Source: Anaeramoeba ignava BMAN (Eukaryota; Protista; Anaeramoebae). Taken from it: a DNA stretch of 64,000 bases. The stretch covers positions 33,859 through 97,858 of the forward strand of contig JAPDFW010000008.1 of the NCBI GenBank assembly GCA_028826165.1, in the 5' to 3' direction. Positions within the stretch are counted from its first letter, which is position 1; the number at the start of each line of letters is the position of its first letter. The notes beneath the pieces were generated by a model. The model was not told the origin of the DNA. It searched no databases and worked only from the letters and a program-made list of their open reading frames with translations. Positions 1-64,000 of the stretch are shown one piece after another. The position numbers and the translations under genes are program-made.

Positions 1-2293
1 GAAAAACAGCACTTCATTTAGCATGTGAAAATGGAAGAATAAGATCTGTTATTGAACTTTCTAAATTATGGAGCAAATATTAATTTAACTTGCAATGTAT
101 ATTATTTATTTTATATTTATTCATTTTAAATTTATTTTATATTTGAAAAAATAATAAACAAAATAAATAGTTTGTATTTAATTATTTATTTAATAATTAA
201 TATCAAAATTAAATTTTAAATTTTAAATAAAAAAAAATAATTAGAATGTATTTTAATTTTTATTAAAATTAAATTAATTTAAATTTAAAATAAAATATTT
301 ATTTATATTTATATTTATATAGGGAGTTTGATTCAATTTAATAAATAAATAAATAAATAAATAAAATAATCCTTATTATTTTCCAAATTATTTTCCAAAT
401 TATTAGAAAGTAAATGAAAAATCCAAAAAATATAAATATAAATAATATAAATATAAATATAAATATAAATAATATAAATATAAATATAAATATAAAAATA
501 TTAGGAATGTGATCCACTTACAATTGCTGAAGAAAAGAAATATTCTGAAGTAGTACATATACTTAAGAAATATATAAATGGAGAAGATTATTCTTACGTT
601 TTAAGTGAATCACAAGATTTTATAGAAATTGAAAAACTATTACAAGAAAGTATCAAGAAAAAAGAAGAAGAAGAAGAAAAAGAAAAAGAAAAAGAAAAAG
701 AATCTCATAAAAAAAAAAGAAAAGCAAAAAGATCCAAAAAAAAACAAATTGAAAATCAAATTGAAATTGAAAATGAAATTGAAAATGAAAATGAAAATCA
801 AATTGAAAATGAAAATGAAAATGAAACAACAGAAAATGAAACAACAGAAAATGAAACAACAGAAACAGAAACAGATATTGAAAATGAAAATGATGATGAT
901 GATGATGATGAAAAACTAATTGATTTAACTTCAGCATTAATATTTAAACCATCATTGATAAAAGAAAATCCAACAAATAATGAAAACATTAATGTAGAAA
1001 TAAGTGAAAAAAAAGAACCAATTAATAATTTATCCGAAAATACAATTTCTGAAAATGGTATTAACTTAAATCTTATTAAGGCAAGAGAAAATTTAAGAAG
1101 TTTTTTAAGTTCAAAAGATCAAAAACTTGCCAAAATTCGAACAATTAAAAAGAATTTTAATGAACAAGGATTGAGTCTTATTGAAAATATTTTAATTCAA
1201 AAAAAGCAAAGTATTGAAAAAGAAAAAGAAAAAGAAAATCAAAATGAAAAAGAAAAATCAAAATCAAAATCAAAATCAAAATCAAAATCAAAATCAAAAT
1301 CAAAATCAAAAACCAGATAATAAATTAACTGATACAGATAAATTCAGAGAACAATTTAGCTTAACATCAAAAGATAGATTATTAGAATTTGATCCAAATT
1401 CATTAACAGATGTACAAAAAATAGGAGAAGGAGCATATGGAACTGTATTTAAAGCAAAAATGGATGAAATTGATGTTGCGATTAAATATTTCAAATTCAA
1501 ATTACAAAAGAAAGAAAGAGAAAGAGCAACATCAGAATTCAAAATTCTCAAATCATTAAATTATCCATTTATTGTTTCTTTTCTTGGATATAGTTTAAAT
1601 CCATATTGTATTATGATGGAATTTTGTGATCAAGGAAGTTTATCAGATTTAATTTATAATAACAAAATCGAATTTACTCAAGAAGAAATGTTTAAAATTT
1701 TCAAAGAAATCACATTTGCATTAATTTATCTTCATTCAAAACAAATTATCCATCGAGATCTTAAAAGTCAAAATATATTAATTGATCAACATGGAAGAGT
1801 AAAATTAGCAGATTTCGGATTAGCAACATTTACAGACTCAGAAAAACAATTATCAGCTGTTGGAACACCTAATTGGACAGCACCAGAAGTTCTTCAACGA
1901 TTAAAATATTCATATTCAGTAGATATTTTTTCAATTGGAATGATTATTTATGAAGTTACTCATAGAATAATTCCATTTGATAAACAAAATATTTTTGAAA
2001 TTATGATGAATATTCAAAATGGAATTAGACCATCTTTAAAAGATGATAATATTTTTAATGATATTATTGTTCAATGTTGGGCTCAAGATCCAAATGAAAG
2101 ACCTACTGCTACAGAATTACTTACAATGTTGAGTGATTTAGAAACACAAACTAAAAATCAAAATCAAAATCAAAATCAAAATTCAAATCAAAATCAAAAT
2201 CAAAATCAAAATCAAAATCAAAATCAAAATCAAAATCAAAATCAAAATCAAAATCAAAATCAAAATCAAAATCAAAATCAAAATCAAAATTAA
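1..2293 (+). CDS. Ankyrin-repeat plus TKL-group protein kinase, 5'-truncated by the window edge. Exons <1-96, 171-173, 245-247, 323-325, 407-409, 505-2293
   Basis: 1-96 reads KTALHLACENGRIRSVIEL/LNYGANINLTCN (one extra T near 58-60), with a GT donor at 97. After the TAG at 502-504 it reads ECDPLTIAEEKKYSEVVHILKKY, then an acidic linker with frameshifts in A-runs and the AATCAA tract. The kinase domain is intact: IGEGAYGTV, VAIK, HRDLKSQN, DFG, GTPNWTAPE. Poly-QN tail. Confidence 0.85.
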
Positions 2294-2440
2294 AATTAAA
2301 ATCAAAATCAAAATCAAAATTAAAATCAAAATCAAAATCAAAATCAAAATCAAAATCAAAATCAAAATTAAAATCAAAATCAAAATCAAAATCAAAATTA
2401 AAATCAAAATCAAAATCAAAATCAAAATCAAAATTAAATT
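2156..2440 (+). repeat. (AATCAA)n hexamer tract running through the kinase stop codon
   Basis: Seen directly. Encodes QN repeats until a CAA>TAA variant at 2291-2293. Confidence 0.95.
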
Positions 2441-2485
2441 CAAAATATTTGTAAAATTTATTTGAAAAGAAAAAAAAAACAATCT

Positions 2486-4307
2486 TCAATTTTTATCAAG
2501 TAAATTAGTTTTAGGATCATCATTTTCATTAATTTCTTCATTTGGATTTTGTAATTGATTTTGAATTTTTGACATTTCTTCTTGAATTTGATTAATTTCG
2601 ATTTGATTTCCACAATAACCTCCATTTAAAAAAAGTTCAGAAACATAAAATAAATCATTATAATTAGCAAAAGATTTTAAATGAATTTTAGAAGGAGGAA
2701 TTTTTGAAAATAATAAATGAATCCAATTTTTACAACAACCTTTTGAAAAAGGATTTTGAATATCTTTATAAATATTTCGATACTTTTTTTTTTGATAAAA
2801 ATTCAAATAAATAAAATGAATAAATAAAATGAATAAAATTAATTTCTTACATATTCTCTTGTTGTTAAATTTTTAGAAACTAAATAACAATGAAAAAAGG
2901 TTAATTTTGATAAATACATTGAAAAAGGAAGAGAATAAATTGTTAATAAATAACTATAGATTTTTTTAAAGAAAAAGAATTTGAATAATTTTTTGATAGT
3001 TTTGATTAAAATTAATAAAAAAAACCTTGCTAATGTTTTCACAAATGCTTCAGAAAATGTTTTTTCTTTCGTAAGAATAATAATATGAAGAATTGAAACA
3101 ACAAAAACAAAAAATATTGAAAGAGTTACAAAAATTAAGAAAAGAAAGAAAAATCTATAATTTCTTATTCCTAAATCACATCCAACCCATCCACCTTTTT
3201 TTTTTAAAAAAAATAACCAAAACATGAAAAGAAAGAAAAAATTTAAAAATCGGATAAAAATTTTTTAAAAATCGGATAAAAATTTTTTTACAATGATGAT
3301 CAAATTTTTGAACACAATTATCACAAATAGAACAATGAGAAGCACGAGGAGATCTATAAATATTGCAAGTATCTAAAAAATAAAAACAAATAAAATATTT
3401 ATATTTTATATTTTGAATTTCTTTTTTTTTTTGAATTTTTACCACAATAAGGTAATTCAAAAGTATTATTTTGAAATTCAAAAGGTTTTGTTTCAGGAAT
3501 ATGTTGAAAAGATCCCTAAAAATATAAAATATTAATATTAAATATTAATATAAAATATTAAATAATAAAATATTAAATATAAATAATAAATATTAAATAT
3601 AAAATAATAAATATTAATATTAAATATTAATATAAATATAAATAATAAATATAAATATAAAATATAAAATATTAAATATAAAATATTAAATATTAAATAT
3701 AAATATTAAATAATAAATATAAATATAAAATATAAATATTAAATATTAAATAATAAATATAAATATTAAATATAAAATATTAAATATAAAATATTAAATA
3801 TAAAAATATTAAATATATAAAAATATAAATATAAATATTAAATATAAATAATAAATATTAAATATTAAATATTAAATATTAAATAATAAATATTAAATAT
3901 TAAATATTAAATATTAAATATTAATATAAAATATTAATATGCACTGAAAAATATGTATCACGAGGAATAATTCCAGGTTCAATAAAAGAAGTTAATAACA
4001 AAGAAAGATTAACAGCAATAAAAAGAAAAAGAGCAACCAAAAAAATAGAAAAATGGATAATTTTAATAGAAGGATAAGCAGTAAAAATAATAAATAAAAT
4101 AAAAGGAATATTAAAGATAAATTCAGTAACAATTAAAGTTTTCCAATCAGGCCCAGTAAATAATTTTCCAGAACAACAAAACCTATTATTTCCTGGCCAA
4201 ACTTGATAAATTTTTAATTTTGAATGAAGAGTATGATTTTGATTTTGATTTTCAATTTGATTTTGATTAACAAATTCAAAATGTGTTTCAACTAAATTAT
4301 TATTCAT
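2486..4307 (-). CDS. DHHC palmitoyltransferase (ERF2/ZDHHC9-like), about 361 aa. Exons 4307-3945, 3515-3443, 3372-3292, 3194-3026, 2953-2851, 2782-2486
   Basis: [23 protein letters not shown]-terminus, [64 protein letters not shown]. All intron phases are consistent. Confidence 0.92.
3516..3944. repeat. A/T-only low-complexity repeat (AAATATT-like) filling DHHC intron 1
   Basis: Seen directly between the GT donor at 3944 and the AG at 3516. Confidence 0.9.
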
Positions 4308-4399
4308 TTAAAAAAAAAGAAAAAAAATGAAAAATAAAATTTTTTTTTGAAATATTTTTTTTCATTTTTTTTCATTTTTCTTACTTTCCAAAATTTTCA

Positions 4400-6802
4400 A
4401 TGAATTTCTTTTTCTTTTTTCTTTTCATTTCTTTATTTTTTTTCTATCAAATTTATACTCAAACTTGTATTTGGAATACAGAAAATCATAGTTATAATTT
4501 AACATCATTAAGAAAATCAAATGGAAATTTTCAATATTATAATTTAAATGATGATATTTTATTTGAATTAAATTTGTGTGGAGGATTAAATACAATTTCT
4601 CAAACTATTTGCCCTTGTTGTACTCTTTATTCTCAATTAACAGGTTATACAATGACCCAAAATTACTCGTGTACAGCTTGGGGTGATTTTGTAAATGGAG
4701 AGAGTTGGGATTATATTGGTATACAAAAATATTAATTTTACATCTTTCTTTCTAAATCCATAATTTTGATAAAAATGTTTTTTTCTTGATTTAAATGAAA
4801 AAAAATTGGATCAATAAAAATTTGATTTCGGATCATAAATTTAAAATTTAATTCAATTCAAAATTAAATTTAAATTTAATTTTAAAATTAAATTCAAAAT
4901 TAAATTCAAAATTAAAATTCAAAATTCAAAAATTAAAATTAAAATTAAAATTAAATTCAAAATTAAATTTAAAATAAAATTCAAAATTAAATTCAAAATA
5001 AAATTCAATTCAAAATTCAAAATTCAAAATTAAATTCAAAATTAAATTTAAAATTAAATTTAAAATTAAATTTAAAATTAAATTCAAAATTAAATTCAAT
5101 ATTAAATTCAAAATTAAATTCAAAAATTCAAAATTAATTAAAAATTAAATTCAAAATTCAAAATTAAATTCAAAATTAAATTTAAAATTAAATTCAAAAT
5201 TAAAATTAAAATTAAATACAAAATTAAATTAAAAATTAAATACAAAATTAAATTCAAAATTAAATTCAAAATTAAATCCAAAATTAAATCCAAAATTAAA
5301 TATAAAATTAAATTCAAAATTAAATTTAAAATTAAATCCAAAATTAAATATAAAATTAAATTCAAAATTCAAAATTAAATTCAAAATTAAATCCAAAATT
5401 AAATTCAAAATTAAATTAAAAATTTAATCAAAAGATGGAGATAATCCTGGAATGGGAATTACCTTAACTTATAAAACACTCACAATTCATGGGCAGATTA
5501 ACAGATCGATGTCTTATAATTTCTTCTGTAATGATGAAGAAGTTTTTCGGTTGATTTCTGCTTTTATTGAAGATACAATACCACCTCAAATACATATTAA
5601 TGTTGCTAGTAAATTTTCTTGTTTGGAACCCACTTCATCTCCTCAACCTTCTCCTACTACTGATCCTGGTCTCTGTAAGACTATTACACAGAATGAATTG
5701 TATGATCTTAGAAAACTTAAGGGTCAATATCTTTATCGTGATTATTGGACTCAAAATTTATATTTTGTTTCAATTTGTGAAAATGTTTTTAATATTTCAA
5801 ATTGTCCTGTAATTTTTCTTTTCAAAATAAATTAAAATTAAAATTAAAATTAAAATCGGATAAAAAATTAAAATTAAAATTAAAATTTAAATTAAAATTA
5901 AAATTAAAATTTAAATCGGATAAAAAATTAAAATTAATATTAAATTTATAATTAAAATTAAAATTAAAATTAAAATTAAAATTAAAATTAAAATTAAAAT
6001 TAAAAATTAAAATTAAAATTAAAATTAAAATTTATTTATAAAATTAAAATTAAAATTAAAATCGGATAAAAAATTTAAATTAAAATTAAAATTAAAATTA
6101 AAAATTAAAATTAAAATTCAAAATTAAAATTCATTTATAAAATTAAAATTAAAATTAAAATTAAAATTAAAATTAAAAAAATTAAAATTAAAATTAAAAT
6201 TTAAATTAAAATTAAAATTAAAATTAAAATTAAAATTAAAATTAAAATTAAAATCGGATAAAAAATTAAAAATATTTTAGTGTTGTGTTGAAAATACAAC
6301 AACTGGATGGCTTTTAAAAAGTGATGGAAATTGTACTAAACTAGGATTATTAAATACATCATTATATACACCACTTCCAGGAAGTGAAACACCAGAAGAT
6401 GGAGTTGGATTAAATTATCAATATATATTAACAAATGGAACAGTAACACATGAACAAAAATATCAATTCATTTGTGATATTGATGCTAATCCAGGATATA
6501 TTTTGAGTATAATTGATTTGGCAATTAATCCTCCATCAACAGAAATCACATTTGTAACTTCTCATTCTTGTCCTTTAGATCCCTTCTCCCCTTTTCCTAC
6601 TCCTTCTCCTTGCCCTAAATGGTCTCCTTGTGCTGAAACTAATTGTCCTACTCCTTCTCTTTTGACTTCTTCTTCTACTACTGGAATGAAAGGTAGTTAT
6701 GTTTTCCTTGTTATTTTAATGGTTGGTTTAATTACTTTTATTGGTGGTTGGTTTTTCCATAAATTTAAATCTGATAAAAATCAAAATTATCAAAATCTTT
6801 AA
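4400..6802 (+). CDS. Type I membrane protein with two MRH-like (mannose-6-phosphate receptor/ATG27) domains, about 404 aa. Exons 4400-4718, 5435-5808, 6281-6802
   Basis: Signal peptide. Repeated C..(x)YNLTSL....F.LNLCG and C..(x)YDLRKL....YFVSICE motifs, each ending SKFSC or TSHSC. Pro/Ser/Thr stalk, TM helix (YVFLVILMVGLITFIGGWFF) and C-terminal YQNL (YxxPhi) sorting motif. Phases are consistent. Confidence 0.75.
4840..5430. repeat. (AAATTCAAAATT)n 12-mer satellite in intron 1 of the MRH gene
   Basis: Seen directly. Confidence 0.9.
5825..6275. repeat. (AAAATT)n satellite in intron 2 of the MRH gene, punctuated four times by ATCGGATAAAAA
   Basis: Seen directly. Confidence 0.9.
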
Positions 6803-7610
6803 AAAACCAAATTATTTTTTTTTTTCATTCCACTTTTTTTTTTTGCTTTTTTTTTCTTTAATAATTAAAAATTTCTTTAAAATTTATTTGAATTTCATTT
6901 AAAAAGTTTTTCCATAAATTTAAATCTTTAAAAAAACAAAATTATTTTTTTCTTTTCATTCCACTTTTTTTTTTACTTTTATTTTATAATTAAAAATTTA
7001 TTTGAATTTCATTTAAAAAGTTTTTCCATAAATTTAAATCTTTAAAAACCAAAAAATATTTTTTTTTCTTTTCATTCCACTTTTTTTACTTTTTTTTTCT
7101 TTAATAATTAAAAATTTCTTTAAAATTTATTTTAATTTTTATTTAAAAAGTTTTTCCATAAATTTAAATCTTTAAAAAAACAAAATTATTTTTTTTTTTC
7201 ATTCCACTTTTTTTTTTACTTTTATTTTATAATTAAAAATTTATTTTAATTTCATTTAAAAAGTTTTTCCATAAATTTAAATCTTTAAAAAACCAAAATT
7301 ATTTTTTTCTTTTCATTCCACTTTTTTTACTTTTTTTTTCTTTAATAATTAAAAATTTCTTTAAAATTTATTTTTATTTTTATTTAAAAAGTTTTTCCAT
7401 AAATTTAAATCTTTAAAAAAACAAAATTTATTTTTTTTTTTTCATTCCACTTTTTTTATTATTTTTATTTTATAATTAAAAATTTATTTTAATTTCATTT
7501 AAAAAGTTTTTCCATAAATTTAAATCTTTAAAAACCAAAATTATTTTTTCTTTTCATTCCACTTTTTTATTATTTTTATTTTATAATTAAAAATTTATTT
7601 TTATTTAAAA
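6751..7610. repeat. About 7-copy tandem array (113-130 bp units, alternating to give a dimer of about 243 bp) of the intergenic region between the convergent MRH and USP-like genes
   Basis: GTTTTTCCATAAATTTAAATCT recurs near 6751, 6907, 7020, 7150, 7263, 7391 and 7506. TTCATTCCACTTTTT occurs in each unit. Confidence 0.92.
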
Positions 7611-10600
7611 ATTAATAATAATTGTAATTTTTCAATTTCATTATTGGAATATATTATTCGAATTTTTGCTAAAATTTTATCTGAACGAAGAAATTCTCTT
7701 GCAAAATGAAGTCTTTGTTGTTGGAATTGATCTTTAATATTAATAATTTCCTCAAGAATTTGAGATGCATAAAGATTTTTATTCATAATAGAATTTGCAC
7801 AAATCATTGAAAAATTTCGAGATGTTGAAAGATCATCTAAACAAATTTTGCAAATTAATTTTGGAAGAAGTTCTGGATTGACTTTAAATTGGATGCTATG
7901 AAGAATAAGTTGATGATATTTAACAGAAATTTCATCAAGAAAATCAGAAAAAACATCCTTTTTGGAAATATTTGAAAGAGTGAAATAAATAATTTCAATT
8001 AATAAAGTGAGGAACTGATAATAACTTGGATTTGGAATATTTGGAAGAGATAAATAGGATCTTGTCAATTCATTGATGACTTGAGTTTGAACAATAAAAT
8101 TTGATTGATTTTCTCCCAATTGAGTAAAATGTGAAATTATCCAAAGATGAATTAAAGGAGGAATAAATCCATGCAAATGAATCAATGAATCCTCACAAAC
8201 AAATTTAACAAATTGAAAAATATCCCGATTTGGCAATTGATTATCTTTAGTTTCATTCAAAAACAACGAAATCAATTCAGCCGCAGATTCATGATGCTTT
8301 GGAATAGTTGTGATTAGCCAGTGTTTTCTTTTCACTTCATTAAGAAACCATAAACAATTCCTCTTTGTTATAAATGGAAACTTTTTCATGAATTGAATAA
8401 CTTGATTTGCTGATACTTGTCGACTTGATGATTGGAAATAAATCTTGAAAACAAGATTCATAAACATTTGGAAATTCCGAAATGCTTTTTCTTCTTTTTC
8501 ACTTATATCTTCAATAGAATCCAAATAGAATTGGTTTTTGTTGATCAAATCAAAAACAAATTTGAAATGCGATGAAGAAAAAAGTGCAGAAATAGATCGT
8601 GGATCCTTGATTGAATATTCATCCTGAATACTTTTTTCACTTTGTATTTTTGCTTGCAATTTTTGCTTTTTATAAATCAATAAAACAGATGTTGTATCCA
8701 AACTAGAAAAAACATTTGGAGAGTTTTGTTTGTTTACAACAAATATCTTTCGATTGGAAAACATATAGAAATTTTGATTTGATTGATCCATTTTTTCAGA
8801 TGGCAGTCTAACTAAAGAAGAGAAAAAATTAACTCGATCCTTGTTTTGATTTTGAAGAATTAATCCATTTAAACCATAAGTTTTTTTTGTTCCGTTTTTA
8901 GTGTTTTCATTTTGAGAAGAAAACTGAGTTAAATCAATAAGTTCTGGAAAATCTATTGTTTCTGGAATTTGTAAATTTGCTTTTCTTTGAATATGAAAAA
9001 TCATCATTTCAGGAAATTTGATGATGATTCTTTGTTTGATTCCTTGGACATTTTTTGAACAAGATGGACAATAAAATTCCTTTTCAATTTTTTTGAAATA
9101 ATGAACCAGAAAATCATCCAAATTATGATAAATTGAAGGATCGATTTGTAAAATGAAGTGATGTTTTTGTCTTGGAAAAAAATGTGTTGAATTTTCTGAG
9201 CATAAAGATTCTGAACTAGTAATCAAAGTGAAGAAATGATTGATAATTGACTGATTTTCAGAATTTAATTTCTCAAAAATGGAGTTGATGATTGAATCAA
9301 GATTGTGTGTTTTAAGTGGAGAGTTTGGAATAAATTGTTGAAACGAAGAAAAGTTGAAGAAAAAAGAAGATAATTTTTGCATGAGAATAAAAACGGCGTT
9401 TAATTTGTGAGAAAGAGATGATTTGTTATCATTTTCAATTTGGATTTCATTTTCAATTTGGATTTCATTATTATTATTATTGTTATTGTTATTGTTGTTA
9501 TTGTTATTTTCATTTTCAAAATATTTTCTTTTATCTGATAAAAATTCATTTGATATGATCAATTTCCGAAATTTTTTGATAAAAAATAATTGCTGAATAA
9601 TAAAATCAATGGGTATATCTTCAGATTTGAATCCTGTTTGGATCGCTATTTCTTGATTTGCAAAATTTTCTTCTTCAAGTGTTGATAAATCCAAAAGTTT
9701 TGAAATTTTATCTTCTGGAATGAATTGAGAAACATTCTTTTCAAAATGGAATAAATTTTGATATTCAATTTGTGTAATTTCAATGAGATTTTCAGGATCA
9801 TTAGCAAGTAAATTCAAAATATGGAAACCAATTTGGATTGAGCGCTTTGTTTTGCACTTTGGCAAATGATTGGAATGAAGAGTATTTTTTGGAACCATTT
9901 TGAAGATACACTGAAAAAAGAGTTCATCAATGAGTCCACATTCTTTGGCAAGATAACGTTCCATTCCTTTAATTTGTTGCATCATAAGAAATAGGGAATT
10001 GAGAAGAAGCTCAAAACTTTTGCCTCCATCTTGCAATGCTGGATCATGTGATTTGATGAAATTTGTGTAAAAACGGAAATAATTCAAAATTTTTTCTTTG
10101 TCAAGAATCGGTTTCCATTGCTTCTCTTTCTTTTGCAAAATTTTGTGGAAAAATTGCAAGAAAACTTCATAACAATGAATATTTTTGTTGAGAAAGGGAA
10201 AAAATCCATATAATAAGGCAGCAAGATATTCTCTTGAATTAGAAATTGATTTGAAAAGAATTGAATTATCATTCTCGAGAATTTCTGAATTGCTATTTTG
10301 TATGACAACAAACAATTCCAAAGGGAAATGGGTTGAATGGAATATTTTCAGAATAAAATGGATGCATGTTTTTTGGTATTCTAGGATTTTGTTCGTGATA
10401 AGAAAAGAAAAGATCCACAAATGGAAAGATTTTGGCAAACAAGAGAGAGTAAAAGTTTCAATGTTATCAAATATCAAATTGAGAAGAGTGAAAGATTCAT
10501 CAATAATAGCCTTGAAATTTTCTTCGATTTTCTGCTCAATTTTCAAATATCTGTTGAGAATCTCAATCAAAATATGCAAAAGATTGAATAGTGACGCGAT

Positions 10601-13600
10601 AAATGAGCTTAAATATCCTTGTTTTGTTAAAAGTTGCTGTTGGAAATTCATAAAAAGAAGAGGATTGATTGTTGTTGGTGAATTAGGGATTCCAAACGGA
10701 ATTTGGAGGATTTGCGACAAGGAAAAATGGATAGGATTCAATAAATGGAGATTATCGAGTTCAATCAAATATGATTCAATTTCTTGGTTTGTTTTCTTGA
10801 GAATAAATGTGTTTTTTCCTGGGAAATCACATTGTATTTGCTGCGGAGTTTGGGGATCATATTCCTTCTGCAATTCTGCAAATAGAGGAATTTCCAATTT
10901 TGTCTTGATATAATAAACAACAACATCCATCAAATGCCGAATTCCTTGGGATTCAATAAATTGATTGCACCATTCCACATTTTTTATGCTTGAAATGTGC
11001 GTGAATTGAATAGGGAATTTCTCTTGATATTTTTCAAACGAAATGAACTTCAAATGATCAATTATCTGAAGTCCATATAGTAATTCCTGTTCTTTTTGTT
11101 TAGGTAAAAGAGAATCCCAATCATCAAGATTCATATTTTTGGGAAAATTGAGAAATTTCTGAAGAAAATTGTGACTTGTTGGGAGTTGTTGAATTAAATA
11201 CCAAGATGGCTTTATAAAAGATGGATCTAGTTCAATTAATTTCCAAAAAAACGAGAAATAGTTCATAAAAATATCTTCTAGTGAAAAAGGTGATGACTTT
11301 TTTGTTGTTGTTGTTTTTTTTTTAACAAAAGAAAATGATGAAAAAAAATTAGAATTGAATATTTAATGAAATGAATTGAATATTATTTAAGGAAATGAAT
11401 ATAATATTTAATGAAATGAATTGAATATTTAAGGAAATGAATTGAATATTTAAGGAAATTAATTGAATATTTAATGAAATGAATTGAATAATATTTAATG
11501 AAATGAATATAATATTTAAGGAAATGAATTGAATATTTAATGAATTGAATATATTATTTAATGAAATGAATTGAATATTTAATGAAATGAATTGAATATT
11601 TAATGAAATGAATTAAATATTTAAGGAAATGAATTGAATATTTAATGAATTGAATAATATTTAAGGAATTGAATATTATTTAAGGAAATGAATATAATAT
11701 TTAATGAAATGAATAGAATATTTAAGGAAATGAATTGAATATTTAATGAAATGAATTGAATATTTAAGGAATTGAATATTATTTAATGAATTGAATATTT
11801 AATGAATTGAATAATATTTAAGGAATTGAATAATATTTAAGGAAATGAATTGAATATTTAAGGAAATGAATTGAATATTTAATGAATTGAATTGAATTGA
11901 ATATTTAATGAAATGAATATAATATTTAAGGAAATGAAATGAATATTTAATGAATTGAATTGAATATTTAATGAAATGAATTAAATATTTAAGGAAATTA
12001 ATTGAATAATATTTAAGGAAATTAATTGAATAATATTTAATGAAATGAATATTATTTAATGAAATGAATTAAATATTTAAGGAAATGAATAGAATATTAT
12101 TTAAGGAAATGAATTGAATATTATTTAATGAATTGAATATTATTTAAGGAATTGAATATTTAAGGAAATGAAAAGAAACAAACTTGAGAAAATGATTGAT
12201 TGGAAATTTCTGGATGTAAATTGTCTTCAATAAGAACAATATCACCAATAGAATCAACTGTAGGAAACAAACCTAGTTTTTTAAGATTCACATCAACAAA
12301 TCCATTAAATTTTGATTCAATCAAAATGACAAATTGCTTCAGCAATACATTTGAAGGAATATAGACCTTCGTTTTGTAAAATTTCCCATCGTTAGGGTTT
12401 GTAAACGAGATCACTTTGGATATTTCTCGAGTATTTGAGTTGAGATAGTGAGGAAATTGTGTCAATTTGTTAACGTTTTTGTGCTGATAAGTTTGAAGTA
12501 TGTTTGACAAAATGGAAAATATTTTAGACACTTTTTTTTGGGAATCTTCAAGTGATTCTTGCCCAAATTTCTTGATAACATGATTTAACTTTTTGATTTC
12601 TCTCTTGATTAATTTGGATAATATTTTGGGGATTTGGAAATAATCCATTAAATATCGAATGGAATTTCTCTCAACTTTTGGATCATCGCATTCCGAAATT
12701 ATTAAAAATAAAAGATTGATTTGATTTTCCAGCGAGTTTTGGTTTGGAATGCGAGACAACTTGATAAAATGATCCCATTCATCGATTGTGATTGTTTTGA
12801 AATTGAAATTCTGAATGACAAAGTCCAACAAATTCTGGTTTTCAAACTGATCCATTTTGATATCATATTGCGCATTGATTTGCTCATGTTTCATAAAAAA
12901 CTCCAAAAAAAGTGTTCTTTCCCGCAAGTTTTGAGGATGGAAAATAAACTCCTCTATCAATTTTGTCAAGATGGAGTTGCTAATTTTGAGCGCAAATTTC
13001 TCATTCAAAAAACTGAGAAAAGATTGTAAATGAGAAATTGGATCAGAATTTGTGTTTTGATTTTCGGGTTGTTTGCGTAAATTGAGCTGGTAAAAAATCT
13101 CTTGAAGAACTAATTCCATCAAATTTTGTGCAAACAATCGCAGTTGCTTTGAAGGAGTTCCTGGGAAGTTGTTTTGGATATCAAGTTTGATAATTTCAAA
13201 TGATGATTTTAAATTTTGGTGAAATTTGATATTTTCCTTCATTTGGTTCTCATATAATTGTCTCGACATAAAGGGAATCAGCGTCAAGAAATATTCCATG
13301 ATTTGCTTCTGCAGATCTTCCGAGACTTGTGAGTCTTCTGAAATACGGTTCCATATCACTGGAATTCCAATGAAATCATAAACTTTTTTTTCAATTTTTG
13401 CGGATTGGAATTTTTTCTGATCAAGCAACTTCAGTATTTCAAGATGTATTGCTGAAAAAACCCGATCTTCCACACTTTTTAATCTCTCGCATATTAACTG
13501 TAGATTTCCGTCAGTGCCATAACTGGAAATTGTTTGAAACAGAGGTAGAAAAATTTCTAACGGAAATGATGGATCGGGATTTTGCAAAAATTTTGAGCAT

Positions 13601-16600
13601 AAAATGTCAATTACAACAGAATTAATCTTATTGCTACGCTTTGCAAATTTCTCCAAAATATAATTTGCTTGCAAGAATATTTGCGCGAGATCTTCCGAGT
13701 TGTCTTGGATTGTTGGAGGCTGAATGCTTGATAAAAAATATCCAAAATAATTTTCAACAGTTATACAAATTAAGTTGAAATTTTTGTGTGAAATTTTGCT
13801 TTCATATTTCGCAATTCGATCAATAAAGTTATTCATCACATAAAGACCAAGTGTTTTTTCAATTTGAACTGTTTGTTCACTGAAGATTTTTCCGATGAAG
13901 TTGTTGTAAAATTTGTCGATTTTTTGGAACGTGAAATGAATTGAAAATAAATTGTTTGAAATGATTTCAAGATTATCAACAATTTTATCAATTGAGTCAA
14001 TGATTTCAATCGAAATGCTTTTTTGAATAGAAAGAGAAAAAAGGGTTAAAATTGAAAATGCGTTTTGAATTGCATTTTTTAATATTTCTTGATTTTTAAA
14101 GAAAATGGAGCACTTTTAATTTGAATTTTTTCAGAATTAATTTTAATTTTGATTTTGATTTTAAATTTGATTTTAATTTTAAATTTTATACAAATTTAAT
14201 AATGTTTGAAAACGATAGAAGAGAATTTAAAGAAAAATCTTTTTTCACTAAAAAAGAAGATTCAAGAATTTGGATTCCTTGTTTTTCTTCAATAAATTCC
14301 ATAATTTTTTCTGCAAAACAAAAGGATTTAGTATCATTTTTCTATAAGAAATTAAAGAGAGAAGAAAAAATCACAATTTTTTTTTGTTTAAATGAAATTT
14401 TTTTAAAAAACGAACAGAAAATTTTCTATTTCCAGTTAATTTAACAAAATTATTTGAAATTGTTTTTAAATTTTGATTCAATTTTCCTTGTGAATTGATC
14501 ACTTTTTCTAATACTTTATCAAGTAGAGAAATGAAAAGAGTTTGATTTTCTGAAGTTTTTAATAAACATAATAAAACTATCATCTTCAAAATTTCCAAAA
14601 TTAATTTTGGAGAAGTTTCTCTTTAAAAATGTTTTTTTTAAATAAAAATTAATATTTTTTGTTTTGAATTTAAAAAAAAAGAAATGAAAGAAACTTGATA
14701 TAAAGTTGCTCCATTTTACGAATTTGAGAAGAAATTTCATTTATAAGTTCAAATTGAAGTAAATTTATAAATTCTTCTTCTTGTGATTTTTCAAGTCTTT
14801 TTTGATTAATTGCTTGAAGAATTTCGAGAATAATTTCGAAAGCTTGTGAAGGATTTTCTAAATTTTTCAATATTTAATATTTTAATATTTTTAATGAATT
14901 TTTAAATTTTTCAATTTTGGAATTTGTAAATAAATTTATAAATAAAGTTATAAATAAATTTGTAAATAGATTTGTAAATAGATTTGTAAATAATTTTTGA
15001 AATGAATTTGTAAATAAATTTGTAAATAAAGTTGTAAATAAATTTTAAATTTAAATAAATTTTAATAAATTTGTAAATAAATTTATAAATAAATTTGTAA
15101 ATAAATTTATAAATAAATTTGTAAATAAATTTGTAAATAAATTTATAAATAAATTTGTAAATAAATTTATAAATAAAGTTGTAAATAAATTTATAAATAA
15201 ATTTGTAAATAAATTTATAAATAAGTTGTAAATAAAATAAACAAATTTATAAATAAATTTATGTAAATAAAATTTGTAAATAAATTTATAAATAAATTAA
15301 AATAAAAAAATTTATAAATAAATTTGTAAATAAAAATTTGTAAATAAAATAAATTTACATAAATAAATAAATTTGTAAATAAATTTGTAAAAATAAATTT
15401 ATAAATAAATTTTTTATAAATAAATTTTAAATAAATTTGTAAATAAATTAAAAAATAAAATAAATTTATAAATAAATTTGTAAAATAAATTTATAAATAA
15501 ATTTATAAAATAAACAAGTAAATAAATTTATAAATAAATTTGTAAATAAATTTTAATTTATAAACAAATTTTGTCAAGTTTTTTGTAAAAATTTGTAAAA
15601 ATAAATTTATAAATAAATTTATAAACAAATTTGTAAATAAATTTATAAAATAAATTTATTTGTAAATAAATTTAAATAAATAAATTTAAATAAATAAAAT
15701 AAATTTGTAAATAAATTTATAAATAAAATTTGCTTAAAATAAATTTGTAAATAAATTTATAAATAAATTTGTAAATAAATTTATAAATAAATTTGTAACA
15801 AAATTTGTATAAATTTTAAATAAAATAAATAAATTTATAAAAAAATTATAAATAATTTGTAAAAATAAATTTTAAATAAATAAATAAATTTGTAAATAAA
15901 TTTATAAAAATAAATTTGTAAATAAATAAATAAATTTATAAATAAATAAATTTATAAATAAAGTTGTAAATAAAATAAATGTAAATAAATTTAAAACAAT
16001 AAATAAATAAATAAATTTAAATAAATAAATTTTAAATAAATAAAAAATTTGTAAATTATAAATAAATTGTAAATAAATAAATTTAAATAAATTTGTAAAA
16101 TAAAATAAATTTGTAAATGTAAATTTGTAAATAAATTTTTCAATAAATAAATTTGTAAATAATAAAGTAATGAAAAATTTGTAAATAAATAAATAAATAA
16201 AAATTTATAAATAAATTTTAAAAATAAATAAATTTATAAATAATTTTGTAAAACAATAAATAAATAAATTTGTAACAATTTGTAAATAAATTTATAAATA
16301 AATTTGTAAATAAATTTATAAATAAATTTAAATAAAATAAATTTATAAAAATAAGAAATAAATTTGTAAATAAATTGTAAAACAAATTTATAAATAAATT
16401 TGTAAAAAAATTTATAAATAAATTTATAAATAAAATTTATAAATAAATTTGTAAATAAATTTATAAATAAATTTAAAAATAAAATTTATAAATAAAGTTG
16501 TAAATAAATTTATAAATAAATTTAAAAATAATAAATAAAGTTGTAAATAAATTTGTAAATAAATTTATAAATAAATTTTTACTGAAAAGTGTTGTAAATT

Positions 16601-16723
16601 TATAAATAAATTTTGAGGTATTCAATTTCTTTTTGAAAATGGTGTTGTTAATAAATGGGAATAATTTTTAAAATCAAGAAATTGATTTTTTTTATTAGAT
16701 TGAAAAAAATTTGAAAAATTCAT
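7601..16723 (-). CDS. Large USP9X/USP24/USP34-like protein with a degenerate catalytic domain (over 2000 aa). Last two exons 14112-12184 and 11296-7601, three short exons in 14190-14860, tentative first exon 16723-16583
   Basis: SWYLIQQLPTS, WCNQFIESQGIRHL, LPKCKTKRSIQIGFHILNLL, IIQQLFFIKKFRKLII, FYCPSCSKNVQGIKQRIIIKFPEMMIFHIQR, FPELIDLTQF and YGLNGLI parallel the USP9X/24 layout. GT-AG joins are phase-consistent for exons 2-6. Exon 1 is inferred from an Inr-like motif, ATG at 16723 and GTAAAA donor at 16582, but needs frameshift correction. Confidence 0.75.
11345..12165. repeat. About 21-bp minisatellite (GAAATGAATTGAATATTTAAT variants) filling the last USP-like intron (11297-12183)
   Basis: Seen directly. 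Confidence 0.92.
14920..16580. repeat. (TAAATTTGTAAA/TAAATTTATAAA)n 12-mer satellite, probably intron 1 of the USP-like gene
   Basis: Seen directly. Flanked on the minus strand by GTAAAA (16582) and TTTAG (about 14858). The middle is irregular, suggesting poor consensus. Confidence 0.85.
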
Positions 16724-16788
16724 TTAAATTTTTTTTTGAAATGAGAAAAATGAAAAAATTAAAAAATCATTTTTTTTCTTTTTAAAAA

Positions 16789-18614
16789 ATGAATGATTGT
16801 TTATTTTTTGGTCAAAATCAATATCCAAAACTTATCAAAAATGAACCAAATAAAATAGCAAAACCAATTCAATTTAAATTTGAAAATGAAAATGAAAATG
16901 AAAATGAAAAACAAATTAAACAAATTTCATCAGCAAATTTTTCAACAATTTTCCTTTTTAAAAATGGAAAAGCAATAGAATATTTAAATGATAAAGATTC
17001 AAAACAAAAATCCTGAAAAATTCAAATTGAAGAAAATATTCAAAAAGTAACTGTTGGTTATCATAATGAAGCTATTTTAACAATAGAAGGAAATGTATTT
17101 TTGCAATTTTCCTTTTGAAAATGGGAGAATATAAAGATTCAAAACAAAAATATATTAACAAAAAATACAAAAGAATTTATCAATATTTCATCATTAATTG
17201 AAGATCCAAATGATAGAATAATTGAAGATATTGTTTCTGGTTACAGTTCAATTTACTTATTAACTTCAAATCAAAATGTTTATGGAATTGGTTCAAATCA
17301 ATATTGTCAACTTGGTTTTGATTTTAAAACACTTTATGAAACAGAAAAACCAATTTTAATGATGAAAAATGTTTCTAAAATATTTTCAGGAAATACATCA
17401 GATTGCATTTTTCTTTTAAATTCAAATCAAGAATTATTTGGATGCGGATATAATTATTCTGGTCAACTTGGATTAGGAGAATCAAGAAAAGAAGAAACAG
17501 AAATCCAAAAATTAACCAAAATCCAAAATATTCCAAAAGGCAAAATAATTGATATTCAATATGGAATTTCTTTTTCAATAATGTTGATTGAAAATCAAAA
17601 CGAAAACCCAAAAAGAAAACTTTATTCATGTGGATATTATGGATATAATGGACTTGGCAAAATACTTGAAAATACTTATGAATTTACTGAAATCAAATCA
17701 TCTTTATTTGAAGATAATGATGATAATATTCTTGATTTTTCTGTTGGACATTCTCATACTTTGATTTTAACTTCTAAAGGGAAAGTAATTGGATTTGGAG
17801 ATAATTATTATGGTCAATTAGGAACTGAAGATACAAATAATCAATCAATTCCAATTCAAATTGAACTTCCTAAATTAAGATTTAATGAAAATATTTCTAA
17901 TTATCATGTTCTTTGTGGATCTTTAAAATCATTCCTTTATTCTTCTCCTTCTTTTTCCAATCTTGAAGAAGATTTGATAAAATTATTTAGAAGAAAAGAA
18001 TTTTGTGATATTTCATTTAAAACAGAAAATGGAGAAATAATTGAAGCTCATAAATTAATATTGAAATATAGATTAAATCAAAATCAAAATCAAAATCAAA
18101 ATGAAAAACTTCAAGAAATTATTTCAAAAAAATCAATTAAAGAATCAAATCAAATATTTGAAATGATTTATTCAAACAAAATTATAAATCCAAAATTATA
18201 TTCTGAAATTAAAGAAATTATAAATTTAAATGAAAAAATTGAAGAAACAATGAAAAGAATTTATTTAAATGAAAATGAAAAAGATTTTATTATTGAAAGA
18301 AAAGAAAAACAGTATAAATTTCCCAAAATTAATATTAATAATGAGAAGTGAATTATATCGAGGAATGTTTTTATCTGTAACTGAAGACAAATCTAAATAA
18401 AGTTACAGATTATAGTGAATTAAGTAATGAATCATTTCAAATATTTGAATATTGGATTTATTCAAATCAAATTAAAAATGAAATTGAAATTACACAAGAA
18501 ATAATTGAAGAAATTAAAATTGGAATTGATTATTTTCAATTAAATCAAACAAATCCAAATTTATTTGATTTATTAATTAATAAATTTAATAACCAAAATC
18601 AAAATCAAAATTAA
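16789..18614 (+). CDS. RCC1-repeat plus tandem BTB protein, copy A. Frameshifted (pseudogene or consensus errors)
   Basis: Collinear with copy B: GSNQYCQLG, GCGYNYSGQLG, GFGDNYYGQLG, EFCDISFKTENGEIIEAHKLIL, MRSELYRGMF. Frame breaks near 17010, 17100-17160, 18325 and 18395. Confidence 0.75.
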
Positions 18615-18734
18615 AATCAAAATCAAAATCAAAATCAAAATCAAAATTAAAATCAAAATCAAAATCAAAATCAAAATCAAAATCAAAATTAAAATAAAAA
18701 TTAAAATTTTTTTTTCATTTTTTTCTTTTTAAAA

Positions 18735-20721
18735 ATGAATGAAATTTTATTTTTTGGTCAAAATGAATATCCAAAACTTATCAAAAATAAATCAAAAGGA
18801 ATAACAAAACCAATTCAATTTAAATTTGAAAATGAAAATGAAAATGAAAATGAAAATGAAAAAGAAAAAGAAAAATGAAAATGAAAATGAAAATGAAAAA
18901 CAAATTAAACAAATTTCATCAGGAAACTTTTCAACAATTTTCCTTTTTAAAAATGGAAAAGCAATAGAATATTTAAGAGATTCAAATCAAAATCCTGAAA
19001 AAATTCAAATTGAAAATATTCAAAAAGTGTCTGTTGGTCATGAAAATGAAGCTATTTTAACATTAGAAGGAAATGTATTTGCAAAAGGAAAATATATTAA
19101 TTCAAAAAATCCAAAAGAATTTATTAATATTTCATCATTAATTGAAGATACAAATGATAGAGTAATTGAAGATATTGTTTCTGGTTACAGTTCAATTTAC
19201 TTATTAACTTCAAATCAAAATGTTTATGGAATTGGTTCAAATGGTTGGGGTCAACTTGGTTTGCATTATGAAACACTTCAAAGAACAGAAAAACCAATTT
19301 TAATGATGAAAAATATTTCTAAAATATTTTCAGGAAATACATCAGATTGCATTTTTCTTTTAAATTCAAATCAAGAATTATTTGGATGCGGATATAATTA
19401 TCATGGTCAACTTGGATTAAAAGAAGCAATACTACAGGCAAAAGTCTATAAATTAACTCAATTCCAAAATATTCCAAAAGGCAAAATAATTGATATTAAA
19501 GGTGGATTTAATCATTCAATAATGTTAATTGAAGATGAAGATGAAAATGAAAATGAAAATGAAAATCCAAAAAGAAGACTTTATTCAACTGGAGATTATA
19601 AATCTAATGCACTTGGCAAGGCTCAAGATACAAAAATATTTACTGAAATCAAATCACCTTTATTTGAAAATGATGAAGATAATATTCTTAAAATTTCTTG
19701 TGGACAATATCATAATTTGATTTTAACAACAAATGGGAAATTGATAGTATTTGGAAATAATGAATTTGGTCAATTAGGAACTGGAGATATAAACCATCAA
19801 CCAACTCCAATTCAAATTGAACTTCCTAAATTAAGATTTAATGAAAATATTTCCAATTATCATGTTTCTTGTGGAAATAATAAATCATTTCTTTATTATT
19901 CTCCTCATTCTTTTTCCAATCTTGAAGAAGATTTTATAAAATTATTTGAAAGAAAAGAATTTTGTGATATTTCATTTAAAACAGAAAATGGAGAAATAAT
20001 TGAAGCTCATAAATTAATATTGAAATATAGATTAAATCAAAATCAAAATCAAATTGAAAAACTTCAAGAAATTATTTCAAAAAAATCAATTAAAGAATCA
20101 AATCAAATATTTGAAATGATTTATTCAAACAGAATTATAAATCCAATATTATATTCAGAAATTAAAGAAATTATAAATTCAAATGAAAAAATAGAAGAAA
20201 CAATGAAAAGAATTTATTTAAATGAAAATGAAAATGAAAATGAAAAAGATTTTATAATTGAAAGAGAAGAAAAACAATATAAATTTCCAAAATTAATATT
20301 AATAATGAGAAGTGAATTATATCGAGGAATGTTTTTATCTGTAACAGAAGACAAATCTAATAAAGTTACAGATTATAGTGAATTAAGTAATGAATCATTT
20401 CAAATATTTGAATATTGGATTTATTCAAATCAAATTAAAGATGAAATTGAAATTACACAAGAAATAATTGAAGAAATTCAAATTGGAATTGATTATTTTC
20501 AATTAAATCAAACATATCCAAATTTATTTGATTTATTAATTAATAAATTTAATAATCAAAATCAAAATCAAAATCAAAATCAAAATCAAAATCAAAATCA
20601 AAATCAAAATCAAAATCAAAATCAAAATCAAAATCAAAATCAAAATCAAAATCAAATTCAAATTCAAATTCAAAATCAAAATCAAAAAAAGAATAAAGAA
20701 AAAAATTGTTTAATTTTTTAA
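18735..20721 (+). CDS. RCC1-repeat plus tandem BTB protein, copy B, with a poly-QN spacer and C-terminal CaaX (CLIF)
   Basis: Likely ATG at 18735 (MNEILFFGQNEYPKLIK, matching copy A), with one frameshift in the GAAAAT/GAAAAA tract near 18870. RCC1 GxNxxGQLG repeats, two BTB domains, ending KKNKEKNCLIF. Confidence 0.88.
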
Positions 20722-20740
20722 GAAATCAAATAAAAGAAAC

Positions 20741-23700
20741 TCAAAAACAAGAACACCCTTTAGATTTTTCATCTTTTCTTTGTGGTTTTTGAGTATTTAA
20801 TTGCTTTTTTTGTTTTGATTTTTTTTCTTGAATTAAATTTGGAGATTCTGAAACTTGAAAAAATTCCATTGCTTCTTCAATTTCTTGTAATAAATTCTTT
20901 GGAATATTATGAACATCCAATTCATTACAATAAAGAAATTTCAAAAAAATTTCCATTGATTTAATACTCAGCATTGATAAATCAGTCACTTGATTTGATT
21001 CATCTTGAACACTAACAAACATTCCTCTAAAAAATCCACTTCTTGCTGCCAAAACTTCTTTATGAGCTAAAAAACTTTTTTCTGTTCCTTTTGATTCATC
21101 TTTTTTGATAATCTTGAAATTTTTGCTTTCGTTTTGTGAATATAAATCCAAAAAACTTTTCTGCAATCCAACCAAATTAGATTTTGATTCAATTTCTTTT
21201 GCACTCATTCCAATTTCTTCTCCAATTTTAAATATTAAATTTTGTGAGTTTGGAAATTCTGCAAAATTTAAATTTCCACTATAAATCCACTTAAGAAATA
21301 TTTCCAGTTCTTTTTTCTCTTTTTTGATACTTATTAGTTTTAAATTTTCCAGATTTTTCCCAATTCTGTTTTCTAAAATGAGTTTATGAGAACAAACTTT
21401 TCCTTCTCTCGTTTCAAAATCAAAATCACACAACTCTTGTCTATCAAAAAATTGTAAATAATCTTGAACTAATGTGAAAAATAAAAGAATTTGAATTTCA
21501 GGATCATCAGTTAATTGAAAAGCTTGAAGATTCTTTTGATTTCCATTTTGATTTAAACAAAAAAAAAAGACAAAAAGTAAAATTTAAATTTGTAAAAAAA
21601 TTATTTTTGAAAGTTTTCAATTTTTTGATTTTACTTCCTATTTAATCCAAAATAAATCATTACTAAATATTCTTTTCTTTTCTTCTTCTTTTCATAACTC
21701 AAAAAAAATTACTTCCTAAATTGAAAAATATTATATTTTCATATTAAAATAAAAATTTAAATAATTAATTAGTTTTTTTTTTTGATTTAAACATTAGGAA
21801 TTGTTGGATCTGCTCCAGCTAAAATAAAAGATGATATAATTTGAATTTTATTTTCCTTTGGCATTTCTGTCATACAAGTAAAATGAAGTTGTGTTGATTT
21901 CTTTGATATAAATATTAATATTATTTATTTTGATGAATTAATTTTTTTTGTTGTTCTTCTTGCGAATTTTTTTGAAAAAGAAAATATTCTAAATGGATTA
22001 CAAACTAATCAAGAAGATTTATTTAGATTAAATTTTTATTTTTGGTTCTTGAAGAAAAATTACAAGATTAGTTTTGTTGACATCATAACCGTTTTTAATA
22101 TATTCTGAAATTTTTTCAACAGATTTTTCTTTGACATACAAACACATTGTGTTCCAATTCTAGTTTTAATTCAATTTTTTAAATTTAATTCAATTTTTTA
22201 GTTTTAATTCCAATTTTTTTTTGAATTAACATTATAAATTAATTTTCTTGCAAAATTTTGCATCATTGTTTTCAAATTATCCATTTCTTTTATTGATGTT
22301 TCTTCAAACATCATTGAGTATTCTTTTGCAAAAGCAAATCCTTCTTTTTTTGTAACTTCTCGATTTTCTTCAAAATCTAAAATTATTTTTTTTTTGGATC
22401 AAAAAATAAAATTCCATTTCTTTTTCTTATCTAAAAATAAAAATAAAAACCAAGTTTATTTCCAATAAGAAGAAATTCAGGTGAAAAATCTTCAGAAAAA
22501 GTTGATTTAAGTTCAGTAATCCATTTTCGAAGATTTTCAAATGTTTGTTTTTTTGTAATGTCATAAACTAATACTATTGCTTTTGATCCTCTATAATACA
22601 TTGGACTAACAAAAATTTTATAAAGAAAAAATAAAAAGCAAAATTTTTTGAATAAATTTTTGAGATTTGTTTTTAAAAAAAGAAATTAAATCACGCCAAA
22701 ACTCGATATCTTTCAACTCCAGCCTAAAAAGAAATAATCAATAAATTTAATTTGATTTAATTTAATTTAATTTGATTTAATTTAATTTGATTTAATTTAA
22801 TTTAATTTGATTTAATTTGATTTGGATTTGATTTAATTTAATTTAATTTAATTTGATTTAATTTGATTTAATTTAATTTAATTTGATTTTAATTTAATTT
22901 AATTTAATTTAATTTAATTTAATTTAATTTAATTTGGATTTGATTTAATTTAATTTGGATTTAATTTGATTTGATTTGATTTGATTTAATTTTAAATTTT
23001 GATTTAATTTAATTTGATTTAATTTAATTTAATTTAATTTGATTTTAATTTTAATTTGGATTTAATTTAATTTAATTTAATTTAATTTAATTTAATTTAA
23101 TTTAATTTAATTTGATTTAATTTTTTTTGAAATTTGATTTAATTTCCAATTTAATTTAAATTTTGGAAAAATTTAAACCTTTTTAATTTGATTTAATTTA
23201 ATTTAAGTTTAATTTAATTTAAATTTGGAAAAATTTTAATTTATTTTTTGAATTTAAAATTTTGGAATTCTGGATTTGATTTTGGATTTGATTTGATTAA
23301 ATTTGATTTAATTTAATTTATTTTGATTTAATTTAATTTAATTTGGATTTGAATTAAATTTTAATTTGGATTTAATTTAATTTGATTTAATTTAATTTAA
23401 TTTAATTTGGATTTAATTTAATTTGATTTGATTTGATTTGATTTGATTTGATTTGATTTGGATTTAATTTGGATTTAATTTGGATTTAATTTGGATTTAA
23501 TTTGGATTTAATTTGATTTGATTTGATTTAATTTAATTTAATTTGATTTGATTTAATTTGGATTTGACTTGATTTAATTTGAATTTTTTTTTGATAATAA
23601 AATACAGTATCCCACAACTCAAGTTTAACTTGTATTTGATCAATTTCATATGTTTTTGTTAAAAAAGATGCGCCAATAGTTGATTGAGTATCTAATTTTA

Positions 23701-23871
23701 TTAATTTTATTTTATTAAAAAAAATTTAAATGATAAAAACGTTTTCTTTTTATTTTAAAGTTTTATTTATTTACCAAGTGATATAACATTAGAAAAAATA
23801 GCTAAACAAATTGAACTTTTTCCAACTGTTGTATCACCAAGAAAAACAACTTTAAAAATTTGAGTATTCAT
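20741..23871 (-). CDS. Rab5/22-like GTPase - ankyrin repeats - BTB - BTB fusion with a C-terminal Cys motif, about 505 aa. Exons 23871-23775, 23691-23606, 22723-22695, 22605-22451, 22376-22231, 22159-22064, 22004-22002, 21900-21793, 21715-21713, 21637-21635, 21532-20741
   Basis: [64 protein letters not shown]. Then IKNGYDVNKTNL-F-KSTQLHFTC...AGADPTIPN-E-E-NLQAFQLTDDPEIQILL, followed by ELCDFDFETREGKVCSHKLIL, AHKEVLAARSGFFRGMF, ending KGCSCF. All ten introns are GT-AG and phase-consistent; total 1518 nt. Confidence 0.85.
22745..23585. repeat. (ATTTA/ATTTG/ATTTGG)n pentamer satellite in intron 2 of the Rab-ANK-BTB gene
   Basis: Seen directly. The intron spans 22724-23605. Confidence 0.9.
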
Positions 23872-23924
23872 TCCAAAAAAATAAAAGAAGAAGAAAAATG
23901 AAAAAAATGAAAAAATTTTTTATT

Positions 23925-24859
23925 TTGAATTTGAATTTGAATTGAATTTGAATTGAATTGAATTGAATTGAATTGAATATTGAATTTATTTTGAATTGAA
24001 TTTGAATTGAATTTGAATTAAATTGAATATTGAATTTATTTTGAATTTGAATTGAATTTGAATTGAATATTGAATTTGAATTGAATTAAATTTGAATTGA
24101 ATTTGAATTGAATTGATTTGAATTGAATTTGAATTTGAATTTGATTTTGAATTAAATTGAATTTATTTTGAATTTTAATTGAATTAAATTTGAATTGAAT
24201 TGAATTTGAATTGATTTGAATTTAATTTGAATTTGAATTGATTTGAATTTGAATTAAATTTGAATTTGAATTTGAATTGAATTGAATATTGAATTGAATA
24301 TTGAAATTGAATTTGAATTTGAATTTGAATTGAATTAAATTTGAATTTATTTTGAATTTGAATTTGAATTTGAATTGAATATTGAAATTGAATTGAATTT
24401 GAATTAAATTTGAATTTAATTTGAATTGAATTGAATTGAATTTGAATTTGAATTGAATTGAATTTAATTTGAATTTGAATTGAATTTGAATTTGAATTTG
24501 AATTGAATTTGAATTGAATATTGAATTTGAATTGAATATTGAAATTGAATTTGAATTTGAATTTGATTTTGAATTGAATTTGAATTTGAATTGAATTTGA
24601 ATTGAATTTGAATTGAATTTGAATTTGAATATTGAATTGAATTTATTTTGAATTTTAATTTTGATTATTATTTATTTGAATTTGAATTGAATTAAATTGA
24701 ATTTGAATTGAATTGAATTTATTTTGAATTTTAATTGAATTAAATTTGAATTGAATTGAATTTGAATTTATTTTGAATTTGAAAATAGAATTGAATTTGA
24801 ATTGATTTGAATTAAATTGAATATTGAATTGAATTTATTTTGAATTTGAATTTTGATTA
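23925..24859. repeat. (GAATT/GAATTT)n intergenic satellite
   Basis: Seen directly. Confidence 0.9.
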
Positions 24860-26491
24860 TTATTTATTTGAATTTTCAATTAAATGATTCATTCTTGGAT
24901 TTAATTGGTAATAATCAATTATATCTTGAAAATCATTAATAACTTCAATAGGTGTATCTGAATCAAATGTTCCAAAATACATTAACTTAATAATTGATTT
25001 AATTTCAACTGGTGTTCTGTTATTATAATCACTAACTTGATTTGAAGAATCTGTAACGCTGATAAACATTCCTCGAAATAAATCACTTCTAACAAGTAAT
25101 ATAAATTTATGAACTTTGATTTCTTCATTTTGACAAATAATTTTAAAATCTTTGGTTTCTTCTTCATAAAATAATTCACTAAAATCTTTTTCTAAATTAT
25201 TTATTCCTCCAGTTTTTTCAATAATATTTTGGATTTTAAATTCTTCTTCAATTTCTCTTAAAATAAGATAATTTTTTGTTGTTCCAGTATAAATGAATTC
25301 TAAAAATTCTTGAATTTCTTTGATTGTTTTTGTTTCAAGAAATTCTAATAACTTTTCAATTAAAATTTCATTTTTAATGCAAATTCTTTGTTCAATAAAT
25401 ATTTTATGAGCAGAAATAACTCCATCAATTCCTTTTATATTAACATCAACTAAATCATTTAAAGATAAAGCACGTTGTAGATCTTCTTGAAGAACAGAAA
25501 AAGTAAGAGAAACTGAATAGATTATAGAATTACTTCTTCCTGTTTCAATCATTAAGTGTTTATGTTTATTATTGAGCTTTAAAGATTCTTTTTGTGGATA
25601 TGGTTTATAATCTTTATCTGAATTTGGAAGATATAATTCTAAATCTTCAGTTAATAAAGAAGCATCCCAACAACATCCAGAAACACAAGATACTCTTTTA
25701 TCATTAAATCCTTCAACTTTTCTAAAACTTCCATTACTTGGTTGAAAAGTTCCACCTGCAATCCAAATTTCATGAAATCCTTTTTCGTTTTCAATAATTG
25801 CTATTGAATGTTGATATGAACAAGAAATCATTATTACTTTCTTATCACATAAATCAGGAACAAGTTGATAACCTTTAACAGATGATTTTGAATTAATTCC
25901 TAATTGTCCAGCTCCATTTCTTCCTGATGAGTAAAAATTTCCTGAAAAATCTTGAAAGAAAAAATGAAAAGCATAATCATCACTAAATACTCTTGAAACA
26001 TTTTTAGAAACAAAAATAGGAATCCATATATTACTATCTCCACTCACTCCAGTTTCACAATCAATATTATATCCACAACTATATAAATCGTTGTTTGAAG
26101 TAATGAAATAAGATTGATAACAACCACATGCAATATCTTTAATAAAAATTTTTTTTTCAATAAAAAATTCAATTCTTTTTGGTGAATCAAGTGATTGACT
26201 TGAATTTCCATGACCTTGATGTCCATAAGTATTTCTTCCATAACTATAAACTGTTCCATCAGATTTGAGAATCAAAAAATGTTCGAAACTTACTCGAGCT
26301 TTTACAACATCTTCAAGTGAAAGTTTTTTAATATTTTGATTTGATTCTTGATATTCATAAAGTTTTCCATTTGTTGTTGTTATCATTGTTCCTGGTGTTC
26401 CACTTGATATTTCTTTGATTTCTTCTTCAATATTAATATTTAAAGGTTTTATATCTGTTCCTTTATTTTGAAAAATCCAAAGTTCATTCAT
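24860..26491 (-). CDS. RCC1-repeat plus tandem BTB protein, copy C (543 aa, intronless)
   Basis: YSYGRNTYGHQG, IKDIACGCYQS, SSGRNGAGQLG, VISAHKIFI, KDFKIICQNEEIKVHKFILLVRSDLFRGMF. Confidence 0.92.
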   Translation of the reverse strand: MNELWIFQNKGTDIKPLNINIEEEIKEISSGTPGTMITTTNGKLYEYQESNQNIKKLSLEDVVKARVSFEHFLILKSDGTVYSYGRNTYGHQGHGNSSQSLDSPKRIEFFIEKKIFIKDIACGCYQSYFITSNNDLYSCGYNIDCETGVSGDSNIWIPIFVSKNVSRVFSDDYAFHFFFQDFSGNFYSSGRNGAGQLGINSKSSVKGYQLVPDLCDKKVIMISCSYQHSIAIIENEKGFHEIWIAGGTFQPSNGSFRKVEGFNDKRVSCVSGCCWDASLLTEDLELYLPNSDKDYKPYPQKESLKLNNKHKHLMIETGRSNSIIYSVSLTFSVLQEDLQRALSLNDLVDVNIKGIDGVISAHKIFIEQRICIKNEILIEKLLEFLETKTIKEIQEFLEFIYTGTTKNYLILREIEEEFKIQNIIEKTGGINNLEKDFSELFYEEETKDFKIICQNEEIKVHKFILLVRSDLFRGMFISVTDSSNQVSDYNNRTPVEIKSIIKLMYFGTFDSDTPIEVINDFQDIIDYYQLNPRMNHLIENSNK

Positions 26492-26499
26492 TTAAAAAA

Positions 26500-26545
26500 A
26501 ATATGAAAAAAAATGAAAAAAATGAAAAAAATGAAAAAAATGATT
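26500..26545 (-). promoter_or_regulatory. Tandem T-rich TCA initiator-like motifs (TTTTTTCATTTTT)n; example of a window-wide element
   Basis: The same motif lies on the sense strand shortly upstream of most ATGs, e.g. 4360, 18713, 23895, 28240, 31210-31260, 33220, 39270, 45160, 52385, 52583, 54741. Confidence 0.6.
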
Positions 26546-26600
26546 TTTGAATTTTAATTTTTATTTTTATTGAATTTATTTTGAATTTGAATTTTGATTA

Positions 26601-28229
26601 TTATTTATTTGAATTTTCGATTAAATGATTCATTCTTGGATTTAATTGGTAATAATCAATTATATCTTGAAAATCATTAATAACTTCAATAGGTGTATCT
26701 GAATCAAATGTTCCAAAATACATTAACTTAATAATTGATTTAATTTCAACTGGTGTTCTGTTATTATAATCACTAACTTGATTTGAAGAATCTGTAACGC
26801 TGATAAACATTCCTCGAAATAAATCACTTCTAACAAGTAATATAAATTTATGAACTTTGATTTCTTCATTTTGACAAATAATTTTGAAATCTTTGGTTTC
26901 TTCTTCATAAAATAATTCACTAAAATCTTTTTCTAAATTATTTATTCCTCCAGTTTTTTCAATAATATTTTGGATTTTAAATTCTTCTTCAATTTCTCTT
27001 AAAATAAGATAATTTTTTGTTGTTCCAGTATAAATGAATTCTAAAAATTCTTGAATTTCTTTGATTGTTTTTGTCTCAAGAAATTCTAATAATTTTTCAA
27101 TTAAAATTTCATTTTTAATGCAAATTCTTTGTTCAATAAATATTTTATGAGCAGAAATAACTCCATCAATTCCTTTTATATTAACATCAACTAAATCATT
27201 TAAAGATAAAGCACGTTGTAAATCTTCTTGAAGAACAGAAAAAGTAAGAGAAACTGAATAGATTATAGAATTACTTCTTCCTGTTTCAATCATTAAGTGT
27301 TTATGTTTATTATTGAGTTTTAAAGATTCTTTTTGTGGATATGGTTTATAATCTTTATCTGAATTTGGAAGATATAATTCTAAATCTTCAGTTAATAAAG
27401 AAGCATCCCAACAACATCCAGAAACACAAGATACTCTTTTATCATTAAATCCTTCAACTTTTCTAAAACTTCCATTACTTGGTTGAAAAGTTCCACCTGC
27501 AATCCAAATTTCATGAAATCCTTTTTCATTTTCAATAATTGCTATTGAATGTTGATATGAACAAGAAATCATTATTACTTTCTTATCACATAAATCAGGA
27601 ACAAGTTGATAACCTTTAACAGATGATTTTGAATTAATTCCTAATTGTCCAGCTCCATTTCTTCCTGATGAGTAAAAATTTCCTGAAAAATCTTGAAAGA
27701 AAAAATGAAAAGCATAATCATCACTAAATACTCTTGAAACATTTTTAGAAACAAAAATAGGAATCCATATGTTACTACCTCCACTCACTCCAGTTTCACA
27801 ATTAACATTATATCCACAACTATATAAATCGTTGTTTGAAGTAATGAAATAAGATTGATAACAACCACATGCAATATCTTTAATAAAAATTTTTTTTTCA
27901 ATAAAAAATTCAATTCTTTTTGGTGAATCAAGTGATTGACTTGAATTTCCATGACCTTGATGTCCATAAGTATTTCTTCCATAACTATAAACTGTTCCAT
28001 CAGATTTGAGAATCAAAAAATGTTCATAGCTTACTCGAGCTTTTACAACATCTTCAAGTGAAAGTTTTTTAATATTTTGATTTGATTGATATTCATAAAG
28101 TTTTCCATTTGTTGTTGTTATCATTGTTCCTGGTGTTCCACTTGATATTTCTTTGATTTCTTCTTCAATATTAATATTTAAAGGTTTTATATCTGTTCCT
28201 TTATTTTGAAAAATCCAAAGTTCATTCAT
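26601..28229 (-). CDS. RCC1-repeat plus tandem BTB protein, copy D (542 aa), near-identical tandem duplicate of copy C
   Basis: Same motifs. The duplication unit is about 1.74 kb and includes the flanks. Confidence 0.92.
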   Translation of the reverse strand: MNELWIFQNKGTDIKPLNINIEEEIKEISSGTPGTMITTTNGKLYEYQSNQNIKKLSLEDVVKARVSYEHFLILKSDGTVYSYGRNTYGHQGHGNSSQSLDSPKRIEFFIEKKIFIKDIACGCYQSYFITSNNDLYSCGYNVNCETGVSGGSNIWIPIFVSKNVSRVFSDDYAFHFFFQDFSGNFYSSGRNGAGQLGINSKSSVKGYQLVPDLCDKKVIMISCSYQHSIAIIENEKGFHEIWIAGGTFQPSNGSFRKVEGFNDKRVSCVSGCCWDASLLTEDLELYLPNSDKDYKPYPQKESLKLNNKHKHLMIETGRSNSIIYSVSLTFSVLQEDLQRALSLNDLVDVNIKGIDGVISAHKIFIEQRICIKNEILIEKLLEFLETKTIKEIQEFLEFIYTGTTKNYLILREIEEEFKIQNIIEKTGGINNLEKDFSELFYEEETKDFKIICQNEEIKVHKFILLVRSDLFRGMFISVTDSSNQVSDYNNRTPVEIKSIIKLMYFGTFDSDTPIEVINDFQDIIDYYQLNPRMNHLIENSNK

Positions 28230-28384
28230 TTAAGAAAAAAATATGAAAAAAAATGAAAAAAAATGAAAAAAATGATTTTTGAATTTTAATTTTTATTTTT
28301 ATTGAATTTGATCAAAAAATTCAAAAAAAAAACTCCAATTAAAATTCAAAAAAGAAATCCAAGTAAAATTCAAAAAAGAAATTC

Positions 28385-29120
28385 AATTTAAAAATCAAAA
28401 TTAAAATCAAAATTAAAATTAAATTTAAAATTGGAATTGAAATTATAATTAATATTAAAATTGAAATTAATATTGAAATTAAAATTAAAATTGAAATTAA
28501 TATTAAAATTAAAATTGAAATTAGAATTAGAATTAAAATTGAAATTAAATTTGAAATTGAAATAGAAATTAAAATTAAAATTGAATTTGAAATTAAATTT
28601 GAAATTAAAATTGAAATTAAAATTAATAATCAAAATTAAATTTAAAATTAAAATTGAAATTAAAATTAAAATTAAATTTAAAATTGGAATTGAAATTATA
28701 ATTAAAATTGAAATTAAATTGAAATTGATATTGAAATTGAAATCGAAATCGAAATTAAAATTAAATTTGAAATTGAAATTGAAATTAATATTGAAATTAA
28801 AATTAAATTTGAAATTGAAATTGAAATTGAAATTAAAATTGAAATTAAAATTAAATTGAAATTAAAATTAAAATTAAAATTAAAATTTAAAATTAAAATT
28901 AAAATTGAAATTGAATTTAAAATTGAAATTAAAATTAGAATTAAAATTAAAATTAAAATTAAAATTAAAAATTAAATTAATATTGAAATAGAAATTAAAT
29001 TTGAAATTGAAATTAAATAGAAATTAAAATTGAAATTAAAATTAAAATTGAATTAATTTGAATTTAAAATTTGGAATTTGGAATTTAAAATTTGGGGTTT
29101 AAAATTTGGAATTAAAATTG
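28385..29120. repeat. (AAATTA/AAATTG)n intergenic hexamer satellite
   Basis: Seen directly. Confidence 0.9.
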
Positions 29121-29125
29121 AATAA

Positions 29126-31183
29126 TTAATCCCAATCCTCTGGATTATCATCATTTCTTTCATCAGCATCATCAGATAACTCCAATCTATCAAGAGGAGT
29201 TTGATGACCAAAAATAGGGTTTGAATTTTCTGGTAAATCACCCAAATGACCACTAATACCGACTCTTCTAATTTGAAGATGATTAACGAGTTCATCAACA
29301 ATACTTGGGGGACTATCAGCTTTTTTCTTAATAGAAGTTTTAGGAAGTGGACGATTACTTGCTTTCTTTAATTCTGTTCCTTTTCGAATAGCTGCAAGAA
29401 GATCTGCTCTTTCTGTTGTGATTTCTGGTACATAACTTGGATTCCCAGAGTTGTCTAATGGCGGTGGTGGTCCTCCTGTTGGTGGTGGTGGTATTCCTAT
29501 TGGTGGTGGTGGTCCTCCACTTATGTTCATTGTTTGATTATCAATTGGTGGTGGTGGTAAATCATTTTCTAGAAATGGTGGTGGTGGCACTATTAATTAT
29601 TAATATTTATTAATTTTAATTTTGATTTTAATTTTAATTTTAATTTTAATTATAATTTCAATATTAATTTATAAATGAATTTTAATTTTAATTTTAATTT
29701 TAATTTGAATTTTAATTTTGATTTTAATTTTAATTTTAATTTTAATTTTAATTTTAATTTTAATTTTAATTTTAATTTTAATTTTAACTTTGATTTTAAT
29801 TTTGATTTTAATTCCAATTTTAATTTTAATTTTAATATTGATTTTAATTTTAATTTTGATTTTAATTTTAATTTTAATTTTAATTTTAATATTAATTTCA
29901 ATTTTAATTTTAATTTTAATTTAAATTTTAATTTTAATTTTAAATTTTAATTTTAAATTTTAATTTTAATTTTAATTTTAAATTTAAAATGAATTTTAAT
30001 TTTAAAATAAATTTGATTTACACTCCTCATTAGTTTTCTCAGTATTTGAGTTTGTTTGATTTGTTGAGTTAGACATTGCGGAAAGATTTCCTTCAAAAGC
30101 AGTAGGAGCAATAGAAGTCTGAGAGATAATTCCACTAAAAGAAACATTATTAGCAATATTAACCAACTCAAGAGTAGTTGGAAGATTATCAATAGGGGCT
30201 TCCTTTGCAGTAGGGATATAAATATGTGTGAGACGATTAAGCTCAGGCAGAGAATCTCTATCAATAAGAGTAGTGGGTGCCTCGGCTAAATTCATGATGT
30301 TTTGCTTATCTACTAAACTCATCTCAGCCGTTGGTCCAAGAAGATTGTCAATCAATTTGTATTCCCGATAAGGGTTTTCTGAAGAGTTAAACAGTAGAAA
30401 GTTGCTCACAAATCTTAAGGTCGTTGGCAATCTTCCTAGTCCTTGATGCTTCTGTATTTTTTCTTGTTTTTTTAGATCCTTTTTGATGTTCATCTTCGTG
30501 ATTTGCTCCAATGGAATTAACACAGGAACTGTTTCTTCTGTTAAATGTACTTCGCTGAAATTTGCCGTCTTTTTCTCCGCTTCATTATATATTGTCTGGT
30601 AATGCGGTAGATCGCTTTTTGCGGGATATTTCGAACTCGAAAAAACTGTTATTGAATCAGTACTTTTTCCAAGTGCTTCAATTTTGTTCTTTTTTTTTGG
30701 ATATTTTTATTATATTTTTATTTTATTATTATTTGTGGTTTTTTTGTGTTTGTGATGTTTTTATAAAATACCTTTGCCTCGCTTATTCTATTATTGATTG
30801 AAACAAGTTTATTTTTTTCTTCCGAAATCTTTTTTTTTAAATTAAATTTTTTAAATTAAATTTTTTAAATTAAATTTTTTAAATTAAATTTTTTAAATTA
30901 AATTTTTTAAATTAAATTTTTTAAATTAAATTTTTAAATTAATTTTTTTAATAAATTTTTTAATAAAATTTTAATTTACTCTGTTATTAATTTTCGCAAA
31001 TACTTCATTCACAACTGTTCCAAGAAATTCTAAAGATTCACATGTTGAAATTATTGCTTGAGTTTGAGAAAGAGTATGTGGAATAACTTTATAAATTAAA
31101 ATAAAATAAAATAAAAAACGTTTTTTGAAAATTTAAAAAATAGAAAATTTACGAGGAACATCATAAGCTTGAGCGTTTGTCAT
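29126..31183 (-). CDS. WASHC1: WASH complex subunit 1 (Arp2/3 nucleation-promoting factor), about 441 aa. Exons 31183-31153, 31086-30980, 30828-30772, 30688-30022, 29589-29126
   Basis: WAHD motifs YDVPLI, EVFAKINNRI, ITVFSSSKYP, GLGRLP..VSNFLLFNSSENPYREYKLIDNL, LAEAPTT. Polyproline region, WH2 ERADLLAAIRKGTELKK, C-region LVNHLQIRRVGISG, acidic EDWD end. Confidence 0.93.
29595..30005. repeat. (AATTTT)n satellite in the last WASH1 intron
   Basis: Seen directly. Confidence 0.9.
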
Positions 31184-31294
31184 TTTTTTAGAAATGAATT
31201 AAAGAAAAAGTTGAAATGAAAAAAAATGAAATGAAAAAAATGAAATGAAAAAAATGAAAAGAAAAAAATTGAAAAAAATTTTTTTGTTTCTTTT

Positions 31295-33188
31295 TTAAAC
31301 TCCAGTAACATAAAAAGTGGAAGAAGCAATTCCACAATTATTATTCCTATCTTTCGACATCCAAATATAACCATCAAGACCCCAATCAACACCCCAAGAA
31401 TTTTTAACAATCCAATAGTTCTGGTCCTGATCAACACCATAACCGACAACAACAACGGCATGATCCAATTCAGTCGAACTGCAATCAGCTTCATAATAAA
31501 CACCGCCAGTATAAACCTGGAAACTAAAGTGGCTAGCATCAATAGCAGCGGATAAGGGGCCGTATTGGGCGCAAGCATTTGCCATTGAATTTTCATCACC
31601 TTCTGTGATCTGGACATATCCCCCAATTTTAGTAACTGCTTGACAGCTACCGTTTTTACATGTTCCCTTTTGGTTCGTTACTGGATAATCTCCTGCTGAA
31701 CATAATCCGTTCGTTTCTACAAATTCAAATCCTTCTGCAAATGTTCCCCCAAAACATCCTAAAACGCAATCGATTAATTCTTGTTCCGAAAGTGCTGTTA
31801 ATTCTCCTACTTTGATTGCGTGATATGACTCAACTGAACCTGCTATTGATAATGCTAATGACATAGAACACTCTGACCCTTCATTTTTAACTGGTGTTAC
31901 TACCCCTTCTTTTCTCCAATCTACAATTGCATCTTTTGGTTTGTTTGTGTTCTTGTAAACTCCAATTTTATTCGTTTCTGAAATTTTAATTGGTTTAAGG
32001 TAAAGGCTTTGATATTCTGCATTTGTTAGATCTGCAAATTTGTTGATTGAAACTAATTCAAGGAAAATATATTTTATATTTTATTATTTAATATTTATAT
32101 TTAATATTTTATATTTATATTAATATTTTATATTTATTATTTAATATTTATTATTTAATATTTATTATTTATATTTAATATTTTATTATTTATTATTTAA
32201 TATTTAATATTTAATATTTATATTTAATATTTTATATTTTATATTTTATATTTATTATTTAATATTTTATATTTAATATTTAATATTTAATATTTAATAT
32301 TTTATATTTAATATTTAATATTTAATATTTAATATTTAATATTTTTATTTTATATTTAATATTTTATATTTATTATTTTATATTTAATATTTTATATTTA
32401 ATATTTAATATTTAATATTTATTATTTATTATTTATTATTTTATATTTAATATTTAATATTTTATATTTATTATTTAATATTTAATATTTATATTTAATA
32501 TTTATTATTTAATATTTAATATTTATTATTTATTATTTATTATTTATTTACGTTTGTGTTTAATTTCAGGATTTTCATTGCTTTCTTTTATGCGAAGAAC
32601 ATTTTCCTTGAAAATTTGATATCTATGTTCATATTCATCTTCCAAATAATCTTTTTTAAAAACAGTCATAAATCTTTGAAACAAATTTTTGATTATAACT
32701 TCAGTTAAAGGTTCTTGAGAATGAAGCATTCCAAATCTTGGAGCATATTGGCTTCTCATTTTTGGGAAATTTTCTGAATCATCAAAATCTTTAAATCTTC
32801 TTCCAAATCCTTTTCCAAAACCATTTCCAAAACCATTTTCTTGATTTTCTTTAAATCCTCTTCTTTGTTTTTTTCCACCATAAAATGGACATTCTTCTTC
32901 ATCTTCATTAAAACTCTTTAATTCTCTTCCAAATCCTTTTCCAAATCCTTTTTCTTCATCATTTCTTTCTGGATTTCTTCTTCTAAATCTTCTTCTTTCT
33001 TGTTCTTCAAATTTTTTTCCAGTTCGTTTTCTTAATTCTTGTTTTTCAAATTCTTCAAATTTTCTAAATTCTAGTTTTTCTCTTTCAAATGTTTTTCCTA
33101 TTTCTTTTCTTTGTTGTTTTGGTAATTGATCTTGTGAAATTACTATTGTTACTATTAAAAAAAATAAAAATAAAAATAAAAATTTCAT
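31295..33188 (-). CDS. Papain-family (C1A, cathepsin L-like) homologue with catalytic Cys replaced by Ser, about 464 aa. Exons 33188-32552, 32052-31295
   Basis: Signal peptide, I29 prodomain (EYEHRYQIFKENVLRI, SINKFADLT), mature domain VDWRKEGVVTPVKNEGSECSMSLALS, LSEQELIDC, LDHAVVVVGYG, YWIVKNSWG, NNCGIAS. Confidence 0.93.
32065..32550. repeat. A/T-only (ATATTTA)n-type repeat in the cathepsin-like intron
   Basis: Seen directly. Confidence 0.9.
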
Positions 33189-33289
33189 TTGTTTGTTTGT
33201 TTTAAAAAAAAAGGAAAAAAATGAAAAAAATAAAAATAAAATTAAAGATTTGAATAAGTGAATTAAAATTAAAAACTTTTTACACGTTG

Positions 33290-35412
33290 AATTATCTCAT
33301 TCCAAATTTAATAATAAAAATTAATATAAAAAATTAATTAAATTTAATAAATTTATTCTATTTAACTTGAATATAAAAATTATTAATAAATTATAAATTA
33401 AAATTAATAAAGAAAATTAAATAAATTTATTAAATTATTTTAATATAAATTTAATAATTAAAATTAATATAGAAAATTAATTTAATTTAATAAATTTATT
33501 ATAATTAATTTGAATATAAAAATTATTAATAAATTATAAATTAAAATTAATTAAGAAAATGAAATAAATTTATTAAATTATTTTAATATAAATTTAATAA
33601 TTAAAATTAATATAGAAAATTAATTTAATTTAATAAATTTATTGTAATTAATTTGAATATAAAAATTATTAATAAATTATTAATTAAAATTAATAAAAAT
33701 TAAATAAATTTATTAAATTATTTTAATATAAATTTAATAATAAAAATTAATATAGAAAAATTAATTTAATTTAATAAATTTATTCTAATTAATTTGAATA
33801 TAAAAATTATTAATAAATTATAAATTAAAATTAATAAAAAGAAAATTAAATAAATTTATTAAATTATTTTAATATAAATTTAATAATAAAAATTAATATA
33901 AAAATTAATTAAATTTAATAAATTTATTATAATTAATTTTAATATAAAAATTATTAATAAATTATAAATTAAAATTAATAAAGAAAATTAAATAAATTTA
34001 TTAAATTATTTTAATATAAATTTAATAATTAAAATTAATATAAAAATTAATTTAATTTAATAAATTTATTCTATTTAATTTGAATATAAAAATTATTAAT
34101 AAAATTAAAATTAATAATAAAAATTAAATAAATTTATTAAATTATTTTTAATATAAATTTAATAATAAAAATTAATATAGAAAAATTAATTAAATTTAAT
34201 AAATTTATTCTATTTAATTTGAATATAAAAATTATTAATAAATTATAAATTAAAATTAATAAAAGAAAATTAAATAAATTTATTAAATTATTTTAATAAA
34301 AATTTAATAATAAAAATTAATATAAAAATTAATTAAATTTAATAAATTTATTCTATTTAATTTAAATATAAAAATTATTAATAAATTATTAATTAAAATT
34401 AATTAAGAAAATGAAATAAATTTAATAAATTATTTTAATATAAATTTAATAATAAAAATTAATATAGAAAATTAATTAAATTTAATAAATTTATTCTATT
34501 TAATTTGAATATAAAAATTATTAATAAATTATAAATTAAAATTAATTAAGAAAATGAAATAAATTTATTAAATTATTTTAATATAAATTTAATAATAAAA
34601 ATTAATATAGAAAATTAATTTAATTTAATAAATTTATTCTAATTAATTTGAATATAAAAATTATTAATAAATTATAAATTAAAATTAATAAAGAAAATTA
34701 AATAAATTTAATAAATTATTTTAATATAAATTTAATAATTAAAATTAATATAAAAATTAATTAAATTTAATAAATTTATTCTAATTAATTTGAATATAAA
34801 AATTATTAATAAATTATTAATTAAAATTAATTAAGAAAAATTAAATAAATTTAATAAATTATCTCATTCTAAATTTAATAATTAAAATTAATATAGAAAA
34901 TTAATTTAATTTAATAAATTTATTATAATTAATTTGAATATAAAAATTATTAATAAATTATAAATTAAAATAAATAAAGAAAATTAAATAAATTTATTAA
35001 ATTATTTTAATATAAATTTAATAATAAAAATTAATAAAGAAAATTAATTAAATTTAATAAATTTATTATAATTAATTTGAATATAAAAATTATTAATAAA
35101 TTATAAATTAAAATAAATAAAGAAAATTAAATAAATTTATTAAATTATTTTAATATAAATTTAATAATAAAAATTAATAAAGAAAATTAATTTAATTTAA
35201 TAAATTTATTATAATTAATTTGAATATAAAAATTATTAATAAATTATAAATTAAAATAAATAAAGAAAATTAAATAAATTTAATAAATTATTTTAATATA
35301 AATTTAATAATAAAAATTAATATAGAAAATTAATTAAATTTAATAAATTTATTCTAATTAATTTGAATATAAAAATTATTAATAAATTATAAATTAAAAT
35401 AAATTTAATAAA
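33290..35412. repeat. About 143-bp tandem satellite, roughly 15 copies, intergenic
   Basis: AATTTAATAAT(A/T)AAAATTAATA and TTGAATATAAAAATTATTAATAAATT recur about every 141-145 bp. Confidence 0.92.
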
Positions 35413-35475
35413 TTCCCCAGTGTGCTTACAAACTTAAAAATTATTTTATTTTTGTAAAAAAAAAAAGTGAAAATT

Positions 35476-38372
35476 TCATTTAAAAGAATTTTGTGGAATA
35501 CTTTGATTCCATTTTGTTTGAGAATCAAGATAATCCAAAGGTAAATTAAATTCATTTTGATTAATATTGGAATTAAAAATATTTTCAATTTCATTTTCAT
35601 CTTCAATTTCATCTTCATCTTCATCTTCATCTTCATCATCTTGAATAGCTTCTGAAAGATCTTGTAAAAGTTTATTCATTTGCTCAGATTTTCCCCAATA
35701 ATTTGAATTCTTATTGATAATATTGCGAGAATAAATCAAAAACTTATTTAAATAATCAACTTCATTCGATAACTTCTCAATATCTCCATTTAATCTTTCA
35801 ATCTTTAATTTTGACTTTTGTTTTGTTCTCTCAATCTTTTTTTCAAGTTCTTTCACTTCAAAACTTGATTCCTTTTTCACTTCTTTTGAATCATTTAATT
35901 CAATAAATTGTTTAAGAATTTGATCGAAATTTTCTAAATCAAAATATTTTTGAGAATTTTGGGAATTTTTCACAAAAAGTTTTAAATCAATCAATTCTTG
36001 CTTTGTTTTCTGAAGAAATTCTTTTACTTGGATTACAAAATTCACAGTTGATAATTTTTCTTTTTGTGAATTTTTGGAATCTTCAAGTTCTTTTTCAATC
36101 TCTTGAATGTATTCGTCTTTGATTTGCTCTTCTTGAGTTGAAAATTCTAAAATTTCTTGATATTTTTGATTGAAATATTCCACTTGATTTTTTAAATAAG
36201 AAATGGTTTTTTGATCTTCTGTTTTGGAACATTGTTGTCCATTCATTTCTGCTTGTTTAATTAGACATTTTGTTGTAATATCATTAACAAAGTTATGCAC
36301 AATCATCTTGCGTGTTTGTTTTTCCATGGAAAAAAGTTGGAAAGGTGATTGATTTGTATTTTCTTGAAAGGAAAGTTGGTTCTGCAATAAAGATATTGTT
36401 TGTTCGTAATCTCGATGTATTTTTTGTATCTTTTCTTCAGAAAGTTTTTGGATATTCTTGACTCGAATCTCATAGTCTTGCTGGTGTTGATTAAGTCTCT
36501 TCTCGTTTTCGATATGAAATTGTTGGATTTGATTTTCATAATCAGAATGAATCCCACTAATTTTTTGCTCCATTTTTTGATTTTCAACTTTTCTTTCTTC
36601 AACCAAACACTGAAAATCAGAGACCCTGGATTCCAAAGCAACAATTTGTGCGCGAGATAACCCTAATTGCTTCTCAAGTGAATTTTTTTCGAGTTTATAT
36701 CTTTCACTTTGAATTTTTGCGTTTTTAATTTGTTCATTTATTTCTAAATGTTTTTCTTCAAGTTTTTTGTACTCATCACATTTCTTCACCAATTCAGCTG
36801 AAGTTTGATCTAGTTCTCCTTGCAATTTCTGATAAGATATTTCTAAACTCAAAACTTGTTGTTGAGAATTATCTTTTTCTTCAATCAAACTTGCAATTTT
36901 GTCTTGAAATTTTTTATATTCAAATTTTAAGTTGGAAAATTTTTCTTGAATTTTTGAAGAGTTTTCATTTTGAAGAGATGAGACTTGTTCCATTTCCAAA
37001 ACTAAGTTTGCGAGTTGTTCAATAATCGAAATCAATCGTTGATTTTCAGAAACTACATTCGCATATTTTTTTTGATAACCATTATTTTCGAAATCCTTTT
37101 GGAGTTTCTTGATCTCTTTTTTGTTTCTTCGATAAATCAACAAGATATCATTCTCAAGATTCTGTATCTTATCGTTTTGCTGATTAACAATCCCATTTAA
37201 TTCTTCAGATCGTTGAACTTCTTGATCTCGTTGTTTCACGAGTTCTTCTTTTTCAGTTTGCTCTTTGGATAGGTTTTCTTGGAGAGATAGGATTGTTGTT
37301 TTCGCATTGAATAACTCTTCTTTAAGTTTCTTAATCTCGTTTTGATCTTGTTGTTTCTGGATTTGATTTTCATTGACAATATTTTCCATGCTTTTTTTGC
37401 TCGTCTCAATTATTTGCAAGTATTTTTCTTCCAATGACTTCTTTTCGGTTTGTGTTTCCTCGACAATCTGTTTGTTAATCAATTTCGTCTCTTCAACTTC
37501 TTTGCGAAGATTGTATTTCTCTTTTTCATGATCCTTAATTTGCTCAGATAGTTTTGATTGGATATTTTTATGTTTTGAAATTTTTTGTTGTAAATTTTTC
37601 AAGTCTTCTCTCAAAATTTCATTGGAAATTGTTAATGTTTCGATCCTTTTCAATAATTCAGATTGGGATTGAATATTTTTTTGAGAAGATTCATCAATAT
37701 TAATTTGGAATTCATCCTAATTTTTTTTTTAAATAATTAGAATAAAAAAAAAGTGGAACAAAAAATTTTTTGTATATTTTTTACCTTTTCTTCTGTTATA
37801 TTTTCCAAATTAAACATTTCCAAATCTTTTTTACTGTTTATTTGAGTAATATTTGAATTTGAATTATTTTTGGATTGATTTTGTATTTCAAAATTTTGAA
37901 CAATATTATTAATTGATTTATCAATAACTGATGTGATTGTTTGATGTGAAATTTGAGAAATAAATTCAGATTGATAAGCAGTTATGATCTTTGTAAAATG
38001 AGAGAAATCTTTTTGTTGTTTTCTTTTATCAAATTCAAGTGTTAAAATTTTATTTTCCAATTTTCTTTTTTCAATTAAAATGGAATCATTTTGTTTTTGA
38101 GATTCAAATGAATTTTTTCTTAATTGCTGATTTTCATTTTGAAGTTTTTTTAATAATTGGAAATTTTGTTTGAATTGTTCAAGTTGAGTTTTAAATTTGG
38201 TTTTCCATTCATTTACTTTTTGAGTTTCTTCTTGATATCTTTTCGTTAAATTTTCAATTTGTTGATTCTTTTATTTAAAATCAAAATTAAAAAATTAAAA
38301 TTAAAAAAATTAAAAAATTTAACAATAAAAAATTTAAACCTGAAGTTCAAAAAGTTCGTTTGAATAACTCAT
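35476..38372 (-). CDS. Long coiled-coil protein, about 918 aa. Exons 38372-38340, 38267-37785, 37716-35476
   Basis: MSYSNELFELQ|NQQIENLTKRY...ITEEK|DEFQINID. E/K/Q/L-rich heptad character. Phase-0 GT-AG introns. Family not recognised. Confidence 0.8.
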
Positions 38373-38505
38373 TTATTATTTATTTAATTATAATTATTAT
38401 TATTGTTATTTAAGAAAAAAGAAAAAAAAAAATGAGAAAAAGAAAAAGATTATTTTAATTTTTAATTTAAAATTTAAAATAAAAAAATTTTTTAAATTAA
38501 ATTCT

Positions 38506-38531
38506 TTAACGGTTAAAGCAATAACCGTTAA
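38506..38531. promoter_or_regulatory. Perfect inverted repeat TTAACGGTTA-N6-TAACCGTTAA; paired Myb/MSA-like YAACGG sites
   Basis: 10-bp arms seen directly, about 135 bp upstream of the coiled-coil gene ATG. Function is inferred. Confidence 0.5.
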
Positions 38532-38563
38532 TTTAATTTTTTATTTTTTATTTTTAATTTTTA

Positions 38564-39235
38564 TTATTTTAAATTTGTTTCAATCATTTCAATCATTTTT
38601 TTTTCAAATTCTCCTAATTTTTGATAAAATAAATTCATTGAATCTTCAATTAATTTTTCTTCTTGATTTTTTAAAGAATCCAAATTTTCATTTAAAATGG
38701 AAAAAAAATAATTCAAATAAGTTTCATAAAATTTAATCATTTCAGAAGAGATTGGATTTAAAATATCATTTTGAACTTTATTCCAAACTTGTTTATAAAC
38801 TTCAGTTTCAATTTTTTGAATTTCATTAGAATTTGGATTTAATTTTTGTGAAGCTTTTTCAAAAATTAAATTAGAATTTAAATTAGAATCATTTATTTTA
38901 ATCATTTCATTTTCATAAATTTTGAAATTTGATTCAATATTTTTGGAAATTGTTTGATCTATAAATTCCTTTAATTCTGTTTCAAAATTATCAATAATTT
39001 TTGAAGTTTGATTTGATTCTTGATTTCGTATTTGAATTTCTTGTAAAACTTTCTCTTTTTGAATTTGATTTGGATTTGAAAATGTTTTTGTAATTAAATT
39101 TCTTAATTCTTCCGTTTGTTTTTTGGAATCATTTTCAATTTCATTTCCAATAATTCCAAAATCTTGATTGATTTTTGGTTTTTTTTGTAATTTTGGTCGA
39201 CGATTTCTTTTATTTTCTTGTTGTTTAAATAACAT
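38564..39235 (-). CDS. Hypothetical helical protein, 223 aa
   Basis: Intronless ORF with AAAATG start context, upstream TTCATTTTT motif and typical codon usage. No recognisable domain. Confidence 0.7.
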   Translation of the reverse strand: MLFKQQENKRNRRPKLQKKPKINQDFGIIGNEIENDSKKQTEELRNLITKTFSNPNQIQKEKVLQEIQIRNQESNQTSKIIDNFETELKEFIDQTISKNIESNFKIYENEMIKINDSNLNSNLIFEKASQKLNPNSNEIQKIETEVYKQVWNKVQNDILNPISSEMIKFYETYLNYFFSILNENLDSLKNQEEKLIEDSMNLFYQKLGEFEKKMIEMIETNLK

Positions 39236-39318
39236 TTTGTTTTTTTTTTAAAAAAAGAAAAAAGGAAAAAAATGAATTTTTTAATTTATTTTTTTTTTTA
39301 ATTTTAATAATAATAATA

Positions 39319-42201
39319 ATGAGTAATCCAGAAAAAGATAATAAAAATACTCTTTTACATCTTGCTTGTCAAAATCAAGACTCTATTGATGTTATCAAAT
39401 ATTTAATTGAAAAAGGAACAGATATTAATGCCAAAAACAATGAAAATGCAACTCCTTTACATTTTGCTTGTCAATTTCAAAATTCATTTGAAACTATTAA
39501 ATATTTAATTGAAAAAGGAGCAGATGTTAATGTTCAGACAAATTATTCTGCAACTCCTTTACATTTTGCTTGTCAATTTCAAAATTCATTTGAAACTATT
39601 AAATTGTTAATTGAAAAAGGAGCAGATGTCAATGCCAAAACAAACCATTATTTTGCAACCCCTTTTCATACTGCTTGTCAATTTCAAACATTTGAAACTA
39701 TTAAATTGTTAATTGGAAATGGAGCAGATGTCAATGCCAAAACAAGTGAAAATCAAACACCTTTTCATATTGCTTGTCAATTTCAAACTTCATTTGAAAC
39801 TATTAAATTGTTAATTGAAAAAGGAGCAGATATCAATGTCAAAACAAACGATAATCAAACACCTTTACATTTGGTTTGCCAATTTCAAAATTCATTTGAA
39901 ACTATTAAATTGTTAATTGAAAAAGGAGCAGATGTCAATGCCAAAACAAAGGATAATCAAACACCTTTACATTTGGTTTGTCAATTTCAAAAAGAAAATT
40001 TATTGGAAATTGTCAAATTACTTATAGAAAAAGGAGCAAATCCCGATATTCAAAACAAAATGTCTCAAACACCTTTAATTTATGTTTGCCAAAATCAAAA
40101 CAAAAATTCAATAGAAGTTGTGAAATATTTAGTTGAAAATGATGTGTATGTCAACATAAAAGCCATTGATACTCAAACACCTTTGCATTTTGTTTGTAAA
40201 TATAATCACAAACAAATATTTGAAGTGATTAAGTTAATGATTCAAAAAGGTGCAGATCCCAATACTAAAACGAAATACAGCCTCGTAACTCCCTTTCATA
40301 TTGCTTGTCAATATCAAACATCATTTGAAATTATTAATTTTTTGATTGATAATGGAGCAGATGTCAATGCCAAAACAAAAAAGAACGAAACTCCTTTACA
40401 TTTTGCTTGTCAAATTCATGCTTCAATTGAAATTATTAAATTGCTAATTGAAAAAGGAGCAGATGCCAATGCCAAAACAAATTTCAACGAAACGCCATTA
40501 GATTTTGTTTGCAATTTACAAAAACCAAATTTAATTGATATCATGGAAATTCTCATTAACAACGGAGCAAATCCTAATACTCAAACAACAACTAATTCAA
40601 CACCCTTATATTTTATTTGCCAATCCCAATATAAAGACACAGTCAAAAACATGCAATATTTACTTGAAAGAGGAGCTCTTCTTACACACTCAAGAAAATC
40701 CAAACAATCACTACTTCATTTTGCTTGTCAACAACAAAACTCAGAATATACTATTAAGTTTCTAATTGAAAAAGGCATGAGTCCTGATTTAAAAGATTCT
40801 AAAAAAACAACGCCATTACATCTGGCATGTCAATATCAAAATTCGATTGAAATTATTAAATATTTAATTGAGAATGGAGCAAATCCAAACCAGAAAAACG
40901 ATGACTTCGAACTACCTTTGCATTTTGCCTGCAAAATATACAATAAAAACTCAACCGAAATTATCAAGTATTTAATTGAATTAGGATCTGATGTGAATTC
41001 AAAGGCAGTCAAAAATTACACACCTTTGCATTATATTTGTCAACAAAAAAAAGCAAATTTTGAAACAATCAAGTTCCTCGTTGAAAATGGAGCCGATATT
41101 AATGCCGAAATTGGATATTATAAACAAACCCCTCTTCATTTATCTTGTAAACACCAAAACTCAATTCAAATTATCCGATATTTGATTGAGAAAGGAGCAA
41201 ATATAGATGCAAAAACACATTCACAAGAAACACCTTTATTGTTGGCAATCCTAGAAAACAACCAAAATGCAGCCAAAGTATTGCTAATGAATGATGCAGA
41301 AGTTATTGGTTTGAATAAGAAAATGTTCACACAAGAATTACTTGATTTGTACACACAAATTTACTCATTGAATCAAGATATGAATCAATTACTCAATTCA
41401 AACGAAAATTTTTCAGATTTCGAAATTGTATGCAGTGATTTCGAAAAATTTCATCTTCATAAATTGATTCTCTTAAAAAGATTTGATAACAACGAATCCA
41501 CACTAGAAAAATTTGTCAAACTTTGCCAACAAAAACCAAAACACATTGTTCAATTAATTGTTAATTTTATTTATACAGGTTTTGCCTCTTTTGATCAATC
41601 GATCCAAAAATTGCAAAAATTAGTTAATTGCAATAAAGAGATAGATGAATGTCATCGTCTATTTTCCCAAATGAAAATTTCTTGGGATGAAATAAACAAA
41701 AAAGAAGCAGAATTTATATCATTGCAAAAGGAACAAAACAAAGAACAACTGGAAATAAATTCCTTATTAGAAGACTTTTTCAACGAAATTGGATTTGATT
41801 CAAAGTGGATTAACTCGAAAAAAGGAAGAAGAGGAATTACCAAAGATTTCCATCAATTATTCCAAGATGATTCTTCAAAAGATTTTGCAATCATTTGTGA
41901 AAATGATCAAGAAATTAAAGCTCATAAATTAATATTAATAATAAGAAGTGAATTGTTTAAAGGAATGTTTTTAAATGTTCAAGATTCTTCAAATCAAGTT
42001 CATGATTATTCAGGAAAATCATTTCAAACAATTCAACAATTAATCTATTTCTTTTATCATGATGAAATTGATGAAACAAAAGAAATTACAACTGAAATTG
42101 CTCAAGAAATTGAAGAATCTCAATATTATTATCAATTAAATCCAAATTCCATCTTAAAAATTATTCTTCAATTCGTTACTAATTCTATTTTAAGAAAATA
42201 A
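39319..42201 (+). CDS. Ankyrin-repeat (about 19 repeats) plus tandem BTB protein, 960 aa, intronless
   Basis: Repeated TPLHFACQ...LIEKGADVNAKT, then FSDFEIVC..FHLHKLIL and KDFAIICENDQEIKAHKLILIIRSELFKGMF. Confidence 0.95.
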   Translation: MSNPEKDNKNTLLHLACQNQDSIDVIKYLIEKGTDINAKNNENATPLHFACQFQNSFETIKYLIEKGADVNVQTNYSATPLHFACQFQNSFETIKLLIEKGADVNAKTNHYFATPFHTACQFQTFETIKLLIGNGADVNAKTSENQTPFHIACQFQTSFETIKLLIEKGADINVKTNDNQTPLHLVCQFQNSFETIKLLIEKGADVNAKTKDNQTPLHLVCQFQKENLLEIVKLLIEKGANPDIQNKMSQTPLIYVCQNQNKNSIEVVKYLVENDVYVNIKAIDTQTPLHFVCKYNHKQIFEVIKLMIQKGADPNTKTKYSLVTPFHIACQYQTSFEIINFLIDNGADVNAKTKKNETPLHFACQIHASIEIIKLLIEKGADANAKTNFNETPLDFVCNLQKPNLIDIMEILINNGANPNTQTTTNSTPLYFICQSQYKDTVKNMQYLLERGALLTHSRKSKQSLLHFACQQQNSEYTIKFLIEKGMSPDLKDSKKTTPLHLACQYQNSIEIIKYLIENGANPNQKNDDFELPLHFACKIYNKNSTEIIKYLIELGSDVNSKAVKNYTPLHYICQQKKANFETIKFLVENGADINAEIGYYKQTPLHLSCKHQNSIQIIRYLIEKGANIDAKTHSQETPLLLAILENNQNAAKVLLMNDAEVIGLNKKMFTQELLDLYTQIYSLNQDMNQLLNSNENFSDFEIVCSDFEKFHLHKLILLKRFDNNESTLEKFVKLCQQKPKHIVQLIVNFIYTGFASFDQSIQKLQKLVNCNKEIDECHRLFSQMKISWDEINKKEAEFISLQKEQNKEQLEINSLLEDFFNEIGFDSKWINSKKGRRGITKDFHQLFQDDSSKDFAIICENDQEIKAHKLILIIRSELFKGMFLNVQDSSNQVHDYSGKSFQTIQQLIYFFYHDEIDETKEITTEIAQEIEESQYYYQLNPNSILKIILQFVTNSILRK

Positions 42202-42345
42202 CAAATTATTTTTTTTTTTCATTTCAAATTAAAATCAAAATTTAAATTTAAATTTCTTGAAATGAATTTTTCTCTTTAATTAAGTTCTAAATTTTTTGAA
42301 ATGAATTTTGTTTTTTTGTTGTTTTTGTTTGTTAAAATAATTTTT

Positions 42346-45133
42346 TCATTTTAATCCAATTCTAATCGGTAAAGCTCTTATTAAATTAAATCTAATGACT
42401 TGTAATTGGTCTTTTGAAATATATTGAGTATATTCATTTGCTTGATGAGAACTTGTAATTTCTTTTACTTTTGTAAGAAAAAACATAATTGAATCATGAT
42501 TAAATATTGAATTTTTTTGAAATTGTTCTTGTTCAATTTTCTTTTCTTCTTCTTCCATAATAACAATAGCATCCCAAATAAGAGTTAACCAAAACATTTT
42601 TGGAGCAATTTCCTTTTTCATAATCTCTAAAATTAAGCGACCAGCTTTATCCATTTGATTTTCCTTTAAATTTTTAAATTTTAAAATTTTTTGAATTTTT
42701 TAATTTAAATTTTTCAAATTTTTCAAATGGAATTTTAATTTACTTGAAAATATTCACAAAGTTCTTTATAATGTTTCAGAAATAATACTTTCTTTGAAGT
42801 TTGATTTTGTTTATCAGATTCTAATGATTCAATGACTAATTGAATTTGATATAAGGGAATTTCTTCAGAAACAATTTTCTTAAAAAATCTATTTATGCCA
42901 CTGTTTACTATTTCTATTTTTTCTGCTTCGAGAAGAGCATTAATTCCAGATGGGAATTTATGACTACTAAATGATTTCATTCCATAAATTTGGCATATTG
43001 TTTTATATTCCAAATCGAGTTGATTATTTTGGCAAATATTGAGCAATTTTTTATAAATAAATTCATCATCAATATTTTGTCTTTGAACAATTTCAGAAAG
43101 AAGCATTTTCCCCATTTTCTGACAAGAAATAAGATAATCCACTAGAATTGGCATTCTTGAAGGATTTGATAATAGAGTTTGACAAAATTCAAGAACAAAA
43201 AACTCTCTAATATCAGTTCCCAGTGTTGGAAGAACATCCTTTTGAATTGAATCAATATGGAATAATAAATCTGATAAATGAGCACTCAACCATGTATTTC
43301 CAATTTGGGAATATATTCTAAGAAGTGCTCTACTTGTATTCAAACTTAAAATATCGAGATAGATTTGATCCAAATCATTTATTCTTTCTTTCTTTTCTTT
43401 TTCTGTAAAGCATTCTTTTGCTTTTGATCCAAATGATTGAATTTCCAAATTTGGATAAATAAATAATAATTTTGAAGCAAATCTTTCAATCCATGAATCT
43501 GTTCTTTGATTAATTTCATTTTCATCTCCAAGCAATATTTTGTAAATTGCTGATAAATTTGGATTTTGTTTGATTTCTTCATTTGAGTTATAAATTTTAT
43601 CACATTTTTTCCTCCAATTTTGGAATTGTTTACGATATATTGTTAAATGAGTTTGATATTTTAATTCTGGAAATTCTTGTAAAATTTTTTGTGTGTTTTG
43701 GATTGTTTGATTTGGAGGAAATTTTGCGAGTAAATTAATTGCATTTTCGAATTTTCCGTGAATAATAGATCTGCAAATTTTATTCCATTTTATTGATTCT
43801 GTATCGATCTTTTTAAATTTTAATTTTTATAAATGAATTTTAATTTTAATTTTAAATTTATAAATGAATTTTGAATTTATTTTTATTTACTGATTCAATT
43901 TCAAGTTGATCTGTAAAATTTAATTGGAACCATCTAACAAAAGAAAAAGAAGGATATTTTGAATGAAGAAGAAAGAAATTTTCACAAAGATGAAAAACTC
44001 TTTCCATAATATCAACTAATTTTGCTTCAGATTCAATTTCATCTTTAAATGCTTTTGGATTAACACTATTAGCAAGATCTAAATTAAGTTGAAAATCTTC
44101 ATTTGATTCATCAAGTTGTTTGATTAAATTTTGTTTCAAATTTTGAAGAGCAATTCTATAACCTTGACTTGCTTCAAGAGTATCTGTATTTGATAATTGA
44201 TTTTGTTTCATTTGAAGTTTAACAAAAATTGAATGTGTTTGACTTAAAAACTATTTATAAGGGAAATGATTTTAATTTTAATTTTAATTTTAATTTTAAT
44301 TTATAAATGAATTTTAATTTTAATTTATAAATGTATTTTAATTTTAATTTATAAATGTATTTTAATTTATAAATGAATTTTAATTTTATAAATGTATTTA
44401 AATTTATAAATGTATTTTAATTTTAATTTTAATTTTAATTTTAATTTATAAATGAATTTTAATTTTAATTTATAAATGTATTTAAATTTATAAATGAATT
44501 TGAATTTTAATTTTAATTTTAATCTATAAATGAATTTTAATTTATAAATGTATTTTAATTTTAATTTATAAATGTATTTTAATTTTAATTTTAATTTATA
44601 AATGAATTTAAATTTATAAATGAATTTGAATTTTAATTTTAATTTATAAATGAATTTTAATTTATAAATGAATTTTAATTTTAATTTTAATTTTAATTTT
44701 AATTTATAAATGTATTTTAATTTAAATTTTAATTTTAATTTATAAATGAATTTTAAATTTATAAATGAATTTTAATTTATAAATGAATTTTAATTTATTT
44801 TAATTTTAATTTATAAATGAATTTTAATTTATAAATGAATTTTAATTTTAATTTATAAATGAATTTTAATTGAATTTTAATTGAATTTTGATTCACTTTT
44901 GATATTGATTCATTATTTGTTGTATCCCATGATAAAATATAAATATTATTTTCTTGTGAATTAATTTCTTTTCTTTGTTTTTTTGGACAATAAAAAGCAG
45001 AAGTTGATCCACCAAAAAGAAATAATTCATTTCCAATTCCCCAACAAAAATTAAGATTTTGAGAATGAATTTTTGGAATTATTTCTGTTGCAAATTGTTT
45101 CTGTTTTTTTTCTTGATTGTTTTCAATTTGCAT
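42346..45133 (-). CDS. NUP85: Nucleoporin Nup85, about 659 aa. Exons 45133-44897, 44250-43891, 43808-42744, 42663-42346
   Basis: LNFCWGIGNEL, VFHLCENFF, WLSAHLSDLL, IREFFVLEFCQTL, VDYLISC, IAPKMFWLTLIWDAI, IRFNLIRAL. Length matches Nup85. Confidence 0.85.
44265..44890. repeat. (AATTTT)n/(ATAAATGAATTT) satellite in Nup85 intron 1
   Basis: Seen directly. Confidence 0.9.
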
Positions 45134-45356
45134 TAAATATTAAAATATTTTTGTTTTGAATGAAAAAAAATGAAAAATTAAAAATTAAAAAAAAATAATT
45201 TTTTTCTTTTTTTTTTGAAATTTTGGTTTGTTTATTTTCTTTCATTTATTAGATTAATATTTGAATAGTATATTATCATTAATTTTGTTTATATATATTT
45301 CTGCATTTGATTCTATGTCTTATTTTTGTTATTTCTATTTATTTTCAAAGAAAAAA

Positions 45357-46829
45357 TCATTTCAAAAACGGAATAAATGAAACTTCTCCAATAAAAGAAC
45401 GTAAAACTTCTGGGACTACAATTCCTTTTTCAGTCGCATAATTCTCAATGATACAACAAACACAGTTCTGTATTGCGACCAAAGTACCATTTAGCATATG
45501 CACATATTGTTTTTTTTTACGTTTTGATTTTCCAAATTTAATTGAAAGTTTTCTGGAATAAAAATCTTTATAATTTGAACAATATCCAAGTTTTTTATAT
45601 TGACCAAATGATGGGAACCAACATTCTAAATCATATCTCTTGCTTGATGCTTGATCTAACTGTCCTGAACAAACTAATACTACTTGATATGGAATTTTCA
45701 AAAGTTGATAAAATTCTTCTAAATTTGAAATTATTTCTTGTTGAAATTTTTCTGACAAATTTGAATAAGGAGAAACAATTAAGAATTGTTCAATTTGTTC
45801 AAATTGTTCTACTTGCAAAATTTCTTTTTCTTTTTTTGGAAAACAAGTTGAAAATCCTGCATATCTTTTTTAAGAAATAAAATTTGGATTTTTTTTTTGG
45901 ATTTTTTTTGATTGAATAAAATAAAGAAAATGGAAATGATTTTAATATTTTTTAGATAAGAAATACTTTAAGGGTAAATTTTCTGGAATAAGTTTTTCTT
46001 TTTGATGATAAACAATTAATGGTTGTTCTGGTGAATTAATTAGAAATTTTTCTTGTAAATCATCTTGAAAATTTCCTGAAATCTTTCAAAATAATTTTAA
46101 TTTGATTTTGATTTTAATTTTAATTTTAATTTTAATTTTGATTTTGATTTGAAATACATGATATAATGAATTTTCATAATCTTCATTTCCTGATATTTTT
46201 TCTATTAATTTTTTTTTGATAAAACAAGGTGTTTGAATTAAAGAATATCCTTTTTTCATTAAAAATTGTAATGAAAAATTTATTAAGGCTTGACTTAATA
46301 AAAAAGGAAATCCTTTTAAAAAATATCCACTTTTTCCAGAAATAATATTTGCTTTTTCTTGATTAAATCCATTATCAATTTGTAATAAAAGTTGAGAAAA
46401 ATTTTTTTGATTTTCTTGAATTTTTGGAATTTCTCCCCAAATCTTAATAATTTTATTAGAATCGGAATATTTTCCAAAAGGAACATCTTCATCCACAATA
46501 TTTCCAACTTTTCTTAATAAATTATCTAATTTTTCTTTTAATTCTTTCGCTTTTTTTTCTGCTTCAATTTTTTTTGGAATCAATAAATTAATTTCTTGAA
46601 TTTGATCTTGAAAATCTTCTTTATTCTTTTTTTTAGATGAAATTAATAAACTAAGATATTTTTGAGTTGAAATAAGTTGTTCCATTTCAAATTGAGATTT
46701 TCTCCAATTTTCATCTGCTTCAATTATTAAATCAATAATTGTTTCATTTTCAAACCTTTTTTTAATTGAATTTTTGATAATTGAAAGATTTCTTCGATTT
46801 TCTTTTCTAAATAAATTAATATCAATCAT
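45357..46829 (-). CDS. Cytosolic-type seryl-tRNA synthetase paralogue with a degenerate active site. Exons 46829-46158, 46082-45967, 45864-45357
   Basis: MIDINLFRKE, VGNIVDEDVP, ISGKSGYFLKG, ALINFSLQFL, PEQPL, LPLKYAGFSTCF, YDLECWFPS, VHMLNGTL, IENYATEKGIVVPEVLR. Motif 2 and motif 3 arginines are absent. Confidence 0.9.
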
Positions 46830-47020
46830 TAAAAATAAATTTAAATTTAAATAAAAGAAAAAAATGATTTTGAAAAAAAGAAGAAAATTTGATTTATTTT
46901 TGTTAAACAATTTTGTTTTTTTTTTTGTAAAAAAGAATGTTAAAAATGAATTTCATTCCAAAAAAAAAATTTGGATTTAAAAAAAAAAAACAAAAAAAAG
47001 TTGAATTTTTTAATAATTGA

Positions 47021-50000
47021 TTAATTTGTTTGTATTGGAGATTTTTCATCTGAATGATCAGAATCAGTTTGGTCAACTGAGGTATAAGTTAAATCAAAGA
47101 TTAAAACTGGTGTTTTCTTTGGTTCAACATAACGAATTTCATAAGAATCAAAATCAGAAATCATTTCTGATAATTGATCAGTTTTTTCAATAAAAGAAGA
47201 AATCCATAAAATCATTGATTTAGAAGTTGGTCCAAAATCATGAGAATAATTTCGAAATAAAATTGGAAGAACAATCTAAAATTAATTTAAATATTTTTAT
47301 ATATTAAATATTTTTATAAATTAAATTAAATATTTATATAAATTAAATATTTTTATAAATTAAATATTTATATAAATTAAATTATATTAAATATTTTTAT
47401 AAATATTTTTATAAATTAAATTAAATATTTTTATAAATATTAACCTTTTTTGTTTTTGTACTAAAAATCATTTTTGTTTGAAGAAAATTTGTTGTCATAG
47501 AATTTAATTCATCATCAAAAGTATCAGAATAAAAAACTCTTAAAATTGGGGTTTGAGAATGAAGAGCTAATAAAGCAAAATGAATACGAGGATCAAAATG
47601 AGTGAGAGAAAAATACTTTTTATTATCATTTTTCTTAAGTTGAGGAAAAGAATTTTTATCATTTCTAAGAATTGCATGTTTTATTTCTTGAAGAGTTAGA
47701 AAATTTCCAGCGATATTATATCCATATTCATCAAATATATGTTCATCAAGAATATTTGTATCTGGAGAAAGTCGAAGAACAGCAATATGAAAAATGAGAA
47801 TATTATAAAGATTGATAAAAAATGGGATTTTTTGTTCAGGCAAAAGACTTTTTAATTTAATCTAATTTTTAATTGAATTTATAAATGAATTTTAATTTTT
47901 ATCCGATTTTAATTTTAATTTTAATTTTAATTTTTATCTAATTTTAATTTTATAAATGAATTTTAATTTTGATTTTAATTTTAATTTTAATTTTAATTTT
48001 AATTTTTATCCGATTTTAATTTTTAATTGAATTTTTAAATGAATTTTATTTTTAAATTTTATTTATAAATGAATTTTACTTTTTGTAGTTCTGTTGTTGC
48101 TAAAATAAATCTAAGAAAAAGTATTGATTTTGATAATGAAAATAAATCTATTTGTTCAGTACTCACAGAATATCTTGAATGACACATATCAATAATAAAT
48201 TCAGTAAGTGATTCAACAACCTTTTGAGGATGTCTTGGTTTTCCTGAAAATTCAATAGCTAAATTTAATATATTTTGATTTTGTTGTTCAAAAGAAAGAT
48301 GAGCAATCTAAATTGGTTTTTAAAATTTGAATTAATTTCATGTTAAAAGAAAAATATTAAGAATAAAAAAAAATTTTCACTTTTGAATGTAAATGAGATT
48401 TTGTTGGATTTTGAATATCTTCATAAAACATTGATTGTTTGAAATCTGGAAGAACCTTTTCATTCAAAAAAGTACGAATTTGTTCTTTTTCCTTAATTTT
48501 TAGAATGAAAAAAAAATTATGAAAAATTATTATTGGAAAAAAAAAAAGGGATTGAAAATATTTACAGGTTCAAATAATTTTTCATCAAGAGTATCTTTTT
48601 TAATAATTTGATGAATTTCTTTTCTTCTTTTTAAAGGTAAATTAATTTCAAATAAGGAATCAGTTTTAATATGTTTGTGATAAATTTGTTCTGCAGTTTT
48701 TTTGCGAATCTATTATTTAAAATAAATAAATAATAATAAATAAATACAAAATAAATAAAAATAATTTTACTTGTGGATCTTGAATTTCTTGATAAAGACA
48801 AATTTCTTTATAAAAAATAAATGGTTCATATTTTAATTGTCGACAAAGAAAATCAATAAAAAGAAGAGATCTAAATTTGCTTTTGGCTATATCATCAACA
48901 GAATCCCATAACTAGAAAAAAAAATCATTTTTCTTTTCAATTGAAATTGAAAATTGGGAATAAAAAAAATTATTTACATTTTGATGAGCTTGAAAATCAC
49001 TAATTATTTTTTGAGTTAAATCAATGAATTAGAAAATTAATGAATTAAAAAATTAATAAATTACTCTATTGATTGATTTGTTGAAATTGAGAGATTGTCT
49101 TCATCAGACCAAGCTGTTGTTTCTTCGATATCATGAGTCTAAATAAAATTTTTTAATTTGAATTTATTTTAATTTTGAATTGAATTTTTTATTTGAATTT
49201 ATTTTAATTTTGAATTGAATTTTTTAATTGAATTTTTAAATTACTCGAGAATCGATGGAAAATGATCTTTCTTTTGGAATATGATGCAATTTTAACTCTT
49301 CATGTTCTTGTCTTAATTTTTGGAAAGATTCTTTTTCTAATTCAATTTTTTGTTTCAATTCTTTCATTTTTTCAATTTTCCTTTGATTTTCCAAACTTTT
49401 TTGAAGAAATGAAAGTTTTAAAGATAATTTCTGATTCAAAATATCAAGATTTTGTTCATCAATTTGAGATTTATCTTGAGAATAAAATTGAACAAGATTT
49501 TCTTCATTTTCTAATTGATTTTTCATGTCTTGATTTTGTTGTTTTTGCTTTTGAATTCTTTCCTTCATTTTTTGAATAGAATTAGTCTTTTGATCAAATA
49601 AAGCATTTGCTTTTAGTTTTTCAATTTCGAAACGAAGTTCTTCTTTTTCTTCTTTAAGATTAGATAGCAAAGTATTAAATTCTTTTGTGTTTGATTGAAG
49701 TTTTTCAAAATCAATTAATTGATATGTTTTTTCCAAATCACGAGATAATTTTTCCATATCGATATTTGCACTTCTGAGTCTTTCTTTAACGCTATTTAAC
49801 GTGGAAATGATAGATCCACTTCGATCTTTTTGAATAAGATTTTTTTTTTTAAATTTAAGTTGTTTAATTTGCTTTTTAAGTGATTCAATTAATTGTGGAT
49901 TTGATTCAGTTTCTTTTTGATGTATTTCTATTTCTTCTTTTAATGAATTTGCATCAAGTTTTGGTTGAGAAAGTGGATAATATATGCATTGAATGGCTTC

Positions 50001-52362
50001 ATTTTCTCCAATTTTGATTATTGTTGACATAACATGACTCCACATTTTCCTTTTTTTTGAATCAAGCCATAAAAAATCTGTTTCAAAAAAGCTGTTCTTT
50101 CTATTTAATTTTTAATATTTAATTTATAAATATTTAATTTATAAATATTTAATTTTGAATTTAATATTGAATTTAATTTTGAATTTTGAATTTAATTTTG
50201 AATTTAATTTTGAATTGAATATTGAATTTAATTTTGAATTTAATTTTGAATTTAATTTTGAATTTTGAATTTAATTTTGAATTTAATTTTGAATTTAATT
50301 TTGAATTTAATTTTGAATTTAATTTTGAATTTAATTTTGAATTTAATTTTGAATTTAATATTGAATTTAATATTGAATTTAATTTTGAATTTAATTTTGA
50401 ATTTAATATTTAATTTAATATTGAATTTAATTTTGAATTTAATTTTGAATTTAATATTGAATTTAATTTTAAATATTTAATTTTGAATTTAATATTTAAT
50501 TTAATTTTTAATTTTGAATTTAATTTTTAATTTAATTTTGAATTTAATTTTGAATTTAATTTTGAATTTAATTTTGAATTTAATTTTGAATTTAATTTTG
50601 AATTTAATTTTAATTTAATTTTGAATTTAATTTTTAATTTAATTTTGAATTTAATTTTGAATTTAATATTGAATTTAATTTTTAATTGAATTTTGAATTT
50701 AATTTTTAATTTAATTTTGAATTTAATTTTGAATTTAATTTTGAATTTAATATTGAATTTAATTTTGAATTTAATTTTGAATTTAATTTTTAATTTAATT
50801 TTTAATTTAATTTTGAATTTTGAATTTAATATTGAATTTAATTTTGAATTTAATTTTGAATTTAATATTGAATTTAATTTTGAATTTAATATTGAATTTA
50901 ATTTTTAATTTAATATTGAATTTAATTTTGATTTAATTTTGAATTTAATTTTGAATTTAATTTTGAATTTAATTTTTAATTTAATATTGAAATTGAAATT
51001 TTGAATTTAATTTTTAATTTAATTTTTGAATTTAATTTTGAATTTAATATTGAATTTAATTTTGAATTTAATTTTGAATTTAATTTTAAATTTAATTTTG
51101 AATTTAATATTGAATTTAATTTTTAATTTAATTTTGAATTTAATTTTAATTTAATTTTGAATTTAATTTTGAATTTAATTTTTAATTTAATATTGAATTT
51201 AATTTTCTATTTAATTTTTAATTTAATTTTGAATTTAATATTGAATTTAATTTTAAATTTAATTTTGAATTTAATTTTGAATTTAATTTTGAATTTAATA
51301 TTGAATTTAATTTTGAATTTAATTTTGAATTTAATTTTGAATTGAATATTGAATTTAATTTTGAATTTAATTTTGAATTTAATTTTGAATTTAATTTTGA
51401 ATTTAATATTGAATTTAATATTGAATTTTGAATTTAATTTTGAATTTAATTTTGAATTTAATTTTGAATTTAATATTTAATTTAATATTGAATTTAATAT
51501 TAAATTTAATTTAATTTTGAATTTAATTTTGAATTTAATTTTGAATTTAATTTTGAATTTAATTTTGAATTTAATTTTGAATTTAATTTTGAATTTAATT
51601 TTGAATTTAATATTTAATTTTTAATTTAATTTTGAATTTAATTTTGAATTTAATTTTGAATTTAATATTGAATTTAATTTTGAATTTAATTTTAAATTTA
51701 ATTTTGAATTTAATATTGAATTTAATTTTGAATTTAATTTTGAATTTAATTTTGAATTTAATATTGAATTTAATTTTTAATTTAATTTTGAATTTAATTT
51801 TGAATTTAATTTTGAATTTAATTTTGAATTTAATTTTGAATTTAATTTAATTTTGAATTTAATTTTTAATTTAATTTTGAATTTAATTTTGAATTTAATT
51901 TTTAATTTAATTTTGAATTTAATTTTGAATTTAATTTTGAATTTAATTTTTAATTTAATATTGAATTTTTAATTTAATTTTGAATTTAATTTTGAATTTA
52001 ATTTTGAATTGAATTTTGAATTTAATTTTGAATTTAATTTTTAATTTAATATTGAATTGAAAAAAAAAATTTTTTTTACGTTAAAATGAAAAAAAAATAT
52101 GTTGAAATAATTACCGAATATTATCAATTGCAAAATCCATTATTTTAGCTGATTCAATTTCAATCTTTTCTTGAATTTCTGGAACAAACTTTTCAACAGA
52201 ACTATTTATAAAATGTTTACCAAAAAAATGTTCTGCTTTTTTATTAGCAGCAATAACTTTCTTTTGAAAATCCATTGTGAAAATTGGTTGTTTTTGTTTA
52301 GAAATCAATTGTTGATATTTTTTTAAATGTTTTTGTTGAAAAACAGAAGGAGAAGCACCCAT
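47021..52362 (-). CDS. PAS - coiled coil - RGS - DUF547 protein with a possible N-myristoylation motif, 10 exons
   Basis: MGASPS start. PAS: PIFTMDFQKKVIAANKKAEHFFG...FETDFLWLDSKKRKMWSHV. RGS: LFIDFLCRQLKYEPFIFYKEI...AEQIYHKHIKTDSLFEINLP...VLPDFKQSMFY (48380-48910). DUF547: FFINLYNILIFH, LQEIKHAILRN, DPRIHFAL, YSHDFG. Phases are consistent. Confidence 0.82.
50140..52060. repeat. (GAATTTAATTTT)n 12-mer satellite filling the 2.0-kb intron 1 (50101-52114)
   Basis: Seen directly. Confidence 0.93.
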
Positions 52363-52638
52363 TTTAATTTAATTAAAAAAATTGAAAAATGAAAAATGAA
52401 AAATGAAAAATGAAAAATGAAAGGTGAAAAAATTAAATTAAAAAAAAAATTTGAGAAAAAGAAATTGAAACAAAAAACATTTTTTAATTTTATTTTTAAA
52501 AAAGAATTTTGTTTTGATTTATTTTTCTTTGTTGTTCTTACTTTTAAAAAAAAATAAAAAAGAAAAAGAAAAAGAAAAATTTTTTTCATTTTTTTTTATT
52601 TTTTAAATAATATTTTCAATTTATTTTTATTTAAGAAA

Positions 52639-54682
52639 ATGCAAGAAACAATAAAAAGAAAAGAAGGAGAATTTGAAATTCATACTGAAAAAGTAAATTT
52701 TGCTTTTAAATTTTAATTTTGCTTTTTTTTTTATTTATTAAATTTTTGCTTTTTTTTAGGTTCTTGTTTTCAAAAATGGAGATTGTCTTTTTGTTAAAAG
52801 ATGCAAAGGATATGAAAAAAGAAAGGAATATTGGACAGAAGAAATTCCAAATAACGCAATTCTTGGATCATTTTGGGTAACTCCAATAAAAGGAAAGTTA
52901 GTAAGTTTTGATGTTGGAATAAGAACAGTAACAGAAAAATCAGTAGAAAAAGTATCTTGTGAATCGTATTTGGAACTCTTATTGGAAAACAAAGGAAAGT
53001 CTTGCACTGTCTATTTGGCTGATGGAAATTTCAAGGGAGTTATCAGAGATGTTTTGATTGAAAAATCGGGAATTGAAAAAAAACCGGAAGAAGAAAATCA
53101 AGTTATTACTCATAAATCAAGTGCTCAATTATTTGTTTTGGAAACTGATGAAGGTGATTTGGTGCTGAAAATCAGTGATATCAAGAGATTGATTCTTCCG
53201 AGACAAAGTGAGATTCAAACCAGAGTTGTTGAAACAAAAACAACAAAAAGATTAGTATTTCATTTTGAAGAAGATCAAGAAAAAGAAAATCAAAAAGAAA
53301 ATCAAAAAGAAAATCAAAAAGAAAACGATAATAATGATAATAATGATAAGGATCTTGAATTAAGTATTGAGGATAATGAAAAAAGTGAAAAGGATTTTGC
53401 TCCTCGTGAACTTGTTCTGATGTATTTCTCAGTTGGATTAGTTCGTTGGATTCCTACTTATCGATTAAGACTTCCTGAAGAAAAAAAAGAAGAAGAAAAA
53501 AAAGAAGAGGAAAAAAAAGATCAAGAAAAAAAAGATCAAGAAAAAAAAACCAAAAGAGGAAAAAAAGAAATCGAAAAAGAAATTTTGCCGCCAAAAGATA
53601 AAAAATGCTTACTGGATTGCCAAGCAGAAATTATTAACGTTGGTGAAGATATTGTGGATTCTTATATGGATCTTGTTGTTGGAGTTCCTTCTTTTAAATT
53701 TACTGACATGATCTCCCCTTTTGCACTTCAACAGAAAATTCAGAATCTTTTGAAAGAAAAAGTACCTGAATTAATGGGAGTTTCCAAAAGTCAAAATGTC
53801 ACTTTGAGATCTGATCGTTATGGACATTTTTTAATGTCACAAGAACCAACTCCAATGAACCATCATTCAGCGTTAATGACCCAACAATTACCATCACAGG
53901 ATTTTATGCAACAACAATTTGAACCAGATCAATTCCAAAATAAAATGGCAAATCCAATAGAAAATCAAATTGAAAATGAAAATGAAAATGAAAATCAAAT
54001 TGAAAATCAAGAAGATGAAAAACAAGAAAAAAAAAGTGATTTATTTGTTTATCATCTTCCTAAAATCACACTTCTTAAAGATTCTCGAGCAGGTGTCATG
54101 TTAAAAGAAGGATTGAAAGTTGGATTTCGAGACACTTATATTTTGGAACGAAAAATTTTGAGTGGATATAGCGGACCAAGAAAAGAAGGAAACAAAATTG
54201 AACATAAAATTGAAGTGAAAAACACAACAAAAATCCCATTTTCAACTGGAGCAATTATGGTTTTTTCAGGAAATGATCCTGTGTCTCAAGATTTAGTTAC
54301 TTATACTCCTCCAAATCAAAGAGTAAGAATTCCTTTAACAACTGCAGTTGATGTTCAAGCTTCACCAACAGAAATTGTTGAGATTAAAAGAAAAAATGTC
54401 AAAAAAAACAAACAAAATTATTTCCATATTTCTAATAAGGCAGAATTTTCAGTTACAAATTTTAAACAATCAGAAATTTATTTGGTAATTACTGTTTATG
54501 TTGGTGGAAAAGTTACAAAAGCAGAAGGTGGAAAAATTACTATTTCTGCTTATCGTTCAGAAGATTTTTATCAAAGTTATTGTTCTATAAATAATAGTTC
54601 TAAAATTATTTGGAAAAAACAATTACCAGCAAGAAACAAATGGAGTGGAACTTTCTTTTATGAATTTTTCCTTGCTCAATAA
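52639..54682 (+). CDS. DUF4140/DUF4139-like protein of bacterial type, about 658 aa. Exons 52639-52692, 52760-54682
   Basis: KVLVFKNGDCLFVK, IPNNAILGSFW, LMYFSVGLVRWIPTYRL, AEIIN..D...DLVVGVPSFKF, DLFVYHLPKITL, HKIEVKNTTKIPFSTG, TYTPP...LTTAVDV. Family assigned from motif recall. Confidence 0.65.
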
Positions 54683-54783
54683 AAATAAAAATAATTTTTT
54701 AAAAAAATTAGTAATCAGAAAAAAATTTTTTTATTTTTTTTTTCATTTTTTCATTTTTTTCCTTTTATTTTATTTTTATATAA

Positions 54784-57700
54784 ATGCCACCAATTAAAGG
54801 AAATCCAAGAAAAACAAGACCTTCAAGAAGAAAAGGAGTAAACTATTAAATTAAATATTAAATTAAATATAAAATTAAATATAAAATTATTTATAAAATT
54901 ATTTATAAAATTATATATAAAATTATATATAAAATTATTTATTAAATTATTTATAAAATTATTTATAAAATTAAATATAAAATTATTTATAAAATTATTT
55001 ATAAAATTAAATATAAAATTAAATATAAAATTAAATATAAAATTATTTATAAAATTATTTATAAAATTAAATATAAAATTATTTATAAAATTATTTATAA
55101 AATTATTTATAAAATTATTTATAAAATTAAATATAAAATTATTTATAAAATTAAATATAAAATTATTTATAAAATTATTTATAAAATTATTTATAGAATT
55201 ATTTATAAAATTATTTATAAAAATTATATAAAATTATTTATAAAATTATTTATAAAATTATTTATAAAATTATTTATAAAATTATTTATAAAATTATTTA
55301 TAAAATTATTTATAAAATTATTTATAAAATTAAATATAAAATTATTTTATAAAATTATTTATAAAATTATTTATAAAATTATTTTATAAAATTAATTATA
55401 AAATTAAATATAAAATTAAATATAAAATTATTTATTAAATTAACATAAAATTATTTTATAAAATTATTTATAAAATTATTTTAAAAATTATATATAAAAA
55501 TTATATATAAAATTATATATAAAAATTATTTATAAAATTATTTATAAAATTATTTATAAAATTATTTATAAAATTATTTTATAAAATTATTTATAAAATA
55601 TTATTTAAAAATTATATATAAAATTATTTATAAAATTATTTATAAAATTATTTATTTCAAATTAAATATAAAATTATTTATAAAAATTATTTATAAAATT
55701 ATTTATAAAATTAAATATAAAATTAAATATAAAATTATTTATAAAATTAAATATAAAATTAAATATAAAATTATTTATAAAATTAAATATAAAATTATTT
55801 ATAAAATTAAATATAAAATTAATTATAAAATTATTTATAAAATTAAATATAAAATTATTTATAAAATTAAATATAAAATTATTTATAAAATTAAATATAA
55901 AATTATTTATAAAATTAAATATAAAATTAATTATAAAATTATTTATAAAATTATTTATAAAATTAAATATAAAATTATTTTATAAAATTAATTATAAAAT
56001 TAATTATAAAATTATTTATAAAATTTTATATTTATAAAATTATTTATAAAATTAAATATAAAATTAAATATAAAAATTATTTATAAAAATTATTTATAAA
56101 ATTATTTATAAAATTATTTATAAAATTATTTATAAAATTAAATATTAAATTAATTATAAAATTATATATAAAATTAAATATAAAATTATTTATAAAATTA
56201 TTTATAAAATTAAATATAAAAATTAAATATAAAATTATTTATAAAATTATTTATAAAATTAAATTTAAAATTAATTATTAAATTAAATATTAAATTATTT
56301 ATAAAATTAAATATTAAATTATTTATAAAATTTAAATATAAAATTATTTATAAAATTATTTATAAAATTAAATATAAAATTATTTTATAAAATTAATTAT
56401 AAAAAAATATTTATAAAATTAGTTATTAAATTAATTATAAAAATTAGTTATTAAATTAATTATAAAATTATTTATTAACTTAATTATAAAATTATTTATA
56501 AAAATTAAATATAAAATTAAATATAAAATTATATATAAAATTATTTATAAAATTATTTTATAAAATTATTTATAAAAATTATTTATAAAATTATTTATAA
56601 AATTATTTATAAAATTATTTATAAAATTATTTATAAAATTATTTATAAAATTATTTTATAAAATTAAATATAAAATTAAATATAAAATTAAATATAAAAT
56701 TAAATATAAAATTATTTATAAAATTATTTATAAAATTAATTATAAAATTAAATATAAAATTATTTATAAAATTAATTATAAAATTATTTATAAAATTATT
56801 TATAAAATTAATTATAAAATTAAATATAAAATTATTTATAAAATTATTTATAAAAATTATTTATAAAATTATTTATAAAATTAAATATAAAATTATTTAT
56901 AAAATTAAATATAAAATTAAATATTAAATTAATTATAAAATTATTTATAAAATTATTTATAAAATTATTTATAAAATTAATTATAAAATTAAATATAAAA
57001 TTAAATATAAAATTAAATATAAAATTAAATATAAAATTAAATTTAAAATTAATTATTAAATTAAATATTAAATTATTTTATAAAATTAAATATTAAATTA
57101 TTTTATAAAATTTAAATATAAAATTATTTATAAAATTATTTATAAAATTAAATATAAAATTATTTTATAAAATTAATTATAAAAATATTTATAAAAATTA
57201 GTTATTAAATTAATTATAAAATTAGTTATTAAATTAATTATAAAATTATTTATTAACTTAATTATAAAATTATTTATAAAATTAAATATAAAATTAAATA
57301 TAAAATTATATATAAAATTATTTTATAAAATTATTTTATAAAATTATTTTATAAAATTATTTATAAAATTATTTATAAAAATTATTTATAAAATTATTTT
57401 ATAAAATTATTTTATAAAATTATTTATAAAATTATTTATAAAAATTAAATATAAAATTAAATATAAAATTAAATATAAAATTAAATATAAAATTATTTAT
57501 AAAATTATTTATAAAATTAATTATAAAATTAAATATAAAATTATTTTATAAAATTAATTATAAAATTATTTATAAAATTATTTATAAAATTAATTATAAA
57601 ATTAAATATAAAATTATTTATAAAATTATTTATAAAATTATTTATAAAATTATTTTATAAAATTAAATATAAAATTATTTTATAAAATTAAATATAAAAT

Positions 57701-60366
57701 TAAATATTAAATTAATTATAAAATTATTTATAAAATTATTTATAAAATTATTTATAAAATTAATTATAAAATTAAATACAAAAATTAAATATAAAATTAA
57801 ATATAAAATTAAATATAAAATTAAATTTAAAATTAATTATTAAAATTAAAATTATTTATAAAATTAAATTAAATTATTTATAAAATTTAAATATAAAATT
57901 ATTTATAAAATTATTTATAAAATTAAATATAAAATTATTTATAAAATTAATTATAAAATTATTTATAAAATTATTTATAAAATTATTTATAAAATTATTT
58001 ATAAAATTATTTTATAAAAATTATTTATAAAATTATTTATAAAATTATTTATAAAATTATTTATAAAATTAATTATAAAATTATTTATAAAATTAATTAT
58101 AAAATTAAATATAAAATTATTTATAAAATTAATTATAAAATTAAATATAAAATTATTTATAAAATTATTTATAAAATTATTTATAAAATTAAATATAAAA
58201 TTATTTATAAAATTATTTATAAAATTATTTATAAAATAATTTATAAAATTATTTATAAAATTATTTTTATAAAATTATATATTAAATTATTTTATAAAAT
58301 TATTTATAAAATTAAATATAAAATTATTTATAAAATTAATTATAAAATTAATTATAAAATTAAATATAAAATTAAATATAAAATTATTTATAAAATTATT
58401 TATAAAATTATTTATAAAATTATTTATAAAATTAAATATAAAATTATTTATAAAATTAAATATAAAATTAAATATAAAATTAAATATAAAATTAATTATA
58501 AAATTAAATATAAAATTATTTATAAAATTATTTTATAAAATTAAATATAAAATTATTTATAAAATTATTTATAAAATTAAATATAAAATTATTTATAAAA
58601 ATTATTTATAAAATTATTTATAAAATTATTTATAAAATTATTTATAAAATTAAATATTAAATTAAATATAAAATTATTTATAAATTTAAATATAAAATTA
58701 AATATAAAATTATTTATAAAATTAAATATAAAATTATTTATAAAATTATTTATAAAATTATTTATAAAATTATTTATAAAATTATTTATAAAATTATTTA
58801 TAAAATTAAATATTAAAATTAAATATAAAATTAAATATTAAAATTATTTATAAAATTATTTATAAAATTAAATATAAAATTAAATATAAAATTATTTATA
58901 AAATTAAATATAAAATTAAATATAAAATTATTTATAAAATTAAATATAAAATTATTTATAAAATTATTTATAAAATTATTTATAAAATTATTTATAAAAT
59001 TAAATATAAAATTATTTATAAAATTATTTATAAAATTATTTATAAAATTATTTATAAAATTAAATATAAAATTATATATAAAATTATTTATAAAATTATT
59101 TATAAAATTATTTATTAAATTATTTATTAAATTATTTATAAAATTATTTATAAAATTGAATATTAAATTAATTATAAAATTATTTATAAAATTATTTATA
59201 AAATTAATTATAAAATTATTTATAAAATTAAATATAAAATTAAATATAAAATTATTTATAAAATTATTTATAAAATTATATATAAAATTAAATATAAAAT
59301 TATTTATAAAATTATTTATAAAATTATTTATAAAATTAAATATAAAATTAATTTATAAAATTAATTATAAAATTAAATATAAAATTATTTATAAAATTAA
59401 TTATAAAATTATTTATAAAATTATTTATAAAATTATTTATAAAATTAATTATAAAATTATTTATAAAATTAATTATAAAATTATTTATAAAATTAAATAT
59501 AAAATTAAATATAAAATTATTTATAAAATTAATTATAAAATTATTTATAAAATTATTTATAAAATTAAATATAAAATTAAATATAAAATTATTTATAAAA
59601 TTATTTATAAAATTATTTATAAAATTATATATAAAATTAAATATAAAATTATATAAAATTAAATATAAAATTATTTATAAAATTAAATATAAAATTAAAT
59701 ATAAAATTAAATATAAAATTAAATATAAAATTAATTATAAAATTATTTATAAAATTATTTATAAAATTATTTATAAAATTATTAATAAAATTATTTATAA
59801 AATTAATTATAAAATTAATTATAAAATTATTTATAAAATTAAATATAAAATTAAATATAAAATTAAATATAAAATTAAATATAAAATTAAATATAAAATT
59901 AAATATAAAATTATTTATAAAATTATTTATAAAATTATTTATAAAATTATTTATAAAATTATTTATAAAATTATTTATAAAATTATTTATAAAATTATTT
60001 ATAAAATTATTTATAAAATTATTTATAAAATTATTTATAAAATTATTTATAAAATTATTTATAAAATTATTTATAAAATTATATATAAAATTATTTATTA
60101 AATTATTTATTAAATTAAATATAAAATTATTTATTAAATTAATTATAAAATTTTAGAGAACTTCAAAAAGAGTTTATTTTATTAGACAACTTATTAGAGA
60201 AGTTTCTGGTTTTGCACCTTATGAAAGAAGAACTATTGAACTTATTAAAAATGGAAGAGAAAAAAGAGCTTTGAAATTTTGCAAAAAAAGACTTGGAACT
60301 CAAAAAAGAGCTAAAAAGAAAAGAGAAGAACTTCAAAATTATGTCTTATCTTTAAGAAAAAAATAA
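54784..60366 (+). CDS. RPL36: 60S ribosomal protein eL36, 87 aa. Exons 54784-54837 and 60157-60366, split by a 5319-nt intron
   Basis: [18 protein letters not shown]|[61 protein letters not shown] at 54838, TAG at 60154-60156, phase 0. Confidence 0.95.
54845..60150. repeat. (ATAAAATTATTT/ATAAAATTAAAT)n 12-mer satellite, about 5.3 kb, forming the RPL36 intron
   Basis: Seen directly. Rare variants (TTAGTTATT, ATTAACT) recur about 780 bp apart, near 56420-56480 and 57200-57260. Confidence 0.95.
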
Positions 60367-60641
60367 ATAGAAAAGAAAAGAAAAGAAAAGAAAAGAACAA
60401 TAATTTTTAAAGACATTTTTTTTTCATTTCAAAAATAATAATTTTTCTTTTTACATTTTAAAAGGAAATAAAAACAGAACAAAATTTTAAATTGAAAAAT
60501 TTTTTTTTAAGAAATTAAAAATTTCATTTTTTTCTTTCTTTCTTTCTTTCTTTGTTTCTTTGTTAAATTGTTTTTTTTTCTTTTATAATTTTATTTTTAG
60601 AAAGAAAAAAAAAAAATAAAATTATAATTAAATAGAATTCT

Positions 60642-63600
60642 ATGATCAGAAAATATATTCAAGATATAAATGAAAGTGAAGATATTCAAACAAAAATTAA
60701 ATTTGCAAAACTTGTCTTTCAAGAAACAAGAAATACAACTGAAATAATGGATTTGAAAGGACTTTATTTAAATCTTTTTAGAGATACACTTGAAAATCAA
60801 AAAACACCTCCACAATTTGAAAAAAATTTCATTTATAAATTCAGAAGAATAAACCTTAAAATTATGGAATCTTTTACAACACATTTATACCAGAAATTAA
60901 AGAAATTAAACAAGAAAATTGATGATAAACAAATTGCGCAAATTCTTAATTTTTTGTTTTCAATATGTTTTCAAGTTATCAATCAAGATAATGAAAAAAA
61001 CTCAATTTTATCATTCAAAATAATGAAAATCATTTTCAGATTCACTCAAATCAATCCTTCAAAACACAAAGAGTTCCTGAATTTATACAAAACAATTATA
61101 AAATCGTTTTCTGATAAGAAAACATTGTCTGTTTTAATAAATCAACAAAATGACAACGAATTGACAAGAAAAGGAACTCAATCTTTTGTTATATTTAACG
61201 AGATGTCGATGTTTTTATTTTCAAGCACTTCTTCTTTAATATCAGAAAAGAACCCCAAAAACGAAATAAACAATCCACTTCTTAACAAAATACTACTTCT
61301 GCAAGTTCCCGAAAGCTCCATTTTAACAAATCCTCATTTTTATTTCCAATTTGTTAATTCACGCTCAATAATTTTCTCACTACTTTTCAAGGAATCACCA
61401 GAAAACAAAAGAACTCTTAAACCCATTATCAAACAAGCCTTTCTTTTCCTCAGAAACTCACCAACAGAATCTGTTCTTGAAAGGAAAAACGCCTTTTTGT
61501 TTCTTCAGAAATGGCTTTCTCTTGATCCTGATAGTATTCATTTGTATGTTCAAGATTTGATTGATACTTATTATTTGTTAAACAAAAGCTATGTTTTCCA
61601 TCAGCTTTTTGGCATTCGTATCAATAGAAGTCTTTATCATCTCATCCAAATCTCTTTAAATCGCATCTCAAATATATCCTTTACCAAAATTTTAAATTGG
61701 ATTGCTGATAATTTTAATACAACTAATTTCTCTATTGATTCATCTCAAATTTTCCTCTTTAAAATATATGATTTGTTTGATAAATTCTTCCTAACTATCA
61801 CTTCTGAAAATGTACAGAACTCATTAGAATCTTTATTCAAAATATTCTATTCATTATGGAATAAATTTACTAATTTAATTTTCATGACAAAAAAATTATT
61901 TTCTCTTAATCCTCCTCAAGCTAATATTTATAAAGATTCACAAAATTCAAATTATCATCAGCAAATCAATTTTGAAGAAACTCAAAAAAAATCATTTCTT
62001 ATTATAAAAAATCTTGTTCAACAACTTTTGCAAACTCTAAAATCTCTTCTTTCGTTAATGCGAAGAATTATGAAAACATTTCCTGAAAATATTAAATTTA
62101 TATCAGATAAGCCTGATTATTCTTCTTGGTTCATTTCTAATTATATAGAAGAAAATCACAACAATACTATAAATAATGATTCAAATAATAATAATAATAA
62201 TGATTCAAATAATGATAACAATAACAAAATGGAAATTGAAACATCAGAAAATATCCCTTCAAAAAATAATCACAAAATCCAAATTCATAACAACATTAAT
62301 TCAAATCCTATTATTGAATCAACATTCAAAATAAATAATTTCCACAGTGCTTTACAAGGAATTTTCCCATTTTTTATATTAGATGGTCATCTTGAATTAA
62401 CCAAAACTGGATTTTTATTAATGAATAAAATTTTCAGAAAGTCACTTAAATTCTTGATACATTTTTTTGAAGTTGAAACACATTTCAAACCTACTTCTTA
62501 CTCAAATTCTGATTGGATTTCCTCAGAAAATATTATTGAATTCATTTCTTCATTCTTTTTGGAATTTGGGAAAAAATCATTTTATATTCTCTTCAAAAAT
62601 AATTTACAATTCATTGCAGAAAATGCAGAAAAACACCCTTCATTAATTAAATTAGTCAAGATTTTCTTGGATTTCCCAAATTTTCATGTATTTTTAATCG
62701 AAATCATTTTATCATTTGTTCTTGATTCTGTTACTCAAACTAAAAATCAATCAGAAAATTTGAAGTATTCTTGCTTTCTATTTGAACAAATATTGGAAAC
62801 CAAATTCAATACAATCACATCAACAACAATTACAATTACAATTACAACAAAATCAAAATCAAAATCAAAATCAAAATCAAAAATCAAAATCAAAATCAAA
62901 ATCAAAAATCAAAATCAAAATCAAAATCAAAATCAAAAATCAAAATCAAAAATCATTTTAGTCAAAATCAAAATCAACTAATATTTTTCCAGAATTTACT
63001 AACTAATTTAATTCCCAAATTATTCATCAATCCATAAATATTCTCAAGAAAAACAAAGAATCAATTCCTCATATAAATTTACTAAGAATAACTTTCATGG
63101 CTTCAAATATATCTCCAATATTAAATTCTTCAATTTTTCAAAATTATCAACTATTTTGGAGCTTTTTCATTCTTCTTTTACTCTTTCAAGCCAAACACAA
63201 AAAGGCAATAATTCAATTTATTGTTAATATCCCATTTAATTTACCTTTTCTTCCAGAATATATTCAATTTTATATATTCTATTTAATTCATGCACTCAAT
63301 TCAAAAGAACAAGATTTTGTTCTAAAAAGCTCTTGTTAGAATTGAAAAATTATTGATAATCTTTCTCCCAATATTTCTTTCAAAAATTGGATTGCCTAAT
63401 ATTCAAAAAAAAATTTATTCTTTCAATAACAAAACATCTTAGATCTGAAAACTCAGAATTTCTTGTTCAAGTTTCAAGTATTATTGGTAAATTAGCAGGA
63501 ACCGGAAGACAGTTTATTTATAATTCTCGTGAGGAATTCCCAAATATTAAAGGAAAAAATTATAATTTAAAAAACTTTAAAGTTTCTTTCCAAATTTCTC

Positions 63601-63779
63601 ATTCAAATTCTTTAAATTTTACTTCTAATTCTTTCCAAAATATTTCATTTGATATTTCTCAATGTATCGATATTACTCTTAATATTCTTTCATCGAATTC
63701 AAAATCTCAAAACAAAAATATTCATTTAAATTTCTTGGAAATTTACTTTTTAGTTAGTTCAAATATTTTCATAAAGTAA
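60642..63779 (+). CDS. Divergent Tra1/TRRAP-like N-terminal HEAT region. Frameshifted, 3' part unresolved
   Basis: TPPQFEKN..FRRINLKI, INQDNEKNSILSFKIM, KGTQSFVIFNEM, LRNSPTESVLERK, IPFNLPFLPEY..LIHALNS and HLRSENSE..SSIIGKLAGTGRQF follow the TRRAP N-terminal motif order. Frame breaks near 62850-62990 and 63330-63390. Confidence 0.65.
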
Positions 63780-64000
63780 ATATTTCTATGAAAAGAAATT
63801 CATCGAAAATTCAATTTAATAGAGTAAAAAGTCAATAAGACTCAAATCAAAGATCAAAACATTATCTCAAAATCAAGGATAAAATAAATGGCTCATGTCT
63901 GAAGAGGAAGAGAAGTAGCCTGAAAAAGATATATATAATATAATATACCATATATATATTTTTCTTCTTTAATATGCCTACCTACCTTACTATAAGTAAA

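What the first reader, a model, noticed from the sequence alone, without database searches (positions are those of the whole stretch)
97..504. Four consecutive single-codon (3-nt) micro-exons in an ankyrin hairpin of the kinase gene
Seen: the apparent 408-nt intron contains four internal TAG trinucleotides, and each is followed by exactly 3 nt and then GT: TAG|TTT|GTATTT (171-173), TAG|AAT|GTATTT (245-247), TAG|GGA|GTTTGA (323-325), TAG|AAA|GTAAAT (407-409). They cut the region into five introns of 74, 71, 75, 81 and 95 nt, matching the short-intron size seen elsewhere in the window, and G is otherwise very rare here. All are phase 0 and add F, N, G, K, giving GANINLTCN-FNGK-ECDPLTIA. Known: this is the beta-hairpin loop between ankyrin repeats, part of the binding surface. 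Inference: any subset can be skipped in frame (up to 16 loop variants). Including one exon gives the canonical 7-residue spacing; including all four gives an extended NG-turn hairpin.
Basis: partly seen in the sequence, partly recalled or inferred. Interest (0 to 1): 0.95.

Follow-up and report, generated by a model that had tools for sequence, protein, structure and literature searches.

The report
Genes spelled one codon per exon
In the anaerobic amoeba Anaeramoeba ignava, this ankyrin-kinase gene and many others appear to encode parts of their proteins in three-letter exons, one amino acid each, some in chains of a dozen or more; I found no paper describing this, and it still needs RNA confirmation.

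Summary
Four AG|NNN|GT triplets split 97-504 into five introns of 71-95 nt; 0 of 200,000 shuffles reach four. The genome is Anaeramoeba ignava BMAN, whose modal intron is 76 nt.

Upstream of the window, all 11 earlier junctions of this gene carry one 3-nt exon. Ten repeat exons are exactly 96 nt; five of eight tested start at Pfam Ank position 2 of 33, so the triplet supplies the missing residue.

Genome-wide, AT-flanked TAG-N(k)-GTA gives 9, 20, 389 and 31 hits for k = 1-4. Forty-two triplets precede an ankyrin exon (control 0), all sense. One chain of 12 consecutive triplets reads as a membrane-helix-like run.

The exons are very probably real. The '16 loop variants' idea is unproven. A neighbouring gene needs both of its consecutive triplets for normal spacing, and long chains read cumulatively, so all four (F-N-G-K) are most likely included together. 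Against this, one triplet alone gives canonical spacing here.

No paper found. This scan noted the same architecture elsewhere in this genome.

The parts
1..96 (+). Last full ankyrin-repeat exon (starts one base before the window; 97 nt, probably 96 plus one homopolymer error); ends ...NLTCN
   Evidence: ten sister exons upstream are exactly 96 nt
97..170 (+). Intron 1 (74 nt, GT-AG, phase 0)
171..173 (+). 3-nt exon TTT (Phe)
174..244 (+). Intron 2 (71 nt)
245..247 (+). 3-nt exon AAT (Asn)
248..322 (+). Intron 3 (75 nt)
323..325 (+). 3-nt exon GGA (Gly)
326..406 (+). Intron 4 (81 nt; donor GTTTGA, also used at window -146)
407..409 (+). 3-nt exon AAA (Lys)
410..504 (+). Intron 5 (95 nt)
505..573 (+). 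Start of terminal exon: last (capping-type) ankyrin repeat, beginning ECDPL in the same register as the GxTPL starts of the other repeat exons
   Evidence: weak matches to DARPin repeats, best E 0.00036
574..1369 (+). Acidic low-complexity linker, with an apparent +1 homopolymer frameshift near 1253-1257
1370..2293 (+). Protein kinase domain (PF00069 E 5e-62; PF07714 E 3e-54), QN tail and stop
22001..22003 (-). 3-nt exon TTT in the neighbouring Rab-ankyrin-BTB gene; restores canonical hairpin spacing
21712..21714 (-). 3-nt exon GAA, first of a consecutive pair in the Rab-ankyrin-BTB gene
21634..21636 (-). 3-nt exon GAA, second of the pair; both are needed for canonical spacing (GADPTIPN-E-E-NLQAF)

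Best explanation
The four triplets are genuine single-codon spliceosomal exons that are normally all kept, giving a hairpin three residues longer than usual (TCN-FNGK-ECDP) before the last ankyrin repeat. They are one case of a codon-per-exon architecture common in A. ignava. Shown from DNA: each repeat of this gene is a 96-nt exon plus a 3-nt exon; many loci share this; chains of ten or more exist. Inferred: the short (about 76 nt), very AT-rich introns are recognised across the intron, with G almost confined to splice sites, so exon size hardly matters and triplets merge as neighbouring introns are removed. Inferred origin: duplication of an intron-plus-codon unit, which always keeps the frame, followed by codon divergence. 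This lets hairpin loops gain, lose or change residues one at a time in evolution. Some skipping as noise is likely.
For: Eleven of 11 upstream junctions carry AG-NNN-GT, joint chance about 1e-20; motif spacing is 33 in 7 of 9 intervals with the triplets (plus a compensating 32/34) and 32 without. Five of eight 96-nt exons tested match PF00023 from position 2 at residue 1, and a sixth from position 3 at residue 2. Length spectrum 9/20/389/31/45 for 1/2/3/4/6 nt. Triplet + intron + GxT[PA]LH exon: 42 versus 0 control, all sense; with 4-6 nt spacers only 5, four of them 6 nt. For joint inclusion: the E|E pair at 21714/21636 is needed together; C87:271578-272701 reads LIALALLLIGIV and the C1 chains read as sense preferred codons; the four sites have ordinary donors and acceptors; the order N-G-K resembles an ankyrin turn, while G is rare at the single-slot position (2 of 79). 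Near-identical introns within the C1 and C87 chains fit unit duplication.
Against: No transcript was seen. The flanking exons are in the register that fits exactly one codon. A +3 loop was seen in 0 of 101 hairpins from A. ignava ankyrin-BTB proteins (79 canonical, 12 at +1), though capping repeats are often irregular (own knowledge). The five introns here show no clear mutual similarity (best z 2.6 against a background sd of 1.4), so duplication is not shown for this locus. Two frameshifts in the assembly leave a pseudogene possible.
Confidence: 0.6

Rival explanations
1. The exons are real but alternatively used (mutually exclusive or combinatorial), so one gene makes several hairpin variants. 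In ankyrin-BTB genes with larger arrays this would be a splicing-based receptor repertoire.
For: One triplet gives canonical spacing and both flanking exons are in single-slot register. +3 loops were absent in 101 hairpins. All exons are phase 0. The hairpin is part of the ankyrin binding surface (own knowledge). Repeat-per-exon diversification is proposed in brown algae (PMC3341825; PMC11378527). Earlier scan notes suggest it (unchecked).
Against: The E|E pair and the 12-codon hydrophobic chain make sense only cumulatively. Introns of 71-81 nt are normal-sized, so nothing forces mutual exclusion. No weak splice sites mark the four out. Eleven other junctions of this gene have a single triplet and so offer no choice.
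Confidence: 0.3
2. Only one of the four (or a fixed subset) is used; the rest are silent leftovers of unit duplication inside a longer intron.
For: Canonical spacing needs one. The gene has longer introns elsewhere (202, 387 nt) and a few AG-NNN sites without a donor.
Against: All four keep intact TAG and GT signals with normal spacing in a sequence otherwise nearly free of G, which unused sites should lose.
Confidence: 0.06
3. The triplets are not exons: 97-504 is one 408-nt intron, the pattern is chance or a satellite, or the gene is a dead copy.
For: No RNA data. Two frameshifts in the assembled gene. Some long chains elsewhere are also tandem repeats.
Against: 0 of 200,000 shuffles; sharp 3-nt peak; Pfam register; 42 of 42 sense triplets; modal intron 76 nt (PMC11550330 supplement).
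Confidence: 0.04

Closest known systems
3-nt and 1-nt microexons of animals, plants and fungi (Drosophila hth 3-bp exon, PMC7392893; MAP4K5 three-base exon, PMC8632122; plant APC11 and VPS55 1-nt exons, PMC8831610; Fusarium CYP621A 1-nt exon, PMC12940212)
   Same: Tiny internal GT-AG exons that annotation tends to miss; in plants coding microexons are usually included in the major isoform.
   Different: Those are isolated, or at most adjacent pairs (5 + 12 nt in rice), and plants peak at 9 nt. Here the peak is at exactly 3 nt, there are 15 in one gene, one sits at each repeat junction, and they form chains of 4 to more than 10.
Schistosoma micro-exon genes (MEGs; PMC10526429)
   Same: Runs of very short exons (3-81 bp per the abstract) building a coding stretch; alternative splicing is reported.
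   Different: MEGs encode secreted, largely disordered proteins, have introns up to 5 kb and mixed exon sizes. Here the exons are uniformly one codon, the introns about 75 nt, and the host is a folded cytosolic ankyrin-kinase. No homology is implied.
Repeat-per-exon genes: Ectocarpus LRR-ROCO and NB-ARC-TPR (PMC3341825, PMC11378527); animal ankyrins with 99-nt phase-0 exons (own knowledge, not checked)
   Same: Each repeat unit is bounded by phase-0 introns at a fixed position.
   Different: The 99-nt unit is split into 96 + 3. The modular piece is a single loop residue, not a whole repeat. No spare or inverted repeat exons were seen here.
Recursive splicing and fungal stwintrons (own knowledge)
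   Same: An apparently long intron removed in several steps.
   Different: No AG-GT zero-length site (the gap is always 3 nt) and no splice signal is interrupted by an inner intron; each step leaves a codon behind.

Membership tests
Spliceosomal microexon | Internal exon of 30 nt or less flanked by AG and GT | tested here: met
Spliceosomal microexon | Flanking introns of normal size and composition for the organism | tested here: met
   71-95 nt, 3-12% GC versus mode 76 nt, 8.14% GC
Spliceosomal microexon | Needed for the coding frame or domain register | tested here: met
   96-nt exons mostly start at PF00023 position 2; spacing 33 with, 32 without. Shown for the single triplets; not decisive for the four.
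Spliceosomal microexon | Present in spliced transcripts | tested here: inconclusive
Alternatively spliced diversity cassette (MEG-like or Dscam-like) | Symmetric, frame-preserving exons in series | tested here: met
   all phase 0, 3 nt
Alternatively spliced diversity cassette (MEG-like or Dscam-like) | Several isoforms observed in RNA | not testable with these tools
   no usable reads
Alternatively spliced diversity cassette (MEG-like or Dscam-like) | A feature enforcing or favouring choice (too-short introns, weak sites, near-identical alternatives) | tested here: not met
   normal intron lengths and splice sites; introns not clearly related. RNA docking structures were not tested.
Schistosoma MEG family | Secreted short protein encoded mostly by micro-exons, with long introns | tested here: not met
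   ankyrin + kinase protein, median intron 74 nt
Recursive splice site or stwintron | AG directly followed by GT, or an inner intron interrupting an outer splice signal | tested here: not met
   spacer is 3 nt at all four. The one AGT at 169-171 has no donor-like role needed, and using it would drop the codon.
Ankyrin-repeat protein kinase | Ankyrin repeats (PF00023) followed by a kinase domain (PF00069/PF07714) | tested here: met

The most novel reading that the evidence does not exclude
A. ignava uses arrays of single-codon exons at ankyrin binding loops as a splicing-level diversity generator: cells include different subsets or choices of codon exons, making a natural library of binding surfaces on kinase and BTB scaffolds, perhaps for dealing with symbionts or parasites.
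Probability: 0.2. Interest if true: 0.95.

Novelty: new variant of a known kind. Interest (0 to 1): 0.82.

Why it matters
Even with constant inclusion, this would be an extreme gene structure: hundreds (roughly 1,000 or more by extrapolation) of one-codon exons, and protein segments written one residue per exon. It tests how small an exon can be when introns are defined on their own, how the spliceosome handles chains of 3-nt exons, and how introns multiply by unit duplication. It also means standard annotation of this genome probably misses many residues and introns. If inclusion varies, it would be a new way to diversify a binding surface residue by residue. Existing public RNA-seq can decide this cheaply.

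Tried and rejected
1. Read evidence. 
2. DNA search with window 1-620 returned only AT-rich low-complexity matches. The 19 regions fetched on that lead held satellites, not micro-exon arrays. I did not fetch this genome's DNA by another tool.
3. Searches for an annotated or transcript-derived copy of this protein found none (the three hits are unrelated). The one EukProt-only protein found (P0152) comes from an intronless gene, so it is no test.
4. No A. flamelloides relatives were returned, so conservation is untested.
Exons were searched one by one by reference; joining was done only inside a script to count spacing. Loop variants were therefore not folded.
6. The reversed-pattern control is unreliable for k = 6 (666 hits), so spacer length was used as the main control.
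7. Recursive splicing, stwintron and chance were considered and rejected (see rivals and membership).

Full report
OBSERVATION. Every coordinate in the finding is right. Region 97-504 has 15 G in 408 nt. Its AGs are at 170, 244, 322, 406 and 504, plus two that overlap the donors at 326 and 410. Each of the four internal TAGs is followed by three bases and GT. The five introns are 74, 71, 75, 81 and 95 nt. No shuffle in 200,000 gave four such sites.

ORGANISM. The assembly has 42,843,398 bases in 147 contigs, identical to Table S1 for Anaeramoeba ignava BMAN in PMC11550330. Paralogs of a window protein are named A. ignava. The paper gives 32,108 introns, a modal length of 76 nt and 8.14% GC. 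The word 'exon' does not occur in that supplement file. Searches for Anaeramoeba with microexon or with exons and splicing found nothing. The library lacks most subscription journals.

THE WHOLE GENE. The gene starts 3,248 bases before the window. It has 28 exons and 27 introns, median 74 nt: a first exon, then eleven pairs of a 3-nt exon and a repeat exon, then the four triplets, then a terminal exon with the last repeat, an acidic linker and a kinase domain (PF00069 E 5e-62). Ten repeat exons are exactly 96 nt. The eleventh is 97 nt with an extra T in a run, and a second +1 lies in an A run near 1253-1257; I read both as assembly errors (inference). Of eight repeat exons scanned, five match Pfam Ank from model position 2 at residue 1 through position 32 or 33, one matches 3-33 from residue 2, one matches weakly at 2-23, and one matches 2-32. 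The missing first position is what the triplet supplies. Motif spacing with triplets is 33 in seven of nine intervals, plus one 32/34 pair; without them it is 32. The joint chance of all eleven junctions holding AG-NNN-GT is about 1e-20.

GENOME-WIDE. With A/T-only flanks of 11-13 nt, TAG-N(k)-GTA occurs 9, 20, 389, 31 and 45 times for k = 1, 2, 3, 4 and 6; about half of the 45 are one repeat. That strict pattern catches 4 of this gene's 15 triplets, so the true total may be above 1,000 (rough extrapolation). By hand count of the first 100 hits, 55 triplets contain G or C, against about 22% expected from intron composition; none is TAA or TAG. Hits are not independent, since many are paralogs. 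A triplet followed by an intron and an exon starting GxT[PA]LH occurs 42 times on about 30 contigs, against 0 in the control, and all 42 are sense codons. With 4-6 nt spacers there are five, four of them 6 nt. Three triplets in a row occur 249 times (overlapping counts) against 70. A family on C21, C24 and C35 has triplets that look like phase 1 (one is TGA), so the feature is not limited to phase 0 (inference). Most high-scoring ankyrin loci in the genome are intronless, so this is one class of ankyrin gene, not all.

ALL FOUR, OR A CHOICE? This is the open point. For a choice: both flanking exons are in the single-slot register, and among 101 hairpins in A. ignava ankyrin-BTB proteins 79 are canonical, 12 are +1 and none is +3. 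For joint inclusion: in the Rab-ankyrin-BTB gene in this window two consecutive GAA exons are both needed for canonical spacing (lead from s1-686551). On C87 twelve consecutive triplets read LIALALLLIGIV, a membrane-helix-like run, and on C1 chains read RNYNRDLLED and DSDYRFPPQ. The four sites here have ordinary donors, acceptors and intron sizes. The order N-G-K resembles an ankyrin turn, whereas G seldom fills the single slot (2 of 79). This junction precedes the capping repeat, where irregular loops are common (own knowledge). I put joint inclusion at 0.6 and appreciable alternative use at 0.3.

MECHANISM. Shown: the anatomy. Inferred: short introns nearly free of G are recognised across the intron, so a 3-nt exon needs no recognition of its own and triplets fuse as introns are removed. 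Origin by duplication of an intron-plus-codon unit fits the near-identical introns within the C1 and C87 chains. Introner-like insertion is not excluded. At this locus the five introns are too diverged to tell.

LIMITS. No transcript evidence was obtained. Conservation in other Anaeramoeba species is untested.

COMPARISON AND VERDICT. Single 1-3 nt exons are known, as are Schistosoma MEGs and repeat-per-exon genes in brown algae. I found no description of a sharp genome-wide 3-nt class, a 96 + 3 ankyrin unit, or long chains of one-codon exons. Earlier first-reader notes in this scan report the same architecture on other contigs of this genome; they are unchecked and not counted as support. Verdict: a real and striking feature, a new variant of a known kind; interest 0.82, pending RNA.

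Noticed in passing
G000 C87:271578-272701 (-): At least 12-14 consecutive 3-nt exons about 85 nt apart, separated by near-identical introns, reading as a hydrophobic membrane-helix-like run. The list was cut off there, so the chain may be longer.
   Followed up: partly
G000 C1:409307-412859 (-): About 30 triplets in chains 75-80 nt apart, all sense codons; the introns resemble those of the C87 chain.
   Followed up: partly
G000 C35:350926-429874, C21:67778-71107, C24:122014-122362, C1:1058075-1073179: A family of triplets with a shared flank, about 179 nt apart on C35, mostly with T in the middle; probably phase-1 3-nt exons of a repeat protein. Not identified.
   Followed up: no
window 20741-23871 (-): Rab-ankyrin-BTB-BTB gene. 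The switch II motif reads WDTAGVERY across a roughly 880-nt low-complexity intron (Val in place of the usual Gln). It has three 3-nt exons.
   Followed up: partly
window 58-60 and 1253-1257: Two apparent +1 homopolymer frameshifts in the kinase gene; assembly error or pseudogene not resolved.
   Followed up: partly
L031 upstream introns (window about -2830 and -1130): AG-NNN sites followed by ATT instead of GT inside longer introns; possibly decayed codon exons.
   Followed up: no
window 39319-42201 (+): Intronless ankyrin-BTB gene (960 aa) of a large A. ignava family, a natural contrast to the micro-exon class.
   Followed up: partly
window 2486-4307 (-): Intron-split gene with a DHHC palmitoyltransferase-like motif, tail to tail with the kinase gene (recognised by eye).
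   Followed up: no
window 17359-20721 (+), 24860-26491 and 26601-28229 (-): RCC1-BTB-like genes; the last two are near-identical tandem copies.
   Followed up: no
window 56001-60000: About 4 kb with under 0.5% GC (A/T-only satellite).
   Followed up: no

Follow-up and report, generated by a model that had tools for sequence, protein, structure and literature searches.

Candidate three-nucleotide exons at the ankyrin hairpins of Anaeramoeba ignava and their probable origin by duplication of an intron and one codon

Can a spliceosomal exon consist of a single codon, and can such exons recur at one structural position of a repeat protein? The question is raised by a stretch of 64,000 nucleotides from the genome of Anaeramoeba ignava BMAN (hereafter the window), in which an earlier note had described seven TAG-flanked micro-exons of 3 nt, all in phase 0 and all at the hairpin of ankyrin repeats. 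The seven TAG-NNN-GT units were located as described, on both strands, in an ankyrin-kinase gene (gene 1) and an ankyrin-BTB gene (gene 2; Table 1). Each of them is in phase 0, after a G-x-D/N-x-N motif and before an x-x-T-P-L-H-like motif. In AT-rich context, TAG-N3-GT occurs 8 times in the window, the eighth match falling within an ORF, and every other spacing from 0 to 10 occurs 0-3 times. A sense-strand scan of the introns of the non-ankyrin genes found no 3-nt unit, and the note had likewise seen none in the non-ankyrin introns that it read. An AAG unit match at -35432 was discounted, as it lies ~40 nt beyond a stop codon.

Table 1 Features of the two unit-bearing genes and of the intronless control gene (window coordinates)
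Feature	Position	Strand	Remarks
Gene 1, 12th large exon	1..96	+	One ankyrin repeat; starts at window position 0
Gene 1, intron	97..170	+	74 nt, GT..TAG, no internal AG
Gene 1, 3-nt exon candidate	171..173	+	TTT (Phe), phase 0
Gene 1, intron	174..244	+	71 nt, no internal AG
Gene 1, 3-nt exon candidate	245..247	+	AAT (Asn)
Gene 1, intron	248..322	+	75 nt, no internal AG
Gene 1, 3-nt exon candidate	323..325	+	GGA (Gly), donor GTTTGA
Gene 1, intron	326..406	+	81 nt, no internal AG
Gene 1, 3-nt exon candidate	407..409	+	AAA (Lys)
Gene 1, intron	410..504	+	95 nt
Gene 1, last exon	505..2293	+	Terminal ankyrin-like helices, acidic linker, then protein kinase domain
Gene 2, exon A	22064..22153	-	Terminates G-Y-D-V-N-K-T-N-L; 5' start uncertain
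Gene 2, intron	22005..22063	-	59 nt
Gene 2, 3-nt exon candidate	22002..22004	-	TTT (Phe)
Gene 2, intron	21901..22001	-	101 nt, AAG acceptor
Gene 2, exon B	21793..21900	-	108 nt, one ankyrin-like repeat; terminates G-A-D-P-T-I-P-N
Gene 2, intron	21716..21792	-	77 nt
Gene 2, 3-nt exon candidate	21713..21715	-	GAA (Glu)
Gene 2, intron	21638..21712	-	75 nt
Gene 2, 3-nt exon candidate	21635..21637	-	GAA (Glu)
Gene 2, intron	21533..21634	-	102 nt, AAG acceptor; outer sites match NCBI model
Gene 2, last exon	20741..21532	-	BTB domain, E 1e-14
Intronless ankyrin-BTB gene (internal control)	39319..42201	+	960 aa, no 3-nt units

Gene 1 extends upstream of the window, where it has eleven further large exons and eleven 3-nt units (C10:30610-33857). 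All 12 of its inter-repeat gaps contain an N3 unit (chance expectation: 0.29 gaps), none contains a unit at any other spacing from 0 to 12, and 11 of the 12 hold a single unit, the remaining one holding four. In 15/15 cases, no AG lies between the upstream donor and the AG of the unit. The 96-nt exons span positions 2-33 of the Pfam Ank profile, and the 3-nt unit would therefore supply position 1, that is, one of the 33 residues of each repeat. In Pfam searches run exon by exon, 8 of the 9 scanned 96-nt exons matched Ank, and all of these matches began at profile position 2 or 3, none at position 1; one hairpin, whose exon matches from position 3, is one residue short despite its unit. The 12th large exon measures 97 nt and not 96; a surplus base near 55-61 is probably a homopolymer error of the assembly. 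Beyond a low-complexity repeat near 1250-1320, the kinase domain (Pfam Pkinase, E 5.7e-62) is read in a different frame, which probably reflects an assembly frameshift.

The two ankyrin exons of gene 2, each searched singly, had no Pfam match, and their ankyrin identity comes from motif reading. The canonical register of the second hairpin requires both Glu units. The note had expected such exons to be missed by annotation, and indeed the NCBI model of gene 2 (KAJ5080553.1) omits both GAA units, while the repeats of the public model P0195 are 31-32 residues long. The skipping of both units in the NCBI model of gene 2 is an observation that runs counter to default inclusion. The RNA used for the NCBI annotation was mapped with HISAT2, an aligner that would be expected to miss 3-nt exons. 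A large ankyrin family of this genome is intronless.

The excess of N3 over the neighbouring spacings is strong genome-wide. The searches, which gave counts and no loci, returned 738 matches for N3 against 53 for N2, 101 for N4, 125 for N5 and 144 for N6. The excess was judged against these spacings; the control with reversed patterns, which gave 302 matches for N3 and as many as 3332 for N5, was inflated by a simple repeat and hence was not used. The concentration at ankyrin hairpins is strong as well: 57 units precede, with one intron between, an ankyrin exon with the G-x-T-P-L-H motif, whereas five spacings other than 3 together yielded 5 true cases, four of them of 6 nt. At least 37 of the 78 intron-preceded ankyrin hairpins have a 3-nt unit, and the number of units per hairpin is 1, 2 or 4. 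The 32 sub-introns range from 58 to 387 nt with a median of 75, and the published introns of the genome have a modal size of 76, a minimum of 35 and a GC content of 8%; they are short enough for the intron definition that the note had thought necessary. Other elements of the initial description hold in the window and fail genome-wide. The acceptor is AAG in 15 of the 57 ankyrin-linked units, the units are probably not always in phase 0, and they are not confined to ankyrins, since chains of them occur in the tail of a BTB gene on contig C1 and, in other eukaryotes, in genes for kinases and coiled-coil proteins.

One possibility is that the units are absent from mature mRNA and correspond to re-splicing or decoy sites within ordinary introns, or to an artefact of AT-rich minisatellites. 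RNA support was not found, the public models omit the units, and the C1 chain is a tandem repeat adjoining a long trinucleotide run. Among the EukProt A. ignava proteins, no transcript-derived protein was found for gene 1 or gene 2 (the one that was found, P0218, is the product of an intronless gene), and none of the 11 sequencing runs at share 0.05 is recorded as RNA. In the transcript search with the kinase exon of gene 1, the length window was widened via a homologous kinase piece and the blank result is no proof. Yet, this possibility seems very improbable. Stop triplets account for 6 of the 738 N3 matches when ~75 would be expected, and G+C is present at 35/106 of positions 1-2 of the units against 1/53 of position 3 (p 1.5e-6). 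Moreover, the 33-residue ankyrin period is completed exactly, and two chains, of 56 and of 96 units, are open in a single phase: neither has a stop in phase 0, while phase 1 contains 7 in the first and 13 in the second. The units have an AG before them, a GT after them, spliceable introns and a coding signature made up of an open frame, motif completion and stop avoidance, as spliceosomal microexons do. A. ignava BMAN appears, from its sequence, to hold ~600 three-letter exons, many of which would encode one residue at the binding tip of an ankyrin repeat, and some of which stand in chains that would encode protein codon by codon.

The units are probably genuine one-codon spliceosomal exons, included by default, that arose by duplication of an intron plus 3 nt and were propagated along with the repeat. 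Each unit lies between two ordinary GT-AG introns whose size is modal for the genome, and the 96-nt exons on either side lack one ankyrin position. Splicing would proceed by intron definition with choice of the first AG, the two flanking introns being removed successively; since they would be removed one by one, the 3-nt exon itself would need no recognition. The origin of the units may be a tandem duplication of an intron and its adjacent 3 nt, the smallest intron-containing duplication that would preserve the frame whatever the phase. A single event of this kind at an ankyrin hairpin, accompanied by the loss of a neighbouring codon, would have created a 96+3-nt module, which repeat and gene duplication would then have carried to ~40 loci or more. 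Where the unit was duplicated again, hairpins would have come to hold 2-4 units, and in non-ankyrin sequence chains of tens would have formed, lengthening protein tails codon by codon. A search for an orthologue in A. flamelloides reached a sole locus, L037, whose orthology is not clear; a hairpin there is interrupted by one phase-0 intron, and the locus needs no unit.

The C1 chain has 32 units and would encode only the tail of its BTB gene. Its spacers are 85% identical (63% when shuffled), while its triplets, which are preferred codons, are 37% identical; among 16 neighbouring spacers with at least 85% identity, only 2 have the same triplet. That these spacers are alike and yet their triplets differ is counter-evidence to plain duplication. 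Alternatively, intron copies could insert, in an introner-like manner or by reverse splicing, at a distance of exactly 3 nt from an intron already present and so divide older coding sequence into codons, the ankyrin hairpin being a true hotspot, as the note had also envisaged. The likeness of the C1 spacers beside their dissimilar triplets and the recurrence of the intron ends on contigs C57 and C87 would agree with such insertions, as would the fact that the ankyrin units complete the repeat and do not lengthen it. Nevertheless, this alternative is quite improbable: the sub-introns of gene 1 do not resemble each other more than shuffled sequences do (61% vs 57% identity), neither terminal inverted repeats nor target duplications are clear by eye in the C1 chain, the C1 pattern is equally explained by homogenisation of the spacers by conversion, and we know of no mechanism that would fix a 3-nt offset. 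A hotspot is also less parsimonious than a single 96+3-nt module multiplied as repeats and genes were duplicated. At another locus, L060, neighbouring spacers that are near-identical share their codon in 5/5 cases, a pattern in which recent duplication of units is visible. NTN arrays were also observed at C1:1058-1072 kb and on C21, C24 and C35. Outside A. ignava, chains of 8-100 such units occur on metagenome contigs that come from a Mucoromycota-like fungus and, probably, from rumen ciliates.

The hairpins with several units raise the further possibility that units are skipped or alternatively chosen, which would give variable binding loops from one gene. The units are frame-neutral, hairpins differ in their number, and the encoded residue, just before the conserved hairpin Gly, occupies a position that is randomised in designed ankyrin libraries. 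The last hairpin of gene 1 has the canonical length with one of its four units and not with four. However, all four together may form a two-residue Asn-Gly turn with the two Cys facing each other, the second hairpin of gene 2 needs both of its units, and in the 11 single-unit gaps of gene 1 the sole alternative would be a deletion in a conserved hairpin. The spacers between tandem units (71-81 nt) are of normal intron size, and nothing steric or structural in them would keep neighbouring units from being included together; a special RNA fold was rejected, 9 of the 10 folded spacers being no better than shuffles. We consider such diversification unlikely.

No published description of this pattern was found in literature searches, but several known systems resemble it in part. 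The exons of schistosome micro-exon genes (MEGs), mostly 6-36 nt long, make up most of a secreted protein and are alternatively spliced. Like the A. ignava chains, they form runs of symmetric micro-exons whose skipping would cause no frameshift; the A. ignava units are of 3 nt and belong to intracellular kinase or BTB proteins whose coding sequence is not mostly micro-exons, and the N-terminus of gene 1 is, by eye, a charged segment that does not look like a secretion signal. Dscam has clusters of mutually exclusive exons and introners are near-identical introns. Duplicated units clustered at a binding loop recall the former, although no exclusion mechanism was found, and the near-identical C1 introns recall the latter, although the introns of the window are mutually dissimilar. 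ANK1 and ANK2 encode one ankyrin repeat per exon. The same is true of ANKRD2 (PMC7286341), and these genes share with A. ignava the introns between repeats; in A. ignava, the hairpin residue of each repeat is set apart by a pair of introns with 3 nt between them. Single 3-nt microexons exist in cytohesin-1, where one frame-neutral residue is reported to alter binding specificity (PMC6314551), in RPS24 (10.1101/2024.12.24.630263) and in Drosophila homothorax (micro-Ex8; PMC7392893). They too are frame-neutral and encode one residue, but they are single, alternatively spliced exons, in contrast to ~600 candidates with one per repeat and chains of tens. Plant microexons measure 1-15 nt, with a peak at 9 nt and about half of them multiples of 3 (PMC8831610). 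Both these and a Fusarium 1-nt exon (PMC12940212) are, as described there, missed both by annotation and by aligners and needed for the right protein; a strict 3-nt peak or a codon-by-codon chain is a feature of A. ignava that does not appear in the accessible portions of these descriptions.

In a broader reading, units of an intron and one codon would be a general route to proteins built one exon per codon, taken by several unrelated microbial eukaryotes rich in AT, and the multi-unit hairpins of A. ignava would be spliced combinatorially as a natural ankyrin library. Taken as a whole this is unlikely, but its one-exon-per-codon part has good sequence support. If RNA confirms the units, exon-intron structures would reach the physical limit of one codon per exon, ~600 times in one genome and in chains of up to ~100 in other eukaryotes. 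Whether intron definition alone demands any exon length, in which order adjacent introns are removed, and whether duplication of intron plus codon truly gives rise to introns and to new protein sequence would become testable questions. In that case, the public A. ignava ankyrin models would lack one binding-surface residue per repeat, and chain-encoded tails would be hidden from gene finders in genomes like those of rumen ciliates. Were tandem units alternatively used, they would represent a new device of receptor diversification in a symbiont-bearing protist.

All seven TAG-NNN-GT units that the earlier note had described in the window were recovered, four in the ankyrin-kinase gene (gene 1) and three in the ankyrin-BTB gene (gene 2), and every one of them is in phase 0 and occupies the hairpin between successive ankyrin repeats. 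The ankyrin identity of gene 2 is based on motifs; its exons gave no Pfam match when searched singly. Gene 1, followed into the upstream DNA (L006), has a first exon of 90 nt, then ten of 96 nt and one of 97 nt, the last being a probable assembly error. AG-NNN-GT is found in all 12 inter-repeat gaps (0.29 gaps expected by chance), against none for the other spacings from 0 to 12 nt; eleven gaps hold one unit and the last holds four. The Pfam Ank profile matched 8 of the 9 gene 1 exons scanned; the matches begin at position 2 or 3 of the profile but never at 1, so that the unit would provide the residue missing before the hairpin Gly; in the one exon that starts at position 3, the hairpin is still one residue short with its unit. 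No AG occurs within the intron upstream of any of the 15 units, and the internal AGs of the downstream introns lie at most 51 nt from the donor, the shortest sub-intron observed being 58 nt. This layout recurs in a third ankyrin gene (L035). Two apparent frameshifts of gene 1, seemingly of one base each (window 55-61 and ~1250-1320, in homopolymer or repeat tracts), are probably assembly errors.

The NCBI models lack the units, as the earlier note had anticipated (gene 2 is KAJ5080553.1). This is expected because RNA mapping was HISAT2-based, and the omission is no proof of inclusion. Another A. ignava model, P0195 (1040 aa), has ankyrin periods of 31-32 residues, which fits units skipped by annotation. 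The 32,108 introns of A. ignava BMAN have a modal length of 76, a minimum of 35 and a GC content of 8% (PMC11550330, Table S1).

The assembly was scanned in full (42,843,398 bases, 147 contigs). TAG-Nk-GT with AT-rich flanks occurs 738 times for k=3, far more than for k=2 (53), 4 (101), 5 (125) or 6 (144), a surplus of ~630 that is a lower bound because AAG acceptors and flanks containing G or C were left out. Only 6 of the 738 triplets are stops, against ~75 expected; units were translated by script solely for stop and phase counts. By hand count, 37 of the 78 intron-preceded ankyrin G-x-T-P/A-L-H exons have a unit 59-89 nt upstream. Since that range covers just 7 of the 12 comparable gene 1 introns, most ankyrin hairpins that have introns probably carry one. 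The 57 ankyrin-linked units, on 34 contigs, include no stop, and spacings 4-8 combined gave five true ankyrin-linked cases, four of them of 6 nt. Candidate two-codon exons of 6 nt occupy the same hairpin position at G000:C46:70310, C71:1030341, C82:713587 and C92:140933.

The generalizations of the earlier note hold for the window but only in part beyond it. TAG flanks all seven window units, but AAG is the acceptor at two other gene 1 units and at 15 of the 57 ankyrin-linked ones. The restriction to ankyrin genes is true of the window, where introns of non-ankyrin genes yielded no candidate, but fails genome-wide with the chain in a BTB-BACK tail on C1. At least 40 ankyrin-BTB genes form an intronless family (window 39319-42201 is a member), so the units characterise a subset of ankyrin genes. 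Phase 0 is probably not general either: in the four other A. ignava arrays the middle base is T and TGA occurs among the triplets, and their units are probably in phase 1. The window also contains a very long intron-poor gene (7601-14100, minus strand) that an intron and frameshifts seem to divide into pieces, with ORFs of 559 and 1221 aa. Genes that combine RCC1-like repeats with BTB stand in tandem pairs at 16789-20721 (+), where the first copy has stops and frameshifts, and at 24860-28229 (-). A ~120-nt repeat is present in about five copies past a gene's stop codon (6800-7600).

Coordinates of single-codon units and chains
Feature	Location	Strand	Remark
Gene 1 units	window 171, 245, 323, 407	+	TAG-NNN-GT
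Gene 2 units	window 22004, 21715, 21637	-	TAG-NNN-GT
32-unit chain	G000:C1:409313-413124 (loci L007-L034)	-	3' tail of BTB-BACK gene
Further arrays	G000:C1:1058409-1072341, C21:67779-71271, C24:122015-122359, C35:350929-359733		common intron ends
~100 consecutive units	L060:700-3838, contig JAEEGL011207684.1	-	27-nt spacers; reads as coiled-coil
56 units	L129:1438-3193, contig Ga0256407_10060259		after kinase-B-box exon
Chains of 8-24 units	L084, L139, L051, L081, L048, L076, L054		spacers mostly 25-28 nt
Chains of 8-24 units	L069, L059, L107, L042, L041, L047, L077		spacers mostly 25-28 nt
17 phase-1 units	L092:90-1631, contig WNFZ01093845.1		GTAAG donors, ~91-nt spacers; upstream of kinase exon

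The 32 units of the C1 chain are spaced by ~73 nt and include no stop, and the G+C content of their triplets falls from 0.47 to 0.31 and 0.00 at codon positions 1, 2 and 3. Spacer identity is 85% against 37% for the triplets, and just 2 of 16 near-identical neighbours share a codon. To account for this mismatch, codons would have to be replaced fast, spacers converted or intron copies inserted.

Chains also occur in other eukaryotes. A single metagenome scan for three tandem units returned 120 contigs, mostly plain repeats; ~15, with 12-22% GC, carry chains of 8 to ~100 units with 25-28-nt spacers and, having been picked by the pattern, attest occurrence, not frequency. The longest (L060, probably from a rumen ciliate) has 102 triplet spacings against at most one for each other spacing, and 96 of its units are free of stops when read in phase 0, while the remaining phases have 13 and 11. 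All five near-identical neighbouring units there share their codon, which indicates recent unit copies. The units of L129 are rich in Trp and Cys, so that this chain may encode a domain that folds; GA donors seem to be in use at a few neighbouring units. Several other chains are open in phase 1 or 2 only. Telomere-like CCCCAAT repeats at the ends of L054 and L107, together with the tiny introns, presumably point to rumen ciliates as the source of such contigs. The kinase exon downstream of the L092 units, a chain with which L055 and L093 were grouped, has its nearest Atlas clusters mostly in Mucoromycota.

Lone 3-nt and 1-nt exons are already known, and schistosomes have runs of micro-exons that are symmetric but larger than the 3-nt units of A. 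ignava. The literature searched contained no report of family-wide single-codon exons or codon-by-codon chains, and micro-exons go unmentioned in the Anaeramoeba genome papers that were searched. The exons are very probably real, an extreme variant of micro-exon gene structure. Their ends are canonical and the adjoining introns of normal size; in gene 1 the acceptor of each unit is the first AG after the upstream donor, and the triplets bear a coding signature and complete the repeat. Introns would be recognized by intron definition and the flanking ones removed stepwise, the unit being included by default. Alternative splicing of multi-unit hairpins, which would diversify the ankyrin loops, seems unlikely. 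One unit is enough to bring the last hairpin of gene 1 to canonical length, but all four together would give an Asn-Gly turn with paired Cys; the second hairpin of gene 2 requires both of its units, and no obstacle to the joint inclusion of tandem units was found. As for the origin of the default-included units, duplication of an intron with three adjacent bases would keep the frame in any phase, which would explain a unit size of 3 regardless of phase. In the ankyrins, a single 96+3 module may have spread via repeat and gene duplication, a simpler explanation of their units than repeated insertion.

What the first reader, a model, noticed from the sequence alone, without database searches (positions are those of the whole stretch)
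21533..22063. Three more 3-nt micro-exons in an unrelated gene restore canonical ankyrin spacing
Seen on the minus strand: TAG|TTT|GTAATC (22004-22002), TAG|GAA|GTAATT (21715-21713) and TAG|GAA|GTAAAA (21637-21635), separated by introns of 59-102 nt. With them the protein reads GYDVN-KTNLFKS-TQLH and GADPT-IPNEENL-QAF. That is exactly 7 residues between GxDxN and the TPL position, as in the intronless ankyrin gene at 39319 (GADVN-AKTSENQ-TPF). Without them the loops are 1 and 2 residues short. This protein-level fit supports the exons independently of the splice signals.
Basis: partly seen in the sequence, partly recalled or inferred. Interest (0 to 1): 0.9.

Follow-up and report, generated by a model that had tools for sequence, protein, structure and literature searches.

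The report
Single-codon exons in amoeba binding loops
In the anaerobic amoeba Anaeramoeba, the variable tips of ankyrin-repeat loops are written one amino acid per exon: three such 3-letter exons in this gene are supported by a spliced transcript, and the genome holds roughly 2,500 more that its annotation appears to have missed.

Summary
Confirmed. The window is Anaeramoeba ignava. The contig also joins upstream Rab-like exons, giving one 505-aa Rab-ankyrin-BTB-BTB gene; GenBank's model lacks the Rab part and both GAA exons. The architecture is genome-wide and specific to 3 nt: tandem pairs 716 (3 nt) versus 29/9/3 (2/4/6 nt); about 2,500 excess single sites; stop triplets 0 versus 81 AAT. 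Transcript-derived proteins of three paralogs have exactly two extra residues at 16 of 16 insertion sites, all hairpin tips. A. flamelloides has candidate exons at the same tip. Best reading: ordinary spliceosomal exons, included in the main mRNA, from an old repeat module (96+3+3 nt) built by local intron copying. Some genes hold surplus arrays (4-36 exons), which could diversify loops by skipping; untested. First-stage notes reported this architecture elsewhere in this genome. I found no paper describing it.

The parts
23775..23871 (-). Exon 1 (97 nt), ATG and Rab-like P-loop (GDTTVGKSS)
   Evidence: Open model; weak Pfam Ras/Roc hit; contig length arithmetic fits, piece itself not printed
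23606..23691 (-). Exon 2 (86 nt), Rab-like, ends at WDT; followed by an 882-nt repeat-filled intron
   Evidence: Pfam Ras E 5e-5; loose end of X3 at 22723 matches this exon
22695..22723 (-). Exon 3 (29 nt), switch II with V in place of the usual Q (DTAGVE)
   Evidence: Joint 22605-22695 in X3; translation
22451..22605 (-). Exon 4 (155 nt), Rab-like
   Evidence: X3 record 204-358; Pfam Ras E 1.2e-11
22231..22376 (-). Exon 5 (146 nt), end of the GTPase domain
   Evidence: X3 record 359-504; Pfam Ras E 1.9e-5
22160..22230 (-). 71-nt GT-AG intron that joins the Rab part to the ankyrin part
   Evidence: Joint 22159-22231 in X3
22064..22159 (-). Exon 6 (96 nt), first degenerate ankyrin unit, ends ...GYDVNKTNL
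   Evidence: X3 record 505-600
22005..22063 (-). Intron, 59 nt, GT..TAG, phase 0
22002..22004 (-). Single-codon exon TTT (Phe), second variable residue of the hairpin tip
   Evidence: 3 unplaced letters at record 601-603 (letters not printed); only possible parse; recovered by a parser not given these coordinates
21901..22001 (-). Intron, 101 nt, GT..AAG, phase 0
21793..21900 (-). Exon 8 (108 nt), ankyrin unit KSTQLH...GADPTIPN
   Evidence: X3 record 604-712, the last letter being the G of the insert
21716..21792 (-). Intron, 77 nt, GT..TAG, phase 0
21713..21715 (-). Single-codon exon GAA (Glu), first variable tip residue
   Evidence: GAAGAA read in X3; unique parse
21638..21712 (-). Intron, 75 nt, GT..TAG, between two single-codon exons
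21635..21637 (-). Single-codon exon GAA (Glu), second variable tip residue
   Evidence: GAAGAA read in X3; unique parse
21533..21634 (-). Intron, 102 nt, GT..AAG, phase 0
   Evidence: Joint 21532-21792 in X3
20741..21532 (-). Last exon (792 nt): capping repeat, two BTB-type regions, stop TGA
   Evidence: X3 record 718-1419 with no other letters; Pfam BTB E 1e-14 plus weak BTB_KLHL33
97..504 (+). Same architecture in a second ankyrin gene of the window: four single-codon exons TTT 171, AAT 245, GGA 323, AAA 407
   Evidence: Sequence and parse; no RNA laid here

Best explanation
The three triplets are ordinary spliceosomal exons of one codon each, included in the main mRNA of a Rab-ankyrin-BTB-BTB gene (shown: RNA contig, unique parse). 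They belong to a repeat module of about 96 nt + 3 nt + 3 nt, all phase 0, in which the two single-codon exons supply the two variable residues before the GxTPLH motif at the hairpin tip (shown in paralogs and their transcripts). The module is older than the split of A. ignava and A. flamelloides and spread with ankyrin-repeat duplication; later loss of single introns gave 99+3, 96+6 or intronless repeats, with loop length unchanged (inferred). Splicing probably works by intron definition on the short AT-rich introns, one intron after the other, since spliceosomes cannot sit on both sides of a 3-nt exon at once (inferred from general knowledge). New one-codon exons probably arise when an intron is copied to a site one codon away, by tandem duplication or conversion between neighbouring introns; they persist because they keep the frame and sit in loops that tolerate change (inferred). 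The protein is probably a Cullin-3-type adaptor whose ankyrin face binds a partner (inferred from the domain content).
For: RNA contig with both inserts and unique parses. Genome counts specific to 3 nt. No stop triplets, 0 vs 81. 9 distinct paralog hairpins reach exactly 7 residues only with the short exons, whether one, two or a 6-nt exon is used. 16 of 16 insertions in transcript-derived proteins are 2 residues at the tip. GenBank models are bimodal, 33 linkers of 5 and 30 of 7. Candidate exons at the same tip in A. flamelloides, with GAA, AAT and TAT kept in two paralogs whose introns differ (2.6 vs 7.5 kb). Young arrays have near-identical introns (92% over aligned columns).
Against: Logan contigs drop minor variants, so constant inclusion is not shown. 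The letters of the 3-nt insert were not printed. Run X3 has no library record and may be the RNA used for the genome's own annotation. In this gene the five introns show no similarity above shuffles (0.55 vs 0.59), so the origin is inferred from other loci. Frame tolerance alone does not explain why 6-nt exons are hardly above background (908 vs 772). Surplus arrays are not explained by a fixed 7-residue loop. No RNA was seen for A. flamelloides.
Confidence: 0.7

Rival explanations
1. A diversification device: single-codon exons are cassettes that are skipped or chosen in combinations, so one gene yields many loop sequences in ubiquitin-ligase adaptors (ankyrin-BTB, BTB-TLDc), perhaps for recognising symbiont or parasite proteins. 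This gene would be a mostly fixed case.
For: Exons sit at target-binding loop tips. Surplus arrays exist: 4 where 1 gives canonical spacing (window 171-407); 2, 5, 4 and about 12 where 3 would (L043); 7 phase-1 exons in the TLDc GPTFG..D loop, whose length runs 0-12 across the family. Skipping never shifts the frame.
Against: All 16 insertions seen in transcript-derived proteins are the full two residues; no skipped transcript was seen. The arrays are nearly identical in two A. flamelloides strains (one codon change). Long loops could simply be constitutive.
Confidence: 0.25
2. Selfish or neutral intron spread: one intron sequence copies itself between the codons of existing coding sequence (Introner-like, or reverse splicing plus retro-conversion, with a 3-nt step). 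The exons have no function of their own.
For: In the contig C1 array, 36 triplets are only 40% alike while their introns are 92% alike; 34 of 36 use the preferred codon and none is a stop. Intron variants do not travel with codon identity (p 0.17-0.65). Loop length stays 7 whichever introns are present. Similar intron sequences appear on other contigs such as C137.
Against: In ankyrin genes the exons stay confined to the tip residues. Conversion between neighbouring introns plus selection on codons gives the same pattern. The test has low power, as most differences are microsatellite slippage. That array was not shown to be transcribed.
Confidence: 0.3
3. Not exons: chance AG-NNN-GT in AT-rich introns, with the extra RNA letters coming from another allele, editing or assembly error.
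For: AG-NNN-GT is common in AT-rich DNA; GenBank's model skips the two GAA exons.
Against: The RNA letters match the genomic triplets in order; the contig has 0 other letters over 702 nt of the last exon; about 80-fold enrichment over 4 nt; stop-codon avoidance; splice sites kept in diverged paralogs.
Confidence: 0.02

Closest known systems
Schistosoma mansoni micro-exon genes (MEGs) (PMC10526429)
   Same: Runs of very short, mostly frame-preserving exons that automatic annotation misses.
   Different: MEG exons are mostly 15 nt (6-81 nt in the text), introns 0.1-5 kb, 35 genes, secreted proteins with known splice isoforms. Here exons are exactly one codon, about 2,500 sites, short introns, inside folded ankyrin and TLDc domains, and skipping is not shown.
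Isolated 3-nt exons: MAP4K5 (PMC8632122), Drosophila homothorax (PMC7392893), RPS24 (PMC11162997 describes its three microexons)
   Same: A 3-nt exon can be spliced in by the spliceosome.
   Different: Single cases, usually alternative. No chains of one-codon exons and no repeat-by-repeat placement.
Plant small microexons (PMC8831610)
   Same: Widely missed by annotation, conserved within domains, lost by intron loss in paralogs; adjacent microexons occur (5 + 12 nt).
   Different: 2,398 microexons of 1-15 nt over ten species, 9 nt the commonest in flowering plants. Here one genome has about that many at a single length, 3 nt.
DARPin library design (PMC8229355 for randomised positions on the binding surface; the D-x-x-G positions are from my own knowledge)
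   Same: The two residues on separate exons are the x-x of D-x-x-G-x-T-P-L-H, positions randomised in designed binders.
   Different: An engineered library, not a gene structure. That the amoeba uses these exons to vary binding is untested.
RhoBTB and Rabankyrin-5/ANKFY1 (own knowledge)
   Same: Small GTPase with tandem BTB (RhoBTB); BTB with ankyrin repeats (ANKFY1).
   Different: Here a Rab-like GTPase, two short ankyrin units and two BTB-type regions form one chain. No orthology was tested.

Membership tests
Spliceosomal microexon | Internal exon of 30 nt or less between GT-AG introns | tested here: met
   3 nt each, five GT..AG introns of 59-102 nt
Spliceosomal microexon | Present in spliced RNA | tested here: met
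   GAAGAA read in contig 10 of X3; 3 unplaced letters at the TTT site, letters not printed
Spliceosomal microexon | Alternative inclusion (typical of animal microexons, not required) | not testable with these tools
   Only Logan contigs were served; they drop minor variants
Schistosome-type micro-exon gene (MEG) | Most of the gene made of 10-20 very short exons | tested here: not met
   3 of 11 exons, 9 of 1518 coding nt in this gene; a 36-exon array exists at another locus
Schistosome-type micro-exon gene (MEG) | Secreted protein, introns of 0.1-5 kb | tested here: not met
   Protein begins with a Rab-like GTPase domain; flanking introns 59-102 nt
Schistosome-type micro-exon gene (MEG) | Isoform diversity from alternative splicing of the short exons | tested here: inconclusive
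   16 of 16 paralog sites show full inclusion; surplus arrays not tested
Ankyrin repeat | Gx(D/N)xN-7 residues-TPLH linker | tested here: met
   7 and 7 with the exons; 15 of 18 in the intronless gene
Ankyrin repeat | Profile match of the two units in this gene | tested here: inconclusive
   No Pfam hit exon by exon; local profile 15.7 bits with, 13.6 without; paralogs are clear ankyrins
Rab/Ras-superfamily GTPase | G1, G3, G4, G5 motifs and Pfam Ras match | tested here: met
   GDTTVGKSS, WDTAG, NKLD, ETSIK; four exons hit PF00071 in order
Rab/Ras-superfamily GTPase | Catalytic Gln in switch II (DTAGQE) | tested here: not met
   DTAGVE; activity not tested
Introner-type mobile intron | Near-identical introns at unrelated loci with insertion signatures | tested here: inconclusive
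   Not in this gene; near-identical in tandem in young arrays; other loci could not be fetched
SRRM3/4-regulated neural microexons | Dependence on SRRM3/4 and an upstream UGC motif | not tested
   Animal system; not expected in a metamonad (own knowledge)

The most novel reading that the evidence does not exclude
Anaeramoeba uses arrays of single-codon exons as a combinatorial splicing system that varies the binding loops of hundreds of ankyrin-BTB and BTB-TLDc adaptors one residue at a time, fed by an intron that copies itself in steps of one codon.
Probability: 0.25. Interest if true: 0.96.

Novelty: new variant of a known kind. Interest (0 to 1): 0.86.

Why it matters
Three-nucleotide exons are known as rare single cases. 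Here about 2,500 occur in one genome, in chains of up to about 36, at a single length and at the variable tips of repeat and TLDc loops. This gives a natural system for two open questions: how the spliceosome handles consecutive minimal exons, and how new introns arise, since young arrays with near-identical introns are present. It also means many GenBank Anaeramoeba proteins lack loop residues, which affects structure prediction and family analyses. If the surplus arrays are alternatively spliced, it would be a new route to receptor diversity in a single-celled host of bacterial symbionts.

Tried and rejected
As the operators asked, the spliced model was searched exon by exon by reference; the search of the joined protein against databases was left out, and the joined model was only translated and scored inside local scripts. 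The HMM with/without test was weak. Pfam found no ankyrin hit in the single exons. Runs X1 and X2 gave only short repeat matches. The tool's reversed-pattern control is inflated by ATG/GAT coding repeats, so other exon lengths were used as controls. The two A. flamelloides strains are too alike (97%) to test selection, and whole-locus alignment of paralogs failed, so exon-anchored comparison was used. No transcript-derived protein was found for a gene with a surplus array. One 6-nt exon, shifted donors or acceptors, and 1+2-type splits were excluded by enumeration. Candidate 35432 lies after a stop codon and was rejected. The AlphaFold model of a paralog (pLDDT 91.9) places the tips in inter-repeat loops, but DSSP called almost no strands, so it adds little. 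Paper searches found no report of micro-exons in Anaeramoeba; the genome paper and its supplement do not mention them.

Full report
Source. The last exon matches one protein at 100%, labelled Anaeramoeba ignava. The assembly size, 42,843,398 bases in 147 contigs, equals that of A. ignava BMAN in the supplement of PMC11550330. That paper gives 80.65% A+T for the genome, 91.86% for introns, and 37.3% amino-acid identity between A. ignava and A. flamelloides.

Observation. All joints are phase 0. With them the linkers read GYDVN-KTNLFKS-TQLH and GADPT-IPNEENL-QAF, 7 residues each; the intronless gene at 39319 has 7 in 15 of 18 linkers and 8 in three. A simple splice parser scoring GC content and splice sites, not given these coordinates, recovered the same model.

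RNA. Run X3 has no library record but holds a 1538-nt contig that skips GT-AG introns, so it derives from spliced RNA. Its pieces are 22605-22451, 22376-22231, 22159-22064 (record 505-600), 21900-21792 (604-712) and 21532-20831 (718-1419). Between 21793 and 21532 it has the G laid at 21792 plus five listed letters, together GAAGAA. Between 22064 and 21900 three letters (601-603) are unplaced; the tool did not print them. Enumerating all GT/GC-AG parses gives one solution for each gap: GAA+GAA and TTT. The GAA exons are therefore shown by sequence, and the TTT exon by length plus unique parse. Contigs show presence only, so minor skipped forms are not excluded, and X3 may be the RNA used for the genome's annotation.

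The gene. The contig also removes a 71-nt intron at 22230-22160 and joins Rab-like exons upstream. The eleven exons give one open frame of 505 aa: Rab-like GTPase (four exons hit Pfam Ras in order; switch II reads DTAGVE), two degenerate ankyrin units, and two BTB-type regions. GenBank's model is 290 aa, starts at an internal Met and reads PTIPN-NLQAF, skipping both GAA exons.

More than chance. Genome-wide, two successive TAG-Nk-GTAW units 50-80 nt apart occur 716 times for k=3 (overlapping pairs counted), 29 for k=2 (mostly one satellite), 9 for k=4 (simple repeats) and 3 for k=6. Single sites in AT-only flanks number 3329 for k=3, 772 for k=4 and 908 for k=6, an excess of about 2,400-2,550 under a strict pattern. 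The first triplet of a pair is never TAA or TGA, while AAT, with the same letters as TAA, occurs 81 times across dozens of contigs.

Paralogs. Ankyrin paralogs are built of about 96 nt + 3 + 3 per repeat, for example GANVN-ARN[D][Q]EI-TPLH. Variants have one micro-exon with the other residue on a flanking exon, or one 6-nt exon. Nine distinct hairpins matched by the motif all reach 7 residues with the short exons and 5 or 6 without (one hairpin was counted twice there). Among annotated relatives the linker is bimodal, 33 times 5 and 30 times 7. For three genes a transcript-derived EukProt protein exists: it is identical to the GenBank model apart from 5, 7 and 4 insertions, each of exactly two residues at the tip. 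Against Ankyrin-1 these residues mostly align without gaps just before GxTPL, and they fall in inter-repeat loops of a model. From my own knowledge they are the x-x of the DARPin D-x-x-G turn.

Sister species. A. flamelloides genes have candidate exons at the same tip: SEN[E][N]RE-TPLH, LGN[Y]NNM-TCLH, SLNK[F]GD-TPLH. Inside their annotated introns 3-nt candidates number 39 against 5-20 for other lengths. Two paralogs keep GAA, AAT and TAT with intact splice sites although the surrounding intron is 2.6 kb in one and 7.5 kb in the other. No RNA was examined for this species.

Beyond ankyrins, and surplus arrays. A BTB-TLDc gene has seven phase-1 3-nt exons in the GPTFG..D loop, all skipped by GenBank; that loop is 0-12 residues long across the family. 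Upstream of kinase exons on contig C1 lie 36 triplets with no stop, 34 in the preferred codon, 40% alike to each other, between introns 92% alike; four have GC or AT in place of GT. Intron variants do not follow codon identity (low power). The window's own chain at 171-407 has four exons where one would give 7 residues, and L043 has 2, 5, 4 and about 12 where three would. Whether these are all included is unknown.

Mechanism. Shown: the exons are spliced in; placement at the tip; specificity to 3 nt; presence of the pattern in both species. Inferred: stepwise splicing by intron definition; an old 96+3+3 module spread by repeat duplication and eroded by intron loss; origin by local copying of introns in one-codon steps. 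In this gene the introns no longer resemble each other (0.55 vs 0.59 shuffled). Rivals are a skipping-based diversification system (0.25) and purely selfish intron spread (0.3); these are not exclusive of each other. Why 6-nt exons are so much rarer is unexplained.

Comparison and novelty. Single 3-nt exons (PMC8632122, PMC7392893), plant microexons (PMC8831610) and schistosome MEGs (PMC10526429) are known. This gene is a member of the microexon class but not a MEG. I found no paper on micro-exons in Anaeramoeba or on genome-wide one-codon exons; the library lacks most subscription papers. First-stage notes of this scan describe the same ankyrin architecture on other pieces of this genome; they are unchecked and were not used as support.

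Verdict. Real, confirmed by RNA, and part of an apparently undescribed genome-wide architecture. New variant of a known kind; interest 0.86.

Noticed in passing
G000:C1:409.3-413.1 kb (L011-L036), minus strand: 36 single-codon units with introns 92% alike, upstream of kinase exons; triplets read as a stop-free peptide in preferred codons; four AAT units have GC or AT donors. Transcription not tested.
   Followed up: partly
L040 (G000:C1:942.3-942.8 kb): BTB-TLDc gene with seven phase-1 3-nt exons in the GPTFG..D loop; GenBank P0263 skips them all. Similar triplet arrays at C1:1058-1073 kb were seen only in pattern listings.
   Followed up: partly
G000:C137:611-621 kb, C73:180 kb, C87:271 kb (listings): Introns resembling the C1 array intron family occur on other contigs; could be paralogs or a spreading intron.
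   Followed up: no
window 1-96 (+): The ankyrin exon before the 171-407 chain changes frame near position 58-70 (KTALH frame versus GANIN frame): an assembly indel or a broken gene.
   Followed up: no
window 22695-22723 (-): Rab-like switch II reads DTAGVE, lacking the catalytic Gln.
   Followed up: partly
window 22338: One-letter difference (A>G on +) between the X3 contig and the assembly; allele or assembly error.
   Followed up: no
window 20721-20741: The stop codons of the RCC1-BTB gene (+) and this gene (-) are only 19 nt apart, so their 3' ends may overlap.
   Followed up: no
window 24860-28229 (-) and 17359-20721 (+): Tandem RCC1-BTB genes; the pair at 24860 and 26601 is 99% identical.
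   Followed up: partly
window 56001-60000: About 4 kb with 0.2% G+C.
   Followed up: no
P0006 versus P0388: A GenBank model and a transcript protein share their C-terminal part exactly but differ in one whole ankyrin repeat: alternative repeat exon, recombined paralogs or chimeric assembly.
   Followed up: no
L043:16792-16884 (A. flamelloides): An unannotated 93-nt ankyrin exon inside an annotated intron, preceded by about 12 candidate single-codon exons.
   Followed up: partly

Follow-up and report, generated by a model that had tools for sequence, protein, structure and literature searches.

Introduction

The locus analysed here lies on the minus strand of a 64,000-nucleotide stretch of Anaeramoeba ignava genomic DNA (the window) and raises the question of which protein it encodes. 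The GenBank annotation at the locus consists only of a 290-amino-acid BTB fragment, KAJ5080553.1, named as a 'PEP-CTERM sorting domain' protein, which takes its start Met from inside an ankyrin exon and omits two GAA micro-exons. The original prediction, made from the sequence, was that a single gene joins a Rab5/22-like GTPase, ankyrin repeats and tandem BTB domains, with an altered switch II and a polybasic KGCSCF end, and that its product, as an analogue of RhoBTB, may link endosomal membranes to ubiquitylation. We have combined transcript contigs, profile and structure searches, predicted structures and a comparison with related proteins to establish the structure of the gene and to consider what its product may do.

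Structure and expression of the gene

The gene runs from an ATG at 23871 to a TGA at 20743-20741 and has 11 exons (Table 1). Its coding sequence of 1515 nt specifies 505 amino acids in a single frame that passes from the Rab through the ankyrin to the BTB exons with no internal stops. All 10 introns are GT..AG, nine of them 59-102 nt long and one, made of satellite, 882 nt. A spliced contig from the public run X13 (record 9; 1538 nt, depth 17.4) starts 9 nt past the ATG and ends beyond the TGA. Exon 3 is identical in contig and genome, and the sole difference listed is at 22338. The contig alignment stops at 22735, and exons 1 and 2 are placed solely by the loose end of the contig and by length arithmetic. 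The assembly contains one locus with 100% identity and no intronless second copy of the gene, and hence the spliced contig reflects RNA. This transcript evidence is one data set of assembled contigs, which may originate from the genome project itself; runs X1, X4 and X5 gave short low-complexity matches only and were uninformative. The claim that Rab, ankyrin and two BTB domains belong to one gene is thus borne out by a spliced contig with one frame and GT..AG introns.

The transcript confirms that the ankyrin region holds three micro-exons of a single codon (3 nt) each. For the TTT micro-exon, whose contig letters are not displayed, we infer letters and placement from the sole AG-NNN-GT site within the 163-nt gap. 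Because the transcript contains the GAA micro-exons that are missing from KAJ5080553.1, the latter is a prediction contradicted by RNA. The public gene model is corrected accordingly, from a 290-residue GenBank protein to an RNA-encoded Rab-Ank-BTB-BTB protein of 505 residues. Gene predictors overlook 3-nt micro-exons, and for such exons in A. ignava ankyrin genes there is now RNA-level support.

Two further arguments for a single gene were also sound. Reading through the exon 5 donor gives ...YNVNSKKNWN and a stop, that is, 8 extra residues and no Cys, in agreement with the expectation that a stand-alone Rab would end at KKNWN without a prenylatable Cys. The last exon has no Met ahead of the end of the first BTB, while the ankyrin exon does hold a Met, the one used as the GenBank start. 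Within the window TAGNNNGTAA shows no clear enrichment, with 6 occurrences where 2.6 are expected and a count of at least 6 in 6 of 100 shuffles.

Table 1. Exons, introns and domains of the gene, in window positions
Feature	Position	Strand	Evidence
Exon 1: ATG and P-loop (GDTTVGKS)	23775..23871	-	ORF; contig from 23862; GT donor at 23774
Exon 2: switch I and interswitch (STIGASF ... KLELWDT)	23606..23691	-	Loose contig end matches from 23606; PDB Rab5A/C/B best
Intron 2: 882 nt, near-pure (ATTTA/ATTTG)n satellite, splits WDT/AGVE	22724..23605	-	GT..AG, GC 0.10
Exon 3 (29 nt), Val64 codon GTT at 22717-22715	22695..22723	-	Genome sequence; contig without differing letter
Exon 4: PMYYRGS ... LVYDIT ... 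GNKL(D), RabF4/F5 and G4	22451..22605	-	Pfam Ras 5.4e-12; PDB all Rabs; contig joint 22605/22695
Exon 5: C-terminal third of Rab (G5 = ETSIK), ends ...KLIYN, phase 0	22231..22376	-	Pfam Ras 3e-6; PDB Rab2/18/6; contig joints 22376/22451 and 22159/22231
Exon 6 (96 nt, 32 codons): ankyrin-like repeat 1	22064..22159	-	Contig; joined linker matches paralogue ankyrin arrays
Micro-exon TTT (Phe), 3 nt, inferred	22002..22004	-	3 unaligned contig nt between 22064 and 21900
Exon 8 (108 nt): ankyrin-like repeat 2 (...QLHFTC...ILAGADPTIPN)	21793..21900	-	Contig; contains the start Met of GenBank KAJ5080553.1
Micro-exon GAA (Glu), 3 nt	21713..21715	-	Contig GAAGAA between 21793 and 21532; site AG/GAA/GT
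Micro-exon GAA (Glu), 3 nt	21635..21637	-	Contig GAAGAA between 21793 and 21532; site AG/GAA/GT
Last exon: tandem BTB and tail	20744..21532, then TGA 20743-20741	-	Contig
First BTB fold, about last-exon residues 33-116 (protein 275-358)	21185..21436	-	AlphaFold2, Foldseek; Pfam match faint
Second BTB fold, about last-exon residues 119-247	20792..21178	-	Pfam BTB 1.1e-14; model; Foldseek
Basic tail, ends CSCF, then TGA	20741..20791	-	10 K/R in last 45 residues

The GTPase domain

Residues 1-171 form a Rab-like GTPase that, in the contig, runs directly into the ankyrin exon. It is a G domain of the Ras superfamily, with Pfam Ras matches on exons 4 and 5 and with the G1 motif GDTTVGKS, the switch I Thr, DTAG and NKLD all intact. 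Every motif quoted in the original prediction was recovered, including GDTTVGKS at residues 12-19, STIGASF at 36-42, DTAGVE at 60-65, GNKLD at 119-123 and ETSIK at 148-152, and RabF1-F5 are all readable (IGASF, KLELW, RYRVLA, YYRGS and LVYDIT). The G5 motif reads SIK, not SAK, and guanine binding may therefore be weakened.

For the Pfam and PDB comparisons the exons were searched separately, the 505-residue join being used only in local scripts (a frame check and comparison with fetched proteins). Almost every PDB match of exons 2, 4 and 5 is a Rab; none is a Rho, and a few Ras, Rap or Rit proteins occur among the weaker exon 5 matches. In the local comparison the joined Rab domain aligns with ordinary Rabs over residues 5-169 at 113-134 bits. 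The best PDB matches vary by exon, being Rab5A/C/B for exon 2, Rab12/11/31/22A for exon 4 and Rab2/18/6 for exon 5. The exon-wise PDB search thus gives no consistent Rab subfamily, and only exon 2, which carries switch I, weakly suggests the proposed Rab5/22-like identity. In the Anaeramoeba genome paper, 75-80% of Anaeramoeba Rabs could not be classified.

The catalytic Gln of switch II is absent. As predicted, DTAGQE has become DTAGVE, with Val64 (GTT) seen in both genome and transcript. As judged from its motifs, in which Val replaces the Gln but the P-loop, DxxG, NKxD and the Thr of switch I are intact, the Rab domain most likely binds GTP and hydrolyses it slowly, as is said of Rab25 (DTAGLE). 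TBC-type RabGAPs bring their own catalytic Gln, and hence Val64 need not block GAP-stimulated hydrolysis. The G domain is not followed by a CC/CXC hypervariable tail; the CSCF end lies 334 residues further on.

Ankyrin repeats, tandem BTB domains and predicted Cul3 binding

Residues 172-242 comprise two ankyrin-like repeats, three residues of which come from the 3-nt micro-exons. Pfam gave no match on the single ankyrin exons. The joined 85-residue linker, compared locally within a set of 153 sequences, matches many repeats in the Pfam-confirmed ankyrin arrays of P0123, P0076 and P0088 with E values of 1.5e-15 to 4e-11.

Residues ~243-489 are tandem BTB domains. The AlphaFold2 model of the last exon (pLDDT 91, pTM 0.85) has two tandem BTB folds, as the original prediction had proposed, and Foldseek matches it over its whole length to the tethered double-POZ chains 4u2m/4u2n. 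The second BTB gave Foldseek matches to KEAP1, KLHL, SPOP and KBTBD2-CUL3. In the model BTB1 is compact, without a long insert; a BACK domain is absent, and a basic tail of ~16 residues follows the last helix.

Four cullin loci looked at first proved to be Cul1/2-like or Cul4-like, and hence not Cul3; the conserved Cul3 of A. ignava is P0257. The predicted complex between the BTB-BTB exon and P0257 scored 0.61 against 0.01 for the best control, a score that may reflect solved BTB-Cul3 structures already learned by the predictor and that indicates likeness, not proof that this copy binds. For calibration, 51 of 78 solved complexes attain the mark set for the score, as do 2 of 108 mismatched pairs. 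At least 63% of the contacts were common between runs, with a partner pLDDT of at least 77. On the Cul3 side the predicted interface comprises residues 37-55 and 109-121, the canonical H2/H5 surface; within it lie Tyr51, Tyr55 and Tyr117, which are invariant, and Arg120, which is nearly so. On BTB2 the predicted contacts fall at last-exon residues 166-185 and 223-226. With a conserved Cul3 in A. ignava and this predicted docking on the H2/H5 surface, the proposed analogy with RhoBTB is reasonable.

The CSCF end has its Cys at -4 and Ser-Cys at a1a2, and since these two positions are Ser and Cys it is not a textbook CAAX box. C-x-x-x ends occur in 13 of the 153 fetched proteins, mostly as C-aliphatic-I-F/M. 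Relatives end in CLIF, CSIM, CTIM and similar, also where there is no Rab, for example in an RCC1-BTB neighbour. The KGCSCF end is present as described, but with such ends in relatives that lack a Rab it is a property of the BTB-BTB module and not of the Rab.

Origin of the fusion

The BTB-BTB module of ~230 residues (family consensus HK.IL.ARS.LFRGMF...) is present in at least 145 copies in the A. ignava genome, with 2296 candidates, and 361 relatives were found at E<=1e-10. The BTB-BTB part of the present gene is 26-40% identical to 37 relatives, F139, H157, V182 and Y201 being invariant. The 15 named relatives checked from the top 150 matches all come from Anaeramoeba. The N-termini joined to the module in A. 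ignava are Ank, WD40, RCC1, Ras or Rab. At least 15 A. ignava proteins are annotated as Rab8-like-BTB-BTB, mainly in two tandem arrays and with many ending in CLIF, and Ras-like-BTB-BTB proteins are found in both Anaeramoeba species. Published Anaeramoeba genome work stresses the expanded Rab and phagosome machinery and does not mention BTB, cullin or ubiquitin.

In a tree of BTB-BTB modules with poor resolution of the backbone (open at 19 of 35 inner branches), the present gene groups with two Ank-BTB-BTB proteins, P0004 and P0007; the Rab8-BTB clade (100/100) and the A. flamelloides Ras-BTB clade (100/99) lie elsewhere. The switch II intron position also differs between the present gene and the Rab8-like arrays, and a search with P0001 did not find an A. 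flamelloides orthologue with ankyrin and Rab. Anaeramoeba seems to have coupled small GTPase domains to a common Cul3-adaptor chassis on three or more occasions. The gene is a further variant in a very large lineage-specific BTB-BTB family, several members of which already carry a Rab or Ras. The architecture had been described as unrecognised in other lineages; GTPase-BTB-BTB proteins are in fact common in this genome, but what sets the present gene apart is its ankyrin insert and its Gln-to-Val change.

Discussion

The locus encodes, from one expressed gene, a 505-residue Rab-Ank-BTB-BTB protein, which we consider to be probably a membrane-tethered Cul3 adaptor that arose by fusion. On the evidence of the predicted complex, the second BTB would bind Cul3 and make the protein a substrate adaptor of a Cul3 ubiquitin ligase. 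The basic tail and a prenylated Cys may hold the protein on a membrane, and the ankyrin repeats and Rab domain would form its recognition or regulation end. The Rab could then serve as a mostly 'on' bait or regulator, not as a cycling, GDI-extractable Rab. The gene may have arisen when an Ank-BTB-BTB gene gained an upstream Rab by exon-level fusion, independently of the Rab8-like- and Ras-like-BTB-BTB lineages. A natural Val-Rab tethered to a putative ubiquitin ligase adaptor would offer a ready test of Rab-effector recognition wired to degradation.

Three other readings have to be weighed. That the locus holds two genes, a Rab-only gene and an Ank-BTB gene as in GenBank, with the contig a read-through or an assembly chimera, is hardly credible. 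KAJ5080553.1 does start at a Met in the ankyrin exon, and contigs from a single data set cannot show where transcripts start or end. However, exons 5 and 6 are joined across a canonical 71-nt GT..AG intron in phase 0 with the frame continuing, the unspliced Rab ends after its 8 extra residues without a prenylation Cys, and the GenBank model lacks two GAA micro-exons that are found in the transcript. The continuity of the frame (505 codons over 11 exons, three of them of 3 nt) and the expression of the gene, as the X13 contig, also weigh against the idea that the fusion transcript is real but a near-neutral product of rampant BTB-BTB shuffling, its Rab being a decaying pseudo-GTPase with no switch or endosomal role. 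This reading draws on the abundance of the module (at least 145 copies, 2296 candidates, with Ank, WD40, RCC1, Ras or Rab N-termini), on the failure of the P0001 search to find an A. flamelloides orthologue, and on the altered G5 (SIK) and lost catalytic Gln. Degenerate motifs are also found in other GTPase-BTB lineages, namely GSANSGRNS and SPAGED in P0065, DTIIQE in P0130, and G.GG.GR with VTAGQE in the L003-L005 ORFs. We nevertheless judge it unlikely, with G1, the switch I Thr, DxxG, NKxD and all RabF motifs intact and with a BTB-BTB part that is confidently folded and predicted to dock on Cul3.

The Rab might alternatively be an intramolecular lid on the BTBs, as in RhoBTB-style autoinhibition, with release by a ligand leading to Cul3 binding and self-ubiquitylation. 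The domain order is that of RhoBTB, for which a review reports that the GTPase domain is atypical and that autoinhibition runs from it to BTB1, and RhoBTB3 ends in a CAAX motif (PMC4931677). The present GTPase is, however, Rab-like and not Rho-like, a two-repeat ankyrin spacer takes the place of the proline-rich linker, a BACK domain is absent, and the predicted Cul3 contacts are on BTB2 whereas RhoBTB uses BTB1 (PMC4931677). This makes such a lid very unlikely in our view.

A membrane-tethered Cul3 adaptor, our preferred reading, could belong to something broader: a combinatorial membrane-anchored Cul3 system in which a BTB-BTB(-CAAX) chassis carries interchangeable heads, these being ankyrin (with hairpin residues encoded by single-codon micro-exons), WD40, RCC1, Ras or Rab. 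The present gene would be its 'Rab-bait degrader', in which a GTP-locked Rab would draw in the effectors or regulators of a Rab of endosomes or phagosomes and bring them to Cul3. We regard this extension as decidedly unlikely; if true, it would tune phagosome or symbiosome maturation.

Comparison with known systems

The closest systems in domain order are RhoBTB1-3 of animals and RacA of Dictyostelium, in which, as in the present gene, an N-terminal atypical small GTPase is followed by two BTBs. By this analogy a Cul3-linked function would be expected here; RhoBTB3, with its CAAX end, acts in vesicle traffic (PMC4931677). The likeness lies in domain order. RhoBTB combines a Rho GTPase, a proline-rich linker, a bipartite BTB1 that binds Cul3 and a BACK domain, whereas the present protein has a Rab-like domain, two ankyrin repeats, a BTB1 that is compact in the model, predicted Cul3 contacts on BTB2 and no BACK. 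For the substitution in switch II the nearest parallel is Rab25 (DTAGLE), a natural Rab lacking the Gln and described as constitutively active (PMC4359700). Both have a hydrophobic residue at this position, but Rab25 is a stand-alone member of the Rab11 family with a normal prenylated tail, and its residue is Leu, not Val.

Within A. ignava, the Rab8-like-BTB-BTB proteins P0154-P0164 and P0166-P0169, encoded in tandem arrays of contigs C59 and C81, likewise join a Rab to the BTB-BTB module, and many end in a basic stretch and a CAAX-like CLIF. Unlike the present gene they lack ankyrin, are 360-436 residues long and keep DTAGQ; their Rab is Rab1/8/13-like (YDFLFK, TIGVDF), their switch II intron lies elsewhere and in the tree their BTB-BTB parts make up a clade of their own with full support. 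The Anaeramoeba Ank-BTB-BTB proteins (P0002, P0004, P0007 and others) have from two to many ankyrin repeats immediately ahead of the tandem BTB and are the nearest relatives of the gene's BTB-BTB part, with 34-40% identity and a common group in the tree, but have no GTPase domain. Human ABTB1/BPOZ has the same domain order as these proteins.

Outside Anaeramoeba, a Rab-BTB-BACK-Arf protein of Malawimonas californiana and ARF-BTB fusions have been described, and the authors cite the former as a case of small GTPases being recruited repeatedly into ubiquitin circuits (PMC8358228). Compared by description only, this protein likewise unites a Rab and a BTB in a protist, but its one BTB is accompanied by BACK and by another GTPase domain (PMC8358228), and it has neither the ankyrin repeats nor the tandem BTB of the present gene.

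Results

Transcript structure of the fused gene

A 1538-nt contig (depth 17.4) assembled from the public transcript run X13 aligns piecewise to the minus strand across the Rab-ankyrin-BTB-BTB gene. The remaining 174 nt of this contig start with sequence at 23606 and correspond by length to exon 2 (86 nt) and a further 88 nt in exon 1, which places the contig start 9 nt past the ATG at 23871. The joined coding sequence of 1515 nt forms one stop-free frame of 505 codons, and all ten introns are GT..AG, nine of them spanning 59-102 nt and one 882 nt. Each exon tested has a single locus in the assembly, hence the spliced contig derives from RNA and not from a retrocopy. The key joint between Rab and ankyrin parts, 22231/22159, is a 71-nt phase-0 intron; on read-through the Rab ends in ...YNVNSKKNWN-stop, without a cysteine. 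The original prediction of a single fused gene, with a Rab lacking its own prenylatable cysteine, is confirmed.

The 882-nt intron (22724-23605) is a nearly pure (ATTTA/ATTTG)n satellite that interrupts the DTAG motif after its T. At 22338 the genome has A (+ strand) and the transcript contig G, so that a Phe codon (TTT) of exon 5 becomes Leu (CTT); a strain difference, editing or an error may explain this.

Three single-codon micro-exons have RNA-level support, two GAA by their letters and one TTT by length. The X13 contig holds 3 additional nt between 22064 and 21900, and GAAGAA between 21793 and 21532, the first G of which the aligner placed at 21792. The only AG-NNN-GT sites in these two gaps are the three micro-exons listed in the table; with these in place the introns measure 59, 101, 77, 75 and 102 nt, the usual size for this gene. 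The same signature occurs in TAGAAAGTAA at window 404-413 (+), inside 97-504, as a candidate micro-exon of another ankyrin gene.

Only KAJ5080553.1 (290 aa), named 'pep-cterm sorting domain-containing protein', matches the BTB exon at 100% protein identity. This GenBank model starts at a Met within the second ankyrin exon and joins 21793 straight to 21532, omitting both GAA micro-exons; its start and this splice are both at odds with the RNA. The window (G+C 18.5%) is from Anaeramoeba ignava and corresponds to C10:33859-97858 in a 42.8-Mb assembly; about 5 kb of it (55001-60000) has essentially 0% G+C. According to the genome paper (PMC11550330), A+T content is 80.65% and the Rab families are greatly expanded; BTB, cullin, ubiquitin, ankyrin and micro-exons go unmentioned there.

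Coordinates of transcript pieces, micro-exons and related GTPase-BTB-BTB loci
Feature	Location	Strand	Basis or content
X13 contig piece	22723-22695	-	transcript alignment
X13 contig piece	22605-22451	-	transcript alignment
X13 contig piece	22376-22231	-	transcript alignment
X13 contig piece	22159-22064	-	transcript alignment
X13 contig piece	21900-21792	-	transcript alignment
X13 contig piece	21532-20712	-	transcript alignment
3-nt micro-exon TTT	22002-22004	-	supported by length only
3-nt micro-exon GAA	21713-21715	-	letters read in transcript contig
3-nt micro-exon GAA	21635-21637	-	letters read in transcript contig
Tandem array, Rab8-like-BTB-BTB	contig C59:153500-168000 (L001)		at least 9 copies, ~1.5-kb spacing
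Tandem array, Rab8-like-BTB-BTB	contig C81:344500-352800 (L002)		at least 6 copies, ~1.5-kb spacing
Ras-like-BTB-BTB examples	contigs C126, C62, C35 (L003-L005)		also the proteins P0065, P0130, P0152, P0027

Rab, ankyrin and BTB-BTB parts

Domain searches and folding were run on exons taken separately. Exons 4 and 5 of the Rab part (residues 1-171) match Pfam Ras, and nearly all exon-by-exon PDB matches are Rabs. G1, the switch I Thr, DTAG and NKLD are kept, G5 is SIK, and all five RabF motifs are recognisable. The proposed switch II replacement of Gln holds: residue 64 is Val (GTT) in both genome and transcript, at least two substitutions from a Gln codon. Of the Rab exons, only that of switch I prefers Rab5, which makes the suggested likeness to Rab5/22 tentative. 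Single exons of the ankyrin part (residues 172-242) have no Pfam match; the linker, joined locally, has matches to many repeats in Pfam-verified ankyrin arrays of paralogues.

Modelled by AlphaFold2 with 37 relatives, the last exon shows two BTB folds (pLDDT 91, pTM 0.85). Its top whole-length Foldseek matches are the engineered tethered double-POZ chains 4u2m and 4u2n, followed by KEAP1, KLHL26, SPOP-Cul3 and KBTBD2-CUL3. Of about eight cullin loci in A. ignava, one encodes a conserved Cul3 (P0257); the coding sequence of this gene, at C58:18000-24600 (L012), seems far lower in A+T than the DNA around it. A controlled complex prediction for Cul3 residues 1-375 with the BTB-BTB exon scored 0.61, against 0.01 for the best control. 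Among solved complexes, 51 of 78 pass the mark for this score, as do 2 of 108 mismatched pairs. Runs agree on 63% or more of their contacts, and partner pLDDT is 77 or higher. The predicted contacts join Cul3 37-55 and 109-121, the H2/H5 adaptor surface with its invariant tyrosines, to exon residues 166-185 and 223-226, in BTB2. Because BTB-Cul3 complexes are already solved, this prediction indicates likeness, not binding.

Related fusions in Anaeramoeba

A search with the BTB-BTB module finds 361 relatives at E<=1e-10, and the A. ignava genome contains at least 145 scored copies of the module (from 2296 candidates); each of the 15 named relatives that were looked up is from Anaeramoeba. Ankyrin, WD40, RCC1 and Ras are among the domains that precede the module. 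A convergent neighbour at 18826-20721 (+) combines RCC1 repeats with BTB-BTB and ends in the CAAX-like box KNCLIF; 19 nt separate its stop from that of the Rab gene, and the 3' end of the X13 contig (20712) overlaps its last codons.

Many proteins of the Rab8-like-BTB-BTB arrays end in KKCLIF, and DTAGQ is kept. GenBank holds at least 15 Rab8-like-BTB-BTB proteins, labelled 'rab8' or 'rab-13', with Pfam Ras and BTB; our literature search found no paper describing the C59 and C81 arrays. Ras-like-BTB-BTB proteins of ~390-420 aa with a degenerate P-loop or DxxG occur in both Anaeramoeba species, several with a CAAX-like end (CLIF, CSIM). In a BTB-BTB tree with a weakly resolved backbone, the gene falls among Ank-BTB-BTB proteins (support 86-96) and outside both the clade of Rab8-BTB proteins and that of A. 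flamelloides Ras-BTB proteins.

Discussion

The fusion itself is established and its interpretation partly supported. The architecture, which had not been recognised elsewhere, is less singular than supposed: the GTPase-BTB-BTB order recurs in Anaeramoeba, probably through several independent fusions, but the ankyrin spacer and Val64 do distinguish this gene. The gene matters less by itself than as evidence for micro-exons and for how large the BTB-BTB system is.

A natural Rab with Leu at the position matching Val64 is Rab25 (PMC4359700), and a Rab-BTB-BACK-Arf protein has been noted in Malawimonas (PMC8358228). The proposed analogy with RhoBTB stands for the GTPase-BTB-BTB order and the atypical GTPase, and may extend to Cul3 use, here predicted, and to the CAAX end of RhoBTB3 (PMC4931677); the GTPase class, the linker, the BACK domain and the BTB predicted to bind Cul3 all differ.
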